From NCBI GenBank assembly GCA_040902515.1, contig JBBDXB010000006.1:574017-638016 (forward strand): a DNA stretch of 64,000 nt. The letters run 5' to 3'. Under the pieces are notes generated by a model that made no database searches, was not told where the DNA came from, and saw only the letters and a program-made list of their open reading frames with translations. How positions within the stretch are numbered: position 1 is the stretch's first letter; every line of letters starts with the position of its first letter. This document shows, in pieces, positions 1 through 64,000 of the stretch. This DNA comes from Patescibacteria group bacterium. Lineage in GTDB: Bacteria; Patescibacteriota; SICC01. Position numbers and translations under genes: made by a program.

Positions 1-2
1 TA

Positions 3-899
3 GTGTTCCGTGGCTGGGTCGGACTCTCCGAGTCCGAGCAGGTGCGGGCGCTTTACCGCTGGTCCCTGCAAGATCCGGTGGTCGCAGCGATGGCGCTCTA
101 CTGCTACTCCAAGGACTCATACTCCAAGGAGCGCATCGACGCCTATCGCACGGCCAAGCCGGGATCGCATAACCACCGGCAGGCAACCCGGGCGCTCCAT
201 GCCATGATGACCCATCCCGGGTTCTCGTTCGATAACTACAAGCTTTACGGCAAGTGGTTCAACGAGAGCGTCAACGCAGCCGGACAGCCGTCCGGATCGC
301 AGACGACGCACAACGGGACGGCTTCCACGCAGGCGACGATTCCGGCGATGGTACTGCCCGATGGGCAGGTCATCCCCGGTGGCAAGACGACGCAGCTTCA
401 CCGCTGCATCAACTGCCAGCGCAAGCAGCTGCCCCCGGCAATCCCGCCGAAGCAGCCGTCGGATGGACCCGGTCCTGGACCTGGTCCGAGCCCCGAGGGT
501 CGCCATCCGGCACAACCGGGCGGTGACAATCTCGGTGGGGGTCGTCCGCCGCAGCGAGGTGGGGACTACGGTGACACGCATCGTCGTGTTCCCAACACCC
601 CTGCCACGCCGAAGCGACGGCCGATCATCCAGCCGGATACCCCGGTAAGGACGCCCCCCGGTACGGGTGGCGAGATCAAGCCGAGCGACCCACCTCCGCA
701 AAGCGACAGCGGCGGTGGAACGGTGACGGAGCCAACGGCCCCGCCGACTCCTCAACCGAGTGAGCCGCCGGCGATGATACCGCTACCACTACCGCCCGAG
801 TGGGGTGCACCCCCGCCGCCTCCGGCCGAGCAGGGCGCACCACCGCCCCCATCGTCCACGTCAACGAGCGCGGCACCCCCACCTCCGCCCCCTGAGTAG
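3..899 (+). CDS. Partial hypothetical protein; N-terminal region of unknown function, C-terminal ~200 aa proline-rich low-complexity tail (5' end may lie outside the window)
   Basis: ORF in frame from window edge; C-terminus dominated by P/G/T/A (PPPPPAEQGAPPPP). No recognisable catalytic motifs. Confidence 0.4.
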   Translation: MFRGWVGLSESEQVRALYRWSLQDPVVAAMALYCYSKDSYSKERIDAYRTAKPGSHNHRQATRALHAMMTHPGFSFDNYKLYGKWFNESVNAAGQPSGSQTTHNGTASTQATIPAMVLPDGQVIPGGKTTQLHRCINCQRKQLPPAIPPKQPSDGPGPGPGPSPEGRHPAQPGGDNLGGGRPPQRGGDYGDTHRRVPNTPATPKRRPIIQPDTPVRTPPGTGGEIKPSDPPPQSDSGGGTVTEPTAPPTPQPSEPPAMIPLPLPPEWGAPPPPPAEQGAPPPPSSTSTSAAPPPPPPE

Positions 900-1054
900 C
901 GAATAACGTTTCGCCATCTCCTGGGTCGGAGACCTGATTGCACCCCGGCCGGTACACGGCACGCTTACACAGGTGCCATGGCCGGTCGGGGTCAGTCTGG
1001 GGTTACACCACTGCAACCACGGAAAGGAACAATGGAAAACAATGATGGATCATC

Positions 1055-1114
1055 GGAGCAGTAAATTACTTGAACTTGTCGTCCAGACAACTACTCATCG
1101 TGATTTACTGCTCC
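1055..1114. repeat. 12-bp perfect inverted repeat (ggagcagtaaat / atttactgctcc) separated by ~36 nt in the lower-GC intergenic region upstream of the LPXTG gene
   Basis: Read directly from sequence 1055-1066 and 1103-1114; could form a long stem-loop in RNA or act as a paired operator. Confidence 0.5.
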
Positions 1115-1223
1115 CTCCCCATTCCATCGATGCTGGTTGATTGACCGGGTTCGCAACTTAACAACCCGACGCACACACGTTCACACGCCTTTGTTTCACT
1201 TAACCATTAATTAACCAAGGAGG

Positions 1224-2927
1224 ATGCACATGAGTAACATCTTCAATCTGCGCTTTAGGCGCAAAAAGCTCTTCGTTGCCCTCGGCATGCTGCTGGCGCT
1301 CGCGGTCACTCCGCTGCTCCAGTCTTCGCAGGCCGCCGGTAACGTCATCATCGACAGCACGTTCTCGTCCCGGGTCTACAGCGGCCCCGGCGGCCCGACG
1401 GACTTCGCCGATACCACCACCGTCCGACACGGCAACGTGGTCCAGTATGGAATCCTGGTCCATAACGCCGAGGACGCCCGTTCTGGCGACAGCGCCAAGA
1501 ACTTCAAGATCCGGGTAACCATCCCCGACGCGTCCAACGGTTCTCAGGCCGTCAATACTGAGACCATCTCGGCCGATAACGGCCACTCCCCGGGAGCGTA
1601 CCGGAATACCGACACCACGACGCTGAAGTCGAAGGACGGTAAGCCGTTCACGATCACCGGTCTCCGCAACATCCAGTTGCAGCGGAACAACGTCCCCAAG
1701 ACGAACAACCCGACCTTCAACTGGAGCGCCCCGGAGAACATCCCGTACGAACGAGTAGAGGTCGAACGGAAGAACAACGCTTCCGTCCTGACGATTACGC
1801 CGACCAAGAGCGGCGACCTGGGACCGTGCTTCCAGAACGCGCTTCGGGTCATCTTCCTGGCTGACATCACCCAGGGGAAGCCTGGACCGCAGCTGGCGAT
1901 CGATAAGAAGGTCCGGAAGGCCGGAGAGACCAACTTCTCCGAAGCCAACACGATCAAGCCGAACCAGAACATGCAGTACTTCGTGGAGCTGAAGAACGTC
2001 GGCGGTGCTCCCGCCACGAACGTCGTGCTCCGTGACGCGCTGCCGCGACATGTCAAACTGATGCCGGGAAGCGTCCAGCTCCGGAGTTCGAGCAATACCA
2101 CGCTCAGACCCGGGCCGGATAACTTCGTGAACGGAGGAATCTCCTACGCGAGCTTCGGGCAAGGTGCCTGGGTCCAGGTGTACTTCAACGTTTCGGTAGG
2201 CGACCCCGGGGAGTGTCCCTGGTGGTTCAAGAACTTCGCACTCGTGAAGTCCGACCAGACCAACGGATCCGAGTTCTTTGACTCGGTGAAGACGGACCTG
2301 GTGTGCCAGCCGACACCGACACCGACTCCGACACCCACTCCTACACCTACGCCCACTCCGACTCCTACGCTGACGCCGACCCCGACACCGACCCCGACTC
2401 CCGAAGTCCAGATCGGTGATCTCCGGATCATCAAGTTCGAGGACCTCAACGGCAACGGTAAGGAAGACGAGGGCGAACCGCGGATGGCGGGAGTGACCTT
2501 CACGACCACCGGTCCGAGTGATTTCTCGAATACGTCACAGACCGACGAGAGCGGTGAGATCGTCCTCACGGACCTGGAAGAGGGTAGCTATACGGTGACC
2601 GAGACGGTTCCGCAGGGCTTCGAGGTGACCACGGAGAACCCGCAGACCAAGACGGTACAGACCGGTGAGACCGCGGAATTCTCCTTCGGCAACAAGCGCA
2701 TCGTGACGCCGACGCCAACCCCGACCCCGCCGACCGTCCAGACCCCGACTCCGGAAGCAACCCCGCCGGTGACGCCCCCGGGCGGCCCGAAGGGTCAACT
2801 GCCGGTGACCGGCGCCTCAGGCGCGGCTGGCCTGGCCACGATGGCCGTGGCGACCAGCGCGTACCTGTACCGCCGGGAACGGAACGCACTCGCTGAAGCG
2901 ATTCGTAACCATTCGGTAGACGGCTAA
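1224..2927 (+). CDS. Cell-surface protein with signal peptide, DUF11/Cna-B (SdrD B-like) type domains, Pro-Thr linkers and a C-terminal LPXTG sortase sorting signal (LPVTG + hydrophobic stretch + RRERN)
   Basis: Strong SD (aaggagg) 6 nt upstream of ATG; N-terminal MHMSNIFNLRFRRKKLFVALGMLLALAV signal; PTPTPT linkers; EDLNGNGKEDEGE...GSYTVTE Cna-B-like motif; LPVTGASGAAGLATMAVATSAYLYRRERN tail. Confidence 0.8.
   Translation: MHMSNIFNLRFRRKKLFVALGMLLALAVTPLLQSSQAAGNVIIDSTFSSRVYSGPGGPTDFADTTTVRHGNVVQYGILVHNAEDARSGDSAKNFKIRVTIPDASNGSQAVNTETISADNGHSPGAYRNTDTTTLKSKDGKPFTITGLRNIQLQRNNVPKTNNPTFNWSAPENIPYERVEVERKNNASVLTITPTKSGDLGPCFQNALRVIFLADITQGKPGPQLAIDKKVRKAGETNFSEANTIKPNQNMQYFVELKNVGGAPATNVVLRDALPRHVKLMPGSVQLRSSSNTTLRPGPDNFVNGGISYASFGQGAWVQVYFNVSVGDPGECPWWFKNFALVKSDQTNGSEFFDSVKTDLVCQPTPTPTPTPTPTPTPTPTPTLTPTPTPTPTPEVQIGDLRIIKFEDLNGNGKEDEGEPRMAGVTFTTTGPSDFSNTSQTDESGEIVLTDLEEGSYTVTETVPQGFEVTTENPQTKTVQTGETAEFSFGNKRIVTPTPTPTPPTVQTPTPEATPPVTPPGGPKGQLPVTGASGAAGLATMAVATSAYLYRRERNALAEAIRNHSVDG
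2308..2403 (+). repeat. Tandem hexanucleotide (ccgacN)n microsatellite encoding the (PT)n linker of the LPXTG protein
   Basis: ~16 near-identical ccgaca/ccgact/cctaca units in a row; encodes PTPTPTPTPTPTPTPTPTLTPTPTPTPTP. Confidence 0.8.
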
Positions 2928-2955
2928 GGCCATCCCGCTGCCGGCGAACGAAAAA

Positions 2956-2978
2956 GGCTCCCTCACGGGAGTCTTTTT
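2956..2978. terminator. Bidirectional rho-independent terminator hairpin (aaaaaGGCTCCCtcacGGGAGTCttttt)
   Basis: GC-rich 7-bp stem with 4-nt loop, flanked by A-run upstream and T-run downstream, immediately after the LPXTG gene stop. Confidence 0.7.
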
Positions 2979-3012
2979 CAATTGGAGCGGAAACCGTGGC
3001 TATACTGGAGGC

Positions 3013-4096
3013 ATGGAGCAGGAACTCCAGGAACGAATCGACAGCCTGGCGAAACGCTTTGCCCAGGTGAGGGAGTTTCTTTGACCTCGCCGGCAAAGAG
3101 ACCGAGCTAGCCGATCTCAAGAAACAGTCCGAGCGTGAGGACATCTGGCACGACCAGGAAGAGGCCCGGGCGGTGATGCAGCGGCTCAACGAGCTCGCCG
3201 AGCAGGTCGGGTTCTGGCAGCGATTCGAGCATGACCTCACCGACCTGCGGGAACTGCTGGGACTGTCCGGACAGGATGACAAGGCGGTGCGGGAGATCGC
3301 CACGAACCTGGGTGAGCTCGAACGCACGTTCACGCAACATGAATCGGCGGCGCTGCTCTCCGGCGAACACGACGCACGCCCGGCTCACGTGACGATCCAA
3401 GCCGGCGCGGGCGGGACCGACGCCCAGGACTGGGCGCACATGCTGGAACGGATGTACCTCCGGTTCGCGGAACGCCGCGGTTGGCGGACGGAGGTCGAGG
3501 AGCGTTCGGCGGGGGAGGAGGCCGGCATCAAGAGCGTGACGTTGCGGGTGGACGGCCCGTCGGCGTACGGGTACCTTCGGGGGGAATCGGGTGTCCATCG
3601 GCTCGTGCGGCAGTCGCCGTTCAACGCCAAGAGCCTCCGGCAGACCTCGTTCGCCCGGGTGGAGGTGCTTCCGGACCTGCCGTCACATGCCGTCGAGCTG
3701 GACGAGAAGGATCTGCGGATCGACACCTACCGAGCCTCCGGTGCCGGTGGCCAGCACGTGAACAAGACCGATTCGGCGGTTCGGATCACCCATCTGCCCA
3801 CCGGCCTGATCGCCCAATGCCAAAGCGAACGCTCCCAGGCGCAGAACAAGGAGGCGACGATGAAGATCCTCTACGGGAAACTCCTGGCGTTGGCCGAGAA
3901 GCAGCAGAAGGCGGATCTCCGGAAACTCGAGACCAGCGATACGGCGGCATGGGGAAACCAGATCCGCTCGTACGTCCTGCACCCCTACAAACAGGTGAAA
4001 GACCTCCGTACGCGTGTCGAACGGCCGGACCCGGACGCCGTGCTCGAAGGCGACCTCGACGACTTCGTGGAGGCGGAACTCCGGTTACCCCGCTAG
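3013..4096 (+). CDS. prfB: Peptide chain release factor 2, expressed via programmed +1 ribosomal frameshift (frame 0: 3013-3084 ending at in-frame TGA; +1 frame: 3083-4096)
   Basis: Frame 0 MEQELQERIDSLAKRFAQVREFL* ends at CTT TGA C, preceded by internal SD-like AGGGAG. This is the canonical RF2 autoregulatory frameshift site. Downstream frame carries SPF (RQSPFN) and GGQ (SGAGGQHVNKT) motifs. Confidence 0.9.
3070..3088 (+). promoter_or_regulatory. prfB +1 frameshift recoding site (AGGGAG-TTT-CTT-TGA-C)
   Basis: Internal Shine-Dalgarno-like AGGGAG 3 nt upstream of the CUU UGA C slippery/stop context, as in the E. coli prfB recoding site. Confidence 0.85.
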
Positions 4097-4471
4097 CAGG
4101 GCGGCGGCTTTGCCGACCACCTCGCTGGGCGTGAAGTTGGACTTGAGCAGGTAGTCGGCGGCACCGAGCGCCATTCCGCGGTCGATGTAGTCCTGGTCGC
4201 CGACGTTCGAAAGCAGGACGACCTGCACGTCCTTCGTTTCCGCATCCTGCTTCAATTCCTCGAGCACTTCGATGCCGCTCTTCTTCGGCATCATGATGTC
4301 GAGCAGGACGAGATCCGGGCCATGCTCACGGACCAGGGAGATTCCCTCGTCGCCGTCCAGCGCGTGGTGGATGTCATACCCCTCGCGTTGGAACTTTTGG
4401 ACATACATGTCCGCCAGGACGGAGTCATCTTCGATTAGGACGATTGTCTTTTTGTCTGTCATCGATTTCAT
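4085..4471 (-). CDS. Stand-alone CheY-like response regulator receiver domain protein (128 aa)
   Basis: MKSMTDKKTIVLIEDD...LVLLDIMMPKKSG...LLSNVGD...LLKS with phospho-acceptor Asp context (LLDIMMP), T/S and K residues. The ORF track's longer ORF is trimmed to the internal ATG that begins the receiver domain. Confidence 0.75.
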   Translation of the reverse strand: MKSMTDKKTIVLIEDDSVLADMYVQKFQREGYDIHHALDGDEGISLVREHGPDLVLLDIMMPKKSGIEVLEELKQDAETKDVQVVLLSNVGDQDYIDRGMALGAADYLLKSNFTPSEVVGKAAALLAG

Positions 4472-4516
4472 TCTCCCATGCGGGCAAGCGCATTGACAAA
4501 CTCCCGAAAAGATGTT

Positions 4517-5992
4517 ATGGTTAAGCAATTTATGGACACCACGATCATTGGTCTCGGGCTCCTGCTGGCGATCACAGCCATCGTCGTACTGACCGTGCGG
4601 ATCCGGGCGTTGGCCCGGCAGGTCCGTTCCCGGGAGCTCGCGGTCAAGCGGGACCTCGGAAGAATCCGACAGATCGACCGAATGCTCCTGGCGAACCTGT
4701 CCCTCGGATACATCGCCCAAGAAGTGGCGAACGTCTTCGCCGACCACCGGGCCGTGCTCGGCGGTGCCGTCCAGCGGGCCAACCGCGACGGTACGCTCGA
4801 GGTACTGGCCGTCTCGGAGGAACTCAAGCGGATGGGAAACCGGGGGCTCGGCGTGCTGGCGCACAAGGTGCAGAGCGGCATCGAGCTGGAACGCAGCGGC
4901 TCCCTGATCGTCCGGGCCATCAACCAGCGGCAGATCATGGTGGGCGAACGGCTGGGTGACGTGGACGTGCCCGCGCTTACCCCCGGACAGGCCGGCAAGA
5001 TCCAGAAGCGTCTGGGCATCCGGGGCGTGGCGATTTATCCGGTGATGGCCAACGAGCGGGTCTACGGCGCGGTGACGTACTACCTGCGATCCCCATACGA
5101 GAGCCTGGGAGAGCGGGACAAGGAAACGCTCCAGGCGATGACCGACGGCGTGGCTGTCGCGATGGTGAACGCCAGCCTGCTCACGGAGATCGATGCGGTG
5201 AACCAGCGGCTGACCCAGGCCAACGCCGGTTTGAAACGGGCGGACGAGACCAAGGATGAGTTCGTCTCGATCGCCTCGCACCAGCTCCGCGGACCGCTCA
5301 CGGCGATCCGCGGCTACCTGGCGATGCTCGAGGATGGTGACTTCGGTGCGATTCCTGACCGCCAGCGTCCCGTCGTGGAGCAGATCTCCGAAAGCACGAA
5401 CGAGGTAATCAACATCCTGAACGACATGCTTTCCCTCTCGCGGATCAATGCCCGGCGCTTCGAGCTGACCCCCAGTCCCGTGCGGCTGGAGGACGTGGCC
5501 CGCGACGTCACCCGGGAATTCGAGTCGTTGGCCAAGAAGAAAGGACTGAAGCTCATCCTGGAGCTGCCGGACCAGACGATCGGCCAACTGAATCTCGACG
5601 GTCTCCGCATCCGCCAGGTCATCGTGAACTTCGTGGACAACGCGATCAAATACACGCAGAAGGGAACGGTGCGGGTCTCGATCGCCCAAGAAGGCGACGA
5701 AGCGGTCCTTCGTGTCCGGGATAGCGGTATCGGTATCTCGGCGGAAGACCGGCACAAGATGTTCACCAAGTTCTTCCGGGCGGATAACGCCCGGAACGTC
5801 CTGGCGTCCGGTACCGGCCTGGGCCTGTTCGTGGCCCGGCGGATCGTGGAGGCGCATGGCGGAAGCGTCATCCTGGAAAGCATTCTCGGCAAGGGAAGTA
5901 CGTTCGGGTTCCGCCTGCCGCTTCCCGCGGTACGCGGCGGCCACGGCGCCGCGTACCGTCGGTCTGCCCGGACCCCGGCCGTCGCGAGCTGA
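4517..5992 (+). CDS. Sensor histidine kinase (TM anchor, GAF-like sensor, HisKA, HATPase_c)
   Basis: TM helix IIGLGLLLAITAIVVLTV; H-box SIASHQLRGPLTAIRGYLAML; N box VNFVDNAIKYT; G1 DSGIGI; G2 GTGLGL. Start assigned to the ATG at 4517 (MVKQF) because the 4478 start would abut the divergent RR start. Confidence 0.8.
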   Translation: MVKQFMDTTIIGLGLLLAITAIVVLTVRIRALARQVRSRELAVKRDLGRIRQIDRMLLANLSLGYIAQEVANVFADHRAVLGGAVQRANRDGTLEVLAVSEELKRMGNRGLGVLAHKVQSGIELERSGSLIVRAINQRQIMVGERLGDVDVPALTPGQAGKIQKRLGIRGVAIYPVMANERVYGAVTYYLRSPYESLGERDKETLQAMTDGVAVAMVNASLLTEIDAVNQRLTQANAGLKRADETKDEFVSIASHQLRGPLTAIRGYLAMLEDGDFGAIPDRQRPVVEQISESTNEVINILNDMLSLSRINARRFELTPSPVRLEDVARDVTREFESLAKKKGLKLILELPDQTIGQLNLDGLRIRQVIVNFVDNAIKYTQKGTVRVSIAQEGDEAVLRVRDSGIGISAEDRHKMFTKFFRADNARNVLASGTGLGLFVARRIVEAHGGSVILESILGKGSTFGFRLPLPAVRGGHGAAYRRSARTPAVAS

Positions 5993-7189
5993 TTACTGCC
6001 CGATATCGAGCTTCTTGCCGCCCCGGGCGGCCGCTTTGCCTTCGGATGAACCGGATGCCGCCTCGTCTTTCGCCGCGGCCTTGGGAAGGCTGAGGACGAA
6101 CGCATTGCCGGTATTGGTGCCGGTCACCGAGAACCGGGCGCGATGCGCCTCGATGATCTGCTGGGCGATGTAGTAGCCGATACCCTCCTCGAAGCCCTGC
6201 GCGCCGACGTAATCGAAGACGTTCTGCTGCTGGTCGCGGGCCAGCGGCGCTCCCTGGTTCTCGATCCGGAACTCGACTTCGGGATCCGTTTCCTGGAGGT
6301 TGAACGAGACCTCGCTCTTCGGAGCGGATGTCCGGGCGGCGGTGTTGGCGATCATCGAAAGCAGACGCCCCACTTCCGTGACATCCACCTCGATCTCCGC
6401 GTCCGTGCCCGGTTTGCCGGCATTCAGCGTTCGTGACGATTCGGCGACCGTCGTGGCGAGCTTGTCGGTGGCCTGCGTGAATAGCTCTTTCGCGGCGATC
6501 CGCTGCTTGCGTACGGCGATCTTCTCCTCGGAGAGGGTCTCGATCCGGGCCATGTCCTCGATGATCCGGAGCAGCTTGTTGGCGCTGTCCAGGATCGTCT
6601 GTACTTTGCTGAGCGCATCCTTGGGGAGCTTCCCGGCGTCTCCGGAAAGGAGCAGGTCGGCGTAGCCTTTCATGGCGGTGATCGGTGCCCGGAGCTCGAA
6701 CGAGGAGAGGTTCACGAGGCGCTTTCGGAGTTCCTTCTCCGCCTGTTCGGTCGTGGCGTCGACCAGGACCACCACGTGGTACCCGGGCGGATAGGTCAGG
6801 GAGCGTTTGGCGGCGTAGACCGGCGTCAGCGTACCGTCCTGCGCCGTGACCGTACCCTGGCGCTTGCGTTCGGTCAGCTTGAGCGGCTTGCCGCCACCGT
6901 CTATCGAAAGCACCGTCTCGAGCGGCTGATGGAACGACGAGCGGCCTTCCCGGCCGGTCATCGTCGCAAACGACTGGTTGGCATACTCGACGGTGCCCTC
7001 CGGGTCGACCAGGGCCACGCCCTCGTCGAGGTGCTGTCCGAACTCTTCCCAGAGCTTGAAGCGGTCGGCGGCTTCCTCGGTGGTCTGCTTGATCGCGTCC
7101 TGGGCGCCGGCCTGTCGGAACAGGGAACGGATCAGCAACACGAGGGTTACGAGGAACGCGGTGGCGAAGATGAACGTAAGCGTATCCAC
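5993..7189 (-). CDS. PAS-domain histidine-kinase-like protein with degenerate catalytic motifs (phospho-acceptor His replaced by Phe); GTG start
   Basis: N-terminal TM, PAS-like region (LVDPEGTVEYANQSFATMTGRE). HisKA-like block reads NLSSFELRAPITAMKGYADLL (F where the conserved H of SHELRxPLT sits). ATPase N/G boxes are degenerate (MIANTAARTS; IENQGAPLA). Converges on the kinase at 4517-5992 with zero gap. Confidence 0.6.
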   Translation of the reverse strand: MDTLTFIFATAFLVTLVLLIRSLFRQAGAQDAIKQTTEEAADRFKLWEEFGQHLDEGVALVDPEGTVEYANQSFATMTGREGRSSFHQPLETVLSIDGGGKPLKLTERKRQGTVTAQDGTLTPVYAAKRSLTYPPGYHVVVLVDATTEQAEKELRKRLVNLSSFELRAPITAMKGYADLLLSGDAGKLPKDALSKVQTILDSANKLLRIIEDMARIETLSEEKIAVRKQRIAAKELFTQATDKLATTVAESSRTLNAGKPGTDAEIEVDVTEVGRLLSMIANTAARTSAPKSEVSFNLQETDPEVEFRIENQGAPLARDQQQNVFDYVGAQGFEEGIGYYIAQQIIEAHRARFSVTGTNTGNAFVLSLPKAAAKDEAASGSSEGKAAARGGKKLDIGQ

Positions 7190-7282
7190 GCCGCCAGTCT
7201 ACAGGCCGCGGGCGCGCGCCACTAGTTCGGTGCGGACCCGCTGCTTTGCGGTCGGAGCCATGCGTCCGGCACAATGGAGTGG

Positions 7283-7366
7283 GCCGGGGTGGCGGAACTG
7301 GCATACGCGACGGACTCAAAATCCGTTGCCCGCAAGGGCTTGTGGGTTCGAATCCCACCCCCGGCA
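7283..7366 (+). tRNA. tRNA-Leu (anticodon CAA), class II with long variable arm
   Basis: Acceptor stem gccgggg/ccccggc, U8, anticodon loop cuCAAaa, variable-arm hairpin gccc-gcaa-gggc, T-loop gggttcgaatccc, discriminator A. Confidence 0.8.
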
Positions 7367-7406
7367 CCGTTTGCCGCCGGTCATCCGGCGTCGTAGGGTT
7401 AAATCG

Positions 7407-8216
7407 ATGGAGTCGCCAGAGGCCACGTACCAAGCACCCGCCCGTCCGCCCCGGCGCGATCCGGCCGACGTGCTGTGGCGGTTCGCGAAGGGTATCTTCC
7501 CGCTGGTACTGATCGGCGTAGCCGTGTACCTGGTCTTCAACTTTCCGGCGCTTTGGACGCGTCTGACGTTCATGGTCAGCAGCCCGGAGAGCGCTTCGGC
7601 GGCGACGTTGCCGGAAGTGGTGCGGACCGGAACCTTGCCGGGAGGTGGTGATGGTGCCGGTCAGGCCGGCGTGCCCTGCGAAGGGAACATCCCATACGAC
7701 GGCAGCGGTAACCCGCGCGCCATCTGCGACAACTACATTTATATTCCGCGTATCCGGGTAGCCGCACCGATCGTCCGTCCCGCATCCACGTCGGAAGCGG
7801 TGATCAACGACGCGCTCCTTCGCGGCGTGATCAAGTATCCCGGCACCGCCGACCCCGGCGAGAAGGGTAACCTGTTCCTGACCGGACACAGCTCTTACTA
7901 CTGGTGGGTGGATACCGACTATCGTAATGTCTTCGCCCTGGTTCCCGAGCTTCGCGTCGGTGACGAGATCGTGGTGTATCACCGGGGCAAACGGTATCTC
8001 TACCGCACCCACCGGACCTTCGAAGTCGCCCCCACCCACACCGACGTCCTGAAACCGACCCGTGAGTCGATGGTGACGCTCTCGACCTGCGTGCCGGTCG
8101 GTACGAGCTATCGGCGGATCATCATCCGAGCCCGGCAGATCAGCCCCGATCCGGCCACGAACGTGGCTCCCGGCGAATCAGCCGAAACGCCCGCCCGGCT
8201 GCCGGGTGTCCGCTAG
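7407..8216 (+). CDS. Sortase family transpeptidase (membrane-anchored)
   Basis: N-terminal TM (LVLIGVAVYLVFNF); catalytic His in LFLTGHSSYY; TLSTC Cys motif; conserved Arg in RRIIIRA. Candidate enzyme for the LPVTG substrate at 1224-2927. Confidence 0.8.
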   Translation: MESPEATYQAPARPPRRDPADVLWRFAKGIFPLVLIGVAVYLVFNFPALWTRLTFMVSSPESASAATLPEVVRTGTLPGGGDGAGQAGVPCEGNIPYDGSGNPRAICDNYIYIPRIRVAAPIVRPASTSEAVINDALLRGVIKYPGTADPGEKGNLFLTGHSSYYWWVDTDYRNVFALVPELRVGDEIVVYHRGKRYLYRTHRTFEVAPTHTDVLKPTRESMVTLSTCVPVGTSYRRIIIRARQISPDPATNVAPGESAETPARLPGVR

Positions 8217-8227
8217 GGAAAGAGTCG

Positions 8228-9499
8228 TCAGGAACCCCTGAGGTTGATCCGGACCAACCGTCCGCTCGCGCGATCGGTGACAATGATCGTATCCAGTCCG
8301 AGGATCGTCGGCTCACTGCCGATTCCGTCGGCCACCACCTGATCGTTGGTGCCGTCCCGGGCGATCACGTGAAGATCGCCGCCGCTGCGGTAGAGTAGAT
8401 GCGACCCGTCAGGGAGGGGATAAATCCGCTCCGGCGGATCGGTCAGGCGGGTAACCAGCCGATCCTTGCCGGATTCAAGGCTCAGCAGATGGAGTTCGCT
8501 CGTGGTGCGGTAGGCGAGATAATGCCCTTCATGGTCCGGTGCTGCTTGGACGAGCCCCTGTACGAGATTCCGATGGCGTTCGTCCCGGAGCAGACCGAAG
8601 GAGCCGTCACGGTCTTCAGCCACTACCGCATCCGGACCTATCGTCGTGAGGGCAGTCACTGTCCGGGTCTCCGGTATCCGCCGCCCCGTCCCGTCCGGCC
8701 GGATCCAAGTGACACCCAGTGCATCGAGGACATACAGCCCATTCTCCGCCGCGGCCCAGGCCCGCGGGGCCACGGCCACCGTCCTTGCGTCCGTGCCATC
8801 CGTATCCTGTACCCTGATCCGGTTGTTCCTGACGGTAAGTACGCGGCCGTCGACGAAGCGGCCGCTCGTCCCGGGCAGGTCTCCCACGCGCGACCCTTCG
8901 CGGTCGAATACGAAAGTGCGCTCGTTGCCGCTGAGCAGGATCCGGTTTCCGCTCCCGGTGACCGCCAGCGAGCGCGGTTCGGCCAGCGTGGCCGGCAGGG
9001 CCGTGATCGTACGGGACGTGCCGGCTTCCAGGTCGACGGACTCCAGCCGGTACCGTTCGTTATGTCGGGTGATCGCCACCGCGTGCCCGCCGCCGGCCGA
9101 GACCGCTACACGGCGGACGGTGCCTTCGGTAAGGAACGTCCGTTCCGGCGATTCCGGAAAGAGCGTGATGGATTCGATCACCGCTTCGCCGGGATCAATC
9201 CGGACCGTCTTCCGCCATGGCAGCCGATCGTCTTTCCGGACTTCCACATCGTACGTTCCCGGCCGGAGCGATATCCGTGCGTCCGTCCGTTTGCCGTGCG
9301 GCTCACCGTCGATCAGGATTTGCGCGGGATCCGGGTCCGACTGCAGGGCGAGCAATCCGCGCTCGTAGAGCGCGCCGGAATCAAAGTCGATGGCGTACCC
9401 CCGGGTGACCAGCAGTGCGACCGTCGCTCCCGTCAAGAACAAGACGAGCGTGAGTATGTAGACCGCGAATCGGGGCCGATAACGATGACGGGGAGACAT
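8228..9499 (-). CDS. Membrane-anchored hypothetical protein with PEGA-like domain and beta-propeller-like repeats
   Basis: N-terminal TM (FAVYILTLVLFLTGATVALLV); PEGA-like ILIDGEPHGKRTDARISLRPGTYDVEV; repeated G/D/R-rich beta-strand segments. Confidence 0.5.
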   Translation of the reverse strand: MSPRHRYRPRFAVYILTLVLFLTGATVALLVTRGYAIDFDSGALYERGLLALQSDPDPAQILIDGEPHGKRTDARISLRPGTYDVEVRKDDRLPWRKTVRIDPGEAVIESITLFPESPERTFLTEGTVRRVAVSAGGGHAVAITRHNERYRLESVDLEAGTSRTITALPATLAEPRSLAVTGSGNRILLSGNERTFVFDREGSRVGDLPGTSGRFVDGRVLTVRNNRIRVQDTDGTDARTVAVAPRAWAAAENGLYVLDALGVTWIRPDGTGRRIPETRTVTALTTIGPDAVVAEDRDGSFGLLRDERHRNLVQGLVQAAPDHEGHYLAYRTTSELHLLSLESGKDRLVTRLTDPPERIYPLPDGSHLLYRSGGDLHVIARDGTNDQVVADGIGSEPTILGLDTIIVTDRASGRLVRINLRGS

Positions 9500-9553
9500 G
9501 CCTTACAGGATAGCTTATCCGGAACCATTCTCGTGAGCGGAAGTGTGCGGTAG

Positions 9554-10975
<1,422 letters not shown>

Positions 10976-10977
10976 CC

Positions 10978-11418
10978 ATGGCCAGAACGACCGAACTCAG
11001 CGTAGTCACGGCGACGGGGACGGTCGCGGAGGGTCCCGTGCTGTCGGTGACCATTCCCACGACCGACGGGGAGATCACGGTGCTGCCGGAACACGCGCCG
11101 ATCGTGTCGGTGATCCGGCCGGGCGTGATCACAACCCGCACCGAGAAGGACGAGCAGCACCTGGCGGTGTCCGGAGGATTCCTTCGGGTTTCCGGCGAAT
11201 CGGTGACCATCCTTGCCGATACCGCGGAACGCGCCGACGATATCGATCGCCAACGTGCGGAACAGGCCCGGAAACGCGCCGAGCAGGCGATGGCCGGGAA
11301 GCTCGAACGGGAAGAAGTCGCCGAGACGCAAGGGGAGCTCCAGAAGCACCTGGCCCGGCTCAGGGCCGTGGAATTGGCCGGCGCCCGCCGCCGCTCGCGG
11401 ACAAAGGATGCCCCATGA
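10978..11418 (+). CDS. atpC: F0F1 ATP synthase subunit epsilon
   Basis: Immediately follows atpD; size and beta-sandwich plus C-terminal helical sequence typical of AtpC. Confidence 0.85.
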   Translation: MARTTELSVVTATGTVAEGPVLSVTIPTTDGEITVLPEHAPIVSVIRPGVITTRTEKDEQHLAVSGGFLRVSGESVTILADTAERADDIDRQRAEQARKRAEQAMAGKLEREEVAETQGELQKHLARLRAVELAGARRRSRTKDAP

Positions 11419-12671
11419 CCAAGTTCATCATCGATGGTCCGTGCACGCTGCGAGGTACCACCAAAGTGGAAGGCAGCAAGAACGCCGCCCTGAAAATCCT
11501 GGCGGGAACCTTGTTGGCACATGAGCCGGTCACCCTGACGAACGTCCCGAAGATACGCGACGTGTCCGTCATGCTCGATATCCTCCGGTGCTTCGGCATG
11601 AAGATCACGGGCGCCCCGCCGCGCCTGAAGCTGGATCCCTCGAAGCTTCGTCCGGCGCCGATCCCGGACCATCTGTCACGGAGCCTGCGTGCCTCCATCG
11701 TGGTACTCGGTCCGGCCTTGGCACGGTTCGGCCGCGTGCGGGTGGCACATCCCGGGGGAGACGTGATCGGTCGTCGTCCGCTGGACACCCACTTTCGGGC
11801 GATCAAGGCACTCGGAGGGTCGGTTGAACAGACGAACTCCCACTATCGGATTACTGCCAAGCGCTTGCGGGGCAAGGAGATTTTCCTGGAGGAAGCCTCC
11901 GTCACCGCGACCGAGAACCTGATCATGGCCGCGGCCACGGCGAGGGGCACCACCCGTATCCACAACGCCGCTTCGGAACTGCATACCGCGGACCTGGCGA
12001 AATTCCTCACCACTCTCGGGGCGGACATCGAAGGGGCCGGCACCAACCTCGTGACCGTCCGTGGCGTGGAGCGTCTCGGCGGAGGCGTCCATGAGGTGCG
12101 GCCGGACGAGATCGAAGCCGCTACCCTGATGATCGCCGCGGCGCTGACGGACGGTGACGTGACGTTGACCGGCGTGGATCCGGAACGTTTCGGCATGATC
12201 CTGATCAAGCTGCGGGAAGCGGGCATCCGCTTCACCACGCATGGCGATCGCATCAGGGTCCATGGCCGCCAGCGGATCCGGCCGACTAACGTCAAGACCA
12301 ACATCTGGCCCGGATTCCCGACCGACTTACAGCCGCCGTTCACCGTGCTGATGACCCAGGCCAAGGGGATGAGCGTGATCCACGACTGGATGTACGAGGG
12401 CCGGCTCTTCTATACGGACAAGCTGGTCTCGATGGGAGCGAATATCACCATGGCCGACCCGCACCGGATCATCGTGCTCGGACCGACGCCGCTCGCAGCC
12501 AAGGAACTCGAAAGTCCGGATATCCGGGCCGGTATCAGCTTGTTGGTGGCGGCGCTGATCGCGAACGGCAAGACGACCATCGACCATGCGGAGTGGATCG
12601 AACGCGGATACGAACGCATCCCGGAACGGCTACGACGCCTCGGGGCGAAGATCAGGCGCGTTGCCGAGTAA
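11415..12671 (+). CDS. murA: UDP-N-acetylglucosamine 1-carboxyvinyltransferase
   Basis: Full-length EPSP-synthase-fold similarity (KNAALKILAG, RPLD, ...); start overlaps atpC stop (ATGA). Confidence 0.9.
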   Translation: MTKFIIDGPCTLRGTTKVEGSKNAALKILAGTLLAHEPVTLTNVPKIRDVSVMLDILRCFGMKITGAPPRLKLDPSKLRPAPIPDHLSRSLRASIVVLGPALARFGRVRVAHPGGDVIGRRPLDTHFRAIKALGGSVEQTNSHYRITAKRLRGKEIFLEEASVTATENLIMAAATARGTTRIHNAASELHTADLAKFLTTLGADIEGAGTNLVTVRGVERLGGGVHEVRPDEIEAATLMIAAALTDGDVTLTGVDPERFGMILIKLREAGIRFTTHGDRIRVHGRQRIRPTNVKTNIWPGFPTDLQPPFTVLMTQAKGMSVIHDWMYEGRLFYTDKLVSMGANITMADPHRIIVLGPTPLAAKELESPDIRAGISLLVAALIANGKTTIDHAEWIERGYERIPERLRRLGAKIRRVAE

Positions 12672-12740
12672 CAGGCCGCGTAGTAGGATGAGCGGTGCGC
12701 TCGGTTTTGCGCAAAATTATAGGTTGAATGTACGAACACG

Positions 12741-13751
12741 TTGTTCAGTAAACGGATCGGTATTGATTTAGGCACTTCGAACGTCCTCGTCTACGTCGAG
12801 GATAAGGGCGTGGTTATCAACGAACCGTCGGTCGTGGCGGTCTCGACGGAAGATAACCGGGTGATGGCGGTCGGCCAGGAAGCCAAAGAGATGGTCGGCC
12901 GGACTCCTGAACAAATCGTTGCACATCGTCCGCTGGCGGACGGCGTGATCGCCGATTACCGCGTGACCGAAGCGATGCTCCGGTACTTCATCAACAAGGC
13001 GGTAGGGAGCGTCCGCTTCTTCCGCCCCGACGTGATGGTCTGCGTGCCGGCCGGCGTGACCTCGACCGAGCGGCGCGCCGTGATCGACGCGACCACGGCG
13101 GCGGGCGCGAAGAACGCCTACATCATCCGGGAGCCGCTGGCGGCGGCGATCGGCGCGGATATTCCGATCGGTTCCGCCTCCGGCAACATGGTGATCGACA
13201 TCGGCGGCGGAACGTCCGAGGTCGCGGTGATCTCGCTCGGCGGTATCGTGGCGGTGGAATCCGCCCGTGTCGGCGGCGACAAGTTCGACCGGTCGATCGC
13301 GGCGTACGTGCGTCGGCGGCACAACCTGGCGATCGGCGACGTCACGTCCGAGCAGATCAAGATCCAGATCGGTTCGGCCATGACGTTGCCCGAAGGCGAG
13401 GAGATGAGCATGGAGGTGCGCGGCCGGGACATGGTCGCGGAGATGCCGAAGACGATCACCCTCAAGACGAACGAGGTGGTGCACGCGATCCAAAGCCAGC
13501 TCACGGAAGTGATCCAGGCAGTGAAGGGCGTACTCCAGCAGACGCCGCCGGAGCTATCCGCGGACGTGATCGACCGGGGAATGGTGATGGCGGGCGGTGG
13601 CTCGCTCCTCCGGAACATCGACCGGGTGATCACCCAGGCGACGAGCGTGCCGTGCCATGTGGCGGAAGATCCGCTGTTCTGCGTGGTGCGGGGAACCGGC
13701 GTGGCCGTCGAGAACCTCGATTCGTACAAACGGGCCGTCGCGGTACGGTGA
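12741..13751 (+). CDS. mreB: Rod shape-determining actin-like protein MreB
   Basis: IGIDLGTSN phosphate-1 motif, DIGGGT phosphate-2, full-length MreB similarity. Confidence 0.9.
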   Translation: MFSKRIGIDLGTSNVLVYVEDKGVVINEPSVVAVSTEDNRVMAVGQEAKEMVGRTPEQIVAHRPLADGVIADYRVTEAMLRYFINKAVGSVRFFRPDVMVCVPAGVTSTERRAVIDATTAAGAKNAYIIREPLAAAIGADIPIGSASGNMVIDIGGGTSEVAVISLGGIVAVESARVGGDKFDRSIAAYVRRRHNLAIGDVTSEQIKIQIGSAMTLPEGEEMSMEVRGRDMVAEMPKTITLKTNEVVHAIQSQLTEVIQAVKGVLQQTPPELSADVIDRGMVMAGGGSLLRNIDRVITQATSVPCHVAEDPLFCVVRGTGVAVENLDSYKRAVAVR

Positions 13752-13761
13752 CGTGGCCGAG

Positions 13762-14181
13762 ATGCCGGAACACCGCCCCGAACAGCGACCCGGGGTGGGC
13801 GTGGGCGTGTTCGTCATTCGCGACGGGAAAGTGCTGTTCGGTAAACGAAAGTCCGCGCATGGCGAGGGCACGTGGGCGCCGCCGGGCGGCAAGTTGGACA
13901 TGGGCGAGACCGTCGTTGATTGCGCGGCCCGGGAACTGAAGGAGGAGACCGGACTGACCGTTGTCCGAGCGGAAAGACTGCCGGTCTATACGGAAGACTT
14001 CTTCGAGGAACTGCATTTCATCACAACATACGTGCTGGCAGAAACCTCCGGCGAACCGAGCGTCATGGAGTCGGAAAAGTGCGAAGCATGGGGATGGTTT
14101 CCCTGGGATCGCAAGCCCGAGCCGCTCTTTTTGACTATCCGGAACCTGGACCGGCAAGGCTATCGTCCACCCGGCGCGTGA
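13762..14181 (+). CDS. NUDIX hydrolase
   Basis: Nudix box GGKLDMGETVVDCAARELKEETGL; start chosen at the ATG 11 nt after the mreB stop (the track's longer ORF overlaps mreB). Confidence 0.75.
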   Translation: MPEHRPEQRPGVGVGVFVIRDGKVLFGKRKSAHGEGTWAPPGGKLDMGETVVDCAARELKEETGLTVVRAERLPVYTEDFFEELHFITTYVLAETSGEPSVMESEKCEAWGWFPWDRKPEPLFLTIRNLDRQGYRPPGA

Positions 14182-14231
14182 CGCGTCACGCGGGATGCCC
14201 GTCCCACCCTCGGTTGCGGTAACCTGAAGCC

Positions 14232-15332
14232 ATGCTGATCGGCATCGATGCATCGCGCGCCAACATCCCGGAGCGTACCGGGGTGGAGTGGTACGGCTAT
14301 CATTTGATCAAGGCATTCGCCAAGCTCGACCGGAAGAACGAATATAGGCTCTACGTCCGCGAGCCGCTCAGGAAGGACCTGCGGGATCTCCCGGACAACT
14401 TCGTGCCGGTCGTCGTGCCGGGGCAGCGCCTGTGGACCTACTGGGCGCTGAGCCGCGAGCTACGCCGGAACCCCGTCGACACGTTGTTCGTACCGTCGCA
14501 CACCGTACCGCTGGTCCATCCACGCCGGACGGTCGTCACCGTCCACGACGTCGGCTTCCGGAAGTTCAAACGGAACTACCGGCGCGCGCATTACCTGAGC
14601 CTGGCGCTCGGCACCAAGTGGTCCGTACGGCGGGCGAGTACCGTGGTGGTACCGAGCCGTACGGTGGCGCGGGAACTCGGCACGGCCTACGACCTTCCCG
14701 CCTCGAAAGTGGCCGTGGTCCCGAACGGCTTCGACCCGGACGCGTTCTCGGGAATCACCGCTTCACGGGTCGCGGAGGTGATGAAACATCATCGCATCAA
14801 GGATCCGTACCTGCTCTTCACCGGCCGGCTCGAGCTCCGGAAGAACGTATCGCGGATCATCGAGGCGTTTTATCGGCTCCGCGACTCCGGTCTTTTCGGC
14901 GGACAGCTGGTCCTGGTAGGCAATCCCGGATTGGGATACGAGGAGATCCGCCGCCTGATCATCAAGCGGCCCGTCCCCGATTACGTGGTACACACCGGCT
15001 ACCTTCCCGACGACGAACGGGCGGCGTTACTGAAAGGGGCACGGGGTCTCGTATTCCCCTCGTTGCACGAGGGGTTCGGCATCCCGATCCTCGAGGCGTT
15101 CGCCGCCGGAACGCCCGTGATCACCGCCGACCGTGGCGCGACCAAGGAGGTAGCCGGTACCGCCGCGCTACTGGTCGATCCGGAGAGCGTGGAATCGATC
15201 CACCATGGCATGGAACAGATCCTGGCCGATACCGGTCCGGCGCCGCGGCTGGTCGCGGCCGGTACGCAGCGGGTCCGGCAGTTCGGTTGGGACAAGACGG
15301 CCCTGCAGATCCTGGAGATCCTGACGAAATGA
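14232..15332 (+). CDS. Glycosyltransferase family 1 (GT4-type, RfaG-like)
   Basis: C-terminal GT1 signature region (EGFGIPILEAFAAGTPVI), overall GT-B fold sequence. Confidence 0.75.
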   Translation: MLIGIDASRANIPERTGVEWYGYHLIKAFAKLDRKNEYRLYVREPLRKDLRDLPDNFVPVVVPGQRLWTYWALSRELRRNPVDTLFVPSHTVPLVHPRRTVVTVHDVGFRKFKRNYRRAHYLSLALGTKWSVRRASTVVVPSRTVARELGTAYDLPASKVAVVPNGFDPDAFSGITASRVAEVMKHHRIKDPYLLFTGRLELRKNVSRIIEAFYRLRDSGLFGGQLVLVGNPGLGYEEIRRLIIKRPVPDYVVHTGYLPDDERAALLKGARGLVFPSLHEGFGIPILEAFAAGTPVITADRGATKEVAGTAALLVDPESVESIHHGMEQILADTGPAPRLVAAGTQRVRQFGWDKTALQILEILTK

Positions 15333-16201
15333 GTCCCGAAGCACGACAGCCCGTGGAGGTCCTCGGCGTCCGGCTGGACGCGCTGACCGCGCCGGAGGCG
15401 GTGGCACGGATCCGGTGCGGCATCCAGGAAGGGAAGCGCTCGCACGTCGTGACGGTGAATCCGGAGATGATCATGCGGGCGCGTCATGATTCCGCTTATC
15501 GGAAGATCCTGAACGGGGCGGATCTCTGCCTGGCCGACGGCATGGGAACGATCTGGGCGGCGCACTACCTGGGCCGTCCGCATCGCCGCGGGCCGCTGCT
15601 GGCGCTGCGGGCGTATGGATTCGCACTGTGGTGGCTCCTGATGCTGGCGATCTGGCCGGCACGCCTGATGCGTCGGCTGCCCGGGACCGTGCCGGGGTCC
15701 GATCTGGTGCGCGATCTCACGGGCATGTGCGAGGAGTTCGGGTATCGGCCGTTCCTGCTAGGGGCGGCTTCCGGCGTAGCGGTCTCGGCGGCCGAGGAAT
15801 TGCAGGGGGAATTTCCCGAAGTGCGGATCGCGGGAGCGACGGCCGGCTCACCCCGGGCTGTCGACGATGCGTCCGTGCGCAGGGAGGTCGCGGCGGCGGA
15901 GGCGGAAGTGCTCTTCGTTGCCTACGGCGTGCCGAAGCAGGAGCAGTGGATCGCCCGGAACCTTCCGAAGCTCCCGCGGCCGATCGTCGCGGTCGGGGTC
16001 GGTGGCAGCTTCGATTACCTGGCGAAAGCGGCGTCCGTGGAAGGTGGATCCGTGGCTAAACCGCCGCCGGGCATCGTCCGCCGCCGCGGCTTCGAATGGC
16101 TCTGGCGGCTGATCACCCAGCCCTCGCGCCGGCGCCGGGTGGTGACCGCATTCCCGCTCTTCGTACGTGCCGTCGTCCGTGACGCCCGCCTTGACAAATA
16201 G
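15329..16201 (+). CDS. WecB/TagA/CpsF family glycosyltransferase
   Basis: MSPEARQPVEVLGVRLDALT...VVTVNPEMIM...LCLADGMG typical of the TagA/WecG family; start overlaps upstream stop (ATGA). The track's long ORF 14432-16201 is an upstream in-frame extension, rejected. Confidence 0.7.
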   Translation: MSPEARQPVEVLGVRLDALTAPEAVARIRCGIQEGKRSHVVTVNPEMIMRARHDSAYRKILNGADLCLADGMGTIWAAHYLGRPHRRGPLLALRAYGFALWWLLMLAIWPARLMRRLPGTVPGSDLVRDLTGMCEEFGYRPFLLGAASGVAVSAAEELQGEFPEVRIAGATAGSPRAVDDASVRREVAAAEAEVLFVAYGVPKQEQWIARNLPKLPRPIVAVGVGGSFDYLAKAASVEGGSVAKPPPGIVRRRGFEWLWRLITQPSRRRRVVTAFPLFVRAVVRDARLDK

Positions 16202-16234
16202 CTTGGTTAAGGCTATATTTGGACATTCTACGGA

Positions 16235-17017
16235 ATGCCTATGAGTGAACGAGAATCGGACCAGCGTCCCGAAGCGGCTGAGTTCAGGGTGGAATCCGAC
16301 CTGGATCCGTGGCGGATCGAGGAAATGGTCGATGCGTTCCTCGAGGATCCCGATGCGCTGAACCGGACGTGGGACAAGCTCGCCCGGGACGAGCGGGAGG
16401 GCAGGCCGGATCCCGTCGAGCGGGCGTACGTTTCCGCGGCCACCAGGACCATCGTCGAGATGGCGAAGGAATCGGAACGTGACCACCTGACCGGCCTGCG
16501 AAACCGCCGGGCATTGGAAGGTACCGTCGACACCAGGGGGGATTTCGAGAAGGAGGTCGCCACCGCGAAACGCGAAGGGTACCCCCTTTCGTTCGTCGTC
16601 CTCGACCTCAAGGGGTTCGGGGAGATCAACGAGGAAAAGGACCATGCCATCGGCGACCAGACGCTCAGGGAAGTCGGGGATGCCATGAAGGCCATCGGCT
16701 ACCTGGTGCGTAGCCGCTTGCGGTCCGGTGACATCGGTTACCGCTTCGGCGGAGATGAATTCGGCATCATGCTCCCCCGGATCGGCTCGAAGGAGCAGGC
16801 CGAGACCATCGTCACGCGTTTGGGCAAACATTTCCCGACCAACCCGGTCACCGGTGCGCGGGTGGAGATGAACGAACCGCTGTCGGTCGTGACCTACCAG
16901 CCGACCGACCGGGAAGGCGATGATGCCGACGTGGCGAAGGAGCTTCTTGTGGAGGTTTGGCAAAACCTCCACAAAGACAAGGCTTCTGGGGACTCGGATC
17001 CGGCAGAAGCCGGATGA
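16235..17017 (+). CDS. GGDEF-domain diguanylate cyclase (short N-terminal region)
   Basis: DHLTGLRNRRAL, FVVLDLKGFGEIN, intact RFGGDEFGIMLP (GGDEF) motif. Confidence 0.8.
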   Translation: MPMSERESDQRPEAAEFRVESDLDPWRIEEMVDAFLEDPDALNRTWDKLARDEREGRPDPVERAYVSAATRTIVEMAKESERDHLTGLRNRRALEGTVDTRGDFEKEVATAKREGYPLSFVVLDLKGFGEINEEKDHAIGDQTLREVGDAMKAIGYLVRSRLRSGDIGYRFGGDEFGIMLPRIGSKEQAETIVTRLGKHFPTNPVTGARVEMNEPLSVVTYQPTDREGDDADVAKELLVEVWQNLHKDKASGDSDPAEAG

Positions 17018-17053
17018 CCGGGCAATGACGCTCTCCTGAGCTACACTGGAGCC

Positions 17054-18499
17054 ATGCCTGAGCAACGCGTGGTCACCCGGTTCGCACCGTCACCGACGGG
17101 GTATTTGCACGTCGGTGGTGCCCGGACGGCACTCTATGCCTGGCTCTGGTCCCGCAAGCACGGTGGTGAATTCCACCTGCGGATCGAAGATACGGACCGC
17201 CAGCGGTTCATGGCGGACGCGGAGGAGCAGATCAAGGACAGCCTGCAATGGCTCGGTCTTGATTGGGATGGTCCCATACTCCGGCAGTCGGAACGGCTCG
17301 AGAAGTACCGGCTCTACGCGGAGCAACTGATCAAGGACGGCCATGCGTACGTGTCGGACGAATCACCGGAGGAGACGAAGGCACTCAAGGAGCAATGGCG
17401 GAATACCGCTGCGAAGAACGGCCAACCGCTCCGGTATCGCGGTCGCGATCGGGATCTCTCGTATGAACCCGGTCGGCACGTCCATTTCCGTTGGCCGGAT
17501 GAACCGAAGCGGATGGTAATCACGTACTTCGAGCACCCCCGAAAACCCTGGAAGGTCTCCGTCGACCCGAAAGCCGCCCCGTCAGCGTTCGAGGACTTCG
17601 TCCTGGTCAAGTCCGACGGCTACCCGACCTACAACTTCGCGCACATCATCGACGACAAGGAGACCGGCGTGACCGCGGTCATCCGCGGCGACGAGTTCAC
17701 CTCGAGTCTCAACAAGTACTATGCGCTCTACGACGCGTTGGGATGGGGCAGGGAGCGGCCGGCGTTCTACCACGTCCCGACGATCCTCGGGCCGGACAAG
17801 GCCAAGCTCTCCAAGCGTCACGGCGCCGCGGACGTGCGTGATTACCGGGCCGCGGGATATCTGCCCGAGGCGCTCGCCAACTTCGTGGCGTTGATCGGGT
17901 GGAACCCCGGCGGTGACCGGGAGGTATTTCTCGACCTGAAAGAGCTCATGGAGGTGTTCGACCTTTCCGGCGTCCAACGCTCTCCCGGCGTCTTTGACGA
18001 AGAAAAGCTCCGTTGGCTGAACGGCGAACACATCAAGGCGCTCGGCGTCGAAGCGCTGTTCCGGCGGGCGGTTGCCGCTGGCTTCTGGACGGTCGGCGAC
18101 GCGGCCTATGACGAGCGGGTGCTCGGGATGTCCGCCGAGCGCATCCGCACCCTGGCCGAACTGAAAGGGATCAGGGAAGGCTACTTCTACCATCGTCCGA
18201 AGGTCACGCGGAAGCGCCTGGTGGGTAGCGAGAACCCCCAGACCGTTGGCGTCTGGCTGGAGCGGGTGCTGCGCGACCTTTCCGGTCTGCCGGACGTGGA
18301 TTGGAACGCGCAGCGGATCGAGAACGTCCTTAACGACCTACGCAATGAGCTCGACCTGGAGCCGAAGCAGCTGTACCCCGTACTCCGCATCGCGGCTACC
18401 GACGCCGACCGCACCCCGCCTCTGTGGGACCTGTTCGAGACCCTTGGCAAGGAAGAGACGGTCGCACGGCTCGACGCGGCGCAAAGCCTCGTCGCGTAG
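17054..18499 (+). CDS. gltX: Glutamate--tRNA ligase
   Basis: HIGH-type motif (PTGYLHVGGARTALY), KLSKRHGA (KMSKS), full-length class I GluRS similarity. Confidence 0.9.
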   Translation: MPEQRVVTRFAPSPTGYLHVGGARTALYAWLWSRKHGGEFHLRIEDTDRQRFMADAEEQIKDSLQWLGLDWDGPILRQSERLEKYRLYAEQLIKDGHAYVSDESPEETKALKEQWRNTAAKNGQPLRYRGRDRDLSYEPGRHVHFRWPDEPKRMVITYFEHPRKPWKVSVDPKAAPSAFEDFVLVKSDGYPTYNFAHIIDDKETGVTAVIRGDEFTSSLNKYYALYDALGWGRERPAFYHVPTILGPDKAKLSKRHGAADVRDYRAAGYLPEALANFVALIGWNPGGDREVFLDLKELMEVFDLSGVQRSPGVFDEEKLRWLNGEHIKALGVEALFRRAVAAGFWTVGDAAYDERVLGMSAERIRTLAELKGIREGYFYHRPKVTRKRLVGSENPQTVGVWLERVLRDLSGLPDVDWNAQRIENVLNDLRNELDLEPKQLYPVLRIAATDADRTPPLWDLFETLGKEETVARLDAAQSLVA

Positions 18500-18519
18500 G
18501 CGGCCCGTTGGTATCATAG

Positions 18520-19236
18520 GTGCAGCGGAAGCCGCTTCAAAATGCGAAAACAACCATGACATTCACCATCAAGCAGCGTGAGTTCGAAGGTCCGCTCGAT
18601 CTGCTTCTCCAGCTGATCGAGGAGCGCGAGCTCGACATCACTGCCGTGGCGTTGGCCGAAGTGACCGACCAGTACCTCGGCCAAGTCCGGACGCTCTCCC
18701 GCGAGAACCTTTCGGAGATCTCCGACTACCTGGTGATCGCCGCCCGGCTTGTCGTGTTGAAGTCCCGTGCCTTGCTGCCGGTCGAAGATGAGGAAGTCCC
18801 GGAAGCGGACGACCTTGCCCAGCGACTCGCTGAATATAAGGTATACAAGGAACTGGCAGGGGCATTGGGGACGCGCGTGGAGGAAGCGGGACGGAGCATC
18901 GGCCGGCCGCCGCTATCGATCGAGCCGCCCCGGAAACTGGTGACCGACGGCGTGGACCTGACCGGCTTGCACCGGGCGTTTCGGTCGGTCCTGGCCGAAC
19001 TCCCGAAGCCGGAACGGCTGTCGGAGGAGACGCTGGAAGAGCAGGTCACGATCGACGAGTGCATCGGCGAGATCCGTCGCCGGCTGCTGGAAGGGCCGGT
19101 CGGATTCCGCTCGTTCTTCAAGGATGTCACCGGACGGGTGCGGATGATCGTCACGTTCCTGGCGATACTTGAGTTGATCAAGCAAGAGGCCCTGACCGTG
19201 CGGGACGACAAGGGGGTTACGCTGTGTCCGGCCTGA
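18520..19236 (+). CDS. scpA: Segregation and condensation protein A (alternative start at ATG 18556)
   Basis: N-terminal FEGPLDLLLQLIEERELDITAVALAEVTDQYL typical of ScpA; followed by an overlapping scpB. Confidence 0.8.
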   Translation: MQRKPLQNAKTTMTFTIKQREFEGPLDLLLQLIEERELDITAVALAEVTDQYLGQVRTLSRENLSEISDYLVIAARLVVLKSRALLPVEDEEVPEADDLAQRLAEYKVYKELAGALGTRVEEAGRSIGRPPLSIEPPRKLVTDGVDLTGLHRAFRSVLAELPKPERLSEETLEEQVTIDECIGEIRRRLLEGPVGFRSFFKDVTGRVRMIVTFLAILELIKQEALTVRDDKGVTLCPA

Positions 19237-19769
19237 ACCCCGAACAGACGGTCGAGAGCATCCTCTTCGCGGCCGGGGAGCCGGTGCGGTTCTCCGACCT
19301 GACCGCTGTCACCGGTATGGCACGGAAGGAGCTCAAGGAAGCACTGACGACGCTCCAGGGCCGGTACGCCGACCGTGGTATCCGGATCGTCATCGGCGAG
19401 CAGGAGGCGCAGTTCGTGACCGCGCCCGAAACCGTCGATGTCGTCGGTGCGTTCCTCAAGCAGGAGCTTCGCGGGCGCTTGTCGAAGGGGGCGCTGGAGA
19501 CACTGGCGATCGTCGCATACCGGGGTCCGGTCACCCGTCCGGAGGTGGAATCGATCCGCGGCGTACAATCGGCCGCACCGGTCCGAACTCTCGCGATCCG
19601 CGGACTGATCGCGGAAGTCGGCCGCAAGCAGGAACCCGGCCGGCCGATCCTCTACGACACCACGATCGAACTACTGAAACATCTCGGCCTCGGTTCCAAG
19701 GAGGAATTGCCGTCAGTACCGGAAGAGCTTAAGGCACGGTTGAGGGAAGTCAGCACGTCGGCGGCCTGA
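19224..19769 (+). CDS. scpB: Segregation and condensation protein B
   Basis: EQTVESILFAAGEPVRFSDL...GRYADRGIRIV...IVAYRGPVTRPEVESIRGV winged-helix ScpB signature. Confidence 0.85.
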   Translation: MSGLNPEQTVESILFAAGEPVRFSDLTAVTGMARKELKEALTTLQGRYADRGIRIVIGEQEAQFVTAPETVDVVGAFLKQELRGRLSKGALETLAIVAYRGPVTRPEVESIRGVQSAAPVRTLAIRGLIAEVGRKQEPGRPILYDTTIELLKHLGLGSKEELPSVPEELKARLREVSTSAA

Positions 19770-20695
19770 TGGACTGGTTTACGCAACTCTGGCTGGGCAC
19801 GGTGGTGTTCGTCGGCGCGGTGTTTCCCGGAATCCTACCGGAGGCGGTGCCCCCGGCGCAGTCAGAACGCGTAGTGGCCGATGCGACCGTCCCGGCGCCC
19901 TTTCCCGAAAAGCGCCGGTCGGCGGTGGAGCCGGTGGTCGAAGCCGGCAGCGCATTGCTGGTCGACCTGGAGAGCGGCCATGAGTTGTACGCGAAGGATG
20001 CCGCCGCGAGGCGCCCGATCGCCAGCATCAGCAAGCTGATGACCGCCCTGGTCGCGACGGAACGATTGGCACCGGAACAGGAAATCGTCGCGCCGAAGCT
20101 CGCGAACTCCCCGGAAGAGTCGCTGATGGGGCTTGAGGAGGGTGACCGGCTCCATGTCGACGACGTGCTTGCCGGGGCGCTGATCGCCTCGGGGAACGAT
20201 GCCGCCGAAACGTTGGCACATGCCGTCTCCGGCTCGGAAGATGCGTTCGTCGAGTTGATGAACGAGCGAGCCCGGGAGCTCGGTATGCGCGAGACCCGCT
20301 TCTTCAATGCCAGCGGGTACGCGAAGGGCGAGAACGTTAGCTCGGCGCGGGACCTGGTGATATTGTCCCGGGCGGTACTTCAGGAGCCGCGCATTCGCGC
20401 CGCCGTTGCCGATCCGGAACGGACCGTCCGGGCGCTGAACGCCCGGGAGCCGACGCCCGGGAACCCCGATCCCGAGAGGACCGAATTCAGGTTGTTCTCG
20501 ACCGACCTCCTGCTCGATTCGTACCTGCCGATCGCCGGCCTCAAGACGGGCACCTCGGACGCCGCCGGGCCTTCGTTGGTGAACGTCCTGGAGCAGGGCG
20601 AGCGCCGGTTGCTCGCGATCGTGCTCGATTCGCCGGACCGCTTCCAGGAGAACAAGGCGATGCTCGACTGGGCGCTCCGTTCGTTCCGGTGGTAA
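19769..20695 (+). CDS. D-alanyl-D-alanine carboxypeptidase (serine peptidase S11, PBP5/6-like)
   Basis: SISKLMT (SxxK), SGN, KTGT motifs; N-terminal hydrophobic signal. Confidence 0.8.
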   Translation: MDWFTQLWLGTVVFVGAVFPGILPEAVPPAQSERVVADATVPAPFPEKRRSAVEPVVEAGSALLVDLESGHELYAKDAAARRPIASISKLMTALVATERLAPEQEIVAPKLANSPEESLMGLEEGDRLHVDDVLAGALIASGNDAAETLAHAVSGSEDAFVELMNERARELGMRETRFFNASGYAKGENVSSARDLVILSRAVLQEPRIRAAVADPERTVRALNAREPTPGNPDPERTEFRLFSTDLLLDSYLPIAGLKTGTSDAAGPSLVNVLEQGERRLLAIVLDSPDRFQENKAMLDWALRSFRW

Positions 20696-20837
20696 AAATC
20701 TCCTTGCCTACGGCACTAATCTTGCTACAATAGCGCTGTCGGGTGGTGCTTTCGCATCACCGGCGTCTCTGTTTGGTAACCATGCGCCGATTTCCAACGG
20801 CGGTCCGCTGCTGCGGGTCGCTCGGCGTGAATCCCAG

Positions 20838-22154
20838 ATGTCCCACCATATACCCATCGTGACCATCGTCGGCCGACCCAACGTCGGCAAGTCCACGCTG
20901 TTCAACCGGCTGCTCGGCGAACGCCGGGCGATCACGGCCGACCTTCCCGGCACCACGCGCGACCGGATCTATGCCGAAGCCGAATGGCAGGGAAAACGGT
21001 TCACCGTCGTCGATACCGGGGGACTGACCGAGGAAGTGACGGGTCTGCCACAGGCGGTGGACGAACAGGTGAAGCTGGCGGTTACCGAAAGCGACCTGAT
21101 CCTACTTCTTGTCTCCGCTCCGGAGGGACTGACCGCGGGTGACCGCGTGGCCGCCGCCGTGGCCCGTCGACAGCAGGTACCGGTCGTGGTGGTCGTGAAC
21201 AAGGTCGACAATCCGCGGGTCGAGTCCTCGGTCGCCGAATTCCACCGGCTGGGATTCGATACGGTCGTGCCGGTTTCCGCGCTGCATGGCCGCGGCACGG
21301 GGGATTTGGCGGACTTGATCGTCAGGAAGACGGGTGCCGGGACGGGGGGGAATGCCGACCGTACCCCCTCCTTTACCATCGTTGGCCGCCCGAATGCGGG
21401 GAAATCCACCTTGATGAACCGGCTGACCGATTCTCCGGCCGCCGTGACCGGCGAAGAACCGCATACGACCCGGGACGTGACGGAGCGTCGTCTCCGGACA
21501 CCGGAAGGAGAATGGCGTCTGCTGGACACGGCCGGCATGGCGAAACATCCCCGTTCCCGACCCGGCATCCCATACTGGAGCCTGCTCCGGACGCTTCGAG
21601 CGATTGCCGATGCCGACGTAGCCGTGCTGCTGATCGACGCGACGGAAGGCCCGACGCTGCAGGACGCGCACATCGCCTCGCATATCCTCGATTCGGGCAC
21701 CGGTCTCGTCATCGCGTTGAACAAATGGGATCTGGTGGATAAGGCGCCGGACGTCCAGGAGCGGTTCTTTGGGAAACTCCGGAAACGTCTGCCGTTCCTA
21801 CCGTCTCCGCCGGTGGTCTTCCTCTCCGCCCTGACCGGCGAAAAGGCCGATCGGCTGCTTCGGGCGGTAGAGGATGTCTACGCCGCGTCCGGCACCCGGA
21901 TACCGACGCCGGAACTGAACCGGGTGGTCCAAACACGCCTGAATGAGTATGCCGGCGGGCGACGCCGGGCACGTTTGTTCTACCTCACCCAGACCGGGGA
22001 CCATCCGCCGGCCTTCGCCTGTTTCGTGAACCAGCCGCAGCTCTGGAAAGAGCCGCAGCGTCGGCACGTGGCCGGCGTGCTTCGGGAGGAGTTCGACTTG
22101 CTCGGCACCGCCGTCCGACTGGACTTCCGTAAGCGCCGGAAGGAGGCGGCGTGA
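20838..22154 (+). CDS. der: Ribosome-biogenesis GTPase Der (EngA), two tandem GTPase domains
   Basis: Two G1 motifs GRPNVGKST and GRPNAGKST, DTGG/DTAG, NKVD/NKWD; C-terminal KH-like domain. Confidence 0.9.
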   Translation: MSHHIPIVTIVGRPNVGKSTLFNRLLGERRAITADLPGTTRDRIYAEAEWQGKRFTVVDTGGLTEEVTGLPQAVDEQVKLAVTESDLILLLVSAPEGLTAGDRVAAAVARRQQVPVVVVVNKVDNPRVESSVAEFHRLGFDTVVPVSALHGRGTGDLADLIVRKTGAGTGGNADRTPSFTIVGRPNAGKSTLMNRLTDSPAAVTGEEPHTTRDVTERRLRTPEGEWRLLDTAGMAKHPRSRPGIPYWSLLRTLRAIADADVAVLLIDATEGPTLQDAHIASHILDSGTGLVIALNKWDLVDKAPDVQERFFGKLRKRLPFLPSPPVVFLSALTGEKADRLLRAVEDVYAASGTRIPTPELNRVVQTRLNEYAGGRRRARLFYLTQTGDHPPAFACFVNQPQLWKEPQRRHVAGVLREEFDLLGTAVRLDFRKRRKEAA

Positions 22155-22687
22155 GTGCGCCCGTGAAACTGGTTGTGGGACTCGGTAATCCCGGCGAGCG
22201 GTACGCCGGCACGCGCCATAACATCGGCCGGATGGTCGTCGGCAGGTGCGTGGAGGAGCGTGGCGCCGAGCTCCTCCAGGAGCCGACGGACCGGATGCCC
22301 TCCCGGCTGCACCGGGCGGGAACGGTACTGTTCGCCGAACCGGCGATCTACATGAACCAAAGCGGCACCGAAGTCCACCGGCTCATGCGGTACTACAAGC
22401 TGGAGCCCGCCGGCCTCCTGATCGTCTCCGACGACCTCGACCTGCCGTTCGGTACGCTCCGTCTGCGCGACAGCGGCGGCAGCGGCGGACACAAGGGCCT
22501 GGCGCACATCGCGGAGCAGCTGGGCACCGGCGAGTTCTCCCGCTTGCGGGTCGGTATCGGACGACCGCCGGACGGCATGGATTCTTCGGGCTACGTCTTG
22601 CAGCGATTCTCCGAAGCGGAAGCGGAGCGATTGCCGGACGTCGTCCTGGACGGTGCACGGCAGGTAACGGAGTGGCTCGATGTCTAA
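22151..22687 (+). CDS. pth: Peptidyl-tRNA hydrolase
   Basis: KLVVGLGNPGERYAGTRHNIG N-terminal signature; overlaps der stop. Confidence 0.9.
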   Translation: MSAPVKLVVGLGNPGERYAGTRHNIGRMVVGRCVEERGAELLQEPTDRMPSRLHRAGTVLFAEPAIYMNQSGTEVHRLMRYYKLEPAGLLIVSDDLDLPFGTLRLRDSGGSGGHKGLAHIAEQLGTGEFSRLRVGIGRPPDGMDSSGYVLQRFSEAEAERLPDVVLDGARQVTEWLDV

Positions 22688-25600
22688 CGGTTCGTTCTTC
22701 AAGCACCTGCTCGACCAGCCGGAGATCACCGAGTACGCGGATCGGCTCATGGACGGAACCCTGCGGGTCGGCGACACCAGCCGCGGCGTCCGTGAGCTTC
22801 TGCTCCTGTCACTGGCACGGAAAGTCCAGCGTCCGTTCATCGTCGTGACCTCCGAACACCTGTTCGCGCCGGGCATCGCCGTGCCCTGGCCGCGCGAGGT
22901 CTCCGGGGAATCGTACGAAGTGGCCGTCGGGGTCGCGCAGGTGCTCGGTAACAAATCCGGACTCCATCTGGTGCCGCCGGACCTGCTCACCGTCCCGCTG
23001 GTCGGGGTCCGTCGGTACGACGCGCTGACCAAGACCTACAAGAAAGGCCAGGACGTTTCGCCGGACGACGCCGCGAAGTCCCTGGTGGATGCGGGGTATG
23101 ACCCCGACCCCGACCTTGAGCGGGCGGGAACGTTCCACCGTGTCGGCGGATCGCTCAACGTGTGGGGGATCGGCGATCGCTTCCCGCACCGTATCGAATG
23201 GTTCGGTGACGTCATTGAATCTATCGTCCGGACGGAGGCCGGCGAAACGGTCGATCTGCCGCAAGCCCGGTTCTTTCCGGCGTCAGTCACCGATCCGAAA
23301 GGTCCCGCACGGCTGCAGGACTACATCAAGCTTGCCGGGGCCTGTATCGCCGGCGAGGAATACCTGCTGGACGCCGCCGAAGGGCTCCAGGGCCTGCCGC
23401 AGGTCTCGTTCACCTTCAAGAAGGAGGGATCCGTGGTCCAGCTCGACTGGAAGCGCGCCGATGTGACGCACAACCGGGGGGAGCTGCACGACCTGATCAA
23501 GCGCTACCAGGATGACGGCTGGCACGTGGGGCTGGCCCGCTGGGAGGGGCCGCCCTCGGACCTGCCGGCCGGCGTGGAAGACGTCAGGTTGCCGATCACC
23601 GAAGGTGTGTCCGTACCGGGCATGCAGTGGATCGTCTTTACTCCGTCGGAGATCATCCACCAGCCGTCACAACGCAAGAAGCGACACTCGGACAAGCTCA
23701 ACCTGCGCCTGGAGACCGGGCAGCTGATCACCCATCGCGATCACGGCATCGGGAAGTTCAACGGCCTCATACGGCGGACGGTCGGCGGGGTAGAGCGGGA
23801 GTACCTGTTCCTGGAGTACGCCAAGGGCGACAAGCTGTACGTACCAGTCGCGGAAGCCGACAAGGTCGACCTGTACGTCGGCCCCACGGACGTGACCCTG
23901 ACCCGCCTTTCCTCGGCGAGCTGGGAACATGTCCGTGACAAGGTCAAGGAATCGGCGGAACAGCTGGCGCGCGAACTCCTGACTGTGTCTGCGCGGCGGG
24001 AGATCGCGACGGGCATCGCCTTTCCGAAACAACCGGACGTGGAGCAGCGCTTGCGTGCCGCATTCAACTTCGAGGAAACGGAGGATCAGGAGCGGGCAAT
24101 TAGCCACGTCTACGCGGACATGGAGGATTCCCGCCCGATGGACCGGCTGGTCTGCGGCGACGTCGGGTTCGGGAAGACGGAGGTAGCCGTCCGTGCCGCG
24201 GCCAAGGCGGCGGCATCCGGCAAGCAGGTGGCGGTCCTGGCGCCGACGACCATTCTCGCCGAGCAGCACCTGGCGACGTTCGGTAAACGGCTGAAGGAGT
24301 TCGGATTCAAGCTGGGCGGCCTTTCCCGGTTCAAGAGCCAGGCCGAGCAGAGCAAGACGCTCAAGGGACTTGCCGACGGTTCGGTGGATATCGCGATCGG
24401 TACCCATCGGCTGCTGAGCCCGGACGTGCAGTTCAAGGACCTGGGGCTTCTGATCATCGATGAAGAGCAACGTTTCGGTGTGCGGCACAAGGAGCGGCTC
24501 AAGAAGCTGCGTTCACATATGGATGTGCTCAGCCTTTCGGCGACCCCGATCCCCCGGACGCTCAACCTGGCGCTCTCGGGCCTCAGGGAAATCTCGACGA
24601 TCCAAACGCCCCCGTCCGGACGTCGGCCGGTGGAAACCACCATCGGTGAGTACAATCCGCAACTGGTGGACAAGGTGGTCAAGGAAGAGCTGTCCCGCGG
24701 CGGCCAGGTCTACTTCCTGCACAACCGGGTCGCGACAATCCGGGCGGCGGCCAAGGAACTGCAGGCGCGGCACCCCGACGTGAACATCGATATCGGACAC
24801 GGCCAGATGAGCGAAGAAGCGCTGGCCGAGGTGATGGCCCGGTTCGCGAGCGGGGAGGTCGACATCCTGATCTGCACGACGATCGTGGAAAACGGCTTGG
24901 ACCTGCCGAACGCCAACACGATGATCGTAGATGACGTTTCCGCGCTCGGGTTGGCGCAAAGTTACCAGCTCCGGGGCCGGATCGGGCGGGGAAGCCGCCA
25001 GGGAAGGGCATTCTTCTTCTACAAACCCGGCTCGCTGTCCGCCACCGCCCGCGAGCGGCTGCGCAGCCTCAAGGAAGCGAAGGAGCTTGGTGCCGGCTTC
25101 CAGGTAGCGTTAGCGGACCTGGAGCTCCGGGGTGCCGGGAACGTGATCGGTAAGGAACAGTCTGGGAACGTCCGGGCGATCGGGCTCACGCTGTATTCCA
25201 AGGTACTGTCCCGAGCGGTCGAGGAACTCGAGAGCGGCGAGCGGTTCCTGGAGACGGAAGTCGACCTGCCGCTCCTGGCCTCGATTCCTTCGGCGGTGCT
25301 GGAGGATGAATCGGAACGGCTCCGGATCTACCAGTCGGTCAGTAACGCGACCACGACGGAGGAATTGGACGATCTGGCGACGCGACTTAAGCAGAAGATC
25401 GACGGCTGGCCGGAAGAAGTCAGCAACCTGTTCCGGCTGCAGGGTATCCGGCTCAGCGGTGCCCGGGTCGGCATGCTGGCGCTGCGGTATACGTCACTGC
25501 CGGGAACCAACCGGAGTGCCAAGGTCGTCGTGGCGGAGCTGGCCCATGAGCTGCGGGACGGGCAGGTGGAGGCTGCCAAGCATCGCGGCTGGCAGGCCAC

Positions 25601-25700
25601 GGCGAACCGGCTGTCCCGGTCGCTGTCCGATGCGGAGATGCTTGATGCCGTCGAGGAGCTGATCGTCGGCCTGCGGGCAGCAGCTCCGGTCACGGCATAA
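22680..25700 (+). CDS. mfd: Transcription-repair coupling factor (1006 aa, shorter than typical Mfd)
   Basis: CarD-like RNAP-interacting domain (HGIGKFNGL...EYAKGDKLYVP); SF2 helicase motifs GDVGFGKTEVA, DEEQRFG, SATPIPRTL; TRCF C-terminal domain. Confidence 0.85.
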   Translation: MSNGSFFKHLLDQPEITEYADRLMDGTLRVGDTSRGVRELLLLSLARKVQRPFIVVTSEHLFAPGIAVPWPREVSGESYEVAVGVAQVLGNKSGLHLVPPDLLTVPLVGVRRYDALTKTYKKGQDVSPDDAAKSLVDAGYDPDPDLERAGTFHRVGGSLNVWGIGDRFPHRIEWFGDVIESIVRTEAGETVDLPQARFFPASVTDPKGPARLQDYIKLAGACIAGEEYLLDAAEGLQGLPQVSFTFKKEGSVVQLDWKRADVTHNRGELHDLIKRYQDDGWHVGLARWEGPPSDLPAGVEDVRLPITEGVSVPGMQWIVFTPSEIIHQPSQRKKRHSDKLNLRLETGQLITHRDHGIGKFNGLIRRTVGGVEREYLFLEYAKGDKLYVPVAEADKVDLYVGPTDVTLTRLSSASWEHVRDKVKESAEQLARELLTVSARREIATGIAFPKQPDVEQRLRAAFNFEETEDQERAISHVYADMEDSRPMDRLVCGDVGFGKTEVAVRAAAKAAASGKQVAVLAPTTILAEQHLATFGKRLKEFGFKLGGLSRFKSQAEQSKTLKGLADGSVDIAIGTHRLLSPDVQFKDLGLLIIDEEQRFGVRHKERLKKLRSHMDVLSLSATPIPRTLNLALSGLREISTIQTPPSGRRPVETTIGEYNPQLVDKVVKEELSRGGQVYFLHNRVATIRAAAKELQARHPDVNIDIGHGQMSEEALAEVMARFASGEVDILICTTIVENGLDLPNANTMIVDDVSALGLAQSYQLRGRIGRGSRQGRAFFFYKPGSLSATARERLRSLKEAKELGAGFQVALADLELRGAGNVIGKEQSGNVRAIGLTLYSKVLSRAVEELESGERFLETEVDLPLLASIPSAVLEDESERLRIYQSVSNATTTEELDDLATRLKQKIDGWPEEVSNLFRLQGIRLSGARVGMLALRYTSLPGTNRSAKVVVAELAHELRDGQVEAAKHRGWQATANRLSRSLSDAEMLDAVEELIVGLRAAAPVTA

Positions 25701-25771
25701 CCCGGGTAGTATCCGACGAAGCACCCTGACAGGTGTTTTAGCAGTCAAGCAAAATCTTGTATACTGTGGGT

Positions 25772-26602
25772 ATGCAAGCAAGCATATTAACGCAGGAACG
25801 GATTCCTGCGCCGCTCCGGGACATTCCCGGTCCGCCCCGGTGCCTCCATTGTCGCGGTGTGCTTCCGGAAGGGCCGTTCGTCGCCGTCGTGGGGACGCGG
25901 AAACCGACGGCGTACGGTCGCCGCGTCACCGGAATGATCGCCGGACGGCTGGCCCGTGCCGGCGCGGTCGTGGTTTCCGGATTGGCATTAGGCATCGACG
26001 CGATCGCGCATCGGGCGGCTCTCGACGCCGGAGGAAAGAGCGTCGCGATACTCCCCTCCGGATTGCGTGACGTCGATATCACCCCGCGGGCGAACCTGGG
26101 TCTGGCCAGGCAGGTTTTTGAGCGTGGAGCGCTCCTCAGCGAGTATCCGGAGGGCTCCGGTGCGCGCAAGGAATACTACGAGGACCGGAACCGCCTGATT
26201 TCCGGACTGGCCGGCGCGGTCGTCGTGGTCGAGGGAGGGCGTCCCTCCGGTACGTTGATTACCGCCCGCCATGCGGGAGAGCAAAGCCGTGAGGTGTGGG
26301 CCGTACCTGGCCCGATCGACTCCCCGCAAAGCAAGGGAACGAACTGGTTGATCGAAACCGGCGCGGAGCCATTGTTCTCCATCGATACGTTCATGGAGTC
26401 ATTAGGCCTGGCGGATGGCCGACAGCCGAGCCTCGGGGAACCGGGTGATCTCGCCACCGTACTCGGCGTCGGTCCCTGTCATGTCGACGAGATCGCGACG
26501 CGGCTCGGTCAGCCTGCCTATGAGGTCGAGTCCGAGCTGACGAAATTAGAGCTGGCGGGTGCGGTCCGTCACGTGGGGGAGCGTCACTACGTGCTGGCCT
26601 AG
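25772..26602 (+). CDS. dprA: DNA processing protein DprA (track ORF begins at TTG 25757)
   Basis: Rossmann-like SGLALGIDAIAHRAAL, GTLITARHAGEQSREV; C-terminal winged-helix region. Confidence 0.8.
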   Translation: MQASILTQERIPAPLRDIPGPPRCLHCRGVLPEGPFVAVVGTRKPTAYGRRVTGMIAGRLARAGAVVVSGLALGIDAIAHRAALDAGGKSVAILPSGLRDVDITPRANLGLARQVFERGALLSEYPEGSGARKEYYEDRNRLISGLAGAVVVVEGGRPSGTLITARHAGEQSREVWAVPGPIDSPQSKGTNWLIETGAEPLFSIDTFMESLGLADGRQPSLGEPGDLATVLGVGPCHVDEIATRLGQPAYEVESELTKLELAGAVRHVGERHYVLA

Positions 26603-26755
26603 AAAGAGTAACTGATGAGCGACACCGCCGCGAGCGTGAACCAGAAGAGGATTCCTGCCCAAAGCTGTACGTCAGCCTCGGGTACGAACTCCTCATGTGT
26701 CATGCGCCGTCGTGGGCGTTCGTCAATCGGTATCGGCACGAAACGCATCATCGCG

Positions 26756-27397
26756 TTAGCTCACATGCGGCCGCACGACCGCCATCACTTTGCCCTGGAT
26801 CTGCCACTCCTGATCGGGGTAGATGTTGTCGTATTTCGGGTTTTCCGGCTTCAGGTAGACGGCATCCCGGCGCTTGATCAACCGCTTTACTGTGGCATCT
26901 TCGCCGATCAGCGCGGCGACGATGTCTCCGTGCTCCGCCTCTTCCGCTGGCTGGACGATCAGCAGGTCGCCGTCGAAGATGCCGGCACCGATCATGGAAT
27001 CGCCCTGGGCGCGCAGGATGAACACGTCGCGCTTCCCACGCGTCAGGTCGGTCGGCAGCGTCACCCAATCCTCGGCGTATTCCGTGGCCAACGACGGACC
27101 ACCGGCCGGAATCCGTCCGAGCACCGGCAGTCTCGTGACCTGCTCCGCAAGATCGCTGGCCGCCTCGCGGAACCGCTGCGCCAGCGTGATGCCACGGCTA
27201 CGGGAATCCCGCGTAATGTAGCCTTTCTTCTCCAGCGCCTCAAGATGGCGCTGGACGCCGCGCGGGTAACTTACCTTAAGCGCCGCCATGATCTCGCGGA
27301 TCGTCGGTGGCAATCCATGCTCCTTGATGTGCCGTTGGATCACATCGAAGGTTTCCCGTTGCCGGGGAGACAGCTTGTTGCTAGTGTTGTTGCTCAT
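26756..27397 (-). CDS. lexA: LexA repressor
   Basis: N-terminal wHTH (LSPRQRETFDVIQRHIKEHGLPPTIREI); cleavage site region; Ser in GDSMIGAGI and Lys in the catalytic dyad region (S24 peptidase). Confidence 0.9.
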   Translation of the reverse strand: MSNNTSNKLSPRQRETFDVIQRHIKEHGLPPTIREIMAALKVSYPRGVQRHLEALEKKGYITRDSRSRGITLAQRFREAASDLAEQVTRLPVLGRIPAGGPSLATEYAEDWVTLPTDLTRGKRDVFILRAQGDSMIGAGIFDGDLLIVQPAEEAEHGDIVAALIGEDATVKRLIKRRDAVYLKPENPKYDNIYPDQEWQIQGKVMAVVRPHVS

Positions 27398-27436
27398 AAG
27401 GGTGATAGGTTAGCCTCCGTGAGATGTGGGAGCGCG

Positions 27437-27506
27437 CCGAGTACCTTGGCTGGCAGGGGAGCCATTATGTCGAAATCTACTAGGATCGTGACTGCCAAGG
27501 TACTCG
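27437..27506. promoter_or_regulatory. 14-bp perfect inverted repeat (ccgagtaccttggc ... gccaaggtactcgg) spaced 42 bp apart in the divergent lexA-topA intergenic region; candidate operator pair or RNA stem
   Basis: Read from sequence 27437-27450 and 27493-27506; lies between the lexA start (27397, - strand) and topA start (27593, + strand). Confidence 0.45.
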
Positions 27507-27592
27507 GAGGAGGGAGCGCATTTGCATAGTAGACATATGTATACAGCTTGTCAACTCTCGATTTTACGCACAAGATTAGCGATTGTATTGCG

Positions 27593-29884
27593 ATGACAAC
27601 CAAGAATCGAAAACTCGTAATCGTCGAATCACCTGCCAAAGCGCGCACGATTGAGCGGTATCTGGGCGAGGGCTATACCGTCATGGCCAGTTACGGCCAC
27701 GTCCGCCAGCTCCCGAGCAAGGACGGTTCCGTGGATGTGGAGCATGACTTCGCGCCGAAATACGAGGTGATCGAGGACAGCAGGAAGCACGTGAGCGCGA
27801 TCAAGAAAGCTCTGAAGACCGCCGATGAGCTCCTGCTTGCCACTGACCTTGATCGGGAGGGGGAGTCGATCGCCTGGCACCTGACCGAGCTGGTCGACAA
27901 GGAGCTGCAAGGCAAGCAGGTCGGCCGGATTACGTTCGACGAGATCACCAAGGACGCGATCCGGGACGCGATCAAGGAACCGCGCGAGATCGACCGGCGG
28001 CTGGTCACCGCCCAGGAGGCACGCCAGAGCCTCGATTACCTCTACGGGTTCACGCTCTCACCGCTCCTCTGGCGGAAGATCCGCTACGGCCTCTCCGCCG
28101 GCCGCGTGCAGTCCGTGGCGCTCCGGCTGATCGTCGAACGCGAACGGGAGATCGAGGCGTTCAAGCCGAAGCCCTACTGGACGCTCGACGCCGTGCTCAA
28201 GCAACCGAAGGAGCAGGATGAGAAACTGGCGACGTTCACGGCACAGCTCGCCGAGGATCGCGGCCAAAAGCTCAAGCAGTTCGACCTCACCGAGGAGCGG
28301 GCGCGGGAACTTGCCGAAGAGCTGCCGCAGCATCCGGTGGCCGTCTCGTCGGTCGAAGAAAAAGAGCGCCGCCGCAGCCCGGCGCCGCCGTTCACCACCT
28401 CGACGCTCCAGCAGGAAGCCTCGCGGAAGCTCGGCTTCGCGGCCCGACGGACCATGCGTACCGCCCAGCAGCTTTACGAAGGCATCGACACCGGCGGCGG
28501 CGACCGCACCGGCCTGATCACTTACATGCGTACCGACTCGGTGAACCTGGCCAACAGCGCGCTCGCCGAGGCACGGAAGGTGATCGAGCGGAACTACGGG
28601 GAGGACTACCTGCCGGACGGCCCGCGCCGCTACAAGACGAAGTCGAAGGGAGCCCAGGAAGCGCACGAGGCGATCCGACCGACCGGCTTCGCCCGCGCCC
28701 CGGACGACCTGAAGGCCAAGCTCACTACCGACCAGCTCAAGCTATACTCCCTGATCTACAAGCGCGCGCTGGCGTCGCAGATGACGGAAGCGACGTTCCT
28801 GCAGACGAGCGCTCGGATCACCGCCGGCAAGGACGGTGCGGCCGTGCTCAAGGCGACCGGCTCGCAGGTGAAGTTCCCCGGGTTCATCAGGGTGTACCTG
28901 GAGGGAACCGACAACGGGGCGAACGAGGACACCGAGAGCCTCCTGCCGCCGCTGGCCGAGGGCGACCCTTTGGAGCTGCTCAAGGCCGGCTCCGAACGGC
29001 ACGAGACCCAACCGCCGCCGCGTTTCACGGAAGCGACGCTCGTGAAGACGCTCGAGGAGTACGGGATCGGCCGGCCCTCCACGTACGCGAGCATCATCTC
29101 GACGCTGCAGGATCGGAAGTACGCCCGGGTGGACCAGCGCCGGTTCTTCCCGGAGGCGGTCGGGATGATCGTTAGCGACCTGCTGACCGAGCACTTCTCG
29201 AAGTACGTGGATTACCAGTTCACCTCGGAACTGGAGAACGAGCTGGACGAGGTCGCCGGCGGCCGCGAGGAACGCGTGCCGCTCCTTACGGAGTGGTGGG
29301 GGCCATTCAAGGCGTTGGTCGAAAAGAAGGACAAGGAGCTCAAGAAGGAAGACGTGGCGCACCAGAAGACGGAGAAGCCGTGCCCCGAGTGCAAGGAGGG
29401 CACGTTGATGAAGAAGCTCAGCCGGTTCGGCGGCCAGTTCTACGCCTGCAGCCGGTACCCCGAGTGCAAGTACACGGCGCCGCTCGAGGAAGAACAGCAG
29501 GAGTCGAAGGAAGCCGAGGAACAAGCCAAAGGTGCCAAGTGCGACGAGTGCGGCGCGTCGATGACCGCCAAGCGTGGCCGATTCGGGATGTTCCTGGCCT
29601 GCACGCGGTACCCGGATTGCAAGGGTACCAAGCCGTTCGTGAAGTCGACCGGCGTGACGTGTCCGGAGTGCGGTAAAGGCGAGCTGGCCGAGCGGAAGTC
29701 CAAGCAGGGTCGCACGTTCTACGGCTGTACGGAGTACCCGAGGTGTAAGTTCCTGACCGGCCAGCGGCCGGTGAAAGATCCGTGTCCCGACTGCGGCAAG
29801 CTCGTGGTGATCAAGGGCAAGGACCGTGTGCCGACGTGCACCGAATGCGGTCACACCGGCGAGCCGGCTCCTACGGAGACCTGA
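27593..29884 (+). CDS. topA: DNA topoisomerase I with C-terminal C4 zinc-ribbon repeats (track ORF starts at 27548)
   Basis: TOPRIM start KLVIVESPAKARTIERYLG; active-site Tyr region; four CxxC...CxxC zinc-ribbon modules near the C-terminus (CPECKEG..CSRYPECK etc.). Confidence 0.9.
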   Translation: MTTKNRKLVIVESPAKARTIERYLGEGYTVMASYGHVRQLPSKDGSVDVEHDFAPKYEVIEDSRKHVSAIKKALKTADELLLATDLDREGESIAWHLTELVDKELQGKQVGRITFDEITKDAIRDAIKEPREIDRRLVTAQEARQSLDYLYGFTLSPLLWRKIRYGLSAGRVQSVALRLIVEREREIEAFKPKPYWTLDAVLKQPKEQDEKLATFTAQLAEDRGQKLKQFDLTEERARELAEELPQHPVAVSSVEEKERRRSPAPPFTTSTLQQEASRKLGFAARRTMRTAQQLYEGIDTGGGDRTGLITYMRTDSVNLANSALAEARKVIERNYGEDYLPDGPRRYKTKSKGAQEAHEAIRPTGFARAPDDLKAKLTTDQLKLYSLIYKRALASQMTEATFLQTSARITAGKDGAAVLKATGSQVKFPGFIRVYLEGTDNGANEDTESLLPPLAEGDPLELLKAGSERHETQPPPRFTEATLVKTLEEYGIGRPSTYASIISTLQDRKYARVDQRRFFPEAVGMIVSDLLTEHFSKYVDYQFTSELENELDEVAGGREERVPLLTEWWGPFKALVEKKDKELKKEDVAHQKTEKPCPECKEGTLMKKLSRFGGQFYACSRYPECKYTAPLEEEQQESKEAEEQAKGAKCDECGASMTAKRGRFGMFLACTRYPDCKGTKPFVKSTGVTCPECGKGELAERKSKQGRTFYGCTEYPRCKFLTGQRPVKDPCPDCGKLVVIKGKDRVPTCTECGHTGEPAPTET

Positions 29885-29926
29885 AGTGTTCGTTTTCTAG
29901 CTGAAAATCGGGTACCATATGCCGTC

Positions 29927-30334
29927 ATGGCAGCCCCTGAACAAGAATCCCCTTCTCCTCAATCGGAACTGATCGTTCCTGAAACACTCCGGCTGATTGA
30001 TCAGTTTGAAGCGCACGAGCATGTCCACGGCTTTTTCGATCGGGTGCTCGACCATATCGGATTTAACGAACGGGCGAGGAGAGCTTTCACGGAGAGGTAT
30101 TCATATCTAATGTCCGTGGAGCATGGCAGGGGCGGAGGTCCGGTTGAAGTGGAGGATCGTGCTAATGTTTTGGTTGTGGAGGAGTATCCCGTCGCCTCAG
30201 TGATCGAGTGGCGCGATGTGGGCAACTTCACCTGTGTATTGTTTGCCAGTCATCTGAACGATGAACTTCTGGCGAGGCTTCGCGAGAGGCCCGAGCTTCT
30301 GGAAGGGGCTAGCGAAGGCGAGCTCCGGGACTAG
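29927..30334 (+). CDS. Hypothetical protein (135 aa)
   Basis: ORF with reasonable codon usage; no recognisable motifs. Confidence 0.4.
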   Translation: MAAPEQESPSPQSELIVPETLRLIDQFEAHEHVHGFFDRVLDHIGFNERARRAFTERYSYLMSVEHGRGGGPVEVEDRANVLVVEEYPVASVIEWRDVGNFTCVLFASHLNDELLARLRERPELLEGASEGELRD

Positions 30335-30396
30335 CTCAGTGCCCGCCTTGTAACATCGCCGATTGCGCTGCCCGAAAATCCGGTAAGCTGGAAGGC

Positions 30397-31587
30397 ATGG
30401 CGGAGCGGACGGAGCGATTGTTGCAAATCGGCGCGGGGAACATCGGCCGCGGACTGGTAGGATCCCTGGCGCACGATGCCGGCATGGAGCTTACGCTGGC
30501 GGACGTAAACCCGGACGTGATCGGCCGGCTCAACGCCGAACGGGAATATCAGGTGGTCACCGTGTCGTCCGAAGGGACGGCCGAGCAAGTGGTGGACGGC
30601 GTGCAGGCGGTGGATGTCCGGGACCGCGACGCGTTCACCAAAGCGGTCGTCGAGGCGGACGTGATCACGACGGCGGTCGGTCCCGGCGTGCTCCCGAAGC
30701 TCGGGCCGGAACTCGGCGCGGCACTGACGGAGCGGCTGCGCCGCCGCCCGGGTGCCGACATGCACGTGGTGGTGGTCGCCTGCGAGAACATCGTGGACAA
30801 TACTGACCGCCTCAAAGAGGCGGTGCTTGGTAGCGTGCCGGATGAAACGGCGAGGCAGATGGAAGACCTGGTCAGCTTCCCGAATTGCACCGTCGACCGG
30901 ATCGTCCCCGAACACCAAGCCTCGGACGAGCCGCTCGCGGTTACCGTGGAGGACTACTACCACTGGGCCGTCGACGCGGAGGCGCTCAAGCAGCCCATGG
31001 CGCACATACCTGGGCTCGTCCTCTCCCACGACCTGGAATCGCTCCAGGAGCAGAAACTCTTCACGTTGAACACCGCGCACGCACTCACCGCTTACTTCGG
31101 TGAACGAGCCGGTTATGAGTATGTCCACGAGGCGATCCAAGATCCACAGATCCGCAGCCAGGTCATGGGCGCGATGAGGGAGATCGGACCGGTGATCACC
31201 GGACGGTACGAGGCCATTACGGCCATCGATCAACGGGCGTACGCCGAGCGGACCCTGGACCGTTTCGCGAACCCGCATCTCCAGGACAGCCTGCGCCGGG
31301 TCGGGCGCGATCCGATCCGCAAGCTTGGTCGGAGCGACCGGTTGGTGCGACCGGCGGTACTCAGCCTTTCCGCGGGAGAGACCCCCGCCCATCTGGCCAG
31401 CGGCATCCATGCCGCTCTCACGTACCGCAATCCGGACGATCCGCAAGCCGCCGCGCTGGCCCAGCGGCTCGCCGACGAATCGGTCGAAAGCATCCTGGTC
31501 GACGTCAGCGAGCTCGAAGGGGGGCACCCCGTCGTCAGCATGGTGCGGGCATCGGTCGGGCTTGAACGGCTAAGCAAGGCGGCCTAG
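30397..31587 (+). CDS. mtlD: Mannitol-1-phosphate 5-dehydrogenase-like (mannitol dehydrogenase family) NAD-dependent oxidoreductase
   Basis: N-terminal [29 protein letters not shown] closely follows the MtlD pattern [44 protein letters not shown] matches IIACENMVRGTTQL. Confidence 0.7.
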   Translation: [396 protein letters not shown]

Positions 31588-31589
31588 TC

Positions 31590-33635
31590 ATGCGCAAGGT
31601 CGTCTCCTATCGCCGGAAATCGTACCCGTTCAAGCTGATGTTCGTGTTCTTGGCGCTGGCGCTGGTCGTGCCGTGGCTCACCCTGACCGGCCTCGCCGAG
31701 GCGGGCGGGCCGTTCTTCAAACTGCCGTCGAAGGAGAACTTCCATCCGACCCAGACCGTCTTCTATGATCGTCACGGCGAGAAGCTGTACCAGACCGCCG
31801 GGGCGCACCAACCGATCCCGGTGAAGCTCTCGGAGCTGCCGCGGAGCATCGTGCTGGCGACGCTGGCCGGCGAGGATGCCGATTTCTACGCCCACCGCGG
31901 CATCGACCCGCCGGCGCTGGGCCGGGCGCTCTACAAGACGCTGATCTCCAACGAGCCGCAGGGCGGCTCCACGATCACCCAGCAGCTGATCAAGAACACG
32001 TACCTGACGCCGGAACGGACCACCAGCCGGAAGCTCCGGGAGATGACGTATGCCGTCGTGCTTGAGCAGCGCTACACCAAGGATCAGATCCTCGAGCGGT
32101 ACCTCAACGAAGTGTACTACGGCCAGCAGAGCTACGGGATCGGGGACGCGGCCCGGACGTACTTCGGCAAGGACGTCTCGGAACTCACGCTGGGCGAGGC
32201 CGCGATGCTGGCCGGTCTGCCGAGCGCGCCGTCGGTCTACTCGCCGCTCGGCGGCAGGGCCGACCTTGCCAAGCAGCGCCAGAAGTACGTCCTCGACCAG
32301 ATGCAGAAACAGGGGTACATCACCCAAGAGCAGGCGGACGCCGCGTTCGACCAGGAGCTTGCCTATGCGCAGGAGGAGCAGGTCTTCCATGCTCCGCACT
32401 TCGTCTTCTACGTGAAGCAGCAACTGGCGCAATACTACGGTGAGAGCACCGTGGATTCCGGCGGCCTTAAGGTCCATACCACGCTGGACCTGGCGACCCA
32501 GCGGGCGGCGGAGGAGGAGGTCCGGCGGGGCGTCGACGGCGCCCGTCCGTACGGGGCGACCAACGGGGCGGCGGTGGTGATGGACCCGCGTTCCGGGGAG
32601 GTCCTGTCACTGGTCGGCAGTAAGGACTTCTCCGATGATTCGATCGACGGAAAGGTGAACGTGGCGACCTCGTCCCGGCAGCCCGGTTCGTCGTTCAAGC
32701 CGATCGTGTACCTGGAGGCGCTCCGGCAGGGGAAAACGGCGAGCCACGTGCTCCGGGACCGCCCGACCACGTTCGGCGGGTCATTCACGCCCCGTAACTA
32801 CGATGGCCGTTTCCGGGGCGACGTGACCATGCGCTATGCGCTCGCGAGCTCGCTGAACATCCCGGCGGTACAGTTGCTGGAACAAGTCGGCGTGGGGCCG
32901 GTGCTGGACCTGGCGCATCAGCTCGGCATTTCCACGCTGAACGAACCCGACCGTTACGGACTCTCCTTGGTACTCGGCGGCGGCGAGGTGAAACTGATCG
33001 ACATGACCGGGGCGTACTCCGTTCTGGCGGCGAACGGCGAGACGCCCGGCCGGGCCACCGTGACCAAGGTCGAGGGACCGCGCGGCGAGGTGCTCTACGA
33101 GCGCCAGCCGAAGAAGGAGCAGGTCGTCGATCCGGCGCACGCGTTCATCATCTCCAAGTGGCTTTCCGACCCGCGTGCCCGCGCGCCGGGATTCGGGACG
33201 GGTAGCGCACTCGACTTCCCGCGTCCGGCCGCGGTGAAGACCGGTACCACCAACAACTACAAGGACAACTGGACGATCGGATATACGCCCCAGCGGGTGG
33301 TCGGCGTGTGGGTCGGCAATTCGGACGGTACGCCGATGGACGGGATCTCCGGTTCGCAAGGCGCCGCCCCGATTTGGAACGCGCTGCTGACCCGGCTGGT
33401 TCGCGGCATGCCGGTGCAGGACTTCAAGCGGCCGGATAATGTGGATGAAGGGCGGGCGGGCGTCTACGCGCTTGGCGGCGGGTCACTTGAGTACTTCGTG
33501 GAGGGATCCACCAGCGCGGGACAGGATGTGCCCGAAGGGACGATCGAGCAGCAGCAGGCGCCGCCGCCGGTGAACGGCCAATACCCGTACTACTACATCG
33601 ACCGGAACGGCCAGCGGCACTGGTACTACCAGTAG
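31590..33635 (+). CDS. Class A penicillin-binding protein (bifunctional glycosyltransferase GT51 / transpeptidase)
   Basis: N-terminal TM; GT51 motifs (EDADFYAHRGID, GGSTITQQL); transpeptidase SSFKP (SxxK), SLN, KTGTT. Confidence 0.9.
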   Translation: MRKVVSYRRKSYPFKLMFVFLALALVVPWLTLTGLAEAGGPFFKLPSKENFHPTQTVFYDRHGEKLYQTAGAHQPIPVKLSELPRSIVLATLAGEDADFYAHRGIDPPALGRALYKTLISNEPQGGSTITQQLIKNTYLTPERTTSRKLREMTYAVVLEQRYTKDQILERYLNEVYYGQQSYGIGDAARTYFGKDVSELTLGEAAMLAGLPSAPSVYSPLGGRADLAKQRQKYVLDQMQKQGYITQEQADAAFDQELAYAQEEQVFHAPHFVFYVKQQLAQYYGESTVDSGGLKVHTTLDLATQRAAEEEVRRGVDGARPYGATNGAAVVMDPRSGEVLSLVGSKDFSDDSIDGKVNVATSSRQPGSSFKPIVYLEALRQGKTASHVLRDRPTTFGGSFTPRNYDGRFRGDVTMRYALASSLNIPAVQLLEQVGVGPVLDLAHQLGISTLNEPDRYGLSLVLGGGEVKLIDMTGAYSVLAANGETPGRATVTKVEGPRGEVLYERQPKKEQVVDPAHAFIISKWLSDPRARAPGFGTGSALDFPRPAAVKTGTTNNYKDNWTIGYTPQRVVGVWVGNSDGTPMDGISGSQGAAPIWNALLTRLVRGMPVQDFKRPDNVDEGRAGVYALGGGSLEYFVEGSTSAGQDVPEGTIEQQQAPPPVNGQYPYYYIDRNGQRHWYYQ

Positions 33636-33735
33636 GGCCCGCGTCCGGGAGTAATCGCCGCTCGCTTGAGGCGGGGTAGTCCCGCTGCTACGCTAACCCG
33701 TTGCAGCGGCCATTGCTGCGCCTTGCTCCAAGGCG

Positions 33736-33764
33736 TTGACTTTTTACCTGAATAATGCTATAAT
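33736..33764 (+). promoter_or_regulatory. Near-consensus sigma70-type promoter TTGACT-N17-TATAAT (extended TGc) for the Pro-rich/VirD4-like operon
   Basis: ttgact at 33736-33741, 17-nt spacer, tataat at 33759-33764, ~17 nt upstream of ATG 33782; preceded by a terminator-like hairpin ccgctgc...gcagcgg. Confidence 0.6.
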
Positions 33765-33781
33765 TTCTCGATTCGCTGGAT

Positions 33782-35023
33782 ATGAGTGACCAACACCACA
33801 AAGCCAAGATCCGTAACGCCCAAGCGCGCCATCAGTCGCAGCTGTTCGGCGATGCCGCGCAGAAGCCGTCTTCCCAGGCGGCCGATACGCAGGCGCAGCA
33901 ACGTGCGGGCCACCTGACGGAAGCGGCCCGTGCTAAGGAACGGCGCCTCTCGCAAGCCGAAGAAGCGCGGTTGGCGGCACTGCGGAAACGTAACGAAGCG
34001 GCCCGGCGCAGCCATCAGACGCAGGTACCGTCGGGGCATGCTCCCGATGTGCCTGCCCAGGCGTCGCAGCCTCAATCGAAGCCGCAGGCACGCCCCGAAT
34101 CTCACGATACGCAGCCGTCTCAGCCGGCGATGCCCCGGCGCGCACCCGCTCATCCGTTACGTCAGGTAGCCGAACGGAGCGATATGGCCGCAGCGGCGCT
34201 TGAGAACATGGAGAAGCACTTGCGGGAGCAATCCCAGCAGCCCCCGGCGCCCCAACCGCCGCAGTCCCCACCGGCACCTGCTGAACCGCGGCCGCAACCA
34301 CAGCCACCGCGCCCGGCGCCGCCACAGCCACCGGAACCGGAACCGGAGCCAGAACAGCCTCCTCGGCCGCAACAACCGCCGCAACCGCAACCCCAGCCGG
34401 CCGCACCCCCGCCCCCCCAAGGCCGTGACCGGCCGGCCCCGTCCGGCCAGCCTCGCCCGGCCCGCCGGGCACCTAGTCCGGAGGAGCTCGACCGTCTGCT
34501 CCGGCAGATGGCAGCCCGCAGCCGCACCCGCCCCGGGGCCGGTGCGCAGCAGCCGCGCCCGCCGATGTCTCCGCGCGGCATGTCCGGCGCTCCCGAGGGG
34601 AATCCGGACGCTGCTCCCGTCGAAGCTCCGCCTCCGCCGCCCGAGCTGGTCGAGCAGGAAGCGCGACAGGTCGAGAAGTCCGCGGAAATCCTGAAAGAGC
34701 TCAAGGCCCGCGAAGTCCAGGCGCAGCAGGACATCACGCCGATTCCGCAGGCCGACCAGACCCGGGCCCGGGAAGAAGCCGTCGAGGCGAACCTCCCGAT
34801 CCGTACCCAGGCGAACTCGATCGCCTCGGGGCCGCTCCATGACGCGATCGAGCAGCTTCAGGTGGCGATGCGCGCCCATGACCCGGTCGGACAAGTCCAT
34901 GGGGCGAACTCCGTCCAGCGTCAGATGCCGCACCATCCGCTCTATGATCCCGAGGCTGCCAAACCGGACGCCGCGCCGTCGGACACGCCGCCGGGTGATG
35001 CACCGCAGGAGGGGAAGCAATGA
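33782..35023 (+). CDS. Pro/Gln-rich intrinsically disordered protein (413 aa), translationally coupled to the downstream VirD4-like ATPase
   Basis: Low-complexity PQPPQPQPQPAAPPPP tracts, no TM or signal peptide; stop overlaps the next start (ATGA at 35020). Confidence 0.6.
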   Translation: MSDQHHKAKIRNAQARHQSQLFGDAAQKPSSQAADTQAQQRAGHLTEAARAKERRLSQAEEARLAALRKRNEAARRSHQTQVPSGHAPDVPAQASQPQSKPQARPESHDTQPSQPAMPRRAPAHPLRQVAERSDMAAAALENMEKHLREQSQQPPAPQPPQSPPAPAEPRPQPQPPRPAPPQPPEPEPEPEQPPRPQQPPQPQPQPAAPPPPQGRDRPAPSGQPRPARRAPSPEELDRLLRQMAARSRTRPGAGAQQPRPPMSPRGMSGAPEGNPDAAPVEAPPPPPELVEQEARQVEKSAEILKELKAREVQAQQDITPIPQADQTRAREEAVEANLPIRTQANSIASGPLHDAIEQLQVAMRAHDPVGQVHGANSVQRQMPHHPLYDPEAAKPDAAPSDTPPGDAPQEGKQ

Positions 35024-37437
35024 ACCCCAACTTGCCGGCGCGTGCCCAGCGCATGCTCGACCAGCTCTCCAAGGGCGACAAGAAGGTCGTCAAGAAGCTG
35101 GAGCGGGTACTGCTGGAGGTCCGGGTGCCGCGGCACCGGCCGAAGGAAGGTGAGCGGCAGCAGGAACTCAAGGAGCAGCTCGGCGTGGCGGAGCAGCTCT
35201 TCGCCTCGCTCCATTCGATCTACCGCGGCGGCATGACTTCCCAGCTCTTCGAACAAGACGCGATCAGTTTCGAGGTCGCCGCGCCGGGCGGCGAGATCGG
35301 CTTCTTCGTAGGCGTGCCGCTGCATCTCCAGAGCCTGGTGGAGAAGCAGATTCACGCCTACTATCCGGACGCCGAGATCACCCCGGTGCCGCTCTACAAC
35401 ATATTCGCGCGGCAGGGCTTCGTGGCGGCGACCTCACTGGCGCAGCGGAAGCAAGCCCGCTATCCGATCAAGACCTATCAGGACTTCGAAGCCGACCCGA
35501 TGGCCGGCATCGTGGGATCGCTCGCCAAGCTCGGTCCCGACGAAGGCGCGGCAATCCAGATCATGATCGCTCCGACCGGTCACCGCTGGCGGAAACAAGC
35601 GCAGTCCTACGCCCGGCAGTACGCCCAGGGGAAGTCGGGTACCGGCGGCTCGGCCTCGGGCAAGGTCTTCGGCGGCATCTTCAAGTTCGGCGGCGACCTG
35701 CTCTCCGCGGCGACGACTGATCCCAAGCAGGATGCCCAGAAGCCGGCGCAGGGCTCCGACGAACCGCGGAAGCTGACCCAAATCGAGGAGCAGATGGTCG
35801 AGAAGATCGAGACCAAGGCCGGCTCGCCGGGCTTCGAGGTGGTGATCCGGATCGTTTCCGCCGCCGCCGACAAGGGTGTCGCGGAACTCAACCTCCAGCA
35901 CCTTACCCGGTCGTTCCAGCAGTACGACGCGCCCGACCTCAACGGGTTCAAGGAGATCGTCTCGCCGGTGGCCTCGCAGGCGCGGTTGGTCACCCGGTAC
36001 GTCTTCCGTGAGCTTTCCGGAGCGGGGAAGAAGATGATCCTCGGTCCGGCGGAGCTGGCCTCGATCTGGCACCCGCCGAGCGAGGGCATCGAGACGCCGC
36101 ACGTCCGCTGGCTCGGTGCCAAGACCGCCGCGCCGCCGAGCAACATGCCGCGCGACGGCCTGCTGCTCGGCTACAACCAGTACCGTGGCCAGGCCACCGA
36201 CGTCCGTCTCAAGGAAGACGACCGCCGCCGTCACATGTACGCCGTCGGTAAGACGGGCATGGGTAAGTCGGTGTTCCTCGAGAACATGATCCTGCAGGAC
36301 ATCCGTGCCGGCCGGGGCGTGGCGGTGATCGACCCGCACGGCGACCTCGCCGAGAAGGTCCTCAGCAAGGTTCCGCGCGAGCGGGCCGAGGACGTGGTCT
36401 ACTTCGACCCCGGCGACGCGGAACGGCCGATGGCCTTCAACATGCTCGACTATGCCACGCCGGAGCAGAAGGACTTCGTGGTACAGGAGACCGTGGGCAT
36501 CTTCTACAAGCTCTTCGGCGAAGAGATGATCGGGCCGAAGTTCGAGCACTGGACGCGGAACGGCATCCTGACCCTGATGGAGGACAAGGAGACCGGCGCG
36601 GTGCTCTTCGACCTGCCGCGGCTCTTCTCCGAGCGCGAGTTCGCCGCCCAGAAGATCGCCAAGGTGAAGGATCCGGTCGTGAAGTCCTTCTGGCAGCGTG
36701 AGATGGCCCAGACCTCCGACTTCCATAAGTCGGAGATGCTCGGCTACTTCATCTCCAAGTTCGGCCGGTTCATCACCAACGAGATGATGCGGAACATCAT
36801 CGGCCAACCGAAGTCCGCGTTCGACATCCGGCAGGTGATGGACGAGGGCAAGATCCTGATCATGAACCTCGGCAAGGGCCGGGTCGGCGAGATCAACTCA
36901 TCGCTGCTCGGCATGATCGCGGTCAGTAAGATCCAGATGGCGGCGATGAGCCGGGTGGACACGCCGGAGCACAAGCGGAAGGATTTCTACCTCTACGTCG
37001 ACGAGTTCCAGAACCTCACCAACGAGGAGTCGATCCAGTCGATCCTCTCCGAGGCGCGGAAGTACCGCCTGAACCTGACGATCGCCCACCAGTACATCGC
37101 CCAGCTCGACGAAAAGGTCCGCGACGCGGTGTTCGGGAACGTCGGGACGGCGGTGAGCTTCCGGGTCGGCGCGGACGATGCCGAGTACCTCGAGAAGCAG
37201 TTCGAGCCGGTGTTCGACGCCCACGACCTCCTGAACCTCGACAAAGCCAACTGCTACGCCAAGCTGGTGATCGACGGGCTCTCCACCCGGGCGTTCAACA
37301 TGAAGACCTACTCGCCGGAGCCGGTGACGCAGGAGGATGCCGAGATCGGCGAGGCGATCCGGAAGCTCTCGCGGCTCAAGTATGGACGCGACAAACAGCT
37401 GGTCGATTACGAGATCCGGATGCGGAGCAACCTGTGA
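35020..37437 (+). CDS. VirD4/TraG/TraD-like type IV secretion coupling-protein-type ATPase (805 aa) with N-terminal domain of unknown function
   Basis: Walker A VGKTGMGKSVFLENMIL, VIDPHGDL, Walker B/TraM-recognition-like FYLYVDEFQNL, C-terminal arginine-finger-like region. No VirB-type partners nearby. Confidence 0.65.
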   Translation: MNPNLPARAQRMLDQLSKGDKKVVKKLERVLLEVRVPRHRPKEGERQQELKEQLGVAEQLFASLHSIYRGGMTSQLFEQDAISFEVAAPGGEIGFFVGVPLHLQSLVEKQIHAYYPDAEITPVPLYNIFARQGFVAATSLAQRKQARYPIKTYQDFEADPMAGIVGSLAKLGPDEGAAIQIMIAPTGHRWRKQAQSYARQYAQGKSGTGGSASGKVFGGIFKFGGDLLSAATTDPKQDAQKPAQGSDEPRKLTQIEEQMVEKIETKAGSPGFEVVIRIVSAAADKGVAELNLQHLTRSFQQYDAPDLNGFKEIVSPVASQARLVTRYVFRELSGAGKKMILGPAELASIWHPPSEGIETPHVRWLGAKTAAPPSNMPRDGLLLGYNQYRGQATDVRLKEDDRRRHMYAVGKTGMGKSVFLENMILQDIRAGRGVAVIDPHGDLAEKVLSKVPRERAEDVVYFDPGDAERPMAFNMLDYATPEQKDFVVQETVGIFYKLFGEEMIGPKFEHWTRNGILTLMEDKETGAVLFDLPRLFSEREFAAQKIAKVKDPVVKSFWQREMAQTSDFHKSEMLGYFISKFGRFITNEMMRNIIGQPKSAFDIRQVMDEGKILIMNLGKGRVGEINSSLLGMIAVSKIQMAAMSRVDTPEHKRKDFYLYVDEFQNLTNEESIQSILSEARKYRLNLTIAHQYIAQLDEKVRDAVFGNVGTAVSFRVGADDAEYLEKQFEPVFDAHDLLNLDKANCYAKLVIDGLSTRAFNMKTYSPEPVTQEDAEIGEAIRKLSRLKYGRDKQLVDYEIRMRSNL

Positions 37438-37513
37438 CCGTCGCGCCCGAAGGACCGTTTATGGTGAGTATACCCGCATGACACGTACACGCCTAGGGGC
37501 TATAATACGGCGT

Positions 37514-37942
37514 ATGACTGACGTAAGAGATATGTACAAGTTCGTCCAGTACGTTGACTCGGACGAATACAATCCTGACCCAAAACAGTTCAAGGAACCG
37601 CACGAAGCTGAGCAATACTGTGCAAAGCACTACGCAGAGAAGTTGGGGATTACGCAGTACGAAGCTACGAAAATTCTTAACAATGCCACGATCGAGAGTC
37701 GCCAGTATGCAAAGGTAATCGGCGATGATCCGCGAGGGTACAAGCTGGAGATAACTGTTGGTCCTGGCAGAACTGGCGTTCACCTTATATCAAAGACGTT
37801 TGGAATTCCGTTAGGTTTGTGGGACGAAATCCAAAAAGAATACGACACTACTACGAGAACGATTGTGAGTCTTGTTGTGGGATTACTAGGCGGCGGCAGC
37901 TTCGCTACACTCGTCATCTTTGCTTTCTCGATATTCAACTAG
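37514..37942 (+). CDS. Hypothetical small protein with C-terminal TM helix, encoded in a lower-GC island
   Basis: ORF MTDVRDMYKFVQYVDSDEYNPDP...; C-terminal IVSLVVGLLGGGSFATLVIFAFSIF; TATAAT box 8 nt upstream of ATG (possible leaderless transcript); GC content clearly below the flanks. Confidence 0.5.
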   Translation: MTDVRDMYKFVQYVDSDEYNPDPKQFKEPHEAEQYCAKHYAEKLGITQYEATKILNNATIESRQYAKVIGDDPRGYKLEITVGPGRTGVHLISKTFGIPLGLWDEIQKEYDTTTRTIVSLVVGLLGGGSFATLVIFAFSIFN

Positions 37943-37945
37943 CGA

Positions 37946-38485
37946 ATGCCTAGCTCGGTTGGTACGATAACTCCGCTAATGCCTAAGAAGAAGCCAGCCA
38001 CAGAAAAAGAGAAGACTATCATCGGGGCGGTTATCCTTGTGGTGATCTTCGTAGTAGGTACAACGGCCTGCACAGGAGTAAGCAACGATGAAAGCGATAC
38101 GAACGACACGGCAAACAATCAGACCAGTGAACCTACTAAAGAACCCCAGAAAAACGAAGAGTCTTTAGTCGATAAGGTCGAGGCAGCATTGGATAAATTG
38201 GGCGAAGGTATGAAACGCGAGCTGGCTTCAACGAGTCCTGACGGCTATCAAGGCGACATAACCAGCGTTGAACCAGCCATAGGCGATGATACCGTTAAGG
38301 TTAATGTATCGACTCGCTTTGAGGACTCAGGCGATGGAATTGATGGTGGGCAAGGCATAGCTCGCAGGATATTCAGCAATATCTGTCTTGATGTTCCAGA
38401 GCTTGGAAGTCTGTATGTAGTAAGCGGCTCTGGATTGGAAAGTAAGTCCGTATATCGCAGTCAAATACCTGGCTGTAAGCAGTAG
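37946..38485 (+). CDS. Putative lipoprotein or secreted protein (179 aa) in the lower-GC island
   Basis: N-terminal hydrophobic segment IIGAVILVVIFVVGTTAC followed by Cys (lipobox-like), acidic/Thr-rich linker. Confidence 0.5.
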   Translation: MPSSVGTITPLMPKKKPATEKEKTIIGAVILVVIFVVGTTACTGVSNDESDTNDTANNQTSEPTKEPQKNEESLVDKVEAALDKLGEGMKRELASTSPDGYQGDITSVEPAIGDDTVKVNVSTRFEDSGDGIDGGQGIARRIFSNICLDVPELGSLYVVSGSGLESKSVYRSQIPGCKQ

Positions 38486-38528
38486 TATATGAGTGTGGCA
38501 GAAAAAGAATCCAACTTCGACAAGCTGA

Positions 38529-39374
38529 TTAAACTCGCTTCGCAGCCCGTTCAATCAGGACGGGGTAAACCAGCACGTTCCGGAGGTTATAGCGGAAAAC
38601 GAACTCGTCCACGTAAGTCTGCAGGTACTTCGGGGAAACGGCGTGGTACGTCCCGTTAATCGACCGCTTTAGCTGGCTCCAAAATCCCTCAATCGAGTTC
38701 GTGTGGATATTCCCTCGGACGTATTCCTTTTCCACGTGCTTGATGATTTTCCGAGATACGGTGGTGCGCCGGTAAATCGCGCTTTCGTCCGTGTGGAGTT
38801 CCGCGTCGTCTGACACGCTGGCCTTGATGAACGGCGTGGCGTTCGTGACGTTCGCCTCGGCGACCCACGCCTTTGCCTTGCCCTTTCGTTCGGTAGCACC
38901 GATCACCGCCGTCTTGTTCGTCCACTTGTTAGCTTGTCCTTTAATCCGTCCGCCGATAAAGGTTTCATCGGCTTCAACGATACCGTCCAGCTTGTCGGCG
39001 TTCTGTTCCATGAGAAGCCTGACTTGTTTGGCGATCCGCCATGCGGTCTTGTATGTGCAACCTAGCTGGCGTTCCAGTTCCTTAGCCGATACCCCGTTCT
39101 TTGAAGTCGAGAACAGGTAGATAGCGTAGAACCAGTTTTTTAGTGGCGTGGCTGACTTGTGGAAAATAGTACCGGCCAACGGGTGCAGCTGATGACCGCA
39201 GTGCATACAGGAATACGCCTTACGCCCTTTCAGCTTGAAGAACTTGGTATCCACGACCCCGCAGCCAGGGCAGGACTTTAATGCCCCGTAGCGGTTCTGA
39301 AACACCTCGTCCAAGCACGCCTCATCTGAGGGATACTGCTTGTTGAAGTCGGCAATGGTGAATCGCTGTTTCAT
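38529..39374 (-). CDS. IS1595-family transposase (N-terminal zinc-ribbon + DDE domain)
   Basis: CPGCGVVDTKFFKLKGRKAYSCMHCGHQ zinc ribbon; WYAIYLF...GVSAKELERQLGCTYKTAWR HTH; DDE region IVEADETFIGG...HTDESAIY...SIEGFWSQLKR characteristic of ISXO2/IS1595 transposases. Confidence 0.85.
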   Translation of the reverse strand: MKQRFTIADFNKQYPSDEACLDEVFQNRYGALKSCPGCGVVDTKFFKLKGRKAYSCMHCGHQLHPLAGTIFHKSATPLKNWFYAIYLFSTSKNGVSAKELERQLGCTYKTAWRIAKQVRLLMEQNADKLDGIVEADETFIGGRIKGQANKWTNKTAVIGATERKGKAKAWVAEANVTNATPFIKASVSDDAELHTDESAIYRRTTVSRKIIKHVEKEYVRGNIHTNSIEGFWSQLKRSINGTYHAVSPKYLQTYVDEFVFRYNLRNVLVYPVLIERAAKRV

Positions 39375-39433
39375 ACTCCCAGCCTACACGAACGCATACG
39401 TGTTGTCAAGGGATAGTTACCCCGTTTATCCCC

Positions 39434-39462
39434 TTGACTTACAGTAAAAATAATGCTATAGT
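39434..39462 (+). promoter_or_regulatory. Promoter TTGACT-N17-TATAGT sharing an aataatgctata core and ctcgattc downstream box with the promoter at 33736
   Basis: ttgact 39434-39439, 17-nt spacer, tatagt 39457-39462, ~42 nt upstream of ATG 39505; homology with 33736-33781 extends beyond the hexamers. Confidence 0.55.
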
Positions 39463-39504
39463 GACTCGTTACTTTGCTCGATTCCGACACTGAAACCAAC
39501 CACC

Positions 39505-40074
39505 ATGCCTGAAGATACGAAACTCCAGACCGTCCGGCAGATGCTGGAAACCGCCGAACAGAACCTGGCTACCGCCAAGCGGATGCTCGCGGAGCTGACC
39601 GGCGAGGCTCCGGCGGCCACGCAGGAGCGGACCGCCGATTTCGGCGTCAAGGCGGAGCGGCTCTCGGTCTCGTCCGAAGGACGGGTCATCGAAGGCGTCT
39701 TCGACGGGAAGGACATGATCGGTCCGGACAAGCGGAAGTATCCGGTACCCGCGAACTACGCCAGCAAGTCGAAGCTCGTGGCCGGCGACGTGCTCAAGCT
39801 CACCGTCACCGACGACGGCAGTTACATCTACAAGCAGATCGGTCCCGTGCCCCGGAAGAAGATGGTCGGCACGCTGACCCAGCAGGGGAATCAGTACCAG
39901 GTCGTGGCCGGCGGCAAGACCTTCAATGTCCTGCTCGCTTCCGTGACCTACTTCAAGGCGCAACCGGGCGACCAGGTCTCCGTGATCGTACCGGAGAGTC
40001 AGGACGCCGAGTGGGCGGCGGTCGACAACCTGATCGTGACTCCCGCGTCTTCCCAGACCGACTCCGACGCTTGA
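39505..40074 (+). CDS. Hypothetical protein (189 aa), N-terminal coiled-coil-like and C-terminal beta-rich region
   Basis: Clean ORF with high-GC codon usage; no motif recognised. Confidence 0.5.
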   Translation: MPEDTKLQTVRQMLETAEQNLATAKRMLAELTGEAPAATQERTADFGVKAERLSVSSEGRVIEGVFDGKDMIGPDKRKYPVPANYASKSKLVAGDVLKLTVTDDGSYIYKQIGPVPRKKMVGTLTQQGNQYQVVAGGKTFNVLLASVTYFKAQPGDQVSVIVPESQDAEWAAVDNLIVTPASSQTDSDA

Positions 40075-40091
40075 TTCCATTCCGCCACGAT

Positions 40092-40109
40092 GGTATACAT
40101 TAGTATACC
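40092..40109. promoter_or_regulatory. Perfect palindrome GGTATAC-atta-GTATACC upstream of dnaX; candidate operator
   Basis: Read directly from sequence; 7-bp arms around a 4-nt centre. Confidence 0.4.
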
Positions 40110-40301
40110 AGCCGTACTTTTCCCCAGCGGTCCGTGGATAAGCCCTGTGGGTAGGGTGTGCACAAGCCGCCCTCATAGCAGGCATCCATAATTACCGCTT
40201 GTCTGCTCGATTAGGCCGGAACGACGGCAATTCTTGAGATTACTGTATGCTTAGTTGTTTGGCGAGAGTGCGTCCGGGCCGATAGTAGAGAGCAGTCCGT
40301 T

Positions 40302-41840
40302 ATGACTCCAACCAACGCACCGAACACCGAATCCAGCGCCCTGTATCGCGTCCACCGCCCCCAGACTTTCACGGAACTGGCAGGGCAGGACCCGGTCGTC
40401 ACGGCGCTTCGCCAGGCCGTCGCGATGGAACGGGTGGGACATGCCTACCTGTTCACCGGACCGCGCGGCACCGGCAAGACCTCGACGGCGCGGATCCTGG
40501 CCAAGGCGGTGAATTGCGCGAAGCCCAAGCAGGGTGAACCGGACGGCACCTGCGATGCCTGCACGGCCATCGCCAGTGGCTCCTTCCTGGACCTGATCGA
40601 GGTCGATGCGGCCAGCAACCGTGGCATCGACGAGATCCGGGAGCTCCGCGACAAGGTGCGGGTGGCGCCGACCCTCGGCACGCGGAAGGTCTATCTGATC
40701 GACGAAGTCCACATGCTGACCAAGGAGGCCTGGGGCGCGCTACTCAAGACGCTCGAGGAGCCGCCGGAGTTCGTGACGTTCATCCTGGCGACGACGGAAC
40801 CGGAGAAGGTGCCGGCGACGATCAGTTCCCGCTGCCAGCGGTTCGATTTCCGTCCGGCGACCCCCCAGATGCTCCGGACGCGGCTGGAAGCGGTCGCGAA
40901 GGCGGAGTCGCTGAAGGTAGAGCCGGAAGCGCTTGAGGTCGTCGCGCGCGCCGCCGCCGGCTCGTTCCGCGATGCCCTCTCCATGCTCGACACGCTGGCC
41001 GCTTCGGGCGGCGCGGTTACCGCGTCGGCGACACGCGACGCGCTCGGTATCGCCGGCGACGCCCATCTCGACGCGTTGGAGACGGCGGTGCAGCGGCGCG
41101 ACCAGGCCGCGGCCCTGGGGGCCATCGACGAGGCGGCCCGCGCCGGCGTGGCGGCGGACGTGTTCCGGACGGCGTTGGTCTTCCGGCTCCGCGAGCGCCT
41201 ACACCAGGCCGCGGCCGGCAAGACCGACTGGTCCGCGCCCGATCTGATCCGCGCGCTCAAGCTCCTGCTGGCTGCCGGCGAGTGGGCGAAGGATAGTCCG
41301 GTGCCCGAGCTTCCGCTCGAGGTCGCCGTGATCGAATTCATCGGCGGTGTCGCCGCTCCGGCCCCATCCGTTCCTCCCGTAAACAAACCAACACGAAATC
41401 CGGCTGGAGGACCGGGGCCTGATGCTCCGGCCTCCGCCGGGCCGGCTCCGGCCGGTTCACGGCACGCGGCGCCGCAAGGGACTACTAAGCAGAATCCGCC
41501 GGCAAAGGCTCCGGCCGAACCGTCGGCCAAACAGGCGCCGCCGAAAGGTGCCCAGGATCTCTGGGAAAAGCTCCTGACGGCGACCAAGGACCGGTACTCG
41601 CTTTCCGTGTGCCTGCAGAAGACCAGGGCAACGGGCCTCGCCAAGGACACGCTCACGCTTGTCGTACAGTCACCGTTCTTCCTGAACAAGCTTGACGACC
41701 CGGCTACCCGCCGGGCGGTCGAGGGCGAGCTGGAGAAGCTCGCGGGCAAGAAGCTTTCGCTGGACTTGCAGCTCGCGGAGGCTTCGGAAGATCTCTTTGA
41801 GGACGCGCTGAAGACGTTCGACGGGGCGGAGGTGCAATGA
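40302..41840 (+). CDS. dnaX: DNA polymerase III subunit gamma/tau
   Basis: AAA+ clamp-loader motifs GHAYLFTGPRGTGKTS, zinc module CAKPKQGEPDGTCDACTA, DEVHML, SRC (SSRCQRF). Confidence 0.9.
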   Translation: MTPTNAPNTESSALYRVHRPQTFTELAGQDPVVTALRQAVAMERVGHAYLFTGPRGTGKTSTARILAKAVNCAKPKQGEPDGTCDACTAIASGSFLDLIEVDAASNRGIDEIRELRDKVRVAPTLGTRKVYLIDEVHMLTKEAWGALLKTLEEPPEFVTFILATTEPEKVPATISSRCQRFDFRPATPQMLRTRLEAVAKAESLKVEPEALEVVARAAAGSFRDALSMLDTLAASGGAVTASATRDALGIAGDAHLDALETAVQRRDQAAALGAIDEAARAGVAADVFRTALVFRLRERLHQAAAGKTDWSAPDLIRALKLLLAAGEWAKDSPVPELPLEVAVIEFIGGVAAPAPSVPPVNKPTRNPAGGPGPDAPASAGPAPAGSRHAAPQGTTKQNPPAKAPAEPSAKQAPPKGAQDLWEKLLTATKDRYSLSVCLQKTRATGLAKDTLTLVVQSPFFLNKLDDPATRRAVEGELEKLAGKKLSLDLQLAEASEDLFEDALKTFDGAEVQ

Positions 41841-43261
41841 CTCCCGAGTCCCGTCCCACCGCCGCCGCCACGCAGGCCCAGGGGCCGATGTTGCCGCAGA
41901 ACGTGGAGGCCGAAGCCGCCGTGCTCGGCAGCATCCTCCTCGAGGGTGAAGAGAAGATGGAGCTGGTCGTCGATCGGATCCAGCCGACCGACTTCTACCG
42001 CAAAGCCAACCAGCTCGTGTTCGAGGCGATGCTCGACGTCTTCAAGAAGAACCAGGAACTCGACATCCTCACCGTCACGCACCGGCTGGAAGAGAAGGAC
42101 GTGATCGAACAGATCGGCGGCGCCTCGTACCTCGCCGACCTGACCAGCTCGGTCCCGTCCACCACCAACCTGCCGGCCTACGCCAAGATCGTCGAAGAGA
42201 GTTCGATCCAGCGGCAGGTGATTACGGTGGCCGGGGAAGTCCGGGACAAGGCGTTCGGCGAGGATTTCGAGAGCGTGAAACACCTGGTCGACTTCGCGCA
42301 GAAGCGGCTGTTCGAAGTCGGCCAGGATTTTGCGAAACAGGACTTCACCACGCTGACCCAGGAACTCGACCATTCATTCGAACGCTACGACCTGGCGCAC
42401 CAGAACCGCGGCCAGCTCCACGGCGTGCCCACCGGCTTCAAGTCGCTCGACAACAAACTCTCGGGGCTCCAGCCGGCCAACCTGGTGATCCTGGCCGCCC
42501 GTCCCTCGATGGGTAAGACGACCCTGGCGCTCAACATCGCGCGGAACGCCGCGGTCAAGCACGGCAAGAAGATCGGCATGTTCAGCCTGGAGATGAGCGC
42601 CGACCAGCTGGTGGACCGGCTGGTGTCGCTGGAGGCAGGCATCGACTCCTGGAAGCTCCGCACCGGCCTGCTCGGGGAACGCGACTTCGCGAAGATCGCG
42701 AACGCCATGGACGCGCTCTCTCGCGCCGAGATCTTCGTGGACGACAACTCGGCCCTGACGGTAATGGACATGCGCGCCCGGGCGCGGCGGCTCCACGCCA
42801 CCAAGGGGCTCGACATGGTGATCGTGGACTACCTGCAGATGATGGATGCCGGCGGCGCGAAGTCGGACAACCGCGTGCAGGAAATCTCGGAGATCTCGCG
42901 GGCGCTCAAGTCGCTGGCCCGGGAGCTGAAGGTCCCCGTGCTCGCGCTCTCCCAGCTCTCCCGGGCGGTCGAGCAACGCGATCGCAAGCAGCCCGAGCTC
43001 TCCGACCTCCGGGAATCCGGTGCGATCGAGCAGGACGCCGACGTGGTGATGTTCATCTATCGCGACGACTACTACCGGAAGGATTCGGACCGGCCGAACA
43101 TCGCCGACATCATGATCAAGAAGCATCGGAACGGCCCCACCGGCCAAGTCGAACTGTACTTCTCCGGCGATCGCCAGAAGTTCAGCGATCTCGAGAGGCA
43201 TGCGCCGTCGGAAGCATCCGGGCCGCCGCCTGCCGACGAAGCGCCGCCGCCGTCTGAGTAG
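41837..43261 (+). CDS. dnaB: Replicative DNA helicase DnaB
   Basis: N-terminal DnaG-interaction domain (PQNVEAEAAVLGSILL); Walker A ARPSMGKTTLALN; Walker B MVIVDYLQ; QLSR arginine finger. Start overlaps dnaX stop. Confidence 0.9.
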   Translation: MTPESRPTAAATQAQGPMLPQNVEAEAAVLGSILLEGEEKMELVVDRIQPTDFYRKANQLVFEAMLDVFKKNQELDILTVTHRLEEKDVIEQIGGASYLADLTSSVPSTTNLPAYAKIVEESSIQRQVITVAGEVRDKAFGEDFESVKHLVDFAQKRLFEVGQDFAKQDFTTLTQELDHSFERYDLAHQNRGQLHGVPTGFKSLDNKLSGLQPANLVILAARPSMGKTTLALNIARNAAVKHGKKIGMFSLEMSADQLVDRLVSLEAGIDSWKLRTGLLGERDFAKIANAMDALSRAEIFVDDNSALTVMDMRARARRLHATKGLDMVIVDYLQMMDAGGAKSDNRVQEISEISRALKSLARELKVPVLALSQLSRAVEQRDRKQPELSDLRESGAIEQDADVVMFIYRDDYYRKDSDRPNIADIMIKKHRNGPTGQVELYFSGDRQKFSDLERHAPSEASGPPPADEAPPPSE

Positions 43262-43492
43262 GTGTACCCGCCCGGAACGCACCTCGGACGCGTCGTTCGG
43301 CGCTCCTGGGCTCGGTTGGCGCCTCACTTATCAGCACCAGCGTCCTCGATACATTCCGGGCAGGCACATGATCCGGCAGGCTCTTCACATCGACCGTGGG
43401 CTTCGCTAGGATGGGCTCTGCGCAAACGAATACATCGTGGGCGCTTTTTATTTCAGTCCGTAGCCACCCGGCCCGCAAGGCCGCCTCGAACC

Positions 43493-44230
43493 ATGAAACT
43501 TTCCATCGTCATTCCTGCCTATAACGAAGCCCGGCGCCTGCCGAGCACGCTCGCCAGTATCGCGGAGTACCTCGAGGTCTCCGACCTGTCCGCGGAAGTG
43601 ATCATCGTCGACGACGGTTCCGGCGATCGGACGGTTAAGGCCGCCAAAAGCGTGCCGGGACGCGGCATGCCGCCGAAGGTAATCGGCTTCGAAGGGAACC
43701 GCGGCAAGGGCGCTGCCGTCCGCGAAGGGCTTCTCGCCGCGACCGGCGACTTCGTCCTGTTCATGGATGCCGACAACTCCACGCACATCTCCGAGGTCGA
43801 GAAGCTCTTGGCGGCGGCTACCGGCACGGAAGCGCCGGAAGTCGTGGTCGGCAGCCGCTACCTGCCGGGTTCCGACATCCGGATCAGGCAGCCGTGGTAC
43901 CGCGTCTGGATCTCCCGCTGGGGGAACCGCCTGATTCGCTACGCGGTACTGCCGGGCGTGATCGACACGCAGTGCGGCTTCAAGCTCCTGCGCCGGGACG
44001 CTGCCCGGGAAATCGCTTCCGCGATGACCCGCGAAGGGTTCAGCTTCGACATCGAGCTCCTCACGATCGCGCGGCACTACGGCTACCGGATCGCGGAGGT
44101 GCCGGTGAACTGGTACGACACGCCGGGCACGCGGCTCCGGCCGATCCGCTCGGCCTTCCGGACGCTCCGCGACCTGATCGCGATCCGTTTCAACCTCGTG
44201 CGCGGCCGATACGCGCCAGTGACGAAGTAG
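43493..44230 (+). CDS. Glycosyltransferase family 2 (polyprenyl-phosphate sugar transferase / DPM1-like)
   Basis: LSIVIPAYNE, IIVDDGSGDRT, FMDADNS (DxD), QCGFKLL motifs. The track ORF 43262-44230 is an upstream extension, trimmed to ATG 43493. Confidence 0.8.
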   Translation: MKLSIVIPAYNEARRLPSTLASIAEYLEVSDLSAEVIIVDDGSGDRTVKAAKSVPGRGMPPKVIGFEGNRGKGAAVREGLLAATGDFVLFMDADNSTHISEVEKLLAAATGTEAPEVVVGSRYLPGSDIRIRQPWYRVWISRWGNRLIRYAVLPGVIDTQCGFKLLRRDAAREIASAMTREGFSFDIELLTIARHYGYRIAEVPVNWYDTPGTRLRPIRSAFRTLRDLIAIRFNLVRGRYAPVTK

Positions 44231-44232
44231 CC

Positions 44233-44688
44233 ATGGCGTGGCCACGTGGCAGCAGGGCAGAAGGGGCGGGGATCGGATTTCCCTTGGATGAAATCGAAGC
44301 CATCGAACGGCGAACGGACGAGTCCGCCAAGATCCTGGACGCCAACATCGCGTTCGCCAGGCATAAGACCGGCGAGACGTTGGATGAAGACGACAGGCAG
44401 GCGTTAGAGTACCTGCAGGCTGCACTGACCGAAATCCGGCAGGATGCCGGCTCTGATCCGGTGCATATGACAGAACCGCGGAAGGGTTTTGTTTCGGCAG
44501 TGAGGGGTACCGTCCGGCGGGAGGCAGACGGTGATGCACGGAGCGCGCTCCTTGAGCGGCTGTCCGATACTACCGGCGCCGTGCTGGCCGATCAGGAGGT
44601 CAGGGCGGTCGAGGTCAGCCATGCTCAACGATTCCTCGTGCGTGTCGGCGAATTCAATCATGAACGGCTTGTCCGGTCGCGCGGTTAG
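44233..44688 (+). CDS. Hypothetical protein (151 aa)
   Basis: ORF beginning 3 nt after the GT2 stop; no motif recognised. Confidence 0.4.
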   Translation: MAWPRGSRAEGAGIGFPLDEIEAIERRTDESAKILDANIAFARHKTGETLDEDDRQALEYLQAALTEIRQDAGSDPVHMTEPRKGFVSAVRGTVRREADGDARSALLERLSDTTGAVLADQEVRAVEVSHAQRFLVRVGEFNHERLVRSRG

Positions 44689-44703
44689 ACGTACCGTAGA
44701 GTC

Positions 44704-45015
44704 ATGGCATTCGACAAGATGAAGCAGGCCAAGGAGCTCAACGAGTTCCGGAAGCAGGCTCAGAAGATCCAAAAGGAGCTCCGTGACACCCTGATCGAGG
44801 TAACGGAGGCCGAGGGCAAGGTGAAAGTCGTGTTCACCGGCGAGCAGAAGCTCGAGGAAGTGGCAATCGACGAATCGCTGCTCGAGAAGGGCAACAAGAA
44901 GGACCTCGAGAACCACCTGAAGAGCGCGGTCAGCCAGGCGATCAAGCAGTCGCAGCAGGTCGCGGCCCAGAAGATGCAATCCATCACCGGCGGCATGGGC
45001 CTGCCGGGGATGTAG
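44704..45015 (+). CDS. ybaB: Nucleoid-associated protein YbaB/EbfC
   Basis: 103 aa; MKQAKELNEFRKQAQKIQKEL...GGMGLPGM typical of the YbaB family. Confidence 0.85.
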   Translation: MAFDKMKQAKELNEFRKQAQKIQKELRDTLIEVTEAEGKVKVVFTGEQKLEEVAIDESLLEKGNKKDLENHLKSAVSQAIKQSQQVAAQKMQSITGGMGLPGM

Positions 45016-45147
45016 CCCCGATCGTCCCGGACAAGGCATAGGATTGACTTTTTGCCTTAATAGAGGTATAAAAGAGTGCTTTAGTGATGGCGGAAATACC
45101 CGTTATTGATTAAGGCATGTACCTGTACACGACAGAAAGGATGCCGG

Positions 45148-45681
45148 ATGGCAGCTCAGATCCAACGGCAGATCCAGAAGGCGTTCGGTGGAATGCTGGC
45201 GGTCTACAAGGGCCTTGAGGGCGAGGGATACTTCGGGCACCGGGGACCGTTCCACGCCAAGGTGTCGATCGAGTTGGACGGCAAGCGACTCGTTGAGTAT
45301 GAGGAGTCTCTCGGCTCCCCGGGACCGGATCGTCCTCCGTTCGATGCGATCGCAAGGAGCAAGCACGCGATCTCACGTCGCGCCGGAGAGGACACCGTCG
45401 ACGTTCCGCTCGCAGACCGCATGATCGGCGACACGCAGTACTGGGGCTCCGTCGTTCGGGAGTTCGAGGGGGGCCGCATCATCGTCGCCATCTCCGGTCT
45501 CCAGCCCTGGTTCGACGAGGCGCTCTCCGGCGTTCTCGCCAGCATCCTGCTCGGCCTCCTCAAGCACGAGGAGCTGGTACCCCAGGGCTTCGAGCCCGAC
45601 CGCAGCAGGCCGGACTTCCTCACCGAGGAGTGGTTGAGCGAGCTCCCCGAGTCCCACGCGGCCGAGTCGGCCTGGCCGTAA
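45148..45681 (+). CDS. Hypothetical protein (alternative start 45106)
   Basis: ORF between ybaB and recR; no motif recognised. Confidence 0.4.
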   Translation: MAAQIQRQIQKAFGGMLAVYKGLEGEGYFGHRGPFHAKVSIELDGKRLVEYEESLGSPGPDRPPFDAIARSKHAISRRAGEDTVDVPLADRMIGDTQYWGSVVREFEGGRIIVAISGLQPWFDEALSGVLASILLGLLKHEELVPQGFEPDRSRPDFLTEEWLSELPESHAAESAWP

Positions 45682-45798
45682 GCCAAGGCAACCACAATAG
45701 GGACCAGACATCGACGATCTGGCCCTCCCACGGGCTTTCGAGATACAATCCATTTCGAAAGCCCGTTTTTATTCCCTGCGACTATTCAAGCAAACGTG

Positions 45799-46263
45799 TC
45801 AGCGGGCATGGGCTATCATCTCTGCCGGCTGTGCTTCGAATAGTTCGGCGACCGCCGCTGCATCGGCCGATACGCTTCCCACCGTCGAATCCGCGGAAAT
45901 CGGAATCTCGATCTGCACCAGCGAGCAAGACGTATCCGGAATTGGTCGTACTCGCCCGATCTGTCCGGCGACCGTACGGTTCGCGGGAGTTAGCGTATCG
46001 TAATCAATGAACATTACGGCTACTCGGTCGTGCCGGTTGGCCGAAGTAAGCGTGGTCCGGACATTCTTGTCGAACAGCATCTGGCAGGCTTCCACAAGCG
46101 GCTGCTCTACGAATCGTGGAATGTTCTCACGGTGGAAATGCAAGCACGACAGGTAGTGAAGCGGCTCGACCTCGCGCACCGAAGCGGTAGGCGGGAGCAC
46201 CTCCGGCATCGGAGGGTCGATCGGGAACTCATACGTCTGCTCTTGCTGTTCCGAGATGGCCAT
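45799..46263 (-). CDS. Hypothetical protein, divergent from recR
   Basis: ORF MAISEQQEQTYEFPIDPP... with plausible composition; start only ~20 nt from the recR start on the opposite strand. Confidence 0.35.
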   Translation of the reverse strand: MAISEQQEQTYEFPIDPPMPEVLPPTASVREVEPLHYLSCLHFHRENIPRFVEQPLVEACQMLFDKNVRTTLTSANRHDRVAVMFIDYDTLTPANRTVAGQIGRVRPIPDTSCSLVQIEIPISADSTVGSVSADAAAVAELFEAQPAEMIAHAR

Positions 46264-46282
46264 AGCTGGATATACTAAACCC

Positions 46283-46882
46283 ATGCAGATCATTCCCACA
46301 AGCATCGAACGGCTGATCGCGGAACTGGAGAAACTCCCCGGCATCGGGCCGAAGTCGGCAAGCCGGCTCGCGTTCTACCTGATCAAGGCGCCGCAGCAGG
46401 ACGTGGAAGGACTCGGCCAGTCGCTCCTGACCCTCAAGGAGGGGCTCCAGCACTGCCGGACCTGCTTCAACTTCGCGGAGTCGGAGCAATGCGCGGTCTG
46501 CGCCAGCGCCGGCCGGGACGACCACTCCATCTGCGTGGTCGAGGATCCGCTGGACATTGTGGCTCTCGAGCGCGCCGGCCGCTTCAAGGGCCGCTACCAC
46601 GTGCTGCATGGCGCGATCGCGCCGATCGAGGGAATCGGTCCCGAGCAACTCAAGGTCGCCGAGCTGGTCGAGCGGCTGAAAGGCGCGGCGGTCGAGGAGG
46701 TGATCATCGCCACCAATCCGAACCTGGAAGGAGAGGCGACGGCGCTTTATATACAGAAGCTGATCAAGCCGCTGGTGCCGACGGTCACCCGGCTGGCCTC
46801 GGGCCTGCCGATGGGCGGCGACCTCGAATATGCCGACGAGCTGACCCTCTCCCGTGCCCTCGACGGTCGACGGGAATTCTAA
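46283..46882 (+). CDS. recR: Recombination protein RecR
   Basis: HhH LPGIGPKSASRLAFYL; C4 zinc finger CRTCFNFAESEQCAVC; Toprim ICVVEDPLD. Track ORF starts at 46256; the ATG at 46283 (MQIIP) is preferred. Confidence 0.9.
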   Translation: MQIIPTSIERLIAELEKLPGIGPKSASRLAFYLIKAPQQDVEGLGQSLLTLKEGLQHCRTCFNFAESEQCAVCASAGRDDHSICVVEDPLDIVALERAGRFKGRYHVLHGAIAPIEGIGPEQLKVAELVERLKGAAVEEVIIATNPNLEGEATALYIQKLIKPLVPTVTRLASGLPMGGDLEYADELTLSRALDGRREF

Positions 46883-46934
46883 GGACTGTTCATCGAGACT
46901 GACGGCCACAGGCGCGGTGCGCTACCCTTAAGAT

Positions 46935-47912
46935 ATGCCTGTCCTTGGACTCAGGAAGAAACAGCCTGCCGATGTAAGCCCGGCGCGCGCCCGTACGAAC
47001 GTGCGAAAGGTCTCGCAGGGCGACCTCACCTGGTATGATTTCGCGCATCCGACCGAGGCGGATGTCCGCTATGTCGAGCGGAACTTCCGGTTCCACCCGC
47101 TCGATCTCGCCGACGTCCGCTCCACCAAGCAGCGTCCCAAGCTCGACAGCTACGAAGACTACCTGTTCCTGATCGTCCACGTCCCGCACTTCGACCGTGC
47201 CAACCGGCGCCTGCTCCAGGAAGAAGTCGACATCTTCGTCAACCGGACCTCCCTGGTGACGCTCCACTCGGGGCGGATCAAGCCGCTCAGCGGCCTGTTC
47301 GCGGAGGTAAGGCGCTCGGCGGCACTCCGTGAGAAGCACATGGGGCACGGCTCCGGCTTCCTGCTGTACGAGCTGATCTCCCGGCTCTACGCCGAGGGAT
47401 TCCCGATGCTCGACAAGATCGCGGGCCGACTCAATACGCTGGAACAGGACATCCTCCGGGGCCGGAAGACCAAGAATGCCGCCGAGGAGCTCTCGCATCT
47501 GAAGCTCGAGATCATCAACTTCCGGCGGATCATCCGCCCGCAGCGCGAGCTGGTGCGCCAGCTCGAGACGGTGAAGAAACGCTTCCTGCCCGACCGGCTC
47601 GACGTGTACTTCGACGACGTCCACGACTCGATCGAGCGCATGAGCGACCTGCTCGAGAACTACCGCGAGGTGGCGCAGTCGCTCGAGGATACGAACGAGA
47701 CGTTCATCCAGCACCGCACCAACAACGTGGTGAAGATGCTGACGATCATCTCCCTGATCACGCTGCCGGGCGCGACGATCTCCGGCATCCTCGCGATGAA
47801 CCTGCGCTATCCGTTCCCCGTGAACGAGACGACGTTCTTCGTCACGGTGGGGGCGTCCCTCAGCGCGGCGGTCCTGCTGTTCACGTTCATGCTGTACAAG
47901 CGGTGGCTCTAG
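46935..47912 (+). CDS. corA: CorA family magnesium/cobalt transporter
   Basis: Two C-terminal TM helices with AMN (GMN-variant) motif ILAMNLRYPF, C-terminal KRWL; cytoplasmic N-terminal domain. Confidence 0.8.
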   Translation: MPVLGLRKKQPADVSPARARTNVRKVSQGDLTWYDFAHPTEADVRYVERNFRFHPLDLADVRSTKQRPKLDSYEDYLFLIVHVPHFDRANRRLLQEEVDIFVNRTSLVTLHSGRIKPLSGLFAEVRRSAALREKHMGHGSGFLLYELISRLYAEGFPMLDKIAGRLNTLEQDILRGRKTKNAAEELSHLKLEIINFRRIIRPQRELVRQLETVKKRFLPDRLDVYFDDVHDSIERMSDLLENYREVAQSLEDTNETFIQHRTNNVVKMLTIISLITLPGATISGILAMNLRYPFPVNETTFFVTVGASLSAAVLLFTFMLYKRWL

Positions 47913-47913
47913 G

Positions 47914-49326
47914 ATGACGCTCGCGCTCTACAACACGCTGCGCCGGAAGAAGGAGCCGTTCGAGCCGTCGGCCAAGACGGTCTCGATGTACGTGTGCGGC
48001 CCCACGGTCTACGACGCCGCTCACATCGGGAACCTCCGCACGTACGTGTTCGAGGATGTCCTGCGTCGCTGGCTCAGGCACGGCCATGGCTATCGCGTGA
48101 AGCAGGTGATGAACGTCACCGACATCGAGGACAAGATTATCGCCGGGGCAAAGGCGAAGACGCTGGACGACGTCCGGGCGTTCACCGCACCTCACGAGCA
48201 GCGCTTCTTCGCCGACCTGCGGGCGCTCGGCATCGAGCAGGCGGAATCGTACCCGAAAGCAACGGAGTACGTACCCCAGATGATTGCCCTGATCGAGCGG
48301 ATCATGGAGGCCGGGTTCGCCTACGAACGGGAAGGTTCCGTGTACTTCGACGTGCGGCGGTACAACGACCGCCATGGTTACGGCGTACTGCAGAAGATCG
48401 ACCTGTCCGGCTTCAATTCGCAGGCACGGATCGATAACGACGAGTATGACAAGGAGACGGCACAGGACTTCGCGCTCTGGAAGACGGAGCCCGCAGGCGC
48501 GCCCGGATGGAAGAGCCCGTGGGGACACGGCCGGCCGGGTTGGCACATCGAATGTTCGACGATGGCGGAAGTGGAGCTCGGCGGCAAACTCCCCATCGAC
48601 ATCCATGCCGGGGCGGTGGACCTTTCGTTCCCGCACCACGAGAACGAAGTCGCCCAGACCAAGGCGGCGACCGGGAAGGACTTGGCCCGGTTCTTCGTGC
48701 ACGGCGAACACCTGCTGATCGACGGCGAGAAGATGGCGAAGTCGGAAGGGAACGTGGTCACGCTGGAGGACGTCACGGCAAAAGAGTACCGGCCGGTACA
48801 TCTCAGGATCTTGTTCCTCCAGGCGCACTACCGGAGCAAGCTGAACTTCACCTGGGAGAGCCTGGCGGCTGCCAAGGAGAGTCACGGGCGCATCCAGGCG
48901 TTCTATGACCGGCTGGCTACCGCTCCCGTGCCTGCCACGGAAGATCCGGCGGCAGTGGCGAAGCTGATCGCCGAGGCGCGCGAGCGGTTCGAACGGGCGA
49001 TGGACGATGACCTGAACACCGCCGGAGCGTTGGCTGCCGTCTTCGACTTCGTGCGCGACGGGAACGCCCTGATCGACCAGGGCGAACTGGACGACGCGGA
49101 CATGGGTGCCGTGCTTCGCGCGCTGAAGGAGTGGAACGCCGTGCTCGGCGTGTTCATGCTCCAGGCTGGCCGTGCGCCGACTGCAGTCGCGAAGCTCGCC
49201 GAGGAACGGCAAGCGGCTCGCGGACGTGGCGAGTACCAGGCCGCCGATGAGCTCAGGCAGCGGATCGAAGCCAAGGGGTGGTTGGTCGAGGACACTTCGG
49301 ACGGTCCGCGCCTGCGGAAGCGCTGA
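47914..49326 (+). CDS. cysS: Cysteine--tRNA ligase
   Basis: HIGN (HIGH), zinc-binding Cys, KMAKSEGN (KMSKS), C-terminal anticodon-binding domain. Confidence 0.9.
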   Translation: MTLALYNTLRRKKEPFEPSAKTVSMYVCGPTVYDAAHIGNLRTYVFEDVLRRWLRHGHGYRVKQVMNVTDIEDKIIAGAKAKTLDDVRAFTAPHEQRFFADLRALGIEQAESYPKATEYVPQMIALIERIMEAGFAYEREGSVYFDVRRYNDRHGYGVLQKIDLSGFNSQARIDNDEYDKETAQDFALWKTEPAGAPGWKSPWGHGRPGWHIECSTMAEVELGGKLPIDIHAGAVDLSFPHHENEVAQTKAATGKDLARFFVHGEHLLIDGEKMAKSEGNVVTLEDVTAKEYRPVHLRILFLQAHYRSKLNFTWESLAAAKESHGRIQAFYDRLATAPVPATEDPAAVAKLIAEARERFERAMDDDLNTAGALAAVFDFVRDGNALIDQGELDDADMGAVLRALKEWNAVLGVFMLQAGRAPTAVAKLAEERQAARGRGEYQAADELRQRIEAKGWLVEDTSDGPRLRKR

Positions 49327-49435
49327 TCGTACGTTTGTGAAATCTCACAAGTGATTTGTCAGGCATGGTTGCGCACGCCTGGGCGTGCGTGTAGGATAAC
49401 CGCGCAGTAAAAAATAACGCACGAGGAGGTAACCC

Positions 49436-49591
49436 ATGGTGCAAGCATACTGCGTAAAGGAACGTAAGAAGGTCGAGATGAAGGACCCGAAAGAGGTCAC
49501 TCTCAAGAACGGCCGCCCGGCAGTCTCAGGCGTATGCCCTGACTGCGGCACGAAGCTCTTCAAGATCGGCAAGCTCGATCCGGAAAGCTAA
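49436..49591 (+). CDS. Small (51 aa) Cys-containing protein resembling DUF5679-type zinc-ribbon-like proteins (first CxxC degenerate: CVKE); strong RBS
   Basis: aggaggt SD 7 nt upstream of ATG; MVQAYCVKERKKVEMKDPKEVTLKNGRPAVSGVCPDCGTKLFKIGK; not in the ORF track (below size cut-off); followed by a strong terminator. Confidence 0.5.
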   Translation: MVQAYCVKERKKVEMKDPKEVTLKNGRPAVSGVCPDCGTKLFKIGKLDPES

Positions 49592-49610
49592 GTCTACGTC
49601 TGACTGATGA

Positions 49611-49642
49611 GCGGCCCGCCTCACGGCGGGCCGCTTGTATGT
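49611..49642 (+). terminator. Rho-independent terminator (gcggcccgcc-tcac-ggcgggccgc + ttgtat)
   Basis: Perfect 10-bp GC stem with 4-nt loop followed by a U-rich tract, directly after the small CDS. Confidence 0.75.
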
Positions 49643-49738
49643 GTAGCACGGTTTCAAGCTCCTGATGTGCGGCCTCGACCGACCGCCCGCTGCACTGTCG
49701 GCTTGCATTTTCGGTCCGGCGGAGGACAATCAGGGCAG

Positions 49739-50083
49739 ATGCCCGCGAAGAAACCAGCCGCGAACGCGAAGAAGAAGCCTGCCAAGAAGCCGGCGGCGAA
49801 GAAAGTCGCGCCTGCGAGTACCAAGCCCAAGGCCGAGAAGCCGATCGGGCGGGTGACGCATTACTTCGACAAGGTGAAGGTCGCGGTAATCAGCCTGGAG
49901 AAAGGCAAGGGGCTCAAGGTCGGCGATACCGTGCGGATCGAGGGTGGCGACCTCGACTACGAGCAGAAGATTGAGTCGCTCCAGGTTGACCACGAGGCGG
50001 TGAAGTCGGTGAAGGCTGGCGATGACTTCGGGACCAAGGTGAAGAAGAAGGTCCACGAAGGCTATCGCGTCTACAAGACCTAG
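49739..50083 (+). CDS. Lysine/alanine-rich (histone H1-like N-terminus) small protein with C-terminal beta-barrel-like domain
   Basis: MPAKKPAANAKKKPAKKPAAKKVAPASTKPKAEKP... then GRVTHYFDKVKVAVISLEKGKGLKVGDTVRIEG; ggagga SD upstream. Track ORF begins at 49607 but the internal ATG with SD is preferred. Confidence 0.5.
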   Translation: MPAKKPAANAKKKPAKKPAAKKVAPASTKPKAEKPIGRVTHYFDKVKVAVISLEKGKGLKVGDTVRIEGGDLDYEQKIESLQVDHEAVKSVKAGDDFGTKVKKKVHEGYRVYKT

Positions 50084-50154
50084 GGTTGCAAAAGTAGCTT
50101 CATTATGAGTATTATGGGCGGGTCCCGTTAACAATCCGCTCTAGGAGGTTTTGC

Positions 50155-50592
50155 GTGAAGAAGCGCATGTCGTTCCTGATGGTCCTCGTGGCCGCACTCG
50201 TCGTGGCGCTCACCGCCGCGCCGGCATTCGCCGGTACGACGGTGCCCGGTCACGACCCCAACAAGCACCCCGATCGCATCGACGCCGACGGCAACGGCTA
50301 TCCCGACGAGGGAGTCACCGTCAACGGTCACTACACGCTCGAGCAGTCCGGCTGCTCGTACGTGGTGAACTACCGCGGCAACTTCGAGAACGATCCCTAT
50401 CTCGACAGCGGTTCCATCTACAACAACATCCGCTGCCCCGATGGAACGTACAACTACCTGATCGTCCATGAGACGGACCCGCGCTACCGCGGCAATCCCG
50501 ACTGGTCGATCTGGGGGACGTGGGAGATCCGCGTGCTGACGGTGTCCGGAGAGGGCAACCTCGTCAGACCGGAGAACCACGTCGGTTCCTGA
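50155..50592 (+). CDS. Small secreted protein (GTG start, signal peptide)
   Basis: aggagg SD 6 nt upstream of GTG; MKKRMSFLMVLVAALVVALTAAPAFAGTT signal with AFA-G cleavage-like site. Confidence 0.6.
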   Translation: MKKRMSFLMVLVAALVVALTAAPAFAGTTVPGHDPNKHPDRIDADGNGYPDEGVTVNGHYTLEQSGCSYVVNYRGNFENDPYLDSGSIYNNIRCPDGTYNYLIVHETDPRYRGNPDWSIWGTWEIRVLTVSGEGNLVRPENHVGS

Positions 50593-50730
50593 CCGACCCG
50601 ACCTGACGTACCGGCCATCCGGCCACTGAACACCTAGGGCGAACGCCTGCCGATCAATCCATCACCTCGATGAATCCGGCAGGCGTTTTCCCATACCCGC
50701 GTGCCGGTACGCGCCGTATACTGGAAGTAT

Positions 50731-50804
50731 TCGGGGATCGTCTAATGGTAGGACGCCAGGTTTTGGTCCTGGAAATCGGGGTTCGAATCCCTGTCCCCGA
50801 GCCA
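50731..50804 (+). tRNA. tRNA-Gln (anticodon TTG) with encoded CCA
   Basis: Acceptor stem tcgggga/tccccga (U1-A72), anticodon stem ccagg/cctgg with loop uuUUGgu, T-loop ggttcgaatcc, discriminator G then CCA. Confidence 0.8.
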
Positions 50805-50821
50805 TGCATACCGAACGCGCC

Positions 50822-51301
50822 ATGCCCGAGAAGAAACTCATCGTAGTCTCGTTCTTCGAGGACCTGGAGCCGGGGTACCGGTTTCCGGCCGGTGACTGGC
50901 CGGTACATCTGACGTTGCTCCTCCCGTTCGGCATCGAAGAAACATCGGTCAGTGACCTCGAAGCGAGGCTCGCGGATGTCTTCGCGCGGCAGGATCCGGT
51001 CGAAGTCGTATGCGAAGAAGCGGTCCAGTTCGGCCCGCAAGGGAATACCCCCGTTACCACCGTCCGTCGCAGCGCCGAGCTGCAGTCCCTCCACGATGCG
51101 TTGCTGGAGCTCATCGACGAACGTGGCGCCTCGTATGATCCGCGATGGTCGGGCGGGGAATACCGTCCCCACGTGACCCGTCAAGCCCGCGGCGCGATGG
51201 AGCCGGGAGAATCCGCGGAACTGCGCTCAGCTTCTTTGCTTGATTACGAGGAGACTACACGGACCATTCGGCGGACGTACCCGTTCGGTGCGGGTTCCTG
51301 A
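50822..51301 (+). CDS. 2H phosphoesterase superfamily protein (LigT / 2'-5' RNA ligase-like)
   Basis: Two H-x-T-x motifs (PVHLTLL and RPHVTRQ) at the expected spacing; starts 18 nt after the tRNA-Gln CCA. Confidence 0.6.
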   Translation: MPEKKLIVVSFFEDLEPGYRFPAGDWPVHLTLLLPFGIEETSVSDLEARLADVFARQDPVEVVCEEAVQFGPQGNTPVTTVRRSAELQSLHDALLELIDERGASYDPRWSGGEYRPHVTRQARGAMEPGESAELRSASLLDYEETTRTIRRTYPFGAGS

Positions 51302-51315
51302 CGTCTGTAACAGTT

Positions 51316-51343
51316 TTGATACACACCTTAACCAAGGTACAAT
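51316..51343 (+). promoter_or_regulatory. Promoter TTGATA-N16-TACAAT driving the structured leader of paralog 1
   Basis: ttgata 51316-51321, 16-nt spacer, tacaat 51338-51343. Confidence 0.55.
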
Positions 51344-51349
51344 CTAACG

Positions 51350-51497
51350 TTCATTAACAAATCGCTACTTGCGGCCGTAGCGTTGAGGATTCGAGTTTCG
51401 TTTCTTCACCGCTACGGCTAGTACAGCGTGGTATCCCATCAACGATGGTGAATCTGGGGCCCGATCGGGTGAGGGATTTGCCGGAGAGGAGCCAGCA
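51350..51497 (+). ncRNA. Candidate cis-regulatory structured 5' leader (copy 1): stem GCCGUAGCG...CGCUACGGC followed by conserved UAGUACAGCGUGG, a second hairpin and a G-rich SD
   Basis: Homologous to the leader at 59991-60144 (shared gcggccgtagcg ... cgctacggctag-a-agcgtgg), with a compensatory U-G change in the stem of copy 2. Confidence 0.45.
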
Positions 51498-52145
51498 ATG
51501 GCTAGGAAGGACCCGTCAGATATCGTGAGCGGAGCGGGGATGCTGACCAGCATCTTCACCAAGCTCGACAAGGCCGTGACCGCGGCCGGAGGCAGGCCCA
51601 AGGACATCCACCGGCTTGCCACCGACGAGGGTGACGCGCTGCTCACGCAGTTCGCCGAGCTGCTCGTGGTCAAGCAGGCCGGGGACAAGTACGTGATCAC
51701 CGTCAACTACGGCGAGCAGCTCAAGACGCTGATCGTCGACGGCGGTTACAACTGGGTCAACGACTACTACGAGGGCCAGACCTGGGACGACTGGAAACAG
51801 CAGGACGGAGTGACCCCTGTAATGTTCCCGTCCTGTCGCACGGTCGAGACTGAGGCCGTCGTCGTCCATCTCGACCGCTACGCCGAGACCGGCGAGGTGC
51901 TGGTGGAGCTCGACTTTCGGGGTCTCCGGCCCGCCGACGTAGCGGAGCTCTTGAGCTTCGGAGTCGCACACCCTGAGGTCCAGCGCGAGTTCCGGATCAT
52001 CGAGCTCGGCTCGATCTTGGGGGACCCGTATGGCAGCCGCTACGTGGCGTCTCTGTGGAGCGACTCCGGCCGGCGCTACCTCGACCTCTACTGGTACGAC
52101 GACCGGTGGGCTCCGGGCTGCCGGTTCCTCGCCTTCGGCAAGTAG
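51498..52145 (+). CDS. Hypothetical protein, paralog 1 (215 aa) of the protein at 60145-60804
   Basis: Shared features with paralog 2: MAR(K/R)...GAAG...AV..GG N-terminus, VTV(N/D)Y, GLRPA(D/N)(V/M)AEL, aromatic-rich C-terminus. Confidence 0.6.
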   Translation: MARKDPSDIVSGAGMLTSIFTKLDKAVTAAGGRPKDIHRLATDEGDALLTQFAELLVVKQAGDKYVITVNYGEQLKTLIVDGGYNWVNDYYEGQTWDDWKQQDGVTPVMFPSCRTVETEAVVVHLDRYAETGEVLVELDFRGLRPADVAELLSFGVAHPEVQREFRIIELGSILGDPYGSRYVASLWSDSGRRYLDLYWYDDRWAPGCRFLAFGK

Positions 52146-52203
52146 CCGCACTTGGGCCTTTGGGCGTTTGGCACTTCGTGCCCCTGCCCCTTGGACCCTC
52201 CGC

Positions 52204-52235
52204 ATTTTGACCTGCCCGGCCTCGGTGCCGGGCAG
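52204..52235 (+). terminator. Hairpin with perfect 12-bp stem (gacctgcccggc / gccgggcaggtc) after paralog 1
   Basis: Read from sequence; no strong U-tract, so may be a processing or stability hairpin rather than an intrinsic terminator. Confidence 0.45.
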
Positions 52236-52318
52236 GTCACCTCCGGATGCAGACAGACTCGTCGATTGTATTCAGAAACCCTGGATCTTGCCCGAATCTC
52301 TGTTAGCACACCGGCACC

Positions 52319-52365
52319 GAAGCGCTCACGAAAACACCCCGTTTTCACCCGAGCGCTTCTTTTAA
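52319..52365 (+). terminator. Rho-independent terminator (aagcgctc ... gagcgctt + cttttaatt)
   Basis: 8-bp stem enclosing a nested hairpin, followed by a T-run. Confidence 0.6.
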
Positions 52366-52451
52366 TTGGACGTATCAAGCGAGAGGGCTTTTATGTTGAG
52401 CCAATGGTCAAGGAATCCTGATTTCCGCGCCATTTCTGCTTAAATAGGACC

Positions 52452-53009
52452 GTGCCGAAAGAAACACTGATCGCCCTGGACCGGACCACCAGCTACCGGG
52501 TCCGGACCCATCCCCGGGCCAAGCACGTCCGGATCACCATCCAGCCGGGCGGTGACGTGGTCGTGACCAAGCCGCGGCGCGTCACGCTGTGGGCCGTCCG
52601 CCGGTTCGTTAAGGCGAAACGTGGTTGGATTACCACGGCCCGGGCCCGGCGGCAGGAGAGTCCGGTGCCGGAAATCCTTGAGCCTTCACGCGAGCACTAC
52701 CTGGCGCACCGCAAGGCTGCCCGCGATCTCCTCACTACCCGCGCCGACCACTGGGCCGCCCATCTCGGTTACCGCTACCGGCGGCTGTCCGTCCGGCGCG
52801 TGACCTCGCGGTGGGGGAGCTGCTCGCGCGGCGGCGGCCTCAGCTTCAACTACAAGCTCCTGTTCCTGCCGGCGCGGCTCGTCGATTACGTGGTCGTGCA
52901 CGAGCTGTGCCACCTCCGTGAACTCAACCACTCGCCGCGGTTCTGGGCGCTGGTCGGAGAGGCGCTTCCCGACTACGAGCGGCTCCGAGTCGAGCTGCGG
53001 AAACTGTAG
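52452..53009 (+). CDS. YgjP/DUF45 (M48-like) zinc metallo-hydrolase family protein
   Basis: C-terminal HELCHLRELNHSPRFW (HExxH + downstream) characteristic of DUF45/YgjP; N-terminal segments typical of the family (RITIQPGGDVVVTKPRR). Confidence 0.7.
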   Translation: MPKETLIALDRTTSYRVRTHPRAKHVRITIQPGGDVVVTKPRRVTLWAVRRFVKAKRGWITTARARRQESPVPEILEPSREHYLAHRKAARDLLTTRADHWAAHLGYRYRRLSVRRVTSRWGSCSRGGGLSFNYKLLFLPARLVDYVVVHELCHLRELNHSPRFWALVGEALPDYERLRVELRKL

Positions 53010-53028
53010 GTTCACGTCGGCGCCAAGC

Positions 53029-53057
53029 TCTAAAAACTTGATAATCATGCCATTTTG
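53029..53057 (+). promoter_or_regulatory. AT-rich near-consensus promoter TTGATA-N17-TATATT (extended TGg) upstream of the monooxygenase-like gene
   Basis: ttgata 53029-53034, 17-nt spacer, tatatt 53052-53057, in a ~60-bp AT-rich stretch that stands out from the GC-rich flanks. Confidence 0.55.
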
Positions 53058-53090
53058 TGGTATATTTACTGAATTTAGTAAAACCAAAAA

Positions 53091-55190
53091 ATGGCAGAAC
53101 AAGCCGAAAACAGGAGCCAGGTTGAACATTCCGTTGACCTGGACAAGGAGCGGGAAGCGCAGAAGAACGTCGCGGAACGCTTGCGCTCTGACCACTCCCT
53201 GCAGGCGATGCTTAGTTGGGTGCGCCATACACCGGAAGTGTTTTCCGAGGTGTATGACTTCGTTTCCCGTAAAGAGGAACTTCTAGAAGGGAGCACCCTC
53301 GAGGGCCAGAAGCATCGTGAGTACACCCCCGTGCTCGCGGGTGTCATGAACTCCGAGCGGGGGAGCGAGGTGATGGACATGGCCATAGACCGGTCGGTCG
53401 AGGAGCAAACGGCCGAGATCAAGGAACGGCTCAGGACGGGGGATTGCTATGTCCGGGAATTGGTAGTCGGAAGCGGTCCTCATGCCCAGATCTACAATGC
53501 CGAAAAGGCGGTCGCCAACCCGGGTCACGCCGGGTTGACCGTAGAGCGGGACCGACGGATCGGCGGGCAGTTCGCACTGGCCGAGTCGCCGGTATGGCAT
53601 CTCAACACCCGCACCCGCCCGGAAGACGCACTGTCCGCGCATTTGCCCGGAACTGAAGGCAGCTTGAATACGTTAGGCCGGGGTGCCGTGCAGCAATCGG
53701 ATTTGACCGGTGAGGCATACGGGAGCCAGGACCGTCTGGCTGATGCCGTTCGTATCAATCACGCGTTGGTCAGCCGGGTCATGAACCGGACCGAGGTAAC
53801 GGCAATCCGGGATGGAATGGAGGACTTGCCCGGCAAAATGCAGGTCGAGATGCGGGATACCCAAACGGGGGAAATCTTCTTTATCCAGACCGACCGGGTC
53901 GTGCTGACGACCGGCTTAGGGGAGTCGCGTACGGGGTTGGAACAGGCGGACCGGGCCAGCCAGGACCTGGTAGCCCGGAACATGGAGGAGTTCGAAAAGA
54001 CGGGCAAGGCGAAGATCATGTTGCTCGAACAGGCCGTGCAGATGCTTGGTGACAAGCATAACCCGTTCCCCCTGCGCGACATGGGGGAAGTTGGCGTTAT
54101 CGGCCCTGGCGACTCGGGTGCGATCGTAGCGGAGTACCTGCTCGGCTATGGCCCCAAGCCCCGCAAGTCGGTGGCCGCCCTGGACAGGGTCAAAAGCGTC
54201 CGCTGGGTGGGCCAAAAAAGCGAAACCCGCGAAGACTTCGACGTACGGCAACGGTATAAGATGCTCGGACTCGAGATGCCGCGCAAGCACGCTCCTGACT
54301 ATGCGACACGAATTGAACCGGCCGAGGGCCGGTGCTTCAAGATCGAAGAAGAGGGTGACAAGCTCCGGATGCATTACCGGAACAAAGCTGGTGAGCAGTC
54401 CAGTTGTGTCGTCGACCATATCATTCTGGCTACCGGATACGTGGATAAGACCGATGAGATTATGCAGGTGGGGTCGGCTCGAAAGAAAGAGGAAGAGACT
54501 GTCTTTGCCGAGACTGGCCTGCCGGTGGCCCAGCGGTATGCGGGGACGGAGGTCTATAAAGCCGGGCCGAGTTCACAGATGGAGCTCTCGGAGCAGAACC
54601 GGAACGGCTCTCCGGCCATGCAGCGGATGGATGTCCGCAAAACGGTCGCGGTATGGGCGTTCGCGGAGGAAACGGAGTCCTTGGCTCGTCTGCTTGCCCG
54701 GAAAGACATCGAAGAGGGAAATCCGGAAGATATTTTGACCGAGCTGAAGTCGCCTGATCCCGTACCGATGCCAGAATTGCAGCCGACCGAAAAGGCGTCC
54801 CCGCTGTTCGTGCCGATACAGGAGATGCCCTCTCGCGACCGTCTTCCGGCGGGGGTTAACGGTGAAGACGTGCTGAGATTCACGGCCGGCGAATACTTGG
54901 CAAAGTATTCGTTCCCCGAATCTACCAAGGGATTCCGGTTGTCGGTTGAGCGGGCCAAGAACGGTGCCCCGCAGTTCAGGGTGGATATCACACCGGGTTC
55001 GGCGTGCGAACAGGAGGAGTACTGTCAGATGCTTCGCGACCTGATGGGTGACCGGGTTATGCAAGATATGCTCCAGCGTTTGACGGAGAAACGGGTCAGC
55101 CGGCAGCAGCGGGTAGACATCGATATCCCGATGAAGGACGGCCATGTAGTGCCGGAGAGCATCGAATACCACATTCCTCGGTCGCACTGA
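53091..55190 (+). CDS. Large (699 aa) FAD/NAD(P)H-dependent flavoprotein monooxygenase-like protein (N-hydroxylating/FMO class B-like) with N- and C-terminal extensions
   Basis: Two Rossmann dinucleotide motifs (VVGSGPHA and IGPGDSGA) and downstream D-x3-ILATGY, at the spacing seen in ornithine/lysine N-monooxygenases; ~120-aa N-terminal and ~200-aa C-terminal extensions of unknown function. Confidence 0.45.
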   Translation: MAEQAENRSQVEHSVDLDKEREAQKNVAERLRSDHSLQAMLSWVRHTPEVFSEVYDFVSRKEELLEGSTLEGQKHREYTPVLAGVMNSERGSEVMDMAIDRSVEEQTAEIKERLRTGDCYVRELVVGSGPHAQIYNAEKAVANPGHAGLTVERDRRIGGQFALAESPVWHLNTRTRPEDALSAHLPGTEGSLNTLGRGAVQQSDLTGEAYGSQDRLADAVRINHALVSRVMNRTEVTAIRDGMEDLPGKMQVEMRDTQTGEIFFIQTDRVVLTTGLGESRTGLEQADRASQDLVARNMEEFEKTGKAKIMLLEQAVQMLGDKHNPFPLRDMGEVGVIGPGDSGAIVAEYLLGYGPKPRKSVAALDRVKSVRWVGQKSETREDFDVRQRYKMLGLEMPRKHAPDYATRIEPAEGRCFKIEEEGDKLRMHYRNKAGEQSSCVVDHIILATGYVDKTDEIMQVGSARKKEEETVFAETGLPVAQRYAGTEVYKAGPSSQMELSEQNRNGSPAMQRMDVRKTVAVWAFAEETESLARLLARKDIEEGNPEDILTELKSPDPVPMPELQPTEKASPLFVPIQEMPSRDRLPAGVNGEDVLRFTAGEYLAKYSFPESTKGFRLSVERAKNGAPQFRVDITPGSACEQEEYCQMLRDLMGDRVMQDMLQRLTEKRVSRQQRVDIDIPMKDGHVVPESIEYHIPRSH

Positions 55191-55251
55191 GCGGCTCTTC
55201 GGCACCGGTTAACGAAGGCGCCACCTTGCTTCCGCGCCAAACGCGGGTTTT

Positions 55252-57087
55252 TTGCGTAGACTAGAGCTTATGCGCCAGCCGCACGACATCCGGAACATCG
55301 CGATCATCGCTCACGTGGACCACGGCAAGACCACGCTGGTCGATGGTTTACTCAAGCAGTCCAAGACGTTCCGCGACAACCAGGCTGAGATGGACGCCAG
55401 CCTGATCCTCGATACCGGCGATTTGGAGCGTGAGCGCGGCATCACCATTTCTGCCAAGACGGCGGCGGTGGAGTACGAGGGAACCAAGATCAACATCATC
55501 GACACGCCCGGTCACGCCGACTTCTCCGGCGAGGTGGAGCGGACGCTCGGGATGGCGGACGGTGTGATCCTGGTGGTGGACGCCCAGGAGGGGCCGATGC
55601 CGCAGACCACGTTCGTGCTAAAGAAGGCGCTCGCGCTCGGCCTGAAGCCGATCGTCGTGCTCAACAAGGTGGACAAGCCCAACGCCCGGACCGAGAAAGC
55701 CAAGGACGAGGTGGAGCACCTCTTCCTGGACCTAGCCGTCTCGGACGACCAGCTCGACTTCCCGACGTATTACGCGGTCGCGCGGGAGGGGAAGGTTTGG
55801 AGCGAGCCGCCGGCCAGTCCGGACGACCCGGCAGATCTCCAGCCGATCTTCAAGGCGATCCTGGAGCATGTACCCGCGCCGCCGGGCGATCCGGACGGGC
55901 CGTTCCAGATGCAGGTATCCGCGCTGGCGTGGGATTCGTTCCAGGGCACGTACGCGATCGGGCGGATCCAGCGGGGGAGCGTGCAGAAGAACGATCCGGT
56001 GGCGCGGATCGCTACGGACGGCAGCGTCACGCCGGCCAAGGCGGCGAAGATCTTCATCTCCAAAGGACTCGGCCGGACGGAAGAGGCAGCGGCCGGAACC
56101 GGCGAAATTGTGCAGCTTACCGGTATCGAGGGCGTGATGATCGGCGAGACGATCACCAGTCCCGACCGGCCCGACCCGCTTCCGGCGATGGAGATCGAAG
56201 CGCCGACCCTGAAGATCGCGATCGGTCCCAACACCTCGCCGTTCTCCGGCAAAGAGGGGAAGTTCTCGACGTCGCGGCAGATCGGGGCGCGCCTCGAGAA
56301 GGAACTGGAGACCAACGTGGCGCTGCGGGTCGAGGAGCAGGGAGCCTCGTTCATGGTGTCCGGCCGCGGCGAGCTTCACCTTTCGATCCTGATCGAGACG
56401 CTGCGGCGCGAAGGATTCGAGCTGGAGGTCAGCCGGCCGCAGGTCGTCACCAGGGAGGAAGACGGAAAGGTGCTGGAACCGGTAGAGGACGTGATCATCG
56501 AGGTGCCGGAGGAATACACCGGCGCGGTCACCACGGAGCTGGGCCGGCGGAAAGCGCAGCTCCAGGAGATGCAGCCGACCGCCAAGGGGGTCACCCGGTT
56601 CACGTACAAGCTCTCCACGAACGCCCTGCTCGGGCTGCGCAACGCCCTGCTGACCGCCACCAAGGGGACCGTGGTGATGAACAGCCTGTTGGCCGGGTAC
56701 GAACCGCAGAAGCCGCCGCTGGAGAAGCTCCGTAACGGCGTGCTGATCTCCGCCCAGACCGGCACCGCCGTCACCTATGGCCTGCTGGTGGTCGAGGAGC
56801 GGGGGACCGCCTTCATCGGTCCCGGTACCAAGGTGTACGAGGGGATGATCATCGGTCTGAACCGCCGGAGCGACGACATGGAGATCAACGCCTGTAAGGA
56901 GAAGAAGCTGACCAACGTGCGGGCCAGCGGGACGGACATGACCACCCAGCTGACGCCGTATACCGAGCTCAGCTTGGAGGAAGCGCTCGACTTCATCGAG
57001 ACCGACGAGCTGCTGGAGGTGACGCCCCAGTCGCTACGCATGCGGAAGCGCCATCTGACGGAACTCGACCGGCGGCGGAACCGATAG
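55252..57087 (+). CDS. typA: Translational GTPase TypA/BipA (alternative start 55270)
   Basis: AIIAHVDHGKTTLVD G1, DTPGHADF, NKVDK; domains II-V of EF-G-like architecture and BipA-specific C-terminal domain. Confidence 0.9.
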   Translation: MRRLELMRQPHDIRNIAIIAHVDHGKTTLVDGLLKQSKTFRDNQAEMDASLILDTGDLERERGITISAKTAAVEYEGTKINIIDTPGHADFSGEVERTLGMADGVILVVDAQEGPMPQTTFVLKKALALGLKPIVVLNKVDKPNARTEKAKDEVEHLFLDLAVSDDQLDFPTYYAVAREGKVWSEPPASPDDPADLQPIFKAILEHVPAPPGDPDGPFQMQVSALAWDSFQGTYAIGRIQRGSVQKNDPVARIATDGSVTPAKAAKIFISKGLGRTEEAAAGTGEIVQLTGIEGVMIGETITSPDRPDPLPAMEIEAPTLKIAIGPNTSPFSGKEGKFSTSRQIGARLEKELETNVALRVEEQGASFMVSGRGELHLSILIETLRREGFELEVSRPQVVTREEDGKVLEPVEDVIIEVPEEYTGAVTTELGRRKAQLQEMQPTAKGVTRFTYKLSTNALLGLRNALLTATKGTVVMNSLLAGYEPQKPPLEKLRNGVLISAQTGTAVTYGLLVVEERGTAFIGPGTKVYEGMIIGLNRRSDDMEINACKEKKLTNVRASGTDMTTQLTPYTELSLEEALDFIETDELLEVTPQSLRMRKRHLTELDRRRNR

Positions 57088-57104
57088 CCTGTTTTTCATA
57101 AAAA

Positions 57105-57151
57105 ACACCCCCTGACTCTTGTCCTTGCGGACGTTGGTGAGCCAGGGGGTG
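57105..57151. repeat. Hairpin repeat copy 1 (acaccccctgactc-ttgtccttgcggacgttggt-gagccagggggtg); likely terminator for the - strand J-domain gene (A-run upstream = U-run on - strand)
   Basis: Near-identical (44/47) to copy 2 at 59340-59386; 13-bp stem with one G-U. Confidence 0.7.
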
Positions 57152-57155
57152 GTGG

Positions 57156-58364
57156 TTATGGGTGGGGATGTATGCCGAAGTCGGGGGCGTAGGATGTGTA
57201 CGATCCTCCGGCAATACGGCCGACCACCGAATCGGACCGTGACGGCGTGTAGTACTCGAGCGTATTTTCCTCCACGCCCAGGCCTTCATGGGGCGGCCAC
57301 TCGATGTTGAGGTAGACATCGGCCCCACGACGTGGGAACCGCAACCGTCCATTGGCAGCTGCGACATCCTTGAGCCTGTCACCGACGCCCATACCGTAAC
57401 GGTCACGGTACTGACGGCTGGTGGTCGAATACGCCGAAACATAGAGCCGGTTCCTGTTCTTACTGACTCCTTCGAGCTTGTCGCCCTGGACGAACACGAC
57501 AGCGACCAGTCCTCCGTCGGTCTCATAGAATGCAGACCTAGATTTCCCCAATCTGTCGAATGGGTATGGGTATGCCTGGGTATCCCTCGGCAGCCCCCAA
57601 ATCGCGTTCACCCGGTCATAGTCCATATGTACCTTGATCGGTCCGATCCGGTGAGGCGTAACGAGGAACTCGGGAGGTGGAGCACTTTGCCGGGCCTGCT
57701 GGATTACCGCCTGCCGTCGCTGCTGCCCCTCGGTCAGTTCAGGTGTCCCGGAATCGCCTCCGGACACCTGGAATCCGAACCAGATCAGGAATATCATTCC
57801 TGTGATAAACCCGAGTTGGCCCCACTTGATGCGGCTCGGCCGCTGCCGGCCCGGTACCGGACGCGCCTGCGTCGGCCGGGGTTGTCTGGGCCGGGGTTGT
57901 CTCGGTCGTCCAGAGGGCCCCGGACCCGGCTGTCGCCGAGCCTGCTGCCGCTGTCGAGCCTGCTGCCGCTGTCGCGGTGGCGGCGCCTGGCCCGGCCGCG
58001 GCGGGGTGGTTCCGCCGGGCGTCCCCGTTCCGCCGAACCGCTGGTAGGCCGCCTCGTGCTCATCGTCCCATTCGGGATCGTCCGGCGGGTCCGGCTTCGG
58101 CGTGGCGTGGCCCGGACCCGGCTGCCCGCCGTTCGGCGTGGCTCCGGTTCCGGCATCTTGCGCGGCGTCGTACTGCTTGCGCCGCTCCGGGTCGGACAGG
58201 ACGGCGTACGCCTCCTGCACGGCCTTGAAGCGCTCCTCGGCGAACTCGTCGCCGGGGTTCGCGTCGGGGTGGTCGCGGCGTACCGCGGCGCGGTACGCCT
58301 TCTTGATCGCTTCCTCCGTCGCATCCTTCGGAACACCGAGGATGCCGTAGTAGCTGCTGGCCAT
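57156..58364 (-). CDS. J-domain (DnaJ-like) membrane protein with Pro-rich linker, single TM and C-terminal domain of unknown function
   Basis: N-terminal J domain [34 protein letters not shown] (HPD present); Pro/Gln/Arg-rich region; [15 protein letters not shown]; ~170-aa C-terminal domain. Confidence 0.7.
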
Positions 58365-58522
58365 GGGACCGTACCTCCTCGGTATCTGGTTTTCCGGATT
58401 GTTAAGGGCCGACCTGTCGGCTGGTTATTGTATGCGAGGGGTGGATGCTTGGCAATTTTCCCCAGCCTACGCTACAATCACTTGCCATACTGGCACCTTT
58501 ACAATCCGACAGAAAGGCACGC

Positions 58523-59320
58523 ATGAAAACGCAACGTGACATCGCGCGGCTGCTCGTGGACTCCAGCGCCCAAGGAACGCTTAGCGCCGACTCGCTTCGG
58601 GCGCTGCAGGACATCCCGGGCGTTCAGCATGAGGTCGGGCGGTCGCTCGGGGACTCCGTTCCCGAAGACCTCAACGATCTGCTCCTTCTCTCCATCCTGG
58701 TCGACGACTCGGGCTCGATCGCCTGGGCGAAGAACACCCGGGCGGTCCAGAACGGGCACAACCGGGTCGTCCAGGTGGTCCTGGAGGCGGGTATCGCCCG
58801 GAACGTGCTGCTCCAGACGCGGTTCCTGAACGGCAAGGTCGTGAACCCATATGTGCCGCTGCTCAAGGCCGACCCGCTCGACAGCGGCAACTACGGTGAG
58901 CACGAGTTCGGCGGGACGCCGCTGTACGAGCAATCGGTGGTCCTGCTCGGGTCCGTCGCCGCCAAGACCCGCGAGCTCGAGGCGAAGGGCAAGTCCGCCC
59001 GGAGCATCACGCTGATCATCACCGACGGTGACGACCAGCATTCAGGAAAGATCACCGCCGGGCACGTCGCCTGGTTGGCGAACGACCTCAGGCGCAGCAA
59101 GCGGCACATCGTCGCCGGCATGGGCGTCGAGGATGGCAGCACCAACTTCCGGAGGATCTTCCGGGAGATGGGCATCCCCGACAAGTGGCACCTGACCCCG
59201 AACGCCGATCCGTCGGCGATCATCCAGGCGTTCAAGGATTTCGGAGAGGCGGCTGCCAAGGCCAGCATCGACCCGGCATCCTTCGAGCGTCTCGCGTTGG
59301 GACCCGGCTTCTCGCAGTGA
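58523..59320 (+). CDS. von Willebrand factor A (vWA) domain protein
   Basis: MIDAS LVDDSGSI (DxSxS) and downstream ITLIITDGDDQ threonine/aspartate motif. Track ORF begins at 58445; ATG 58523 preferred (TACAAT boxes upstream). Confidence 0.65.
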   Translation: MKTQRDIARLLVDSSAQGTLSADSLRALQDIPGVQHEVGRSLGDSVPEDLNDLLLLSILVDDSGSIAWAKNTRAVQNGHNRVVQVVLEAGIARNVLLQTRFLNGKVVNPYVPLLKADPLDSGNYGEHEFGGTPLYEQSVVLLGSVAAKTRELEAKGKSARSITLIITDGDDQHSGKITAGHVAWLANDLRRSKRHIVAGMGVEDGSTNFRRIFREMGIPDKWHLTPNADPSAIIQAFKDFGEAAAKASIDPASFERLALGPGFSQ

Positions 59321-59339
59321 GAACCGACCCATACGTACT

Positions 59340-59390
59340 ACACCCCCTGACTCTTGTCCTTACGGACGTTAGTGAGTCAGGGGGTGTTTT
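59340..59390. repeat. Hairpin repeat copy 2 (acaccccctgactc-ttgtccttacggacgttagt-gagtcagggggtg + tttt); intrinsic terminator for the vWA gene
   Basis: Perfect 13-bp stem followed by a T-run; homologous to copy 1. Confidence 0.75.
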
Positions 59391-59407
59391 CGAGGTACGA
59401 TAGGTCC

Positions 59408-59935
59408 ATGGCAACTAACCGGAGTCCCTGGCAGCGCATCACCGGCTGGTACGACCGCCACTACCAGCTCGCGGTCACCGTTTCGGCGGCATTGTTCCTG
59501 ACCCAGCTCGTGCACCTCTACTGGCTGACGGCGCACGTGGTCGCGTTCCGGCTGGTCGAGCAGAGCTACTGGAGTTTGGCGCCGATCTGGCAAACCGCGC
59601 TTTCCGCCGCCGATTATCTGGAGATTCCCGCGCTGGTCGCCACCAGCATTCTCTACGTGATGATCCTGCGCCGCCGTTTCTCGTGGATACGGCTCCTGAT
59701 CCTGATCGGCATCAACCTGCAGTGGCTCCACATCGCCTGGATCACCGACGAGTTCGTGGTGTCGAGTCTCGGGGTCGGCGAGGAGGGGACGGCCCACTGG
59801 CCGGTCTGGCTGGCCTGGGCCGCGATCGTGATCGACTACCTGGAGCTGCCAGCGATTTTCGACACGACGCGGGAGTCCATCCGGCAGTTCCGGAAACGGG
59901 GCCTGCGCGGCTTGCGCGAGGCGTTGAAGGAATAA
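59408..59935 (+). CDS. Hypothetical polytopic membrane protein (175 aa)
   Basis: 4-5 predicted hydrophobic helices (LAVTVSAALFLTQLVHLYWL, LVATSILYVMIL, LLILIGINLQWL, VWLAWAAIVIDYL). Confidence 0.5.
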   Translation: MATNRSPWQRITGWYDRHYQLAVTVSAALFLTQLVHLYWLTAHVVAFRLVEQSYWSLAPIWQTALSAADYLEIPALVATSILYVMILRRRFSWIRLLILIGINLQWLHIAWITDEFVVSSLGVGEEGTAHWPVWLAWAAIVIDYLELPAIFDTTRESIRQFRKRGLRGLREALKE

Positions 59936-59990
59936 GTCACCGGCATGGCGACGTGTTTGATAATTATTGTGGTTGTGGTACTTTTAGTGG

Positions 59991-60144
59991 TTCCTTAACA
60001 GTTGCTGACAGGTAAGCGGCCGTAGCGCCAAGGGTGTGATATCTCATTCCCGTGGCGCTGCGGCTAGCAGAGCGTGGCAGATAAGCCCTAGGCCTGGATG
60101 CCGTTTAGTCCAGGTAGGGGGACATCGCTACAAGGAGGTACCAC
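59991..60144 (+). ncRNA. Candidate cis-regulatory structured 5' leader (copy 2), downstream of promoter TTGATA-N16-TACTTT (59957-59984)
   Basis: Contains gcggccgtagcg ... cgctgcggctagcagagcgtggca, a cctgga...tccagg hairpin and an aaggagg SD; homologous to 51350-51497. Confidence 0.45.
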
Positions 60145-60804
60145 ATGGCTCGCCGTAAGGCAGAGTTCGTCGGAGCGGCCGGGACGGTCCTTGAGATCAT
60201 CAAGGCACTTTCCCAGGCGGTGCTCGACAGCGGGGGTTCGGAGGAGGACCTACGCCGGATCATCAGGGAGGAGCCGCTGCGTAACCGGATCGCCGGAATG
60301 CTGGTCGATTGGTCAAGCTCCCGGTACCTGGTCACGGTGGATTATCGCCGTGACTTGGGGCACCTCGCTCCCGACGGTTACGCGGGCTGGGCGGGCTTCT
60401 GGTCCGACTGGACCGCGCTGGACGGCAGTCCGGTGCATCAGGAGAACAAGGTAGTCATCACCGATGTCGTGCTGGTAAAGCTCGAGCTTTCCGACGATGA
60501 TCGCGATGACTTCGACCGACCCAGGCCTGATACTGCGAAGGTGCTCAAGCAGCTCGACCGGCAGGGCTTGCGCCCCGCCAACATGGCGGAGTTGTTCGCG
60601 TTCCTCAAGGAGTATTCCGACGTGCTGGAGAAGGGTCCGTTCGAGGGCGCCGTTGCACTGGGAGCGACTCGGAATGGGGATGTTGCCCTGTTCTGGGACA
60701 AAGCGTCCCCCGATGGTCATGGTTACTTCGATGGCGTTCGCCCTGATGATGCCCACTGGCCCGAGCACGTCGGCTTCCTCGCCGTTCCCGTCGAGCAGTC
60801 CTAG
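60145..60804 (+). CDS. Hypothetical protein, paralog 2 (219 aa) of the protein at 51498-52145
   Basis: See paralog 1; strong SD aaggagg upstream. Confidence 0.6.
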   Translation: MARRKAEFVGAAGTVLEIIKALSQAVLDSGGSEEDLRRIIREEPLRNRIAGMLVDWSSSRYLVTVDYRRDLGHLAPDGYAGWAGFWSDWTALDGSPVHQENKVVITDVVLVKLELSDDDRDDFDRPRPDTAKVLKQLDRQGLRPANMAELFAFLKEYSDVLEKGPFEGAVALGATRNGDVALFWDKASPDGHGYFDGVRPDDAHWPEHVGFLAVPVEQS

Positions 60805-60849
60805 TAGCTACGATGCCGATCGCTGTATCAAAGGAGGTGAAACAGTTTG

Positions 60850-60963
60850 ATGACCGGAGCCTACGGTCCCGACTCGCAAGATGACGCCTCGCCCCTATCG
60901 GGAGCCGTCGTGGTCGGGATCATCATCGGAATCATCGTGATCGTCTGGATCGTCACCGGCTGA
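60850..60963 (+). CDS. Small (37 aa) hydrophobic single-TM peptide with strong RBS
   Basis: aaggaggtg SD ~9 nt upstream of ATG; MTGAYGPDSQDDASPLSGAVVVGIIIGIIVIVWIVTG; not in the ORF track. Confidence 0.4.
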   Translation: MTGAYGPDSQDDASPLSGAVVVGIIIGIIVIVWIVTG

Positions 60964-61156
60964 CCCACGATGTCCGCACGGACGTACATAACTTCACGCG
61001 CTTGGATTCGTCCACCAAGACTGACTCGAAAGAGACCCAGACCCAGCGTGAAGTGCCCCACTGAGCCGATCAGTCACTGGTCGTTTCGGCAAGGCAGTAA
61101 GCGCCGACAGCCGTCGGTTACCAAAGCGGTGACCGGCGCCGTAGAATGAGGCAGTC

Positions 61157-61825
61157 ATGGCAACTCGCCGCGCACCCCGCTTTGAACGATTCATCGAATC
61201 GAAGCCGATCCTCTTCCTGCTGAGCGTCTTCAACTGGCCCCGGCGGACGATCCGGCGGCTCTACGCCTGGGTCGTGGGATGGGCGGAAGGCCGCCAGGCG
61301 CAACGCGCCCTCGGCGGTATCGCGTTCGCGGAAAGCTCGTTTTTCCCGATTCCGCCGGATCCGCTCCTGATCGCGATGACCACGGCAAAGCCCCGTCGCT
61401 ACCTCCGGTTCGCCACCATCTGCACGGTGGCCAGCGTCATCGGCGGTATCTTCGGGTACCTGATCGGCGTGCTCGCGTTCGAGGCGGTCGGGCAGCCGAT
61501 CATCGACACCTACCACCTCCAGGAGGACTTCGACGCGCTCGGCCAGCGGTACGCCGACAACGCGGCCGTGGCGATCTTCGCCGCCGCCTTCAGTCCGATC
61601 CCGTACAAGCTGATCACCATCTCCGCCGGCGCGTTCCACATCAACTTCCTGCTGTTCCTACTCGTCTCGATCCTCGGCCGGGGCGGTCGCTTCTTCCTCG
61701 TCGCCGCGCTGATGCACCACTTCGGCAAGCGCTACAAGGACACGATCGAAAAGTACATCGACCTACTGTCATTGGCGTTCGTGCTGCTCCTGGTCCTCGG
61801 CGTGCTGGCGGTAAAGCTGCTGTAA
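61157..61825 (+). CDS. DedA/YqaA (VTT domain) family membrane protein
   Basis: AESSFFPIPPDPLLIAM signature, multiple TM helices, GYLIGVLAFE. Confidence 0.7.
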   Translation: MATRRAPRFERFIESKPILFLLSVFNWPRRTIRRLYAWVVGWAEGRQAQRALGGIAFAESSFFPIPPDPLLIAMTTAKPRRYLRFATICTVASVIGGIFGYLIGVLAFEAVGQPIIDTYHLQEDFDALGQRYADNAAVAIFAAAFSPIPYKLITISAGAFHINFLLFLLVSILGRGGRFFLVAALMHHFGKRYKDTIEKYIDLLSLAFVLLLVLGVLAVKLL

Positions 61826-61871
61826 ACGGCGGGCGTTGAGCCCTTTCAGGCATCAGGTAATCTGAAACCGG

Positions 61872-62906
61872 ATGGTCGAAACAAAAATCATACTCGACGT
61901 ACTGATCGCACTCCTCGGAGTCGCCGGACTGGGCATCGCCTGGTACATCCGCTCCCGCAAAAAGGCACACCGCCACCTCGCGTGCCCGATCGGCGGACGC
62001 TGCGACCAGGTAGTCACCAGCCGCTACTCCCGCTTTCTCGGCATCCCCGTGGAATTACTGGGAATCGGCTACTACGGCACTATTACCCTGAGTTACCTCG
62101 GCTTCGCCCTGTTCAATCACACTCCGGCCAGCTTCTTCATCTTCGCGGTGGTGGTCCTGAGCACGGCGGCGATTCTCTTCTCGGCCTACCTGACGGCCAT
62201 CCAAGTGTTTACGCTGCGCCAGTTCTGCACCTGGTGCCTTGCCTCGGCAGGGATCTGCGTCGGAATCTTCGGGCTTTCCGTATGGAATTCCGGGCATCAG
62301 CTCACCGGCCTGCTGGCTCAGTACGAACCGATCGTCCGGCCGCTGCACCTGCTGGGATTCGGACTGGGTATCGGCGCGGCGACTTCATCCGACGTCTTCT
62401 TCGGCCGCTTTCTCAAGAACTACCGGCTGAGCCCGCGAGAGTCGCACATCCTTCATTACTTCTCGCAGATCATCTGGTTCGCGCTGGGTATCATCGTGAT
62501 CTCGGGGTTGGCGCTGTACCTGCCGCAGGCCGAGTACTTGCATGATTCGGGAAAGTTCCTGGCGAAGATGACGGTCGCCGGCGTGCTGGTCACTAACGGC
62601 GTGCTGCTCTCGATCTACCTGCAACCGAGGCTGTCGGAGATTTTCTTCGGCGGTCATTCCGAACGCGACCCGCGGTCGATCCTGCGCCTGCGCCGGCTGG
62701 CCTTCGCCGGGGGAGCGATCTCCGCGACCTCCTGGTATTCCGCGTTCGTGCTCGGTGCCGCCCGGTCGCTCCCGTGGTCGTACGAGACCCTCGTCGGGAT
62801 ATACCTGCTCGTGCTCGTGGCGGCAATCACCGCGAGCCAGGTCGTCGAGCGCGTCTATACGCGTCGTGCACCCAGCCATATCCATGTATCTCACATCACC
62901 GACTGA
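61872..62906 (+). CDS. Vitamin K epoxide reductase (VKOR) family protein fused to an additional C-terminal polytopic membrane domain
   Basis: Loop Cys pair LACPIGGRCDQV and TM CxxC active site FCTWCLASAG in a 4-5 TM core; ~200-aa extra hydrophobic C-terminal region. Confidence 0.65.
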   Translation: MVETKIILDVLIALLGVAGLGIAWYIRSRKKAHRHLACPIGGRCDQVVTSRYSRFLGIPVELLGIGYYGTITLSYLGFALFNHTPASFFIFAVVVLSTAAILFSAYLTAIQVFTLRQFCTWCLASAGICVGIFGLSVWNSGHQLTGLLAQYEPIVRPLHLLGFGLGIGAATSSDVFFGRFLKNYRLSPRESHILHYFSQIIWFALGIIVISGLALYLPQAEYLHDSGKFLAKMTVAGVLVTNGVLLSIYLQPRLSEIFFGGHSERDPRSILRLRRLAFAGGAISATSWYSAFVLGAARSLPWSYETLVGIYLLVLVAAITASQVVERVYTRRAPSHIHVSHITD

Positions 62907-62945
62907 TCGGACGGACCTGGCAGCCGGCCGCATGGCTGGCACCGA

Positions 62946-64000
62946 TCAGTTGCTGCTACGCGACATCTCGGTCCAGAACCCGGCCGTCGAGTCGTACACC
63001 AGGGTCAGCGTATCCTGGGAGTCGGCCGCGAAGTCGCCGGCCAGGCGCAGGTTGCCCGTCCCGTCCTTGACGGTGACCGTGGTGTTGAAGCGATAGACGA
63101 CGACCTGGCCGCCGGCTCCGGCGCCGATGTCGTTGATCGTGGCCACGCCGGCATCGACCCTGACCATCACGGTCGTGGGTGCCGGCATCGGATCGGCGGC
63201 GGCCGTCGAGGTAATACTCGCGGTCTTGGCCGGCGTCGCCGCGCCGTTCGCGATGTCCGCGGAGGTGATGGATCCGTCTACGATTGACCCCGCATTTACG
63301 CTGGCCGTGGTGATGATGCCGGAAGGGCTAATCACGAACTGGTCCGTTCCATTGTTCTGCACGACCAGCAGGTTCCCCGAGAAGAACGTGTTCGCGGTAT
63401 TGAGCACGAACGCGTCCCCGCCACTTGCCACCGTGGAGAAAATCTCACCGCTTACCGTGTCGACACCGAGCAGGGTGGTTCCCCCCGTGCTCTGCACCTG
63501 GAAAGCCGTCGCGGAGTCCGTCGTCGGCTTGATAGTCGTGTTGCCGTTGTCGATGATGATGTTCCCGGCCCCGGTACCGTTCTGTAGGATCAGTTGGGCA
63601 GATGCGCTGTTGGTGCGCAGCACGAAGTCGCCCGCGTTGGCGTCCGACGAGTACTGCCCCCCGGCACCCGGTACCCCAAGAAGGGCTTCGCTCGACGTGC
63701 GACCGATCTGGATGCTGCTGCGAGTCCCGGCATCGTCGCTCCGGACGTGGAACCCGTCGGCCGGAGTCGTGAACGTCGCGACGCCACTCGCGGAAACCTT
63801 GGTGACCGTACTTCCGCCGCTGTCGTACAGCTGGAGTATATCCGCGGATCCGTCTGTCCCTAGGTTGGTCCAGGCATTGTTTGCGGTGGTCTTCACCTGC
63901 ACGCCGGTGCCGTTGCTCACTTCCATGATCTCGCCGCCGCTCGCATCCTGGAACTTCACAGAGGCGTTCTGGGTATCCACGAGCAAGACCGCACTTCCGT
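62946..64000 (-). CDS. Partial Gly/Thr/Ser/Asn-rich beta-repeat protein (adhesin- or fibre-like); 5' end beyond the window
   Basis: ORF runs to the window edge with no upstream stop; composition dominated by G/T/S/A/N/V repeats (SGGSTVTKVSASGVATFTTPADG...). Confidence 0.5.
   Translation of the reverse strand, partial: GSAVLLVDTQNASVKFQDASGGEIMEVSNGTGVQVKTTANNAWTNLGTDGSADILQLYDSGGSTVTKVSASGVATFTTPADGFHVRSDDAGTRSSIQIGRTSSEALLGVPGAGGQYSSDANAGDFVLRTNSASAQLILQNGTGAGNIIIDNGNTTIKPTTDSATAFQVQSTGGTTLLGVDTVSGEIFSTVASGGDAFVLNTANTFFSGNLLVVQNNGTDQFVISPSGIITTASVNAGSIVDGSITSADIANGAATPAKTASITSTAAADPMPAPTTVMVRVDAGVATINDIGAGAGGQVVVYRFNTTVTVKDGTGNLRLAGDFAADSQDTLTLVYDSTAGFWTEMSRSSN

Follow-up and report, generated by a model that had tools for sequence, protein, structure and literature searches.

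A predicted histidine pseudokinase family from Saccharibacteria, encoded with a canonical kinase and a stand-alone receiver

To our knowledge, histidine pseudokinases are known from few studied cases, among them DivL, RetS and PsmA, all in large-genome, cultivable bacteria. RetS from Pseudomonas aeruginosa combines a periplasmic sensor with two receiver domains in one hybrid protein, and its gene does not neighbor that of its target. PsmA, the histidine pseudokinase of the Streptomyces polarisome, contains PAS domains, and its HisKA-like core is missing the His as well as the E/DxxT/N motif and has degenerate ATP-binding motifs and a predicted lid incompatible with ATP (PMC12963549). In DivL, from Caulobacter crescentus and other Alphaproteobacteria, mutation of R553, T557 and Y562 disrupts DivK binding, and the Y550F variant still binds phosphorylated DivK, DivK~P (PMC4211667). 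A search of one literature library found no paper linking Patescibacteria or Saccharibacteria with a pseudokinase. Here, we describe a candidate from the ultra-small, host-dependent Saccharibacteria, encoded in a 64-kb window, the whole stretch of DNA that was analyzed. The gene and the parts of its product, hereafter the pseudokinase, are as follows.

5993..7189, minus strand: gene of the predicted pseudokinase, 398 aa with a GTG start, comprising anchor, PAS, DHp, degenerate CA and low-complexity tail
7118..7180, minus strand: N-terminal membrane anchor LTFIFATAFLVTLVLLIRSLF, residues 4-24, read from the sequence
7022..7117, minus strand: juxtamembrane helix RQAG.QDA...LWEEFGQHLDE, residues 25-56, highly conserved
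6758..7021, minus strand: cytoplasmic PAS domain, residues 57-144, with a PAS_8 match and a five-stranded sheet in the AlphaFold2 (AF2) model
6527..6754, minus strand: DHp domain, residues 146-221, with SSFELRAPITAMKGY in helix 1; helices 146-181 and 190-221 in the AF2 model
6698..6700, minus strand: Phe164 codon TTC at the phospho-acceptor His position, from alignments to canonical kinases
6686..6688, minus strand: Ala168 codon at H+4, the Thr/Asn of E/DxxT/N in HisKA kinases, from alignment
6080..6505, minus strand: degenerate CA (HATPase_c) domain, residues 229-370, from Pfam and motif comparison
6329-6355, minus strand: N-box MIANTAART
6245-6259, minus strand: G1 box NQGAP
6170-6217, minus strand: F-box, short lid and G2 box FDYVGAQGFEEGIGYY
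5996..6079, minus strand: variable Ala/Lys/Pro-rich C-terminal tail, residues 371-398, pLDDT below 50

The protein retains the architecture of a histidine kinase. It passes the Pfam gathering thresholds for HisKA (34.8 bits), HATPase_c (34.5 bits) and PAS_8 (23.2 bits, cutoff 21.8), and the AF2 model (mean pLDDT of 77) comprises a membrane helix, the PAS domain, a two-helix DHp and the CA domain. Foldseek comparison of the model returned the PAS-linked kinases WalK, YF1 and VicK as the best matches. Thus, the DHp and CA folds are present, and the PAS_8 and HisKA matches together with the model agree with the preliminary description of this gene, in which the PAS-like and dimerization regions were held to be retained. 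In the model a helix spanning residues 3-51 covers the membrane anchor, and lid residues 328-335 have low pLDDT. Read from the sequence, the anchor leaves only about three residues beyond the membrane. The C-terminal tail of the closest relatives ends with a K-K-x-D-I-x motif in the family alignment. Family members are labeled in the databases as "PAS domain-containing protein", "ATP-binding protein" or "histidine kinase", labels that overstate what these proteins can do.

Comparison with canonical kinases indicates which catalytic residues have been lost. Phe164 aligns on the phospho-acceptor His of VicK, SrrB and HK853 in HMMER alignments, and on the acceptor His of every one of the 120 canonical kinase modules compared, in line with the His to Phe substitution in the H-box that had been read from the sequence initially. 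There is no His anywhere in the DHp domain of the window protein. The family has only two conserved His residues, H53 at the PAS N-terminus and H349 in the CA domain, the second being an ordinary CA-domain His present in 99 of 120 canonical kinases. Both lie outside DHp, which rules out an alternative acceptor His and leaves no other conserved His that aligns to the H-box, a finding that the preliminary description had named as counting against it. In the GHKL superfamily, the G1 Asp and the N-box Asn are needed for Mg-ATP binding, with the G1 Asp binding adenine. The N-box of the pseudokinase has M279 where 109 of 120 canonical modules have the first Asn, T283 at the position of the Mg-binding Asn (Asn in 113 of 120) and R286 at the Lys position. 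The register here is ambiguous: a 10-sequence alignment placed N282 on the catalytic Asn, but a 127-sequence alignment and HMMER pairwise comparison put T283 there, and the latter register was adopted. The G1 box, correctly recognized as degenerate from the start, is N311-x-G313-x-P315 rather than DxGxG, where the Asp is found in 115 and the second Gly in 112 of the 120 modules. The F-box and G2 residues F325, G336 and G338 are kept, E335 replaces the Thr/Ser before G2, and the ATP lid is ~6–11 residues shorter than in canonical modules. The HisKA phosphatase motif E/DxxT/N adjoins the His and needs Thr or Asn at H+4 (PMC12963549). The pseudokinase reads E165-L-R-A168 at this position with Ala168 invariant, compared with T in 102, S in 11, A in 3 and N in 3 of the 120 canonical modules. 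We do not take this Ala as proof of lost phosphatase activity, since those three canonical modules share it, and regard it as supportive only. With the acceptor His, the Mg-binding Asn and the adenine-binding Asp all missing and the lid shortened, the pseudokinase is predicted to be unable to autophosphorylate or, most likely, to bind ATP.

These substitutions are fixed across the family. Phe164 is invariant in 31 sequences, representing protein clusters (30 of them homologs), at 43–91% identity. Its codon in 17 related loci is TTC in 15 cases and TTT in two, and the flanking codons change freely at synonymous sites. No close relative with His at position 164 was found among 1.84 billion representative proteins; orthologs carrying His, the other observation that could have spoken against the original reading, are thus absent from the 31 clusters and 17 loci. 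The substitute residues at the other dead catalytic positions are themselves invariant or nearly so in the 31 sequences. The gene is under purifying selection, with a dN/dS of 0.08–0.10 in two unsaturated comparisons against 0.13–0.19 for the neighboring kinase. The protein therefore combines the features of a histidine pseudokinase, a kinase fold, lost catalytic residues and a gene kept by selection. The acceptor His, the G1 Asp and the two Asn of the N-box have given way to invariant or near-invariant residues under purifying selection, which sustains the initial pseudokinase call, and we conclude that the protein is very probably a catalytically dead histidine-kinase homologue.

The limits of the family are sharp. 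In the search of representative proteins the scores drop from 599 to ~200 bits, and the next matches are ordinary tandem kinases with His. The top non-family matches (~1240 aa, 160–200 bits) were rejected as relatives, being tandem double kinases with a normal His in which the scores of the two modules add up. The pseudokinases thus appear to form a discrete family, confined to one Saccharimonadia clade. The family is new; the histidine pseudokinase as a kind of protein is already known. Conservation within it is uneven. It peaks in DHp helix 1, with a mean top-residue frequency of 0.87, followed by the juxtamembrane helix (joint second-highest) and the G1-lid-G2 stretch, both at 0.81. DHp helix 2 is less conserved at 0.69, and PAS is the least conserved folded domain at 0.60. 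The G1-lid-G2 stretch has its own family-specific invariant residues (Q321, N323, D326, G329, G332, E335, G336 and G338). Such conservation in a degenerate region, together with that of helix 1, suggests a surface in use rather than relaxed sequence. The juxtamembrane helix is a candidate output or partner surface.

The pseudokinase gene is accompanied by a kinase, a receiver and a tRNA gene.

4478..5992 (or 4532..5992), plus strand: canonical membrane-anchored GAF-HisKA-HATPase_c kinase (GAF-kinase), Pfam HisKA 60 bits and HATPase_c 103 bits
4085..4471, minus strand: stand-alone receiver, a single-domain response regulator of 128 aa, Response_reg 81.5 bits, no output domain
7283..7368, plus strand: tRNA-Leu(CAA), found by ARAGORN, divergent from the pseudokinase gene and 93 bp upstream of its start

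The ATG at 4532 is probably the true start of the GAF-kinase, given a promoter-like site at 4493-4521 and the N-termini of homologs. All of its boxes (H, N, G1, F and G2) are intact, and eight orthologs conserve them. The H-box SHQLRGPLT is not a second anomaly, since 38 of 229 background H-boxes (17%) have Gln at H+1 and HQLR-type kinases are widespread. The kinase stop codon (TGA, 5990-5992) directly abuts the minus-strand stop codon of the pseudokinase (TAA, 5993-5995), and a terminator scan found no terminator at this convergent junction. The preliminary description had this arrangement right in all three respects: an adjacent canonical kinase with an intact H-box, zero intergenic distance, and a stand-alone CheY-like receiver divergent from the kinase. 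Across loci the receiver conserves the DD acidic pocket, the phospho-accepting Asp in LLDIMMP, the Ser/Thr and the Lys; its closest receivers are those of PhoB and YycF(WalR).

The locus has a fixed order of tRNA-Leu, pseudokinase, convergent and abutting GAF-kinase, stand-alone receiver and prfB. The tRNA-Leu arrangement is the same in 11 of 11 related loci, and the pseudokinase, GAF-kinase and receiver occur together in 15 of 16 distinct loci. In 15 of 16 the 3′ ends of the pseudokinase and GAF-kinase genes are convergent and abut or overlap (−44 to +20 bp). The three genes are inherited as one module. The exception is a lineage represented by two independent assemblies (L014, genome CAYSOT01, and L015), which has no GAF-kinase at the locus and has the pseudokinase and receiver genes adjacent and co-directional; the kinase may have moved elsewhere in the genome, as 13 kb of the 64.6-kb contig was examined. 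The L014 pseudokinase also carries Gln in place of Glu165. The orthologs of the GAF-kinase form 20 clusters, mostly on contigs of the same size as those with the pseudokinase, and the kinase thus seems to have no wider a distribution. A protein search and two extra loci gave no GAF-kinase ortholog outside the contigs that carry a pseudokinase. Metagenomes were also scanned with the GAF-kinase alignment for kinase-receiver pairs lacking the pseudokinase; the matches were all distant HQLR-type kinases (at most 43% identity, core only), none beside a His-less kinase, and they do not bear on this question. The pseudokinase and GAF-kinase are distant relatives only (~50 bits), and the 64-kb window contains no other kinase or receiver. 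Sortase and LPXTG adhesin-like or surface-protein genes always flank the locus, a hint of a possible link to the episymbiont cell surface. PEGA proteins are also encoded in the flanks.

The pseudokinase most likely reads or shapes a signal rather than generating it. As the best explanation, which we advance tentatively and by analogy, it would be a non-catalytic, DivL-like docking receptor for the phosphorylated receiver, with a partner and output that we infer. A single N-terminal helix holds the protein at the membrane, with PAS, DHp and CA all cytoplasmic, and we propose that the stand-alone receiver is a substrate of the GAF-kinase. Once phosphorylated, the receiver would dock on DHp helix 1 and the short-lid surface, as DivK~P does on DivL in Caulobacter. 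Docking would alter the conformation of the PAS and juxtamembrane regions, and these would hand the signal to a partner at the membrane.

Several observations point to the receiver as the docking partner. It has no output domain and so needs a protein target; L014 and L015 keep an adjacent pseudokinase and receiver in the absence of a GAF-kinase at the locus; and helix 1, the response-regulator docking helix, is the most conserved part of the pseudokinase. Furthermore, R167 (H+3), T171 (H+7) and Y176 (H+12) match R553, T557 and Y562 of DivL. The pseudokinase and GAF-kinase also share a helix-1 signature, T,A..G,Y at H+7, 8, 11 and 12, which 16 of the 229 background H-boxes also carry. Such helix-1 matches, whether to DivL or to the GAF-kinase, discriminate only weakly, since these residues are common in HisKA domains; the 7% background of the four-residue signature comes from a set itself biased to similarity. 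The pseudokinase and GAF-kinase both switch to Ser at H+14 in the clade in which helix 1 of the receiver also changes (~16 loci, two clades). Conservation and synteny carry the case for the receiver as the candidate partner. A downstream target, for instance a CckA-like kinase, did not turn up.

The preliminary description had instead suggested a modulator of the neighboring kinase. In this RetS-like arrangement, the DHp domain of the pseudokinase would pair with that of the GAF-kinase, by forming a heterodimer or disrupting the homodimer, and the autophosphorylation of the GAF-kinase would be tuned by whatever PAS senses. There is a precedent in RetS, which blocks GacS via disruption of its DHp dimer interface (PMC8498467). 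The convergent, abutting or overlapping genes and the absence of GAF-kinase orthologs from other contigs fit such a pairing. So do the shared design of a single N-terminal anchor followed by cytoplasmic domains, through which the two proteins would be co-localized, and the GD.G loop and similar helix-1 residues common to both DHp domains. However, the L014 and L015 lineage has no kinase at the locus to be modulated, and helix 2, to which much of the four-helix-bundle interface belongs, scores lower in conservation than helix 1, where regulators dock (0.69 against 0.87). A score of ~50 bits also indicates that the two proteins are not recent duplicates that would naturally keep dimer compatibility, and pairing leaves the strict conservation of Phe164 and the degenerate lid region without a reason. 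Heterodimerization is therefore possible but not favored, and we consider this reading unlikely, if still a serious one.

Docking without an output of its own is a less probable reading again, and one that we doubt. The pseudokinase would bind the receiver only to sequester it or to dephosphorylate it faster, acting as a buffer or PleC-like phosphatase. Bifunctional HisKA kinases can keep some phosphatase activity without their His, as in EnvZ His243 mutants, and the pseudokinase retains both the regulator-docking helix and Glu165 at H+1; the pseudokinase-receiver pairing of L014 and L015 fits equally well. The phosphatase version is opposed by the change of Glu165 to Gln in L014 and by the invariant Ala at H+4 in place of the Thr/Asn of E/DxxT/N (PMC12963549), the latter not absolutely, given the canonical modules with Ala. 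A pure sink would need neither the membrane anchor and PAS domain nor a conserved juxtamembrane helix.

It is very unlikely that the protein is an enzyme with altered chemistry, in which the pocket formed by N282, N311, P315, E335 and the short lid binds another nucleotide or ligand, either as a ligand sensor or for phosphorylation of a residue other than the canonical His. The G1-lid-G2 stretch is among the most conserved parts, with its family-specific invariant residues, and N282 lies one position before the lost Mg-binding Asn. Against this, every residue known to be necessary for Mg-ATP binding in GHKL domains has been replaced, DHp offers neither a conserved His nor any other evident conserved acceptor, the lid is short and modeled with low confidence, and a protein-docking surface explains the same conservation more simply. 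Finally, the chance that the Phe stems from faulty sequencing, from a mutation of one strain or from the decay of a kinase gene into a pseudogene is negligible: the weak Pfam scores (~35 bits against 60–103 for the neighboring kinase) would fit decay, but the Phe is invariant in clusters and loci from independent assemblies, the reading frame is intact, codon use is synonymous and the dN/dS lies below that of the canonical neighbor.

Returning to the docking receptor, a bolder extension, which we think improbable as it stands, would make the cassette a self-contained three-protein "reverse-signaling" circuit of kinase, free receiver and dead kinase as effector, with no transcription factor. 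A membrane process, such as the flanking sortase/LPXTG machinery, would come under direct control of the reshaped and strictly conserved pocket and of the juxtamembrane helix. If so, the pseudokinase would serve as the output end of a two-component system and would have arisen independently of DivL; in a sharper version, the remodeled CA pocket (N282, N311, P315 and E335) would bind a ligand other than ATP. Whatever its output, this independently evolved family is under strong selection in genomes well below 1 Mb, where little dispensable DNA survives. The presumed kinase and receiver are encoded alongside, and three small genes would therefore suffice to rebuild the whole circuit. The family offers a compact test of whether reverse signaling, the reading of a phosphorylated receiver by a dead kinase, is general or a peculiarity of Caulobacter, and its invariant Phe and destroyed ATP site separate a docking role from residual catalysis more cleanly than in DivL.

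Comparison with known systems places the pseudokinase among the PAS-linked kinases by architecture and closest to DivL in its proposed function. The best curated-family matches are PAS-HisKA kinases of the PhoR/WalK/PnpS type, which have the same layout of anchor, cytoplasmic PAS, DHp and CA. The scores fall far below the NCBIfam cut-offs (WalK, 91.8 against 725; PnpS, 84.8 against 400; PhoR, 73.9 against 334), and the pseudokinase differs in lacking catalytic residues and in having an adjacent receiver without a DNA-binding domain. RetS is likewise a kinase-fold protein that acts by protein contacts and not by phosphotransfer, as is proposed here, and its kinase region matches the DHp-CA part of our model (TM of ~0.68–0.69, normalized to RetS). 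However, the pseudokinase has neither a receiver nor an extracytoplasmic domain, as judged from Pfam and the AF2 model, and the locus variants without the kinase argue against a purely kinase-directed role. With PsmA it shares the PAS domain, the HisKA-like core, the loss of both the His and E/DxxT/N, and the degenerate ATP site. PsmA, in contrast, is a hybrid that carries a receiver domain and a long disordered linker, binds DivIVA, and varies at the His position between species (E, D, Q, V or Y; PMC12963549). The invariant Phe of the Saccharimonadia family, unlike the variable residue of PsmA, suggests that the Phe side chain itself is needed.

DivL shares the HisKA/HATPase_c fold, likewise has an aromatic residue where the acceptor His would be, Phe164 aligning on Tyr550, and has the same R, T and Y docking residues at H+3, H+7 and H+12. 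The two short lids agree in length apart from one single-residue gap, while alignment to VicK and SrrB requires insertions of 4–6 residues. Both proteins have PAS upstream of DHp and a canonical kinase and single-domain receiver alongside, and DivL (4q20) ranks third of all PDB sequences against the pseudokinase family profile. Nevertheless, the two are not orthologs, the score of 78 bits being in the same range as for ordinary kinases such as SrrB. The aromatic residue is Tyr in DivL and Phe here. The N, G1, F and G2 boxes are preserved in DivL (PMC4211667), whereas the N-box and G1 of the pseudokinase are destroyed. CckA is the target of DivL, which has several PAS domains, while the pseudokinase has one PAS and a membrane anchor, with no CckA-like target identified, and is encoded with its two companion genes in one cassette, in a Saccharibacterium. 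The pseudokinase is thus not a member of the DivL family, from which it differs in the residue, the boxes, the number of PAS domains and orthology. Without the intact boxes and several PAS domains of DivL, the analogy to DivL is one of function, not of membership.

The ORF at 5993..7189 on the minus strand is a real gene, which starts with GTG and encodes 398 residues. Its Pfam scores for HisKA (34.8 bits), HATPase_c (34.5 bits) and PAS_8 (23.2 bits) all exceed the gathering scores, in line with the retained PAS-like and dimerisation regions of the preliminary description. We modeled the protein with AlphaFold2 from 31 family sequences (mean pLDDT 77), which gave the following layout.

Residues 3-51, long N-terminal helix with a hydrophobic membrane anchor at its start
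Residues 57-144, PAS-type sheet
Residues 146-181 and 190-221, the two helices of the dimerisation domain (DHp)
Residues 229-370, ATP-binding (CA) domain
After the CA domain, disordered tail

Foldseek matched the model best to the PAS-linked kinases WalK, YF1 and VicK in the PDB, and its DHp-CA part to CpxA, HK853 and RetS. The tail (window 5996-6079, minus strand) is of low complexity and ranges from ~10 to 100 residues across the family alignment. A K-K-x-D-I-x motif at its end recurs in the closest relatives and might be a short linear motif.

HMMER alignments place Phe164 on the phospho-acceptor histidine of VicK, SrrB and HK853. When seven members of the family were aligned with 120 modules of canonical kinases, taken from search matches, the placement was the same, and the substitution is no alignment artefact.

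Catalytic positions in the canonical modules and in the family (H+n, n residues after the phospho-acceptor position)
Phospho-acceptor: His in 120/120; Phe164 in the family
H+4: Thr in 102/120, Ala in 3/120; Ala168
First N-box Asn: Asn in 109/120; Met279
Mg-binding N-box Asn: Asn in 113/120; Thr283, directly preceded by Asn282
N-box Lys: Lys in 96/120; Arg286
G1 Asp: Asp in 115/120; Asn311
Second G1 Gly: Gly in 112/120; Pro315
Residue preceding G2: Thr/Ser in 96/120; Glu335

Relative to the same modules F325, G336, G338, H349 and G361 are kept, and the lid from the F-box to G2 is ~6-11 residues shorter. The features that define a functional HisKA kinase, namely the histidine, the N-box and G1, are all missing. 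The degenerate motifs first described are real, and the loss is more thorough, extending to the N-box and a shorter lid. GHKL domains contact the amino group of adenine through a hydrogen bond from the G1 Asp, and keep Mg2+ in place with the N-box Asn; lacking both residues, the protein is predicted not to bind ATP. The Ala at H+4 also takes away the Thr/Asn of the E/DxxT/N motif, which HisKA kinases use as phosphatases (PMC12963549). With Phe164 invariant and the N-box and G1 lost, the initial observation of a His-less kinase-like protein holds, and we regard its assignment as a pseudokinase as secure.

Among 5.8 billion proteins we detected 30 relatives (43–91% identity), whose named sources are all Patescibacteria or unclassified metagenome-assembled genomes, and which source databases call 'PAS domain-containing protein', 'ATP-binding protein' or 'histidine kinase'. 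F164, L166, R167, A168, P169, T171, A172 and G175 are invariant in the family alignment, and N311 and P315 are conserved to at least 90%. At 17 loci the Phe164 codon is TTC (15) or TTT (2), while the Leu, Ser, Arg and Ala codons around it vary freely at synonymous sites. In two comparisons with unsaturated synonymous sites dN/dS was 0.084 and 0.096, with 0.19 and 0.13 for the neighboring canonical kinase (GAF-kinase) and 0.04 and 0.08 for the nearby receiver. Judged from its sequence, the gene is neither an error nor decaying. When 1.84 billion representative proteins were searched by profile, scores fell from 599 bits for a family member, through fragments, to ~200 bits for ordinary tandem kinases carrying His, and by this measure the family is isolated. 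Neither search found a close relative with His at position 164. Only two histidines are conserved: H53 lies at the N-terminus of the PAS domain, and H349 is the one normally present in the CA domain (99/120 canonical modules). The DHp of the window protein has no His at all. Thus, neither a His-bearing ortholog nor an alternative conserved DHp histidine speaks against the reported loss of the phospho-acceptor. Tandem double kinases of ~1240 residues from other organisms (P0055, P0072, P0075, P0078 and P0117) have a normal second H-box and a degenerate first one, SSDLKKPLS, or TFDLKKPLS in P0117; His-less modules, His-to-Phe included, therefore also exist inside larger kinases.

Mean top-residue frequency across 30 full-length sequences was 0.87 for DHp helix 1, 0.81 for both the juxtamembrane helix and the G1-F-lid-G2 stretch, 0.71 for the N-box helix, 0.69 for DHp helix 2, 0.60 for the PAS core, 0.41 for the first part of the CA domain and 0.27 for the tail. 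The 'degenerate' nucleotide-pocket region is thus not relaxed, but remodelled with invariant residues specific to the family. By analogy with canonical complexes and the DivL model, this region and DHp helix 1 would form the response-regulator contact surface.

Genome records assign the hosts to Candidatus Saccharibacteria or Saccharimonadia, and one contig, of 809,772 bp, is nearly a whole genome of this group. Across related loci the gene order is fixed: ATP synthase beta and epsilon, PEGA-domain protein, sortase, tRNA-Leu(CAA), pseudokinase, convergent GAF-kinase, stand-alone receiver, prfB and LPXTG-type surface proteins. Genes for a sortase, a PEGA-domain protein and a large surface protein flank the signalling cassette in every case.

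1224-2927, plus strand, large surface protein that contains Pro-Thr repeats and one DUF11 repeat, plus an LPVTG sorting signal ahead of a hydrophobic stretch and RRER
3014-4096, plus strand, prfB (release factor 2), with a programmed +1 frameshift
4085-4471, minus strand, stand-alone receiver
4478/4532-5992, plus strand, GAF-kinase
4493-4521, plus strand, sigma-70-like promoter match inside the longest GAF-kinase ORF
4499-4470, minus strand, sigma-70-like promoter match in the receiver-kinase gap
7283-7368, plus strand, tRNA-Leu(CAA), divergent and directly upstream of the pseudokinase start
7407-8216, plus strand, sortase (nearest class E, score below cut-off)
8228-9499, minus strand, PEGA-domain protein

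A terminator-like hairpin lies 3' of the surface-protein gene (~2951-2979). The prfB frameshift site is the classical CTT TGA C (3079-3085), preceded by a Shine-Dalgarno-like AGGGAG, and a 307-aa ORF from 3173 is the post-frameshift portion.

The TAA stop of the pseudokinase (5993-5995) abuts the TGA stop of the GAF-kinase (5990-5992), with zero bases between these convergent genes as originally noted. In 10 loci (window, L001, L004, L006, L007, L016-L018, L099, L100) the 3' ends are -44 to +20 bp apart, the genes abutting or overlapping in each case, and no terminator-like hairpin was detected in window 3900-7600. Antisense overlap between the two transcripts is probable and might link the expression of both genes. 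The divergent tRNA layout is kept in 11/11 related loci (L001, L004, L007, L008, L010, L013, L014, L016-L018, L100), and the control region that tRNA and pseudokinase must have in common is therefore very short. From tRNA to pseudokinase start the window has 93 bp, and L018 essentially none (0 bp).

Both neighbors are as first described. The GAF-kinase is a strong GAF-HisKA-HATPase_c protein (Pfam HisKA 60 bits, HATPase_c 103 bits), and the divergent CheY-like receiver (81.5 bits) has no other domain and resembles those of PhoB and YycF. The receiver-kinase gap (4472-4531) holds two sigma-70-like promoter matches in opposite directions; the position of the plus-strand match, together with homolog N-termini, suggests ATG 4532 as the true kinase start. 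Gln at H+1 was rejected as a defect of the GAF-kinase, being a subfamily trait of a large, widespread SHQLR(T/S/G)PLTA group, many ~540 or 730 aa (metagenome loci L019-L098). Protein searches gave 20 GAF-kinase ortholog clusters above a sharp fall in score (366 to 253 bits), and most of these clusters agree with pseudokinase matches in the length of their longest contig; two orthologs on other contigs each have a convergent Phe-bearing pseudokinase. The GAF-kinase thus appears to have no wider distribution than the pseudokinase, and this co-occurrence indicates that pseudokinase, GAF-kinase and receiver are one inherited module. The sole exception is a locus missing the GAF-kinase, in the GTDB genome L014 (6001-7666) and, from an independent sequencing run, L015 (1209-2874), where the receiver lies 46 bp 3' of the pseudokinase on the same strand. 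Here helix 1 reads NLATFQLRAP..MRGY, with S162A, S163T, E165Q and K174R at otherwise invariant positions. Apart from the receiver itself, no signalling protein but the pseudokinase is constant at the locus, and the pseudokinase stays with the receiver where the kinase is absent.

Beyond a catalytically dead and conserved protein, we infer each step of the mechanism. A receiver without an output domain must act on a protein. The pseudokinase keeps R167, T171 and Y176 at H+3, H+7 and H+12, which correspond to the DivL docking positions R553, T557 and Y562; the substitutions R553A, T557N and Y562A disrupt the binding of DivK, and the Y550F variant of DivL retains binding to DivK~P (PMC4211667). 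Pseudokinase and GAF-kinase share a helix-1 signature T,A..G,Y found in 16/229 background H-boxes, and both change to Ser at H+14 in the clade where receiver helix 1 changes. Together with the L014/L015 pairing and the likeness to DivL, these observations favor a DivL-like reading, which we propose tentatively. The GAF-kinase would phosphorylate the receiver, which would then dock on the dead kinase, and the PAS, juxtamembrane and membrane-anchor part would relay the change to a further partner. The kinase heterodimer proposed initially, in which the pseudokinase would act on the GAF-kinase in the manner of RetS (precedent in PMC8498467), is less well supported and rather unlikely. The pseudokinase may otherwise be a receiver sink or phosphatase, or its CA domain a repurposed ligand pocket.

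Pseudokinases as a kind are already known; the narrowly distributed family here is new, and its independent evolution in a minimal genome, packaged with its partners, makes it moderately interesting. In the literature searched we found no paper linking Patescibacteria or Saccharibacteria with a pseudokinase. Among known systems, DivL ranks third of all PDB sequences against the family profile. Phe164 aligns on DivL Tyr550 and the lids are of equal length with a single one-residue gap, whereas lid alignment to VicK and SrrB needs insertions. The pseudokinase is not orthologous to DivL, in which Tyr replaces the His, the boxes are intact and there are several PAS domains. Nor is it orthologous to RetS, a hybrid protein with receiver domains. 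PsmA, likewise no ortholog, is also a hybrid and carries different residues at the site of the His in different species (PMC12963549). The best curated-family matches of the pseudokinase are WalK, PnpS and PhoR, each far below cut-off, and with the PhoB/YycF-like receiver they are consistent with descent from a PhoR/WalK-type pair.

Follow-up and report, generated by a model that had tools for sequence, protein, structure and literature searches.

A chromosomal VirB4/VirD4-hybrid ATPase of Patescibacteria, paired with a disordered protein and encoded apart from T4SS genes

An 805-aa protein encoded in a 64,000-nt stretch of DNA (the window; positions are counted from its first letter) was found to combine a module resembling the N-terminal domain of VirB4 with a VirD4/TrwB-type T4SS coupling protein (T4CP) ATPase with intact catalytic motifs. 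It is an anciently domesticated coupling protein, which is now a chromosomal core gene encoded apart from any T4SS. Together with the gene of a disordered protein directly upstream, upX, it forms a core syntenic gene pair of its lineage, and sequence comparisons indicate that the ATPase gene is a vertically inherited core chromosomal gene throughout the phylum, present in nearly all Patescibacteria. The best overall explanation is a domesticated coupling motor with a disordered adaptor that serves a remotely encoded T4SS; we assign it a probability of about 0.5.

Organization of the gene pair

The features of the locus are collected in Table 1. Both ORFs were recovered as a sequence-only reading of the window had given them, with lengths of 413 and 805 aa and an ATGA overlap. 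The spacing between the GGAGG Shine-Dalgarno motif and the ATG of the ATPase gene is 7 nt. The promoter had been described as a perfect consensus, which is slightly overstated because the -35 element reads TTGACT, giving 11 of 12 matches to TTGACA/TATAAT; its presence was confirmed, and TTGACT-N17-TATAAT is present at a single site of the window and in none of 100 shuffles. The upX ATG lies 17 nt past the -10 element, which results in a very short leader. The stem-loop at the 3' side of the PBP1A gene is terminator-like and would separate the transcription unit of the pair from that upstream gene.

Table 1. Positions of the gene pair, its signals and its neighbors in the window
Feature	Position	Strand	Description
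G+C-rich stem-loop and T-run after PBP1A gene	33718..33736	+	8-bp stem, 5 GC pairs, T-rich tail
Sigma-70-type promoter	33736..33764	+	TTGACT-N17-TATAAT, TG-extended -10; sequence match
upX, partner protein	33782..35023	+	413-aa ORF
Translational-coupling junction	35008..35023	+	GGAGG Shine-Dalgarno 35008-35012, then ATGA start/stop overlap 35020-35023 (read from sequence)
ATPase	35020..37437	+	805-aa ORF
N-terminal domain, residues 1-378	35020..36153	+	Pfam DUF8128; VirB4 N-terminal-domain fold
C-terminal T4CP-type P-loop ATPase	36154..37437	+	profile, PDB and Foldseek matches; invariant catalytic residues
Walker A GKTGMGKS	36247-36270	+	
Walker B YLYVDEFQ	36988-37011	+	
Variable spacer with window-specific low-GC insertion	37438..39433	.	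outside the module
Small membrane/lipoprotein-like ORFs	37514-37942, 37979-38485	+	
IS1595-family transposase	38529-39374	-	
Second promoter-like site ahead of d189	39434..39462	+	TTGACT-N17-TATAGT, TG-extended
d189, conserved 189-aa protein	39505..40074	+	N-terminal predicted helix, invariant motif
dnaX	40302..41840	+	conserved downstream neighbor, context
dnaB	41837-43261		after dnaX; conserved downstream neighbor, context

Domain architecture of the ATPase

The motifs GKTGMGKS, DPHGD and FYLYVDEFQ reported earlier were all seen in the translation of the 805-aa ORF. Four Pfam families scored above their gathering cut-offs, namely T4SS-DNA_transf (PF02534; 44.6 bits, cut-off 20.1), TrwB_AAD_bind (PF10412; 38.4 bits, cut-off 20.5), TraG-D_C (PF12696; 28.5 bits, cut-off 22) and DUF87 (23.9 bits, cut-off 23.2; residues 394-464 only). 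The only sequence matches in the PDB were TrwB (E 1.5e-8) and DotL (9e-6). These matches bear out the earlier assignment of the C-terminal half to the T4SS coupling-protein type. Foldseek aligned the predicted structure with TrwB over about 415 columns (E about 1e-12, TM-score normalised to target 0.61-0.65), and an all-helical insert is predicted at about residues 482-608, the position at which T4CPs hold their all-alpha domain. In a 20-sequence alignment (A1), G410, T412, G413, G415, K416, D661 and E662 are invariant; the same holds for a 92-sequence alignment (A2), except that T412 is conserved in at least 90%. The mean column identity of the family in these alignments is 52-58%.

The N-terminal domain had been regarded as unassigned. 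It is Pfam DUF8128 (PF26449), which was found together with the T4CP ATPase in one polypeptide by the precomputed Pfam match on an identical protein, and which is also recorded on nearly all of the best 120 homologues listed. Its predicted structure takes the fold of the VirB4 N-terminal domain and is not a HAS barrel, and the low-confidence stretch is solely a disordered loop at about residues 207-246. The identity of this domain to VirB4/TrwK is only 6%. In the literature searched, no mention of DUF8128 was found. No hydrophobic segment was detected in the first 130 residues of the ATPase or elsewhere in it; the best 19-residue Kyte-Doolittle mean, 1.28, falls on a beta-strand of the N-domain. 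By comparison, a single N-terminal TM helix is present in 81 of 87 relatives.

Comparison with related ATPases

In canonical T4CPs, an N-terminal two-helix membrane domain directly precedes the ATPase. The window protein resembles TrwB (R388), VirD4 and DotL in the sequence of its ATPase domain, and TrwB in its predicted fold; the helical insert at the all-alpha position may correspond to their all-alpha domain. It differs from them in that it has a VirB4-like domain of about 380 residues instead, that its clade lacks a TM helix, and that its gene is unlinked to a relaxase or T4SS.

T4CPs, FtsK and HerA form one superfamily of ring translocases. Accordingly, the ATPase shares the P-loop superfamily with FtsK/SpoIIIE and HerA, with weak Pfam and PADLOC matches to them and Foldseek matches to HerA. 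Nevertheless, when profiles for VirD4/TraG, HerA/FtsK and DUF87 were checked, the T4CP families were best and FtsK stayed below its cut-off. FtsK/SpoIIIE was rejected, as FtsK_SpoIIIE (PF01580) reached only 13.8 bits against a cut-off of 24, covering just the P-loop residues 399-425, and the FtsK gamma-domain family was absent among the ATPase matches. HerA was rejected as well, because the DUF87 match is marginal, the N-domain is VirB4-like, and neither a NurA-like neighbor nor a HAS barrel was seen at the locus. The anti-phage system MADS was also considered, as mad8 matched the ATPase domain with 44.6 bits; it was discarded because the four neighboring ORFs scanned gave no PADLOC match, to another mad gene or otherwise, and the context consists of housekeeping genes.

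The disordered upstream partner

The upX protein is rich in Pro (18.6%), Ala (16%), Gln (12.8%) and Arg and is predicted to be intrinsically disordered. It has no hydrophobic or TM segment (best 19-residue Kyte-Doolittle mean 0.28) and no match in Pfam or NCBIfam. Orthologues were found in 4 related genomes, with identities of 36-57% in L002, L085 and L086, and they share an N-terminal motif (K-I-R-N-A-Q-A-R-H-Q-S-x-L-F-G-D), the motif APSPEELDxLLRxMA and a C-terminal HHPLYDP. The gene evolves fast. Of the 13 indels in the most closely related pair, 11 have a length that is a multiple of 3, and third codon positions diverge more (0.54) than first (0.33) and second (0.31) ones. These patterns and the orthologues indicate that upX is a real gene. 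In P0017/L087 upX and the ATPase are a single fused protein. The earlier description of the upstream gene as disordered, free of TM segments and ATGA-coupled thus agrees with the results, and the translational coupling in the window and the fusion in the sister genome both support that the two proteins form one unit.

In about 68 of 80 loci, a gene on the same strand directly precedes the ATPase gene. The upstream genes of about 40 loci fall into recurring families with small, disordered products, and gaps of -4 to about +20 nt to the ATPase gene are frequent among them. A 4-nt ATGA-type start/stop overlap is present in 7 loci, the window counted. A second fusion of an upstream partner to the ATPase was found in L071, and paralogues carry long disordered C-tails.

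Conservation and genomic context

Among 8,000 scored candidates, 4,685 ATPase homologues were obtained at E <= 1e-5. Except for a few fragments, the best 120 homologues listed are full-length; where an organism is named, it mostly belongs to Patescibacteria. The 80 loci, with 40-49% identity to the ATPase, come from at least 14 candidate phyla. The gene order TopA-PBP1A-upX-ATPase-d189-DnaX-DnaB is common to the related genomes whose contigs extend that far, with the fused form in L087, and the ATPase orthologues in these genomes are 75-87% identical. The GC3 of the ATPase gene, 0.91, equals that of the neighboring housekeeping genes, so its codon usage is native; the downstream island has values of 0.47-0.71.

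The downstream gene d189 is a syntenic partner of the ATPase gene in many Patescibacteria, and an array of the ATPase, a 190-aa protein and dnaX is conserved in many lineages. The d189 identity is 68-71% within the clade and 53-54% to Doudnabacteria, and the motif EGVFxG...NYASKSKLVxGDxLKL...YKQIGP is invariant. It matched no family, and none of its at least 8000 homologues has a Pfam assignment. In the window, the spacer between the ATPase gene and d189 has 2067 bp versus about 430-1270 bp in L002 and L085-L087, and the ORFs called in those spacers match none of the island ORFs. The IS island is an insertion specific to the window, which interrupts the conserved array. The IS-containing low-GC island described earlier is present (IS1595, GC 0.51-0.55 at 37-39 kb), but it lies outside the unit.

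A Pfam scan of the about 30 largest ORFs of the window yielded only housekeeping genes; VirB4, VirB6, relaxase and pilin genes were not found, and neither were VirB3, VirB6 or VirB8 neighbors. The ATPase gene is thus apart from T4SS genes within the window, in line with the sequence-only reading, and no relaxase or mating-pair-formation genes are linked to it in the loci inspected or in the 64-kb window; such linkage was seen only in distant relatives on plasmids. That reading had proposed a remnant of a conjugative element. A decaying coupling gene that is tied to the adjacent IS island would fit the T4CP-type ATPase without a nearby T4SS or relaxase, the transposase and low-GC DNA directly downstream, and the full-length relatives on conjugative-type plasmids. 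However, a recent remnant is very improbable in view of the syntenic orthologues, the spacers of relatives, whose called ORFs match none of the island ORFs, the 40-50% identity across the phylum with invariant catalytic residues, and the housekeeping-like GC3. Moreover, the plasmid relatives are only 24-29% identical, and 2.9 million IMG/VR contigs yielded only 13 matches, mostly ATPase-only proteins. The sequence-only reading had itself named conserved synteny of a core pair as refuting evidence. Such synteny was observed in the related genomes, the ATPase occurs throughout Patescibacteria and its codon usage is native; the remnant proposal was therefore abandoned. The other suggestion made there, a lineage-specific translocation module, came close to the truth.

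The distribution agrees with a published survey by HMM (Quinonero-Coronel et al. 2025, PMC12102498). It reports 5,713 VirD4-type T4CP homologues in 2,918 of 3,035 Patescibacteria genomes, only 148 of the 5,713 near virB4, and VirB4 in 2,417 genomes; the orphan homologues amount to about 2 copies per genome, and exaptation was suggested (PMC12102498). The window family is almost certainly the same as these orphan T4CP homologues. The text searched of that paper contained no description of TM-less clades, of the VirB4-like N-domain, of an upstream disordered partner and its fusions, or of synteny with d189 and dnaX.

Relatives in plasmid conjugation modules

Matches to the ATPase occur in 385 plasmid records. 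A protein encoded on the Bacillus subtilis MH-1 plasmid NZ_CP032854 (WP_121549396.1, an 886-aa "DUF87 domain-containing protein") has 26% identity over ATPase residues 58-768 (E 5e-54). The N-domain motifs ISFE..G.I.FFV.VP, PIKTY and ILG..E.A.I...PSE as well as Walker A and B can be aligned, and the plasmid protein also has no N-terminal TM helix. Both have a disordered region, an acidic C-tail in the plasmid protein and the N-terminal partner, separate or fused in the sister genome, in the window family. The plasmid gene differs in that it sits in a conjugation module, where it is followed by genes for a replication-relaxation protein, TcpE, an 848-aa ATP-binding protein in the VirB4 position and conjugal transfer proteins. 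In contrast, the window ATPase is chromosomal, located between PBP1A and dnaX without a T4SS or relaxase within 64 kb, and phylum-wide. In Natrinema, two adjacent, overlapping genes encode the N-domain and the ATPase separately, beside a conjugal transfer protein gene. The same two-domain architecture is thus found at the coupling-protein position of conjugation modules of Bacillus and haloarchaeal plasmids, which argues for ancient domestication of a coupling protein. The ATPase is of deep descent from a conjugative coupling protein.

Possible functions

As a coupling motor, the ATPase would assemble as a hexamer into an ATP-driven ring on the inner side of the membrane, by analogy with TrwB and VirD4. 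Most relatives would be anchored by their N-terminal TM helix; the window clade seems to have lost this helix and presumably docks via partners. Small membrane or partner proteins may serve as docking sites for the VirB4-like N-domain, as VirB3/VirB8 do for VirB4. Membrane docking is conjectural here because neither the ATPase nor upX has a TM helix. Canonical T4CPs carry a flexible adaptor tail in cis, e.g., the C-tail of TraD or the C-terminal extension of DotL, and the disordered partner may be a comparable tail that recruits a protein or DNA substrate. The most likely destination would be an MPF-FATA-derived T4SS that is encoded elsewhere and has no coupling protein of its own. Such systems are present in about 80% of Patescibacteria (PMC12102498), and the Southlakia T4SS cluster is without a recognisable coupling protein (PMC12102498; PMC10633639). 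Against T4SS coupling, no T4SS gene lies within the 64-kb window, T4CP homologues are found in 96% of the genomes versus 80% for VirB4 (PMC12102498), and the Southlakia t4cp is non-essential in the Tn-seq result cited there although the T4SS is essential (PMC12102498). The wider distribution and the non-essentiality indicate that the motor may act independently of a T4SS; the latter could also stem from redundancy of the paralogues, as a genome has about 2 copies.

We consider it quite improbable that the protein is instead a VirB4-like assembly ATPase of an unrecognised envelope machine, which would energise pilus or channel assembly and pilin extraction, with the upstream proteins as VirB3-like docking factors. 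The top Foldseek match in the PDB is indeed TrwK/VirB4, over the full length (about 880 aligned columns, E 1e-15), a small gene directly precedes the ATPase gene as virB3 precedes virB4, and the products of several upstream families end in an amphipathic or hydrophobic helix, which in L071 is fused exactly at the TM-helix site of other homologues. However, the ATPase sequence fits T4CP profiles, no Pfam VirB4 family was among its matches, and the NCBIfam VirB4-type models TraC, CD1110 and Mbov_0397 reached 15-20 bits against cut-offs of 325-590, covering little beyond the P-loop. Furthermore, the Bacillus plasmid has the separate 848-aa protein after TcpE in addition to the homologue, which adjoins the relaxase-type gene and thus takes the T4CP position, and none of the inspected loci has a linked pilin or channel gene.

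Possible, if rather unlikely, is a T4SS-independent DNA motor, in which the ATPase would work with its partner and the 190-aa protein on DNA of the chromosome or DNA entering the cell, in the manner of FtsK/SpoIIIE or of the archaeal VirB4-like importers Ced/Ted and without coupling to secretion. Chromosome pumping or clearing at budding or asymmetric division, Xer-type dimer resolution and competence DNA uptake are possible roles. A phylum-wide housekeeping VirB4/VirD4-hybrid ring ATPase that works on DNA without a T4SS, with the fast-evolving disordered adaptor and the conserved 190-aa protein, e.g., in chromosome delivery to the bud or in DNA import, is a variant that is about as unlikely. 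The common ring-translocase superfamily, the HerA/FtsK matches and a weak match to the NCBIfam model of CedD, a DNA-translocating ATPase of archaea, are consistent with a DNA motor, as is a family that is wider than VirB4 and non-essential where the T4SS is essential (PMC12102498). However, FtsK_SpoIIIE stayed below its cut-off, and replacement of FtsK is not needed, since most Patescibacteria bins are annotated with canonical FtsK/SpoIIIE (PMC10469934) and TM7x has an ftsK gene (PMC10768705). No DNA-binding fold could be demonstrated for d189, as its MazE match is weak (E 0.085) and hhalign against AbrB gave a probability of 0.85%. The replication and recombination neighbors (dnaX, dnaB, recR, gyrBA and xerC/D-type genes) could reflect a DNA-handling role or merely an origin-proximal location, as for the T4SS cluster itself (PMC12102498). 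If the ATPase were a T4SS-free DNA motor, the operon link to dnaX would be functional and not positional. In Parcubacteria-type loci and the window clade, the genes of the ATPase, d189 and dnaX are tightly spaced on one strand, and in the window dnaB, ybaB, recR, topA, mfd and dprA are close by. In about 20 Microgenomates loci, the ATPase gene is followed by genes for a XerC/D-type recombinase and DivIC/FtsB, but the Xer gene is convergent and outside the ATPase transcript. In L047 and L049, gyrB-gyrA adjoin the ATPase gene.

Organisation of the gene pair

The two ORFs described from the sequence alone were recovered as a 413-aa partner protein and the 805-aa ATPase, with the stop codon of the first overlapping the start codon of the second (ATGA). 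A GGAGG motif is located 7 nt 5' of the ATPase ATG in the junction sequence. The catalytic motifs GKTGMGKS, DPHGD and FYLYVDEFQ were all found intact in the ATPase translation. The predicted promoter, TTGACT-N17-TATAAT, is present, but it is not the perfect consensus that had been claimed, since its -35 element differs from TTGACA by one base. Its -10 element is TG-extended, and the site, unique within the 64 kb, did not occur in any of 100 shuffles. A stem-loop with a T-run directly 5' of the promoter sets it apart from the PBP1A gene.

The partner protein is rich in Pro (18.6%), Ala (16%) and Gln (12.8%) and has no hydrophobic segment. Sequence comparison indicates that it is encoded by a real gene, the G+C-rich background notwithstanding. 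Orthologues occur in four related genomes, and in the closest pair 11 of the 13 indels are multiples of three, with a divergence of 0.54 at third codon positions versus 0.33 and 0.31 at positions 1 and 2. Many long ORFs, antisense or out of frame, run across real genes throughout the window (examples in the table); they result from the high G+C content, show atypical GC1/2/3 values and are not to be counted as genes.

Features of the gene pair and of its surroundings in the window
Feature	Coordinates	Strand	Remarks
SdrD-B/SpaA-type surface protein	1224-2927		
Sortase	6978-8216		412 aa
GGDEF protein	16235-17017		
Mannitol dehydrogenase	30397-31587		
Stem-loop and T-run	33718-33736		directly 5' of promoter
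Promoter	33736-33764		TTGACT-N17-TATAAT
Partner ORF	33782-35023	+	413 aa
Antisense ORF	34157-35020	-	not counted as a gene
ATPase ORF	35020-37437	+	805 aa
Antisense ORF	35434-36807	-	not counted as a gene
Low-GC insertion	37438-39433		GC 0.51-0.55
Small membrane-type ORF	37514-37942		C-terminal TM helix
Small membrane-type ORF	37979-38485		lipoprotein-like N-terminus ending in Cys
IS1595-family transposase	38529-39374	-	within low-GC insertion
d189	39505-40074		189 aa; cluster c1 (with L002, L003, L005 and others)

Domains and predicted fold of the ATPase

The proposed VirD4/TraG-type character was borne out for the C-terminal half, which matched Pfam families of T4SS coupling proteins (T4CPs) above the cut-offs (T4SS-DNA_transf, 44.6 bits; TrwB_AAD_bind, 38.4; TraG-D_C, 28.5). 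TraD/VirD4-type models also ranked top in NCBIfam, all under the family cut-offs, and the only PDB sequences matched in a profile search were TrwB and DotL. The N-terminal domain, which had been left unassigned, corresponds to Pfam DUF8128 (PF26449) according to a precomputed match; this name was not found in the literature searched. An AlphaFold2 model built from 92 sequences was confident (pLDDT 85.6), with the exception of a loop at residues 207-246. The top Foldseek match in the PDB was full-length TrwK/VirB4 (E 1e-15, about 880 aligned columns), followed by TrwB for the C-terminal half only (TM-score normalised to the target 0.61-0.65) and then by HerA and Cag-beta. Judged from the model, the N-terminal half has the VirB4 N-domain fold. 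A single N-terminal TM helix is present in 81 of 87 family members and absent from the clade of the window.

Conservation and synteny

The ATPase is a core protein of Patescibacteria. An identical protein is encoded on an NCBI metagenome-assembled contig (GCA_040881485.1), and close relatives are labelled "Patescibacteria group bacterium". In a search of 5.8 billion proteins, at least 4,685 of the 8,000 scored candidates were homologues with E <= 1e-5, and most of the best 120 listed had a query coverage above 95%. Identity was 75-87% within the clade and dropped to about 50% in Doudnabacteria, Parcubacteria and further groups. With one genome per species, at least 80 loci were among the matches listed, with 40-49% identity over residues ~25-805; their hosts include Doudna-, Saccharibacteria, Magasanik-, Berkel-, Uhr-, Levy-, Gottesman-, Woese-, Curtiss-, Davies-, Roizman-, Peregrini-, Gracili- and Staskawiczbacteria. 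In alignments of 20 and 92 sequences, invariant positions included Walker A, Walker B and many more. The conservation is about that of a housekeeping enzyme, and the GC3 of the gene (0.91) is the same as that of its housekeeping neighbours. In a published survey, 5,713 VirD4-type T4CP homologues were found in 2,918 of 3,035 Patescibacteria genomes (Quinonero-Coronel et al. 2025, PMC12102498); this frequency of about 96% is above that of the T4SS, VirB4 occurred in 2,417 genomes, and only 148 of the 5,713 homologues were near virB4 (PMC12102498).

Comparison with related genomes revealed a conserved array, TopA-(x)-PBP1A-partner-ATPase-variable small ORF(s)-190-aa protein-DnaX-DnaB, which is kept in three loci (L002, L085, L086), while in a fourth, L087, partner and ATPase form a single 1,103-aa protein. 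This conserved order refutes the suggestion that the pair is the remnant of a conjugative element. The earlier interpretation was supported only in part, and the observation itself was confirmed.

Other neighbourhoods were found outside the clade. In loci of the Microgenomates type, a convergent gene for a XerC/D-type tyrosine recombinase (20 loci) and one for a DivIC/FtsB septum protein (19 loci) come after the ATPase gene; such loci include L034, L038, L042, L045, L054-L060, L067, L070, L072, L075, L076, L080, L081 and others. In L047 and L049, gyrB-gyrA is next.

The disordered partner

In about 68 of 80 loci listed, the gene immediately 5' of the ATPase gene has the same orientation, and in about 40 of the loci listed it belongs to recurring families of small proteins (90-350 aa) with a P/E/Q/A-rich disordered N-terminal part. 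The two genes are commonly spaced by -4 to about +20 nt, and the 4-nt start/stop overlap of the ATGA type is shared by the window with L032, L038, L040, L045, L048 and L081. Partners of different classes showed no homology by BLAST and were not alignable; they share only position and disorder, together with a basic amphipathic C-terminal helix, often containing Trp, in several families. Within the clade the partner diverges far faster (36-57% identity) than the ATPase (75-87%) or the downstream protein (68-71%). In the fused protein of L087 (P0017) the window-type partner is joined to the N-terminus of the ATPase, and in L071 a partner of the class-c12 type is fused exactly at the position of the TM helix of other homologues. 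These two fusions indicate, at the level of sequence, that partner and ATPase act together.

Paralogues and some other family members instead carry long disordered C-terminal tails, one protein reaching 1,568 aa. Some lineages, Saccharibacteria and Berkelbacteria among the loci, encode a second TM-DUF8128-T4CP paralogue with such a tail, which matches the roughly two copies per genome in the literature. Paralogues are in tandem in L009, L019 and L068, and in L018, L026 and L027 two of them flank the d189-type gene and a gene for a 346-aa protein with Sigma70_r4 and HARE-HTH domains.

Relatives on plasmids and mobile DNA

A tblastn search of 72,556 plasmids yielded 385 records with a match to the ATPase, 24 of which have a query coverage of 80% or more. 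No match reached 60% identity, and the best listed (24-29%) were from Streptomyces, Bacillus, Staphylococcus, Clostridium, haloarchaea and Sulfolobus. A 24.7-kb plasmid of Bacillus subtilis encodes an 886-aa homologue (26% identity over residues 58-768, E 5e-54) that has N-domain motifs in common with the window ATPase and bears an acidic C-terminal tail. It is directly followed by genes for a replication-relaxation protein, a conjugal transfer protein, TcpE, an 848-aa ATP-binding protein and a further conjugal transfer protein. From its place beside a relaxase-type gene, we take it to be the coupling protein of its conjugation module. On a Natrinema plasmid, N-domain and T4CP are encoded by two overlapping genes adjoining a conjugal transfer protein gene. 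In this plasmid (NZ_CP084473, 8896-13108; L102), the DUF8128-like 375-aa gene overlaps the start of the 1,031-aa T4CP gene by 11 nt, and the haloarchaeal arrangement is a split form of the DUF8128-T4CP architecture.

The architecture is not restricted to Patescibacteria. These relatives agree with the published view that the patescibacterial T4SS derives from the monoderm/archaeal MPF-FATA class. The ATPase gene of the window is, accordingly, a coupling-protein gene domesticated long ago and no recent remnant.

A few putative viral or mobile IMG/VR contigs (L088-L091) encode proteins of 430-580 aa with 37-47% identity to the C-terminal half of the ATPase only; lacking the DUF8128 N-domain, they are stand-alone motor versions on mobile DNA. 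A role in anti-phage defence was discarded, as the PADLOC mad8 match was not accompanied by partner genes among the four neighbouring ORFs scanned.

The downstream 189-aa protein

The 190-aa protein of the array, called d189 and 189 aa long in the window, belongs to a very large family with at least 8,000 homologues in Patescibacteria. Identity to the window protein is 53-54% in Doudnabacteria. In 25 of 83 loci listed, its gene lies downstream of the ATPase gene in the same orientation, and DnaX is next in 17 loci listed, with CysS and often CorA close by; it often sits between a T4CP-like gene and dnaX. In the window it is preceded by its own promoter-like site, TTGACT-N17-TATAGT. The family has a near-invariant motif, EGVFxGxxMxGxDGxxYxVPxNYASKSKLVxGDxLKLTI...YKQIGP, and none of the best 120 homologues listed has a Pfam domain. 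JGI sometimes names it a "PrlF-type antitoxin"; an AbrB/MazE-fold DNA binder was not supported (Pfam MazE, E 0.085; hhalign against the AbrB N-domain, 0.85% probability). The best PDB sequence match was DotY, which belongs to the coupling-protein complex of Legionella as one of its subunits; with E 0.11 the match is not significant, and a DotY-like T4CP adaptor was not supported either.

Possible role of the ATPase

The role ranked as most likely for the ATPase is delivery to a T4SS encoded elsewhere. The biology of TrwB, VirD4 and VirB4 suggests that it would assemble at the membrane as a hexameric, ATP-driven ring. The VirB4 N-domain binds VirB3/VirB8, and the N-domain of the ATPase may likewise be a docking module. 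Canonical T4CPs carry a substrate- or adaptor-binding tail in cis; the disordered partner could be such a tail, supplied as a separate protein. The patescibacterial T4SS cluster has been described as having no coupling protein of its own (PMC10633639). Confidence in delivery to a T4SS is moderate only, because the family is commoner than VirB4 and was non-essential where the T4SS is essential (PMC12102498); the same authors described the T4CP homologue of Southlakia as non-essential and considered exaptation possible (PMC12102498).

The main rival is a T4SS-independent role in DNA handling, to which the dnaX/dnaB/recR/gyrBA and Xer/DivIC neighbourhoods point. However, this synteny may reflect only an origin-proximal position (PMC12102498), d189 has no demonstrable DNA-binding fold, and canonical FtsK has been reported for these bacteria. 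A replacement of FtsK, an idea prompted by the XerC/D-type and DivIC genes near the ATPase gene in Microgenomates and by dnaX/dnaB/recR elsewhere, was down-weighted because FtsK/SpoIIIE has been reported for most Patescibacteria bins (PMC10469934) and for TM7x (PMC10768705) and because of the convergent orientation of the Xer gene. When all ORFs of the loci were scanned by regex, no other FtsK-like P-loops emerged, which was uninformative.

The family, so far only counted in the literature, has already been noticed and is functionally uncharacterised. The VirB4-like N-domain, the plasmid coupling-protein relatives sharing the DUF8128-T4CP architecture, the conserved, disordered and in places fused partner, the d189-dnaX array and the TM-less clade appear to be undescribed in the literature searched. 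Patescibacteria account for much of the diversity of bacteria, and for most of the proteins conserved among them no role is known. The predicted VirB4 N-domain fold, the same architecture in coupling-protein position on monoderm and archaeal plasmids, and the association with a disordered, sometimes fused partner and a 190-aa protein beside dnaX offer genetic handles for tractable Saccharibacteria. They bear on the divergence of VirB4 and VirD4 and on the cargo of the relaxase-less patescibacterial T4SS.

Genomic surroundings and the low-GC island

Pfam scans of the approximately 30 largest ORFs of the window assigned housekeeping genes only. Upstream of the pair are RF2, a sensor kinase, a sortase, AtpD, MurA, MreB, glycosyltransferases, a GGDEF protein, GltX, DacA, Der, Mfd, DprA, TopA, mannitol dehydrogenase and PBP1A; downstream are DnaX, DnaB, a GT2, CorA, CysS, BipA and VKOR. 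YbaB and RecR homologues were found between GT2 and CorA by tblastn with L002 proteins as queries. These ORFs included no VirB4, VirB6, relaxase or pilin gene, and the description of the ATPase as isolated is therefore correct for the window.

ATPase gene and d189 gene are separated by 2,067 bp of low-GC DNA. In related genomes the same spacer comprises about 430-1,270 bp, and the ORFs called there match none of those of the island, which is therefore a local insertion in a variable spacer. Neither terminal inverted repeats nor a target duplication were found at the IS1595 boundaries. The surface protein, the sortase, the GGDEF protein and mannitol dehydrogenase are atypical for minimal CPR genomes, and together with a G+C content of 64% they suggest a less reduced lineage.

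Follow-up and report, generated by a model that had tools for sequence, protein, structure and literature searches.

A low-GC island beside a VirD4-like gene in a metagenome-assembled Saccharibacteria (Patescibacteria) genome of about 64% GC is very probably one transporter insertion sequence (IS) of 1,959 bp, a member of the IS1595 family, which arrived with its passenger genes aboard. Elements of this type, that is, passenger-carrying ("transporter") IS within the IS1595 family, have already been described, and a few details of the present one are unusual. The coordinates of its features are collected in Table 1 and refer to the window, by which we mean the whole 64-kb stretch of DNA that was analysed.

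Insertion event and empty site

The limits of the element were obtained by alignment with the empty site of a close relative, L004, whose flanks are 94% identical at the nucleotide level and whose VirD4-like / p189 / dnaX / dnaB neighbourhood is uninserted: the VirD4-like gene (99% amino acid identity) is followed by 104 nt and then by p189, dnaX, and dnaB. In this alignment, the 8-mer CCGTTTAT occurs once in L004 and twice in the window, where the two copies flank 1,959 bp holding orfA, orfB, and the transposase gene (tnp). The three genes were therefore gained together, which is what characterizes a transporter IS. The VirD4-like gene leads to p189 without the island in four related genomes (L004, L005, L006, and L010), with a gap of 100-200 nt, and the arrangement of the window is found in three assemblies (the window itself, NCBI GCA_040881485.1, and Logan SRR27977660). 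A previous sequence-only reading of this DNA had proposed a recent horizontal acquisition that included two small cargo ORFs, and had suggested comparison with an uninterrupted locus. The proposal is largely borne out by the empty L004 site and by the inverted repeats and 8-bp duplication that bound the 1,959 bp, with orfA and orfB inside the repeats and inserted with tnp as one unit; no conserved low-GC context was seen in L004, L005, L006, or L010.

The element entered the 104 nt that separate the gene of the VirD4-like coupling protein from the promoter of p189, a conserved gene, and duplicated its 8-bp target CCGTTTAT; this took place after the host split from the L004 lineage. The same gap holds other material elsewhere (3.5 kb in L007 and 0.6 kb in L009). 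There is no evidence that it is an insertion hotspot, the L007 insert being a 1,135-aa repeat protein of an unrelated kind. A single copy of exactly this element is known, repeated transposition of the orfA-orfB-tnp unit was not seen, and no second repeat or IS copy was found in the 64-kb window.

The base composition follows the same limits approximately. From 0.62-0.68, the GC content drops at ~37450 to 0.47-0.55 and recovers at ~39450. The island is the lowest-GC stretch in the entire window; its GC3 values (0.54 in orfA, 0.47 in orfB, and 0.71 in tnp) are well off the 0.83-0.91 of five neighbouring host genes. The drop at 37440-39433 that had been read from the letters is thus real, and confirmed by GC content and GC3, whereas its limits were shifted by ~12-23 nt from the true ones.

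Table 1. Features of the inserted element and of the adjoining host promoter, in window coordinates.
Feature	Position	Strand	Length or sequence	Remarks
Element	37463-39421		1,959 bp	limits from alignment with the L004 empty site
Left target-site duplication	37455-37462	.	8 bp, CCGTTTAT	single CCGTTTAT in the L004 empty site
IRL (left, tnp-distal terminal inverted repeat)	37463-37491	+	GGTGAGTATACCCGCATGACACGTACACG	starts exactly where empty-site similarity ends
orfA -10 box	37501-37506	+	TATAAT	7 nt before the orfA ATG
orfA	37514-37942	+	142 aa	predicted winged-helix domain and C-terminal transmembrane anchor
orfB	37979-38485	+	168 aa from likely start Met12	ORF open from 37946
tnp	38529-39374	-	281 aa	IS1595-family transposase; CxxC...CxxC zinc ribbon; D136, D196, E229, K236
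IRR (right, tnp-proximal terminal inverted repeat)	39393-39421	-	GGTAACTATCCCTTGACAACACGTATGCG	read inward
Right target-site duplication	39422-39429	.	8 bp, CCGTTTAT	
Host p189 promoter (outside the element)	39430-39462	+	CC-CCTTGAC...	-35 TTGACT 39434-39439; -10 TATAGT 39457-39462

Transposase and family membership

The tnp product matches Pfam DDE_Tnp_IS1595 (PF12762) along the full length of the profile (4.7e-34), Zn_ribbon_IS1595 (PF12760) over residues 15-62 with the cysteines arranged as CPGC...CMHC (2.5e-09; 37.4 bits, cut-off 25.4), and NCBIfam NF033547 (190 bits, cut-off 75), in agreement with the earlier recognition of a minus-strand IS1595/ISXO2-type transposase with a zinc ribbon and a DDE domain. 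Across 16 transposases of 41-82% identity, D136, D196, and E229 do not vary at all, and at least 90% conservation is seen for K236. The intact DDE transposase, the N-terminal zinc ribbon, the 8-bp target duplication, and the terminal inverted repeats together place the element in the IS1595 family. Within it, the element may correspond to the ISNwi1 (or 'ISNwi1+') subgroup of ISfinder, a putative assignment based on the consensus ggnnatTAT for the ends and DDEK for the catalytic motif; the element has GGTAACTAT and GGTGAGTAT at its ends, and in its transposase K236 comes after E229. From what is known of the family, the transposase would bind both repeats, move everything between them, and make staggered 8-bp cuts in the target. 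Direct repeats of 8 bp are documented for the IS1595-family member ISApl4 (PMC12561309).

The island is not a composite transposon, having one tnp gene and no further IS end in the 64-kb window, nor an integrase island or prophage remnant, as Pfam and NCBIfam searches of its ORFs retrieved no recombinase domain. Its nearest tRNA genes lie at 7283 and 50731, and the boundaries of the island are inverted repeats with an 8-bp duplication.

Terminal repeats and promoters

The element reads IRL, orfA, orfB, convergent tnp, IRR. The two repeats are imperfect (17/26 ungapped) and share the pattern GGT..TAT..CC....CACGTA; they are better matched in relatives (21/26 in L032 and 24/26 in L033). IRL has its homologues in the distal repeats of L032 and L033, the resemblance to related IS elements begins precisely at 39421, and the consensus pattern of the repeats has one match in the 64-kb window, namely IRR (39397-39421). 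Present-day mobility of the element is uncertain because the centre of IRL is degenerate when compared with IRR. Terminal repeats had escaped inspection by eye, and a 9-mer in inverted orientation, ACGGGGTAA/TTACCCCGT (38560-38568 and 39417-39425), had been pointed out near the ends of tnp. The true repeats are those of Table 1, and we discarded the 9-mer as a chance match: one copy is internal to tnp, the other runs across the IS tip into the target duplication, and inverted matches of this size number dozens in this 2.4 kb.

A promoter scan predicted an inward-facing sigma-70-type promoter element in each terminal repeat. The orfA promoter, ATGACA-17-TATAAT, scores 11/12, with the -35-like ATGACA (37478-37483) inside IRL. 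It ends 7 nt before the orfA ATG, a spacing that makes it probable that orfA and orfB are transcribed without a leader, from a promoter which the element itself brings along in IRL. The TATAAT box had been noted before, at a distance of 8 nt that is corrected here to 7. The same TATA(A/C)T-N7-ATG spacing is found in L033, L124, L168, and L214, and in distant orfA homologues the extended ORFs that cross the -10 box region read 'xIIRRM'; an upstream in-frame ATG within IRL (37478) could be an alternative orfA start. On the other side, the candidate tnp promoter has its -35 TTGACA in IRR (39404-39409, + strand coordinates) and a candidate -10 TAGGCT at 39381-39386.

The passenger genes orfA and orfB

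The predicted structure of orfA is a three-helix bundle followed by a beta-hairpin wing, that is, a winged helix-turn-helix (mean pLDDT 72), and its C-terminus is hydrophobic (Kyte-Doolittle 2.19, residues 117-135), in keeping with its earlier description as a small protein anchored by a C-terminal transmembrane segment. Searches of Pfam, NCBIfam, PADLOC, and PHROGs gave no usable match. A word-based homologue search returned orfA itself only, and it was an exhaustive phmmer search that revealed the family. In five independent related elements, one without a transposase, orfA lies just within the far repeat. Judged from sequence, a lineage-conserved companion gene is a better fit for orfA than incidental cargo, and its product could perhaps be a winged-helix protein that is tethered to the membrane, binds DNA, and helps to regulate or maintain the element.

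The orfB product has at its N-terminus a membrane anchor, or possibly a lipobox, from which a low-complexity linker leads to a conserved domain of ~110 aa with two invariant cysteines (16 homologues), C136 and C166 in the 168-aa form. The AF2 model is confident across residues 71-179 (pLDDT 85-96), with a fold that is a generic small alpha/beta domain. No usable family match was obtained in Pfam, NCBIfam, PADLOC, or PHROGs; the weak PHROG matches fall in the N-terminal portion (residues 3-86), spanning the hydrophobic low-complexity segment. The protein had been called lipoprotein-like and secreted. Its N-terminal hydrophobic segment is indeed present and ends in ...VVGTTAC, where position -3 is T while the lipobox [LVI][ASTVI][GAS]C wants L, V, or I; a cysteine follows the segment in the window protein and its two closest homologues (LTAC/ITAC), whereas the other 13 have none and resemble plain membrane anchors. 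Therefore, orfB is possibly a lipoprotein. It might, with due caution, be an exported, disulphide-stabilised envelope protein of the surface or exclusion type carried by mobile elements. It is shared with one distantly related IS and with a serine-recombinase island, and the orfB cassette is 84.5% identical at the nucleotide level to that of L038 over 524 nt, although the transposases share only 46% protein identity. This makes orfB a swappable cargo cassette that encodes a predicted membrane-anchored, two-cysteine protein.

Related elements and exchange of cargo

Homologous repeats with an exact 8-bp duplication delimit seven relatives (L032, L033, L038, L060, L062, L158, and L168), which are 1,446-2,923 bp long and carry cargo downstream of tnp in every case. 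Not amenable to delimitation, and left out of this set, was the subclade L044, L045, L049, L052, L055, and L059, in which the proximal repeat has no GG at its tip and borders directly on a conserved GGTGTTA... that points outward. The transposases P0117 and P0112 appear on many contigs, each representing one insertion site sampled repeatedly.

The slot between orfA and tnp is empty in L033, holds orfB in the window, an NYN-domain gene in L168, and two genes in L214. In the closest relative, L032 (transposase 82% identical), the cargo is a trypsin-like peptidase that matches the PADLOC candidate defence gene PDC-S45 (1.5e-18) and LmuA (8e-06). Orphan DNA methyltransferases, an NYN-domain protein, and, by eye, a DUF3800-like gene are carried by other members of the family, and the passengers of L158, L062, L053, and L060 gave no informative match in Pfam or PADLOC. 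In addition, L124 is a unit of ~660 bp in which two family-type repeats surround an orfA homologue and a 45-aa ORF, with a TTACATA duplication and no transposase; it would be a non-autonomous cassette mobilised in trans. Relatives of the element occur on phage-like contigs.

Target choice and the p189 promoter

The host p189 promoter just outside the element (10/12 in the promoter scan, with a TG extension) also occurs in L004 and L006, whose sites are empty. It mimics the core CCTTGAC of the inverted repeats, the offset from the junction being 10 nt in both cases. An imperfect hairpin had been noticed on the right side; it is real (39405-39438) and consists of IRR abutting the host p189 promoter, which makes the junction palindromic, tip to tip. 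It is thus an IS-end/target junction and not an intrinsic structure of the element. The same tip-to-tip geometry is found in L032, L033, and L038.

Among the seven delimited elements, the match to CCTTGAC peaks at offset 10 only (summed 37/49, vs 11-20 at 39 other offsets), and four of the seven have at least 6/7 at this offset (P ~2e-9 uncorrected, 7e-8 corrected for 40 offsets). The signal was replicated weakly in 44 independent single IMG/VR flanks, two of which reach at least 5/7 at offset 10 and two at least 6/7 at offset 9. These observations suggest, as a lead, that recognition of pseudo-ends by the transposase biases the choice of insertion site. Part of the signal could be a plain preference for A/T-rich 8-mers, such sites being promoter-near in GC-rich genomes.

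Alternative explanations

The differing composition of the genes, with the GC3 of tnp above that of orfA and orfB, hints at different histories, and the presence of the orfB cassette in an IS with a transposase just 46% identical shows that modules recombine. Both points would suit two events, a bare IS1595 element of ~1 kb beside a separately acquired low-GC orfA/orfB pair. We nevertheless regard this as very unlikely and largely refuted: the alignment shows one 1,959-bp indel with the duplicated 8-mer at its outer edges, nothing repeat-like separates orfB from tnp (internal matches reach 15/28 at best, which is background level), and the relatives keep the repeat-to-repeat layout with cargo within exact duplications. 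Module exchange evidently happened inside elements before the present insertion. Slightly less probable still is an island ancestral to the Saccharibacteria clade and deleted in the relatives, even if only a handful of related genomes is available and the spacer is variable, as L007 and L009 illustrate. Four relatives (85-99% VirD4-like identity) have a clean spacer with a single target 8-mer region, and precise excision restoring one copy in each is unlikely; moreover, the GC and GC3 of the island are far from those of the host, and the L007 insert is unrelated. That a lower-GC contig of another organism was joined into the assembly has practically no likelihood. The genome is metagenome-assembled and the composition changes abruptly, but identical junctions are found in three separate assemblies, one of them the independent Logan assembly, and they bear the exact marks that transposition leaves, namely repeats and, in duplicate, an 8-bp sequence that is single in relatives.

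A further question is what the cargo of this single transporter IS does. It could be an anti-phage or superinfection-exclusion module, with orfB as an exclusion lipoprotein and orfA as a membrane sensor or effector, whose protection of the host spreads the element. The PDC-S45 and LmuA matches of the L032 peptidase agree with this, as do the methyltransferases, NYN-domain protein, and DUF3800-like gene of other members; in addition, orfB homologues lie beside an HTH_3 repressor and a SHOCT protein in the serine-recombinase island, a typical prophage-exclusion position. However, orfA has no PADLOC match and orfB a single weak one (PD-T4-6, E 0.016), the PHROG matches of orfB are weak and N-terminal only, and its fold is generic, so that we consider a defence role of this cargo unlikely.

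Relation to known systems

Transporter IS (tIS) of the IS1595 family are IS copies that carry passenger genes along (Siguier, Gagnevin & Chandler 2009, Res Microbiol 160:232, as cited in PMC3129680). The present element resembles them in its single zinc-ribbon and DDE(K) transposase gene, its repeats beginning GGnnnnTAT, its 8-bp duplication, its size of ~2 kb, and the enclosure of non-transposition genes by the repeats. It differs in its Saccharibacteria/Patescibacteria host, the recurrent orfA companion at the distal repeat, the variable middle slot, the promoter elements in both repeats, and a possible target bias toward pseudo-ends at -35 boxes. In the literature searched, Saccharibacteria and IS1595 were co-mentioned only in a Francisella study, which does not describe such an element. 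Mobile insertion cassettes (MICs), exemplified by IS231-MIC231 of Bacillus cereus (cited in PMC3129680), are comparable to L124 only, a transposase-less derivative in the same lineage, whereas the element in the window has a transposase gene of its own and is thereby autonomous. Like composite and unit transposons of the Tn10 and Tn3 types, it moved accessory genes between defined ends with a target duplication, but it has one IS copy without a flanking pair, no resolvase or res site, no 38-bp repeats, and no 5-bp duplication.

Regarding target choice, IS911 inserts at repeat-like targets. Insertion targeted to repeats or repeat-like sequences is likewise known for IS30 (PMC9333248). As in these systems, the inserted end stands tip to tip with a target resembling its own inverted repeat, forming a palindromic junction; in contrast to them, the IS family is a different one, the likeness is confined to a 7-nt core and a few downstream bases, and the case made here is sequence-based.

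Significance

A conceivable, if somewhat doubtful, reading takes promoters, companion, slot, and safe-haven targeting jointly as marks of a distinct Patescibacteria-centred IS1595 sub-lineage acting as a gene-delivery chassis. Both repeats, each with an internal consensus -35 ahead of a -10 and of an ATG without leader, may be portable promoters; the tail-anchored winged-helix orfA may guard the distal end and persist in transposase-less cassettes; and the slot between orfA and tnp may exchange envelope proteins, nucleases, and defence-like proteases. The CCTTGAC core may guide the transposase to pseudo-ends at host -35 boxes, so that the element may land just upstream of promoters and leave them intact. 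The same end-targeting would have produced arrays like L177, where each of four cassettes is headed by a repeat.

Gene gain in the tiny genomes of Saccharibacteria and other Patescibacteria is poorly documented, and a single gain is here reconstructed to the base, with the donor-type element, the target, the duplication, and the empty site. For annotation, orfA and orfB are genes of a mobile element and not part of the adjoining type IV secretion locus. Through passenger-carrying elements of the IS1595 family, genes for small putative envelope and DNA-binding proteins pass among Saccharibacteria/Patescibacteria and, because relatives of the element lie on phage-like contigs, probably also among their phages. 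If true, the targeting of pseudo-ends at -35 boxes and the promoter-bearing repeats would account for insertions of such elements into gene-dense genomes that the host survives, and would make them natural promoter-plus-cargo cassettes that may be useful for organisms lacking genetic tools.

Limits of the insertion

Comparison with an uninterrupted locus, proposed in the sequence-only reading, was made after the VirD4-like protein had been used to scan species-representative genomes, which led to Saccharibacteria/Patescibacteria MAGs. In four related genomes (L004, L005, L006 and L010), the VirD4-like gene is followed by a 100-200-nt spacer, the conserved host gene p189, dnaX and dnaB, and the three island genes are absent from the VirD4-like/p189 locus. 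L004 is the reference for the empty site (VirD4-like protein 99% identical, flanking DNA 94% identical): with the window junctions aligned to its spacer, it reads ...GAAGGA-CCGTTTAT-CCCCTTGACTTACAG..., and in the window CCGTTTAT is doubled as an 8-bp target duplication, the segment between the copies being missing from the relatives (Table). The low-GC island is real, and this alignment replaces its earlier limits (37440-39433) with exact ones. In L007, a relative with a VirD4-like protein 77% identical, the VirD4-p189 gap holds a gene for a 1,135-aa secreted protein of repeated ~110-aa units (10452-13859); this insert shows no IS features, and its presence marks the spacer as variable within the clade.

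The abrupt fall in GC described beside the VirD4-like gene was borne out. A sliding profile gives GC values of 0.62-0.68 as far as about 37450, 0.47-0.55 at about 37500-39450 and 0.61-0.65 beyond, and at 1-kb resolution the element region is the lowest in the 64-kb window. GC3 (0.54 in orfA, 0.47 in orfB and 0.71 in tnp, versus 0.83-0.91 in five neighbouring host genes) makes the contrast between island and host stronger than GC alone. A second, milder dip (0.57 versus about 0.64) lies at 1001-2000. An ORF at 33782-35023, which immediately precedes the VirD4-like gene with a 4-nt overlap, encodes a 413-aa protein with an extremely Pro/Gln/Ala-rich centre (local GC up to 0.78). This protein had no family matches and is partially conserved in relatives, its C-terminal part being 47-97% identical.

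Features of the insertion locus in the window and of related loci (L-numbers); IRL and IRR, left (tnp-distal) and right (tnp-proximal) terminal inverted repeats; tnp, transposase gene
Feature	Position	Strand	Sequence or length	Remarks
VirD4/TraD-like coupling protein	35020-37437			adjoins island; profile matches (Pfam, NCBIfam)
Target duplication	37455-37462 and 39422-39429		CCGTTTAT	8 bp
Element	37463-39421		1,959 bp	orfA next to tnp-distal repeat; orfB, tnp
IRL	from 37463		GGTGAGTATACCCGCATGACACGTACACG	left end
IRL promoter			ATGACA (37478), 17 nt, TATAAT (37501-37506)	11/12; ends 7 nt before orfA ATG (37514)
tnp	38529-39374	-		IS1595-family transposase
Candidate IRR promoter	39404-39409 (on the + strand)		TTGACA, TAGGCT 17 nt on	ahead of tnp ATG; sequence reading
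IRR	from 39421		GGTAACTATCCCTTGACAACACGTATGCG	right end, inward reading
Host p189 promoter			TTGACT (39434), 17 nt, TATAGT	promoter scan
L032	620-2507		1,888 bp	duplication GATTCATA
L033			1,446 bp	duplication GAAAAATT; orfA only
L038			2,261 bp	duplication ATGCTGCC
L060			2,737 bp	duplication AATTCATT
L062			2,065 bp	duplication TCTGTTGA
L158			2,923 bp	duplication TTATTTTA
L168			about 2.4 kb	duplication TATGGTTG; orfA, NYN-domain gene, tnp
L214				orfA, 137-aa gene, 266-aa gene, tnp
L124	about 501-1165		~660 bp	two family-type repeats around orfA homologue and 45-aa ORF; no transposase

Ends and class of the element

The transposase, recognized earlier as an IS1595-family enzyme with zinc ribbon and DDE domain, was confirmed by Pfam (DDE_Tnp_IS1595, 4.7e-34, over the whole profile; Zn_ribbon_IS1595, 2.5e-09) and NCBIfam (NF033547, 190 bits with a cut-off of 75). 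Across an alignment of 16 transposases (41-82% identity), D136, D196 and E229 never vary and K236 is kept in at least 90%, from which the enzyme looks intact. The two terminal repeats match at 17 of 26 positions, ungapped. Among relatives collected by transposase similarity, DNA similarity begins exactly at 39421 and stops at the tnp stop codon, and every fully delimited relative has homologous repeats and an exact 8-bp duplication; the family member ISApl4 is also documented to have 8-bp direct repeats (PMC12561309). All delimited relatives exceed the length of a bare IS and carry extra genes downstream of tnp, as do about a dozen more elements (2.0-3.8 kb) of a more distant, A/T-rich clade. 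The 9-mer previously reported in inverted orientation near both ends of tnp is a chance match, one copy lying within tnp and the other straddling the IS tip and the duplication.

In one subclade (L044, L045, L049, L052, L055 and L059), which is not among the delimited elements, the tnp-proximal repeat retains a CCTTGACA(A/G)CAAGTA core without the GG tip and has a conserved GGTGTTAnTnTTGTACTT, reading outward, right beside it.

The combination of one zinc-ribbon/DDE transposase, GG-initiated repeats, an 8-bp duplication and enclosed unrelated genes identifies the element as a passenger-carrying ("transporter") IS, a category introduced together with the IS1595 family (Siguier, Gagnevin & Chandler 2009, as cited in PMC3129680). 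A composite transposon is ruled out by the single IS copy; no repeat-like sequence was found between orfB and tnp, and no second copy of the element within the 64-kb window. An integrase island is likewise ruled out, as the element has neither a recombinase nor a tRNA target, and a chimeric assembly is very unlikely because the identical locus recurs both in the NCBI MAG GCA_040881485.1 and in SRR27977660 as independently assembled by Logan. The GGnnnnTAT ends and DDE-K motif of this transporter IS would make it a candidate member of the ISfinder subgroup ISNwi1 / "ISNwi1+". The element is shown to have been acquired recently from a pool of lower-GC donors (GC of related elements, 45-51%), and the earlier proposal that an IS1595 element and small ORFs had recently arrived horizontally was essentially correct.

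Transposases 35-65% identical to that of the window occur on phage-like contigs (L034-L037, Logan SRR290781xx; L125-L153, IMG/VR), with capsid (Phage_capsid_4) and Cpn10 genes close by in L034-L037; a target duplication was looked for in L034 and none was found. Phages of Patescibacteria may thus carry elements of this kind.

Target choice beside the p189 promoter

The imperfect hairpin noticed on the right side is present as a palindrome at 39405-39438; it does not belong to the element alone, one half (GTCAAGGGATA) being IRR and the other (TATCCCCTTGAC) the host p189 promoter, unchanged in the empty sites of relatives. The insertion leaves this promoter intact. Outward from the junction, the host reads 8 nt (the duplication), 2 nt and CCTTGAC; inward from its tip, the repeat reads 10 nt and CCTTGAC. 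With this equal 10-nt register, the element lies tip-to-tip against a pseudo-end. A matching register occurs on one flank of L038 (CCTTGAC), L033 (TCTTGACAAC), L032 (CATTGAC) and, partially, L158 (ACTTGAA). Over seven delimited elements and offsets 0-39, the best-flank matches to CCTTGAC add up to 37/49 at offset 10, against 11-20 elsewhere, with four of the seven at 6/7 or better (P about 2e-9; 7e-8 corrected for 40 offsets). Replication in 44 independent single IMG/VR flanks was much weaker (two at 6/7 or better at offset 9, two at 5/7 or better at offset 10). CCTTGAC is not over-represented in the window (8 observed, 7.9 expected). We report this bias, real and not obligatory, as a lead; it resembles the repeat-targeted insertion of IS30 (PMC9333248), and a general taste for A/T-rich 8-mers beside promoters may contribute.

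Putative promoters in the repeats and the start of orfA

A promoter scan gave only two sigma-70-like sites in 37300-39700, the one in IRL and that of host p189 (Table). The TATA(A/C)T-7 nt-ATG spacing is repeated before the orfA homologues of L033, L124, L168 and L214, and over-extended database ORFs of distant homologues show "xIIRRM" across this stretch. From this recurrence we infer, as the best reading, that the orfA transcript would be leaderless, as had been thought possible. An ATG within the ATGACA hexamer of IRL also starts the orfA frame 12 codons earlier (37478-37513), L033 and L032 likewise having an in-frame ATG inside IRL, and two codons between TATAAT and ATG show only synonymous differences between the window and L033. 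Initiation within the repeat, with expression then dependent on transcription from outside, would be conceivable.

An exact search of IMG/VR for the repeat core TATCCCTTGACAACANGTA found 53 copies on 46 contigs; GGnnnn precedes nearly all, identifying these as genuine ends, and a -10 box and nearby ATG follow many. On the phage-like contig L177 (IMGVR_UViG_3300020577_007207, 5798-10063), four terminal repeats (GGTAACTATCCCTTGACAACAAGTA) in direct orientation, 0.8-1.4 kb apart, head what by eye, from motifs, look like three DNA methyltransferase genes and one PAPS-reductase-like gene; after these come an IS1595 transposase in convergent orientation and a single inverted repeat. The whole resembles a row of cassettes, each headed by a repeat and bearing a promoter.

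orfA and orfB

A word-based search recovered only orfA itself, and phmmer, run exhaustively against 1.8 billion representative proteins, gave 11 homologues (139-168 aa, 31-41% identity) sharing an N-terminal MAEMKDMYK..YVDS, KG.HLIAKK...GLWDE.LK.Y and a hydrophobic C-terminus (Kyte-Doolittle 2.19 at residues 117-135 of orfA). In every retrievable context (the window, L033, L168, L214 and L124), the gene lies immediately within the tnp-distal repeat of an IS1595 element. Since this recurs with transposases whose identity to that of the window falls as low as 45%, orfA is a conserved companion of this IS sub-lineage and not incidental cargo. The cassette of L124, flanked by a TTACATA duplication, is a mobile-insertion-cassette (MIC)-like derivative of the lineage. 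The orfA product is predicted to be a membrane-tethered winged-helix protein; that it regulates the repeat promoters or transposition, or has some maintenance function, is a rather doubtful suggestion.

The 16 homologues of orfB (53-79% identity) share a C-terminal domain of ~110 aa with two invariant cysteines; ahead of it are a membrane anchor at the N-terminus, which varies, and then a low-complexity linker. Translation probably starts at Met12 (37979). The product was first described as secreted and lipoprotein-like; lipoprotein status is uncertain, because a Cys directly after the hydrophobic segment occurs only in the three closest members. The contexts of orfB are mobile in every case. 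L038, from a relative of the host, has it inside a second IS1595 transporter IS, elsewhere on the chromosome (cassette 84.5% identical over 524 nt, transposases 46% identical). In L040-L043, homologues of 209 aa (5001-5630) have a divergent HTH_3 repressor on one side and a SHOCT/DUF4429 gene on the other, with a large serine recombinase ~1.5-1.7 kb downstream; there, a mobile element of another class carries the same cassette. Therefore, orfB is a cassette exchanged among mobile elements, and a role in the envelope or in exclusion would be plausible. L032, whose IS is the closest to that of the window (transposase 82% identical), has as sole cargo a 318-aa trypsin-like peptidase (PADLOC candidate PDC-S45, 1.5e-18; LmuA, 8e-06), which lends some support to the idea of a defence role for the cargo; orfA and orfB had no significant match in defence databases.

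The element adds a new member to a kind already described, the passenger-carrying IS1595-family IS. Beyond the ordinary are four leads, drawn from small samples or from models: a conserved companion gene with a winged helix and membrane anchor, a modular cargo slot, promoter-bearing repeats and pseudo-end targeting.
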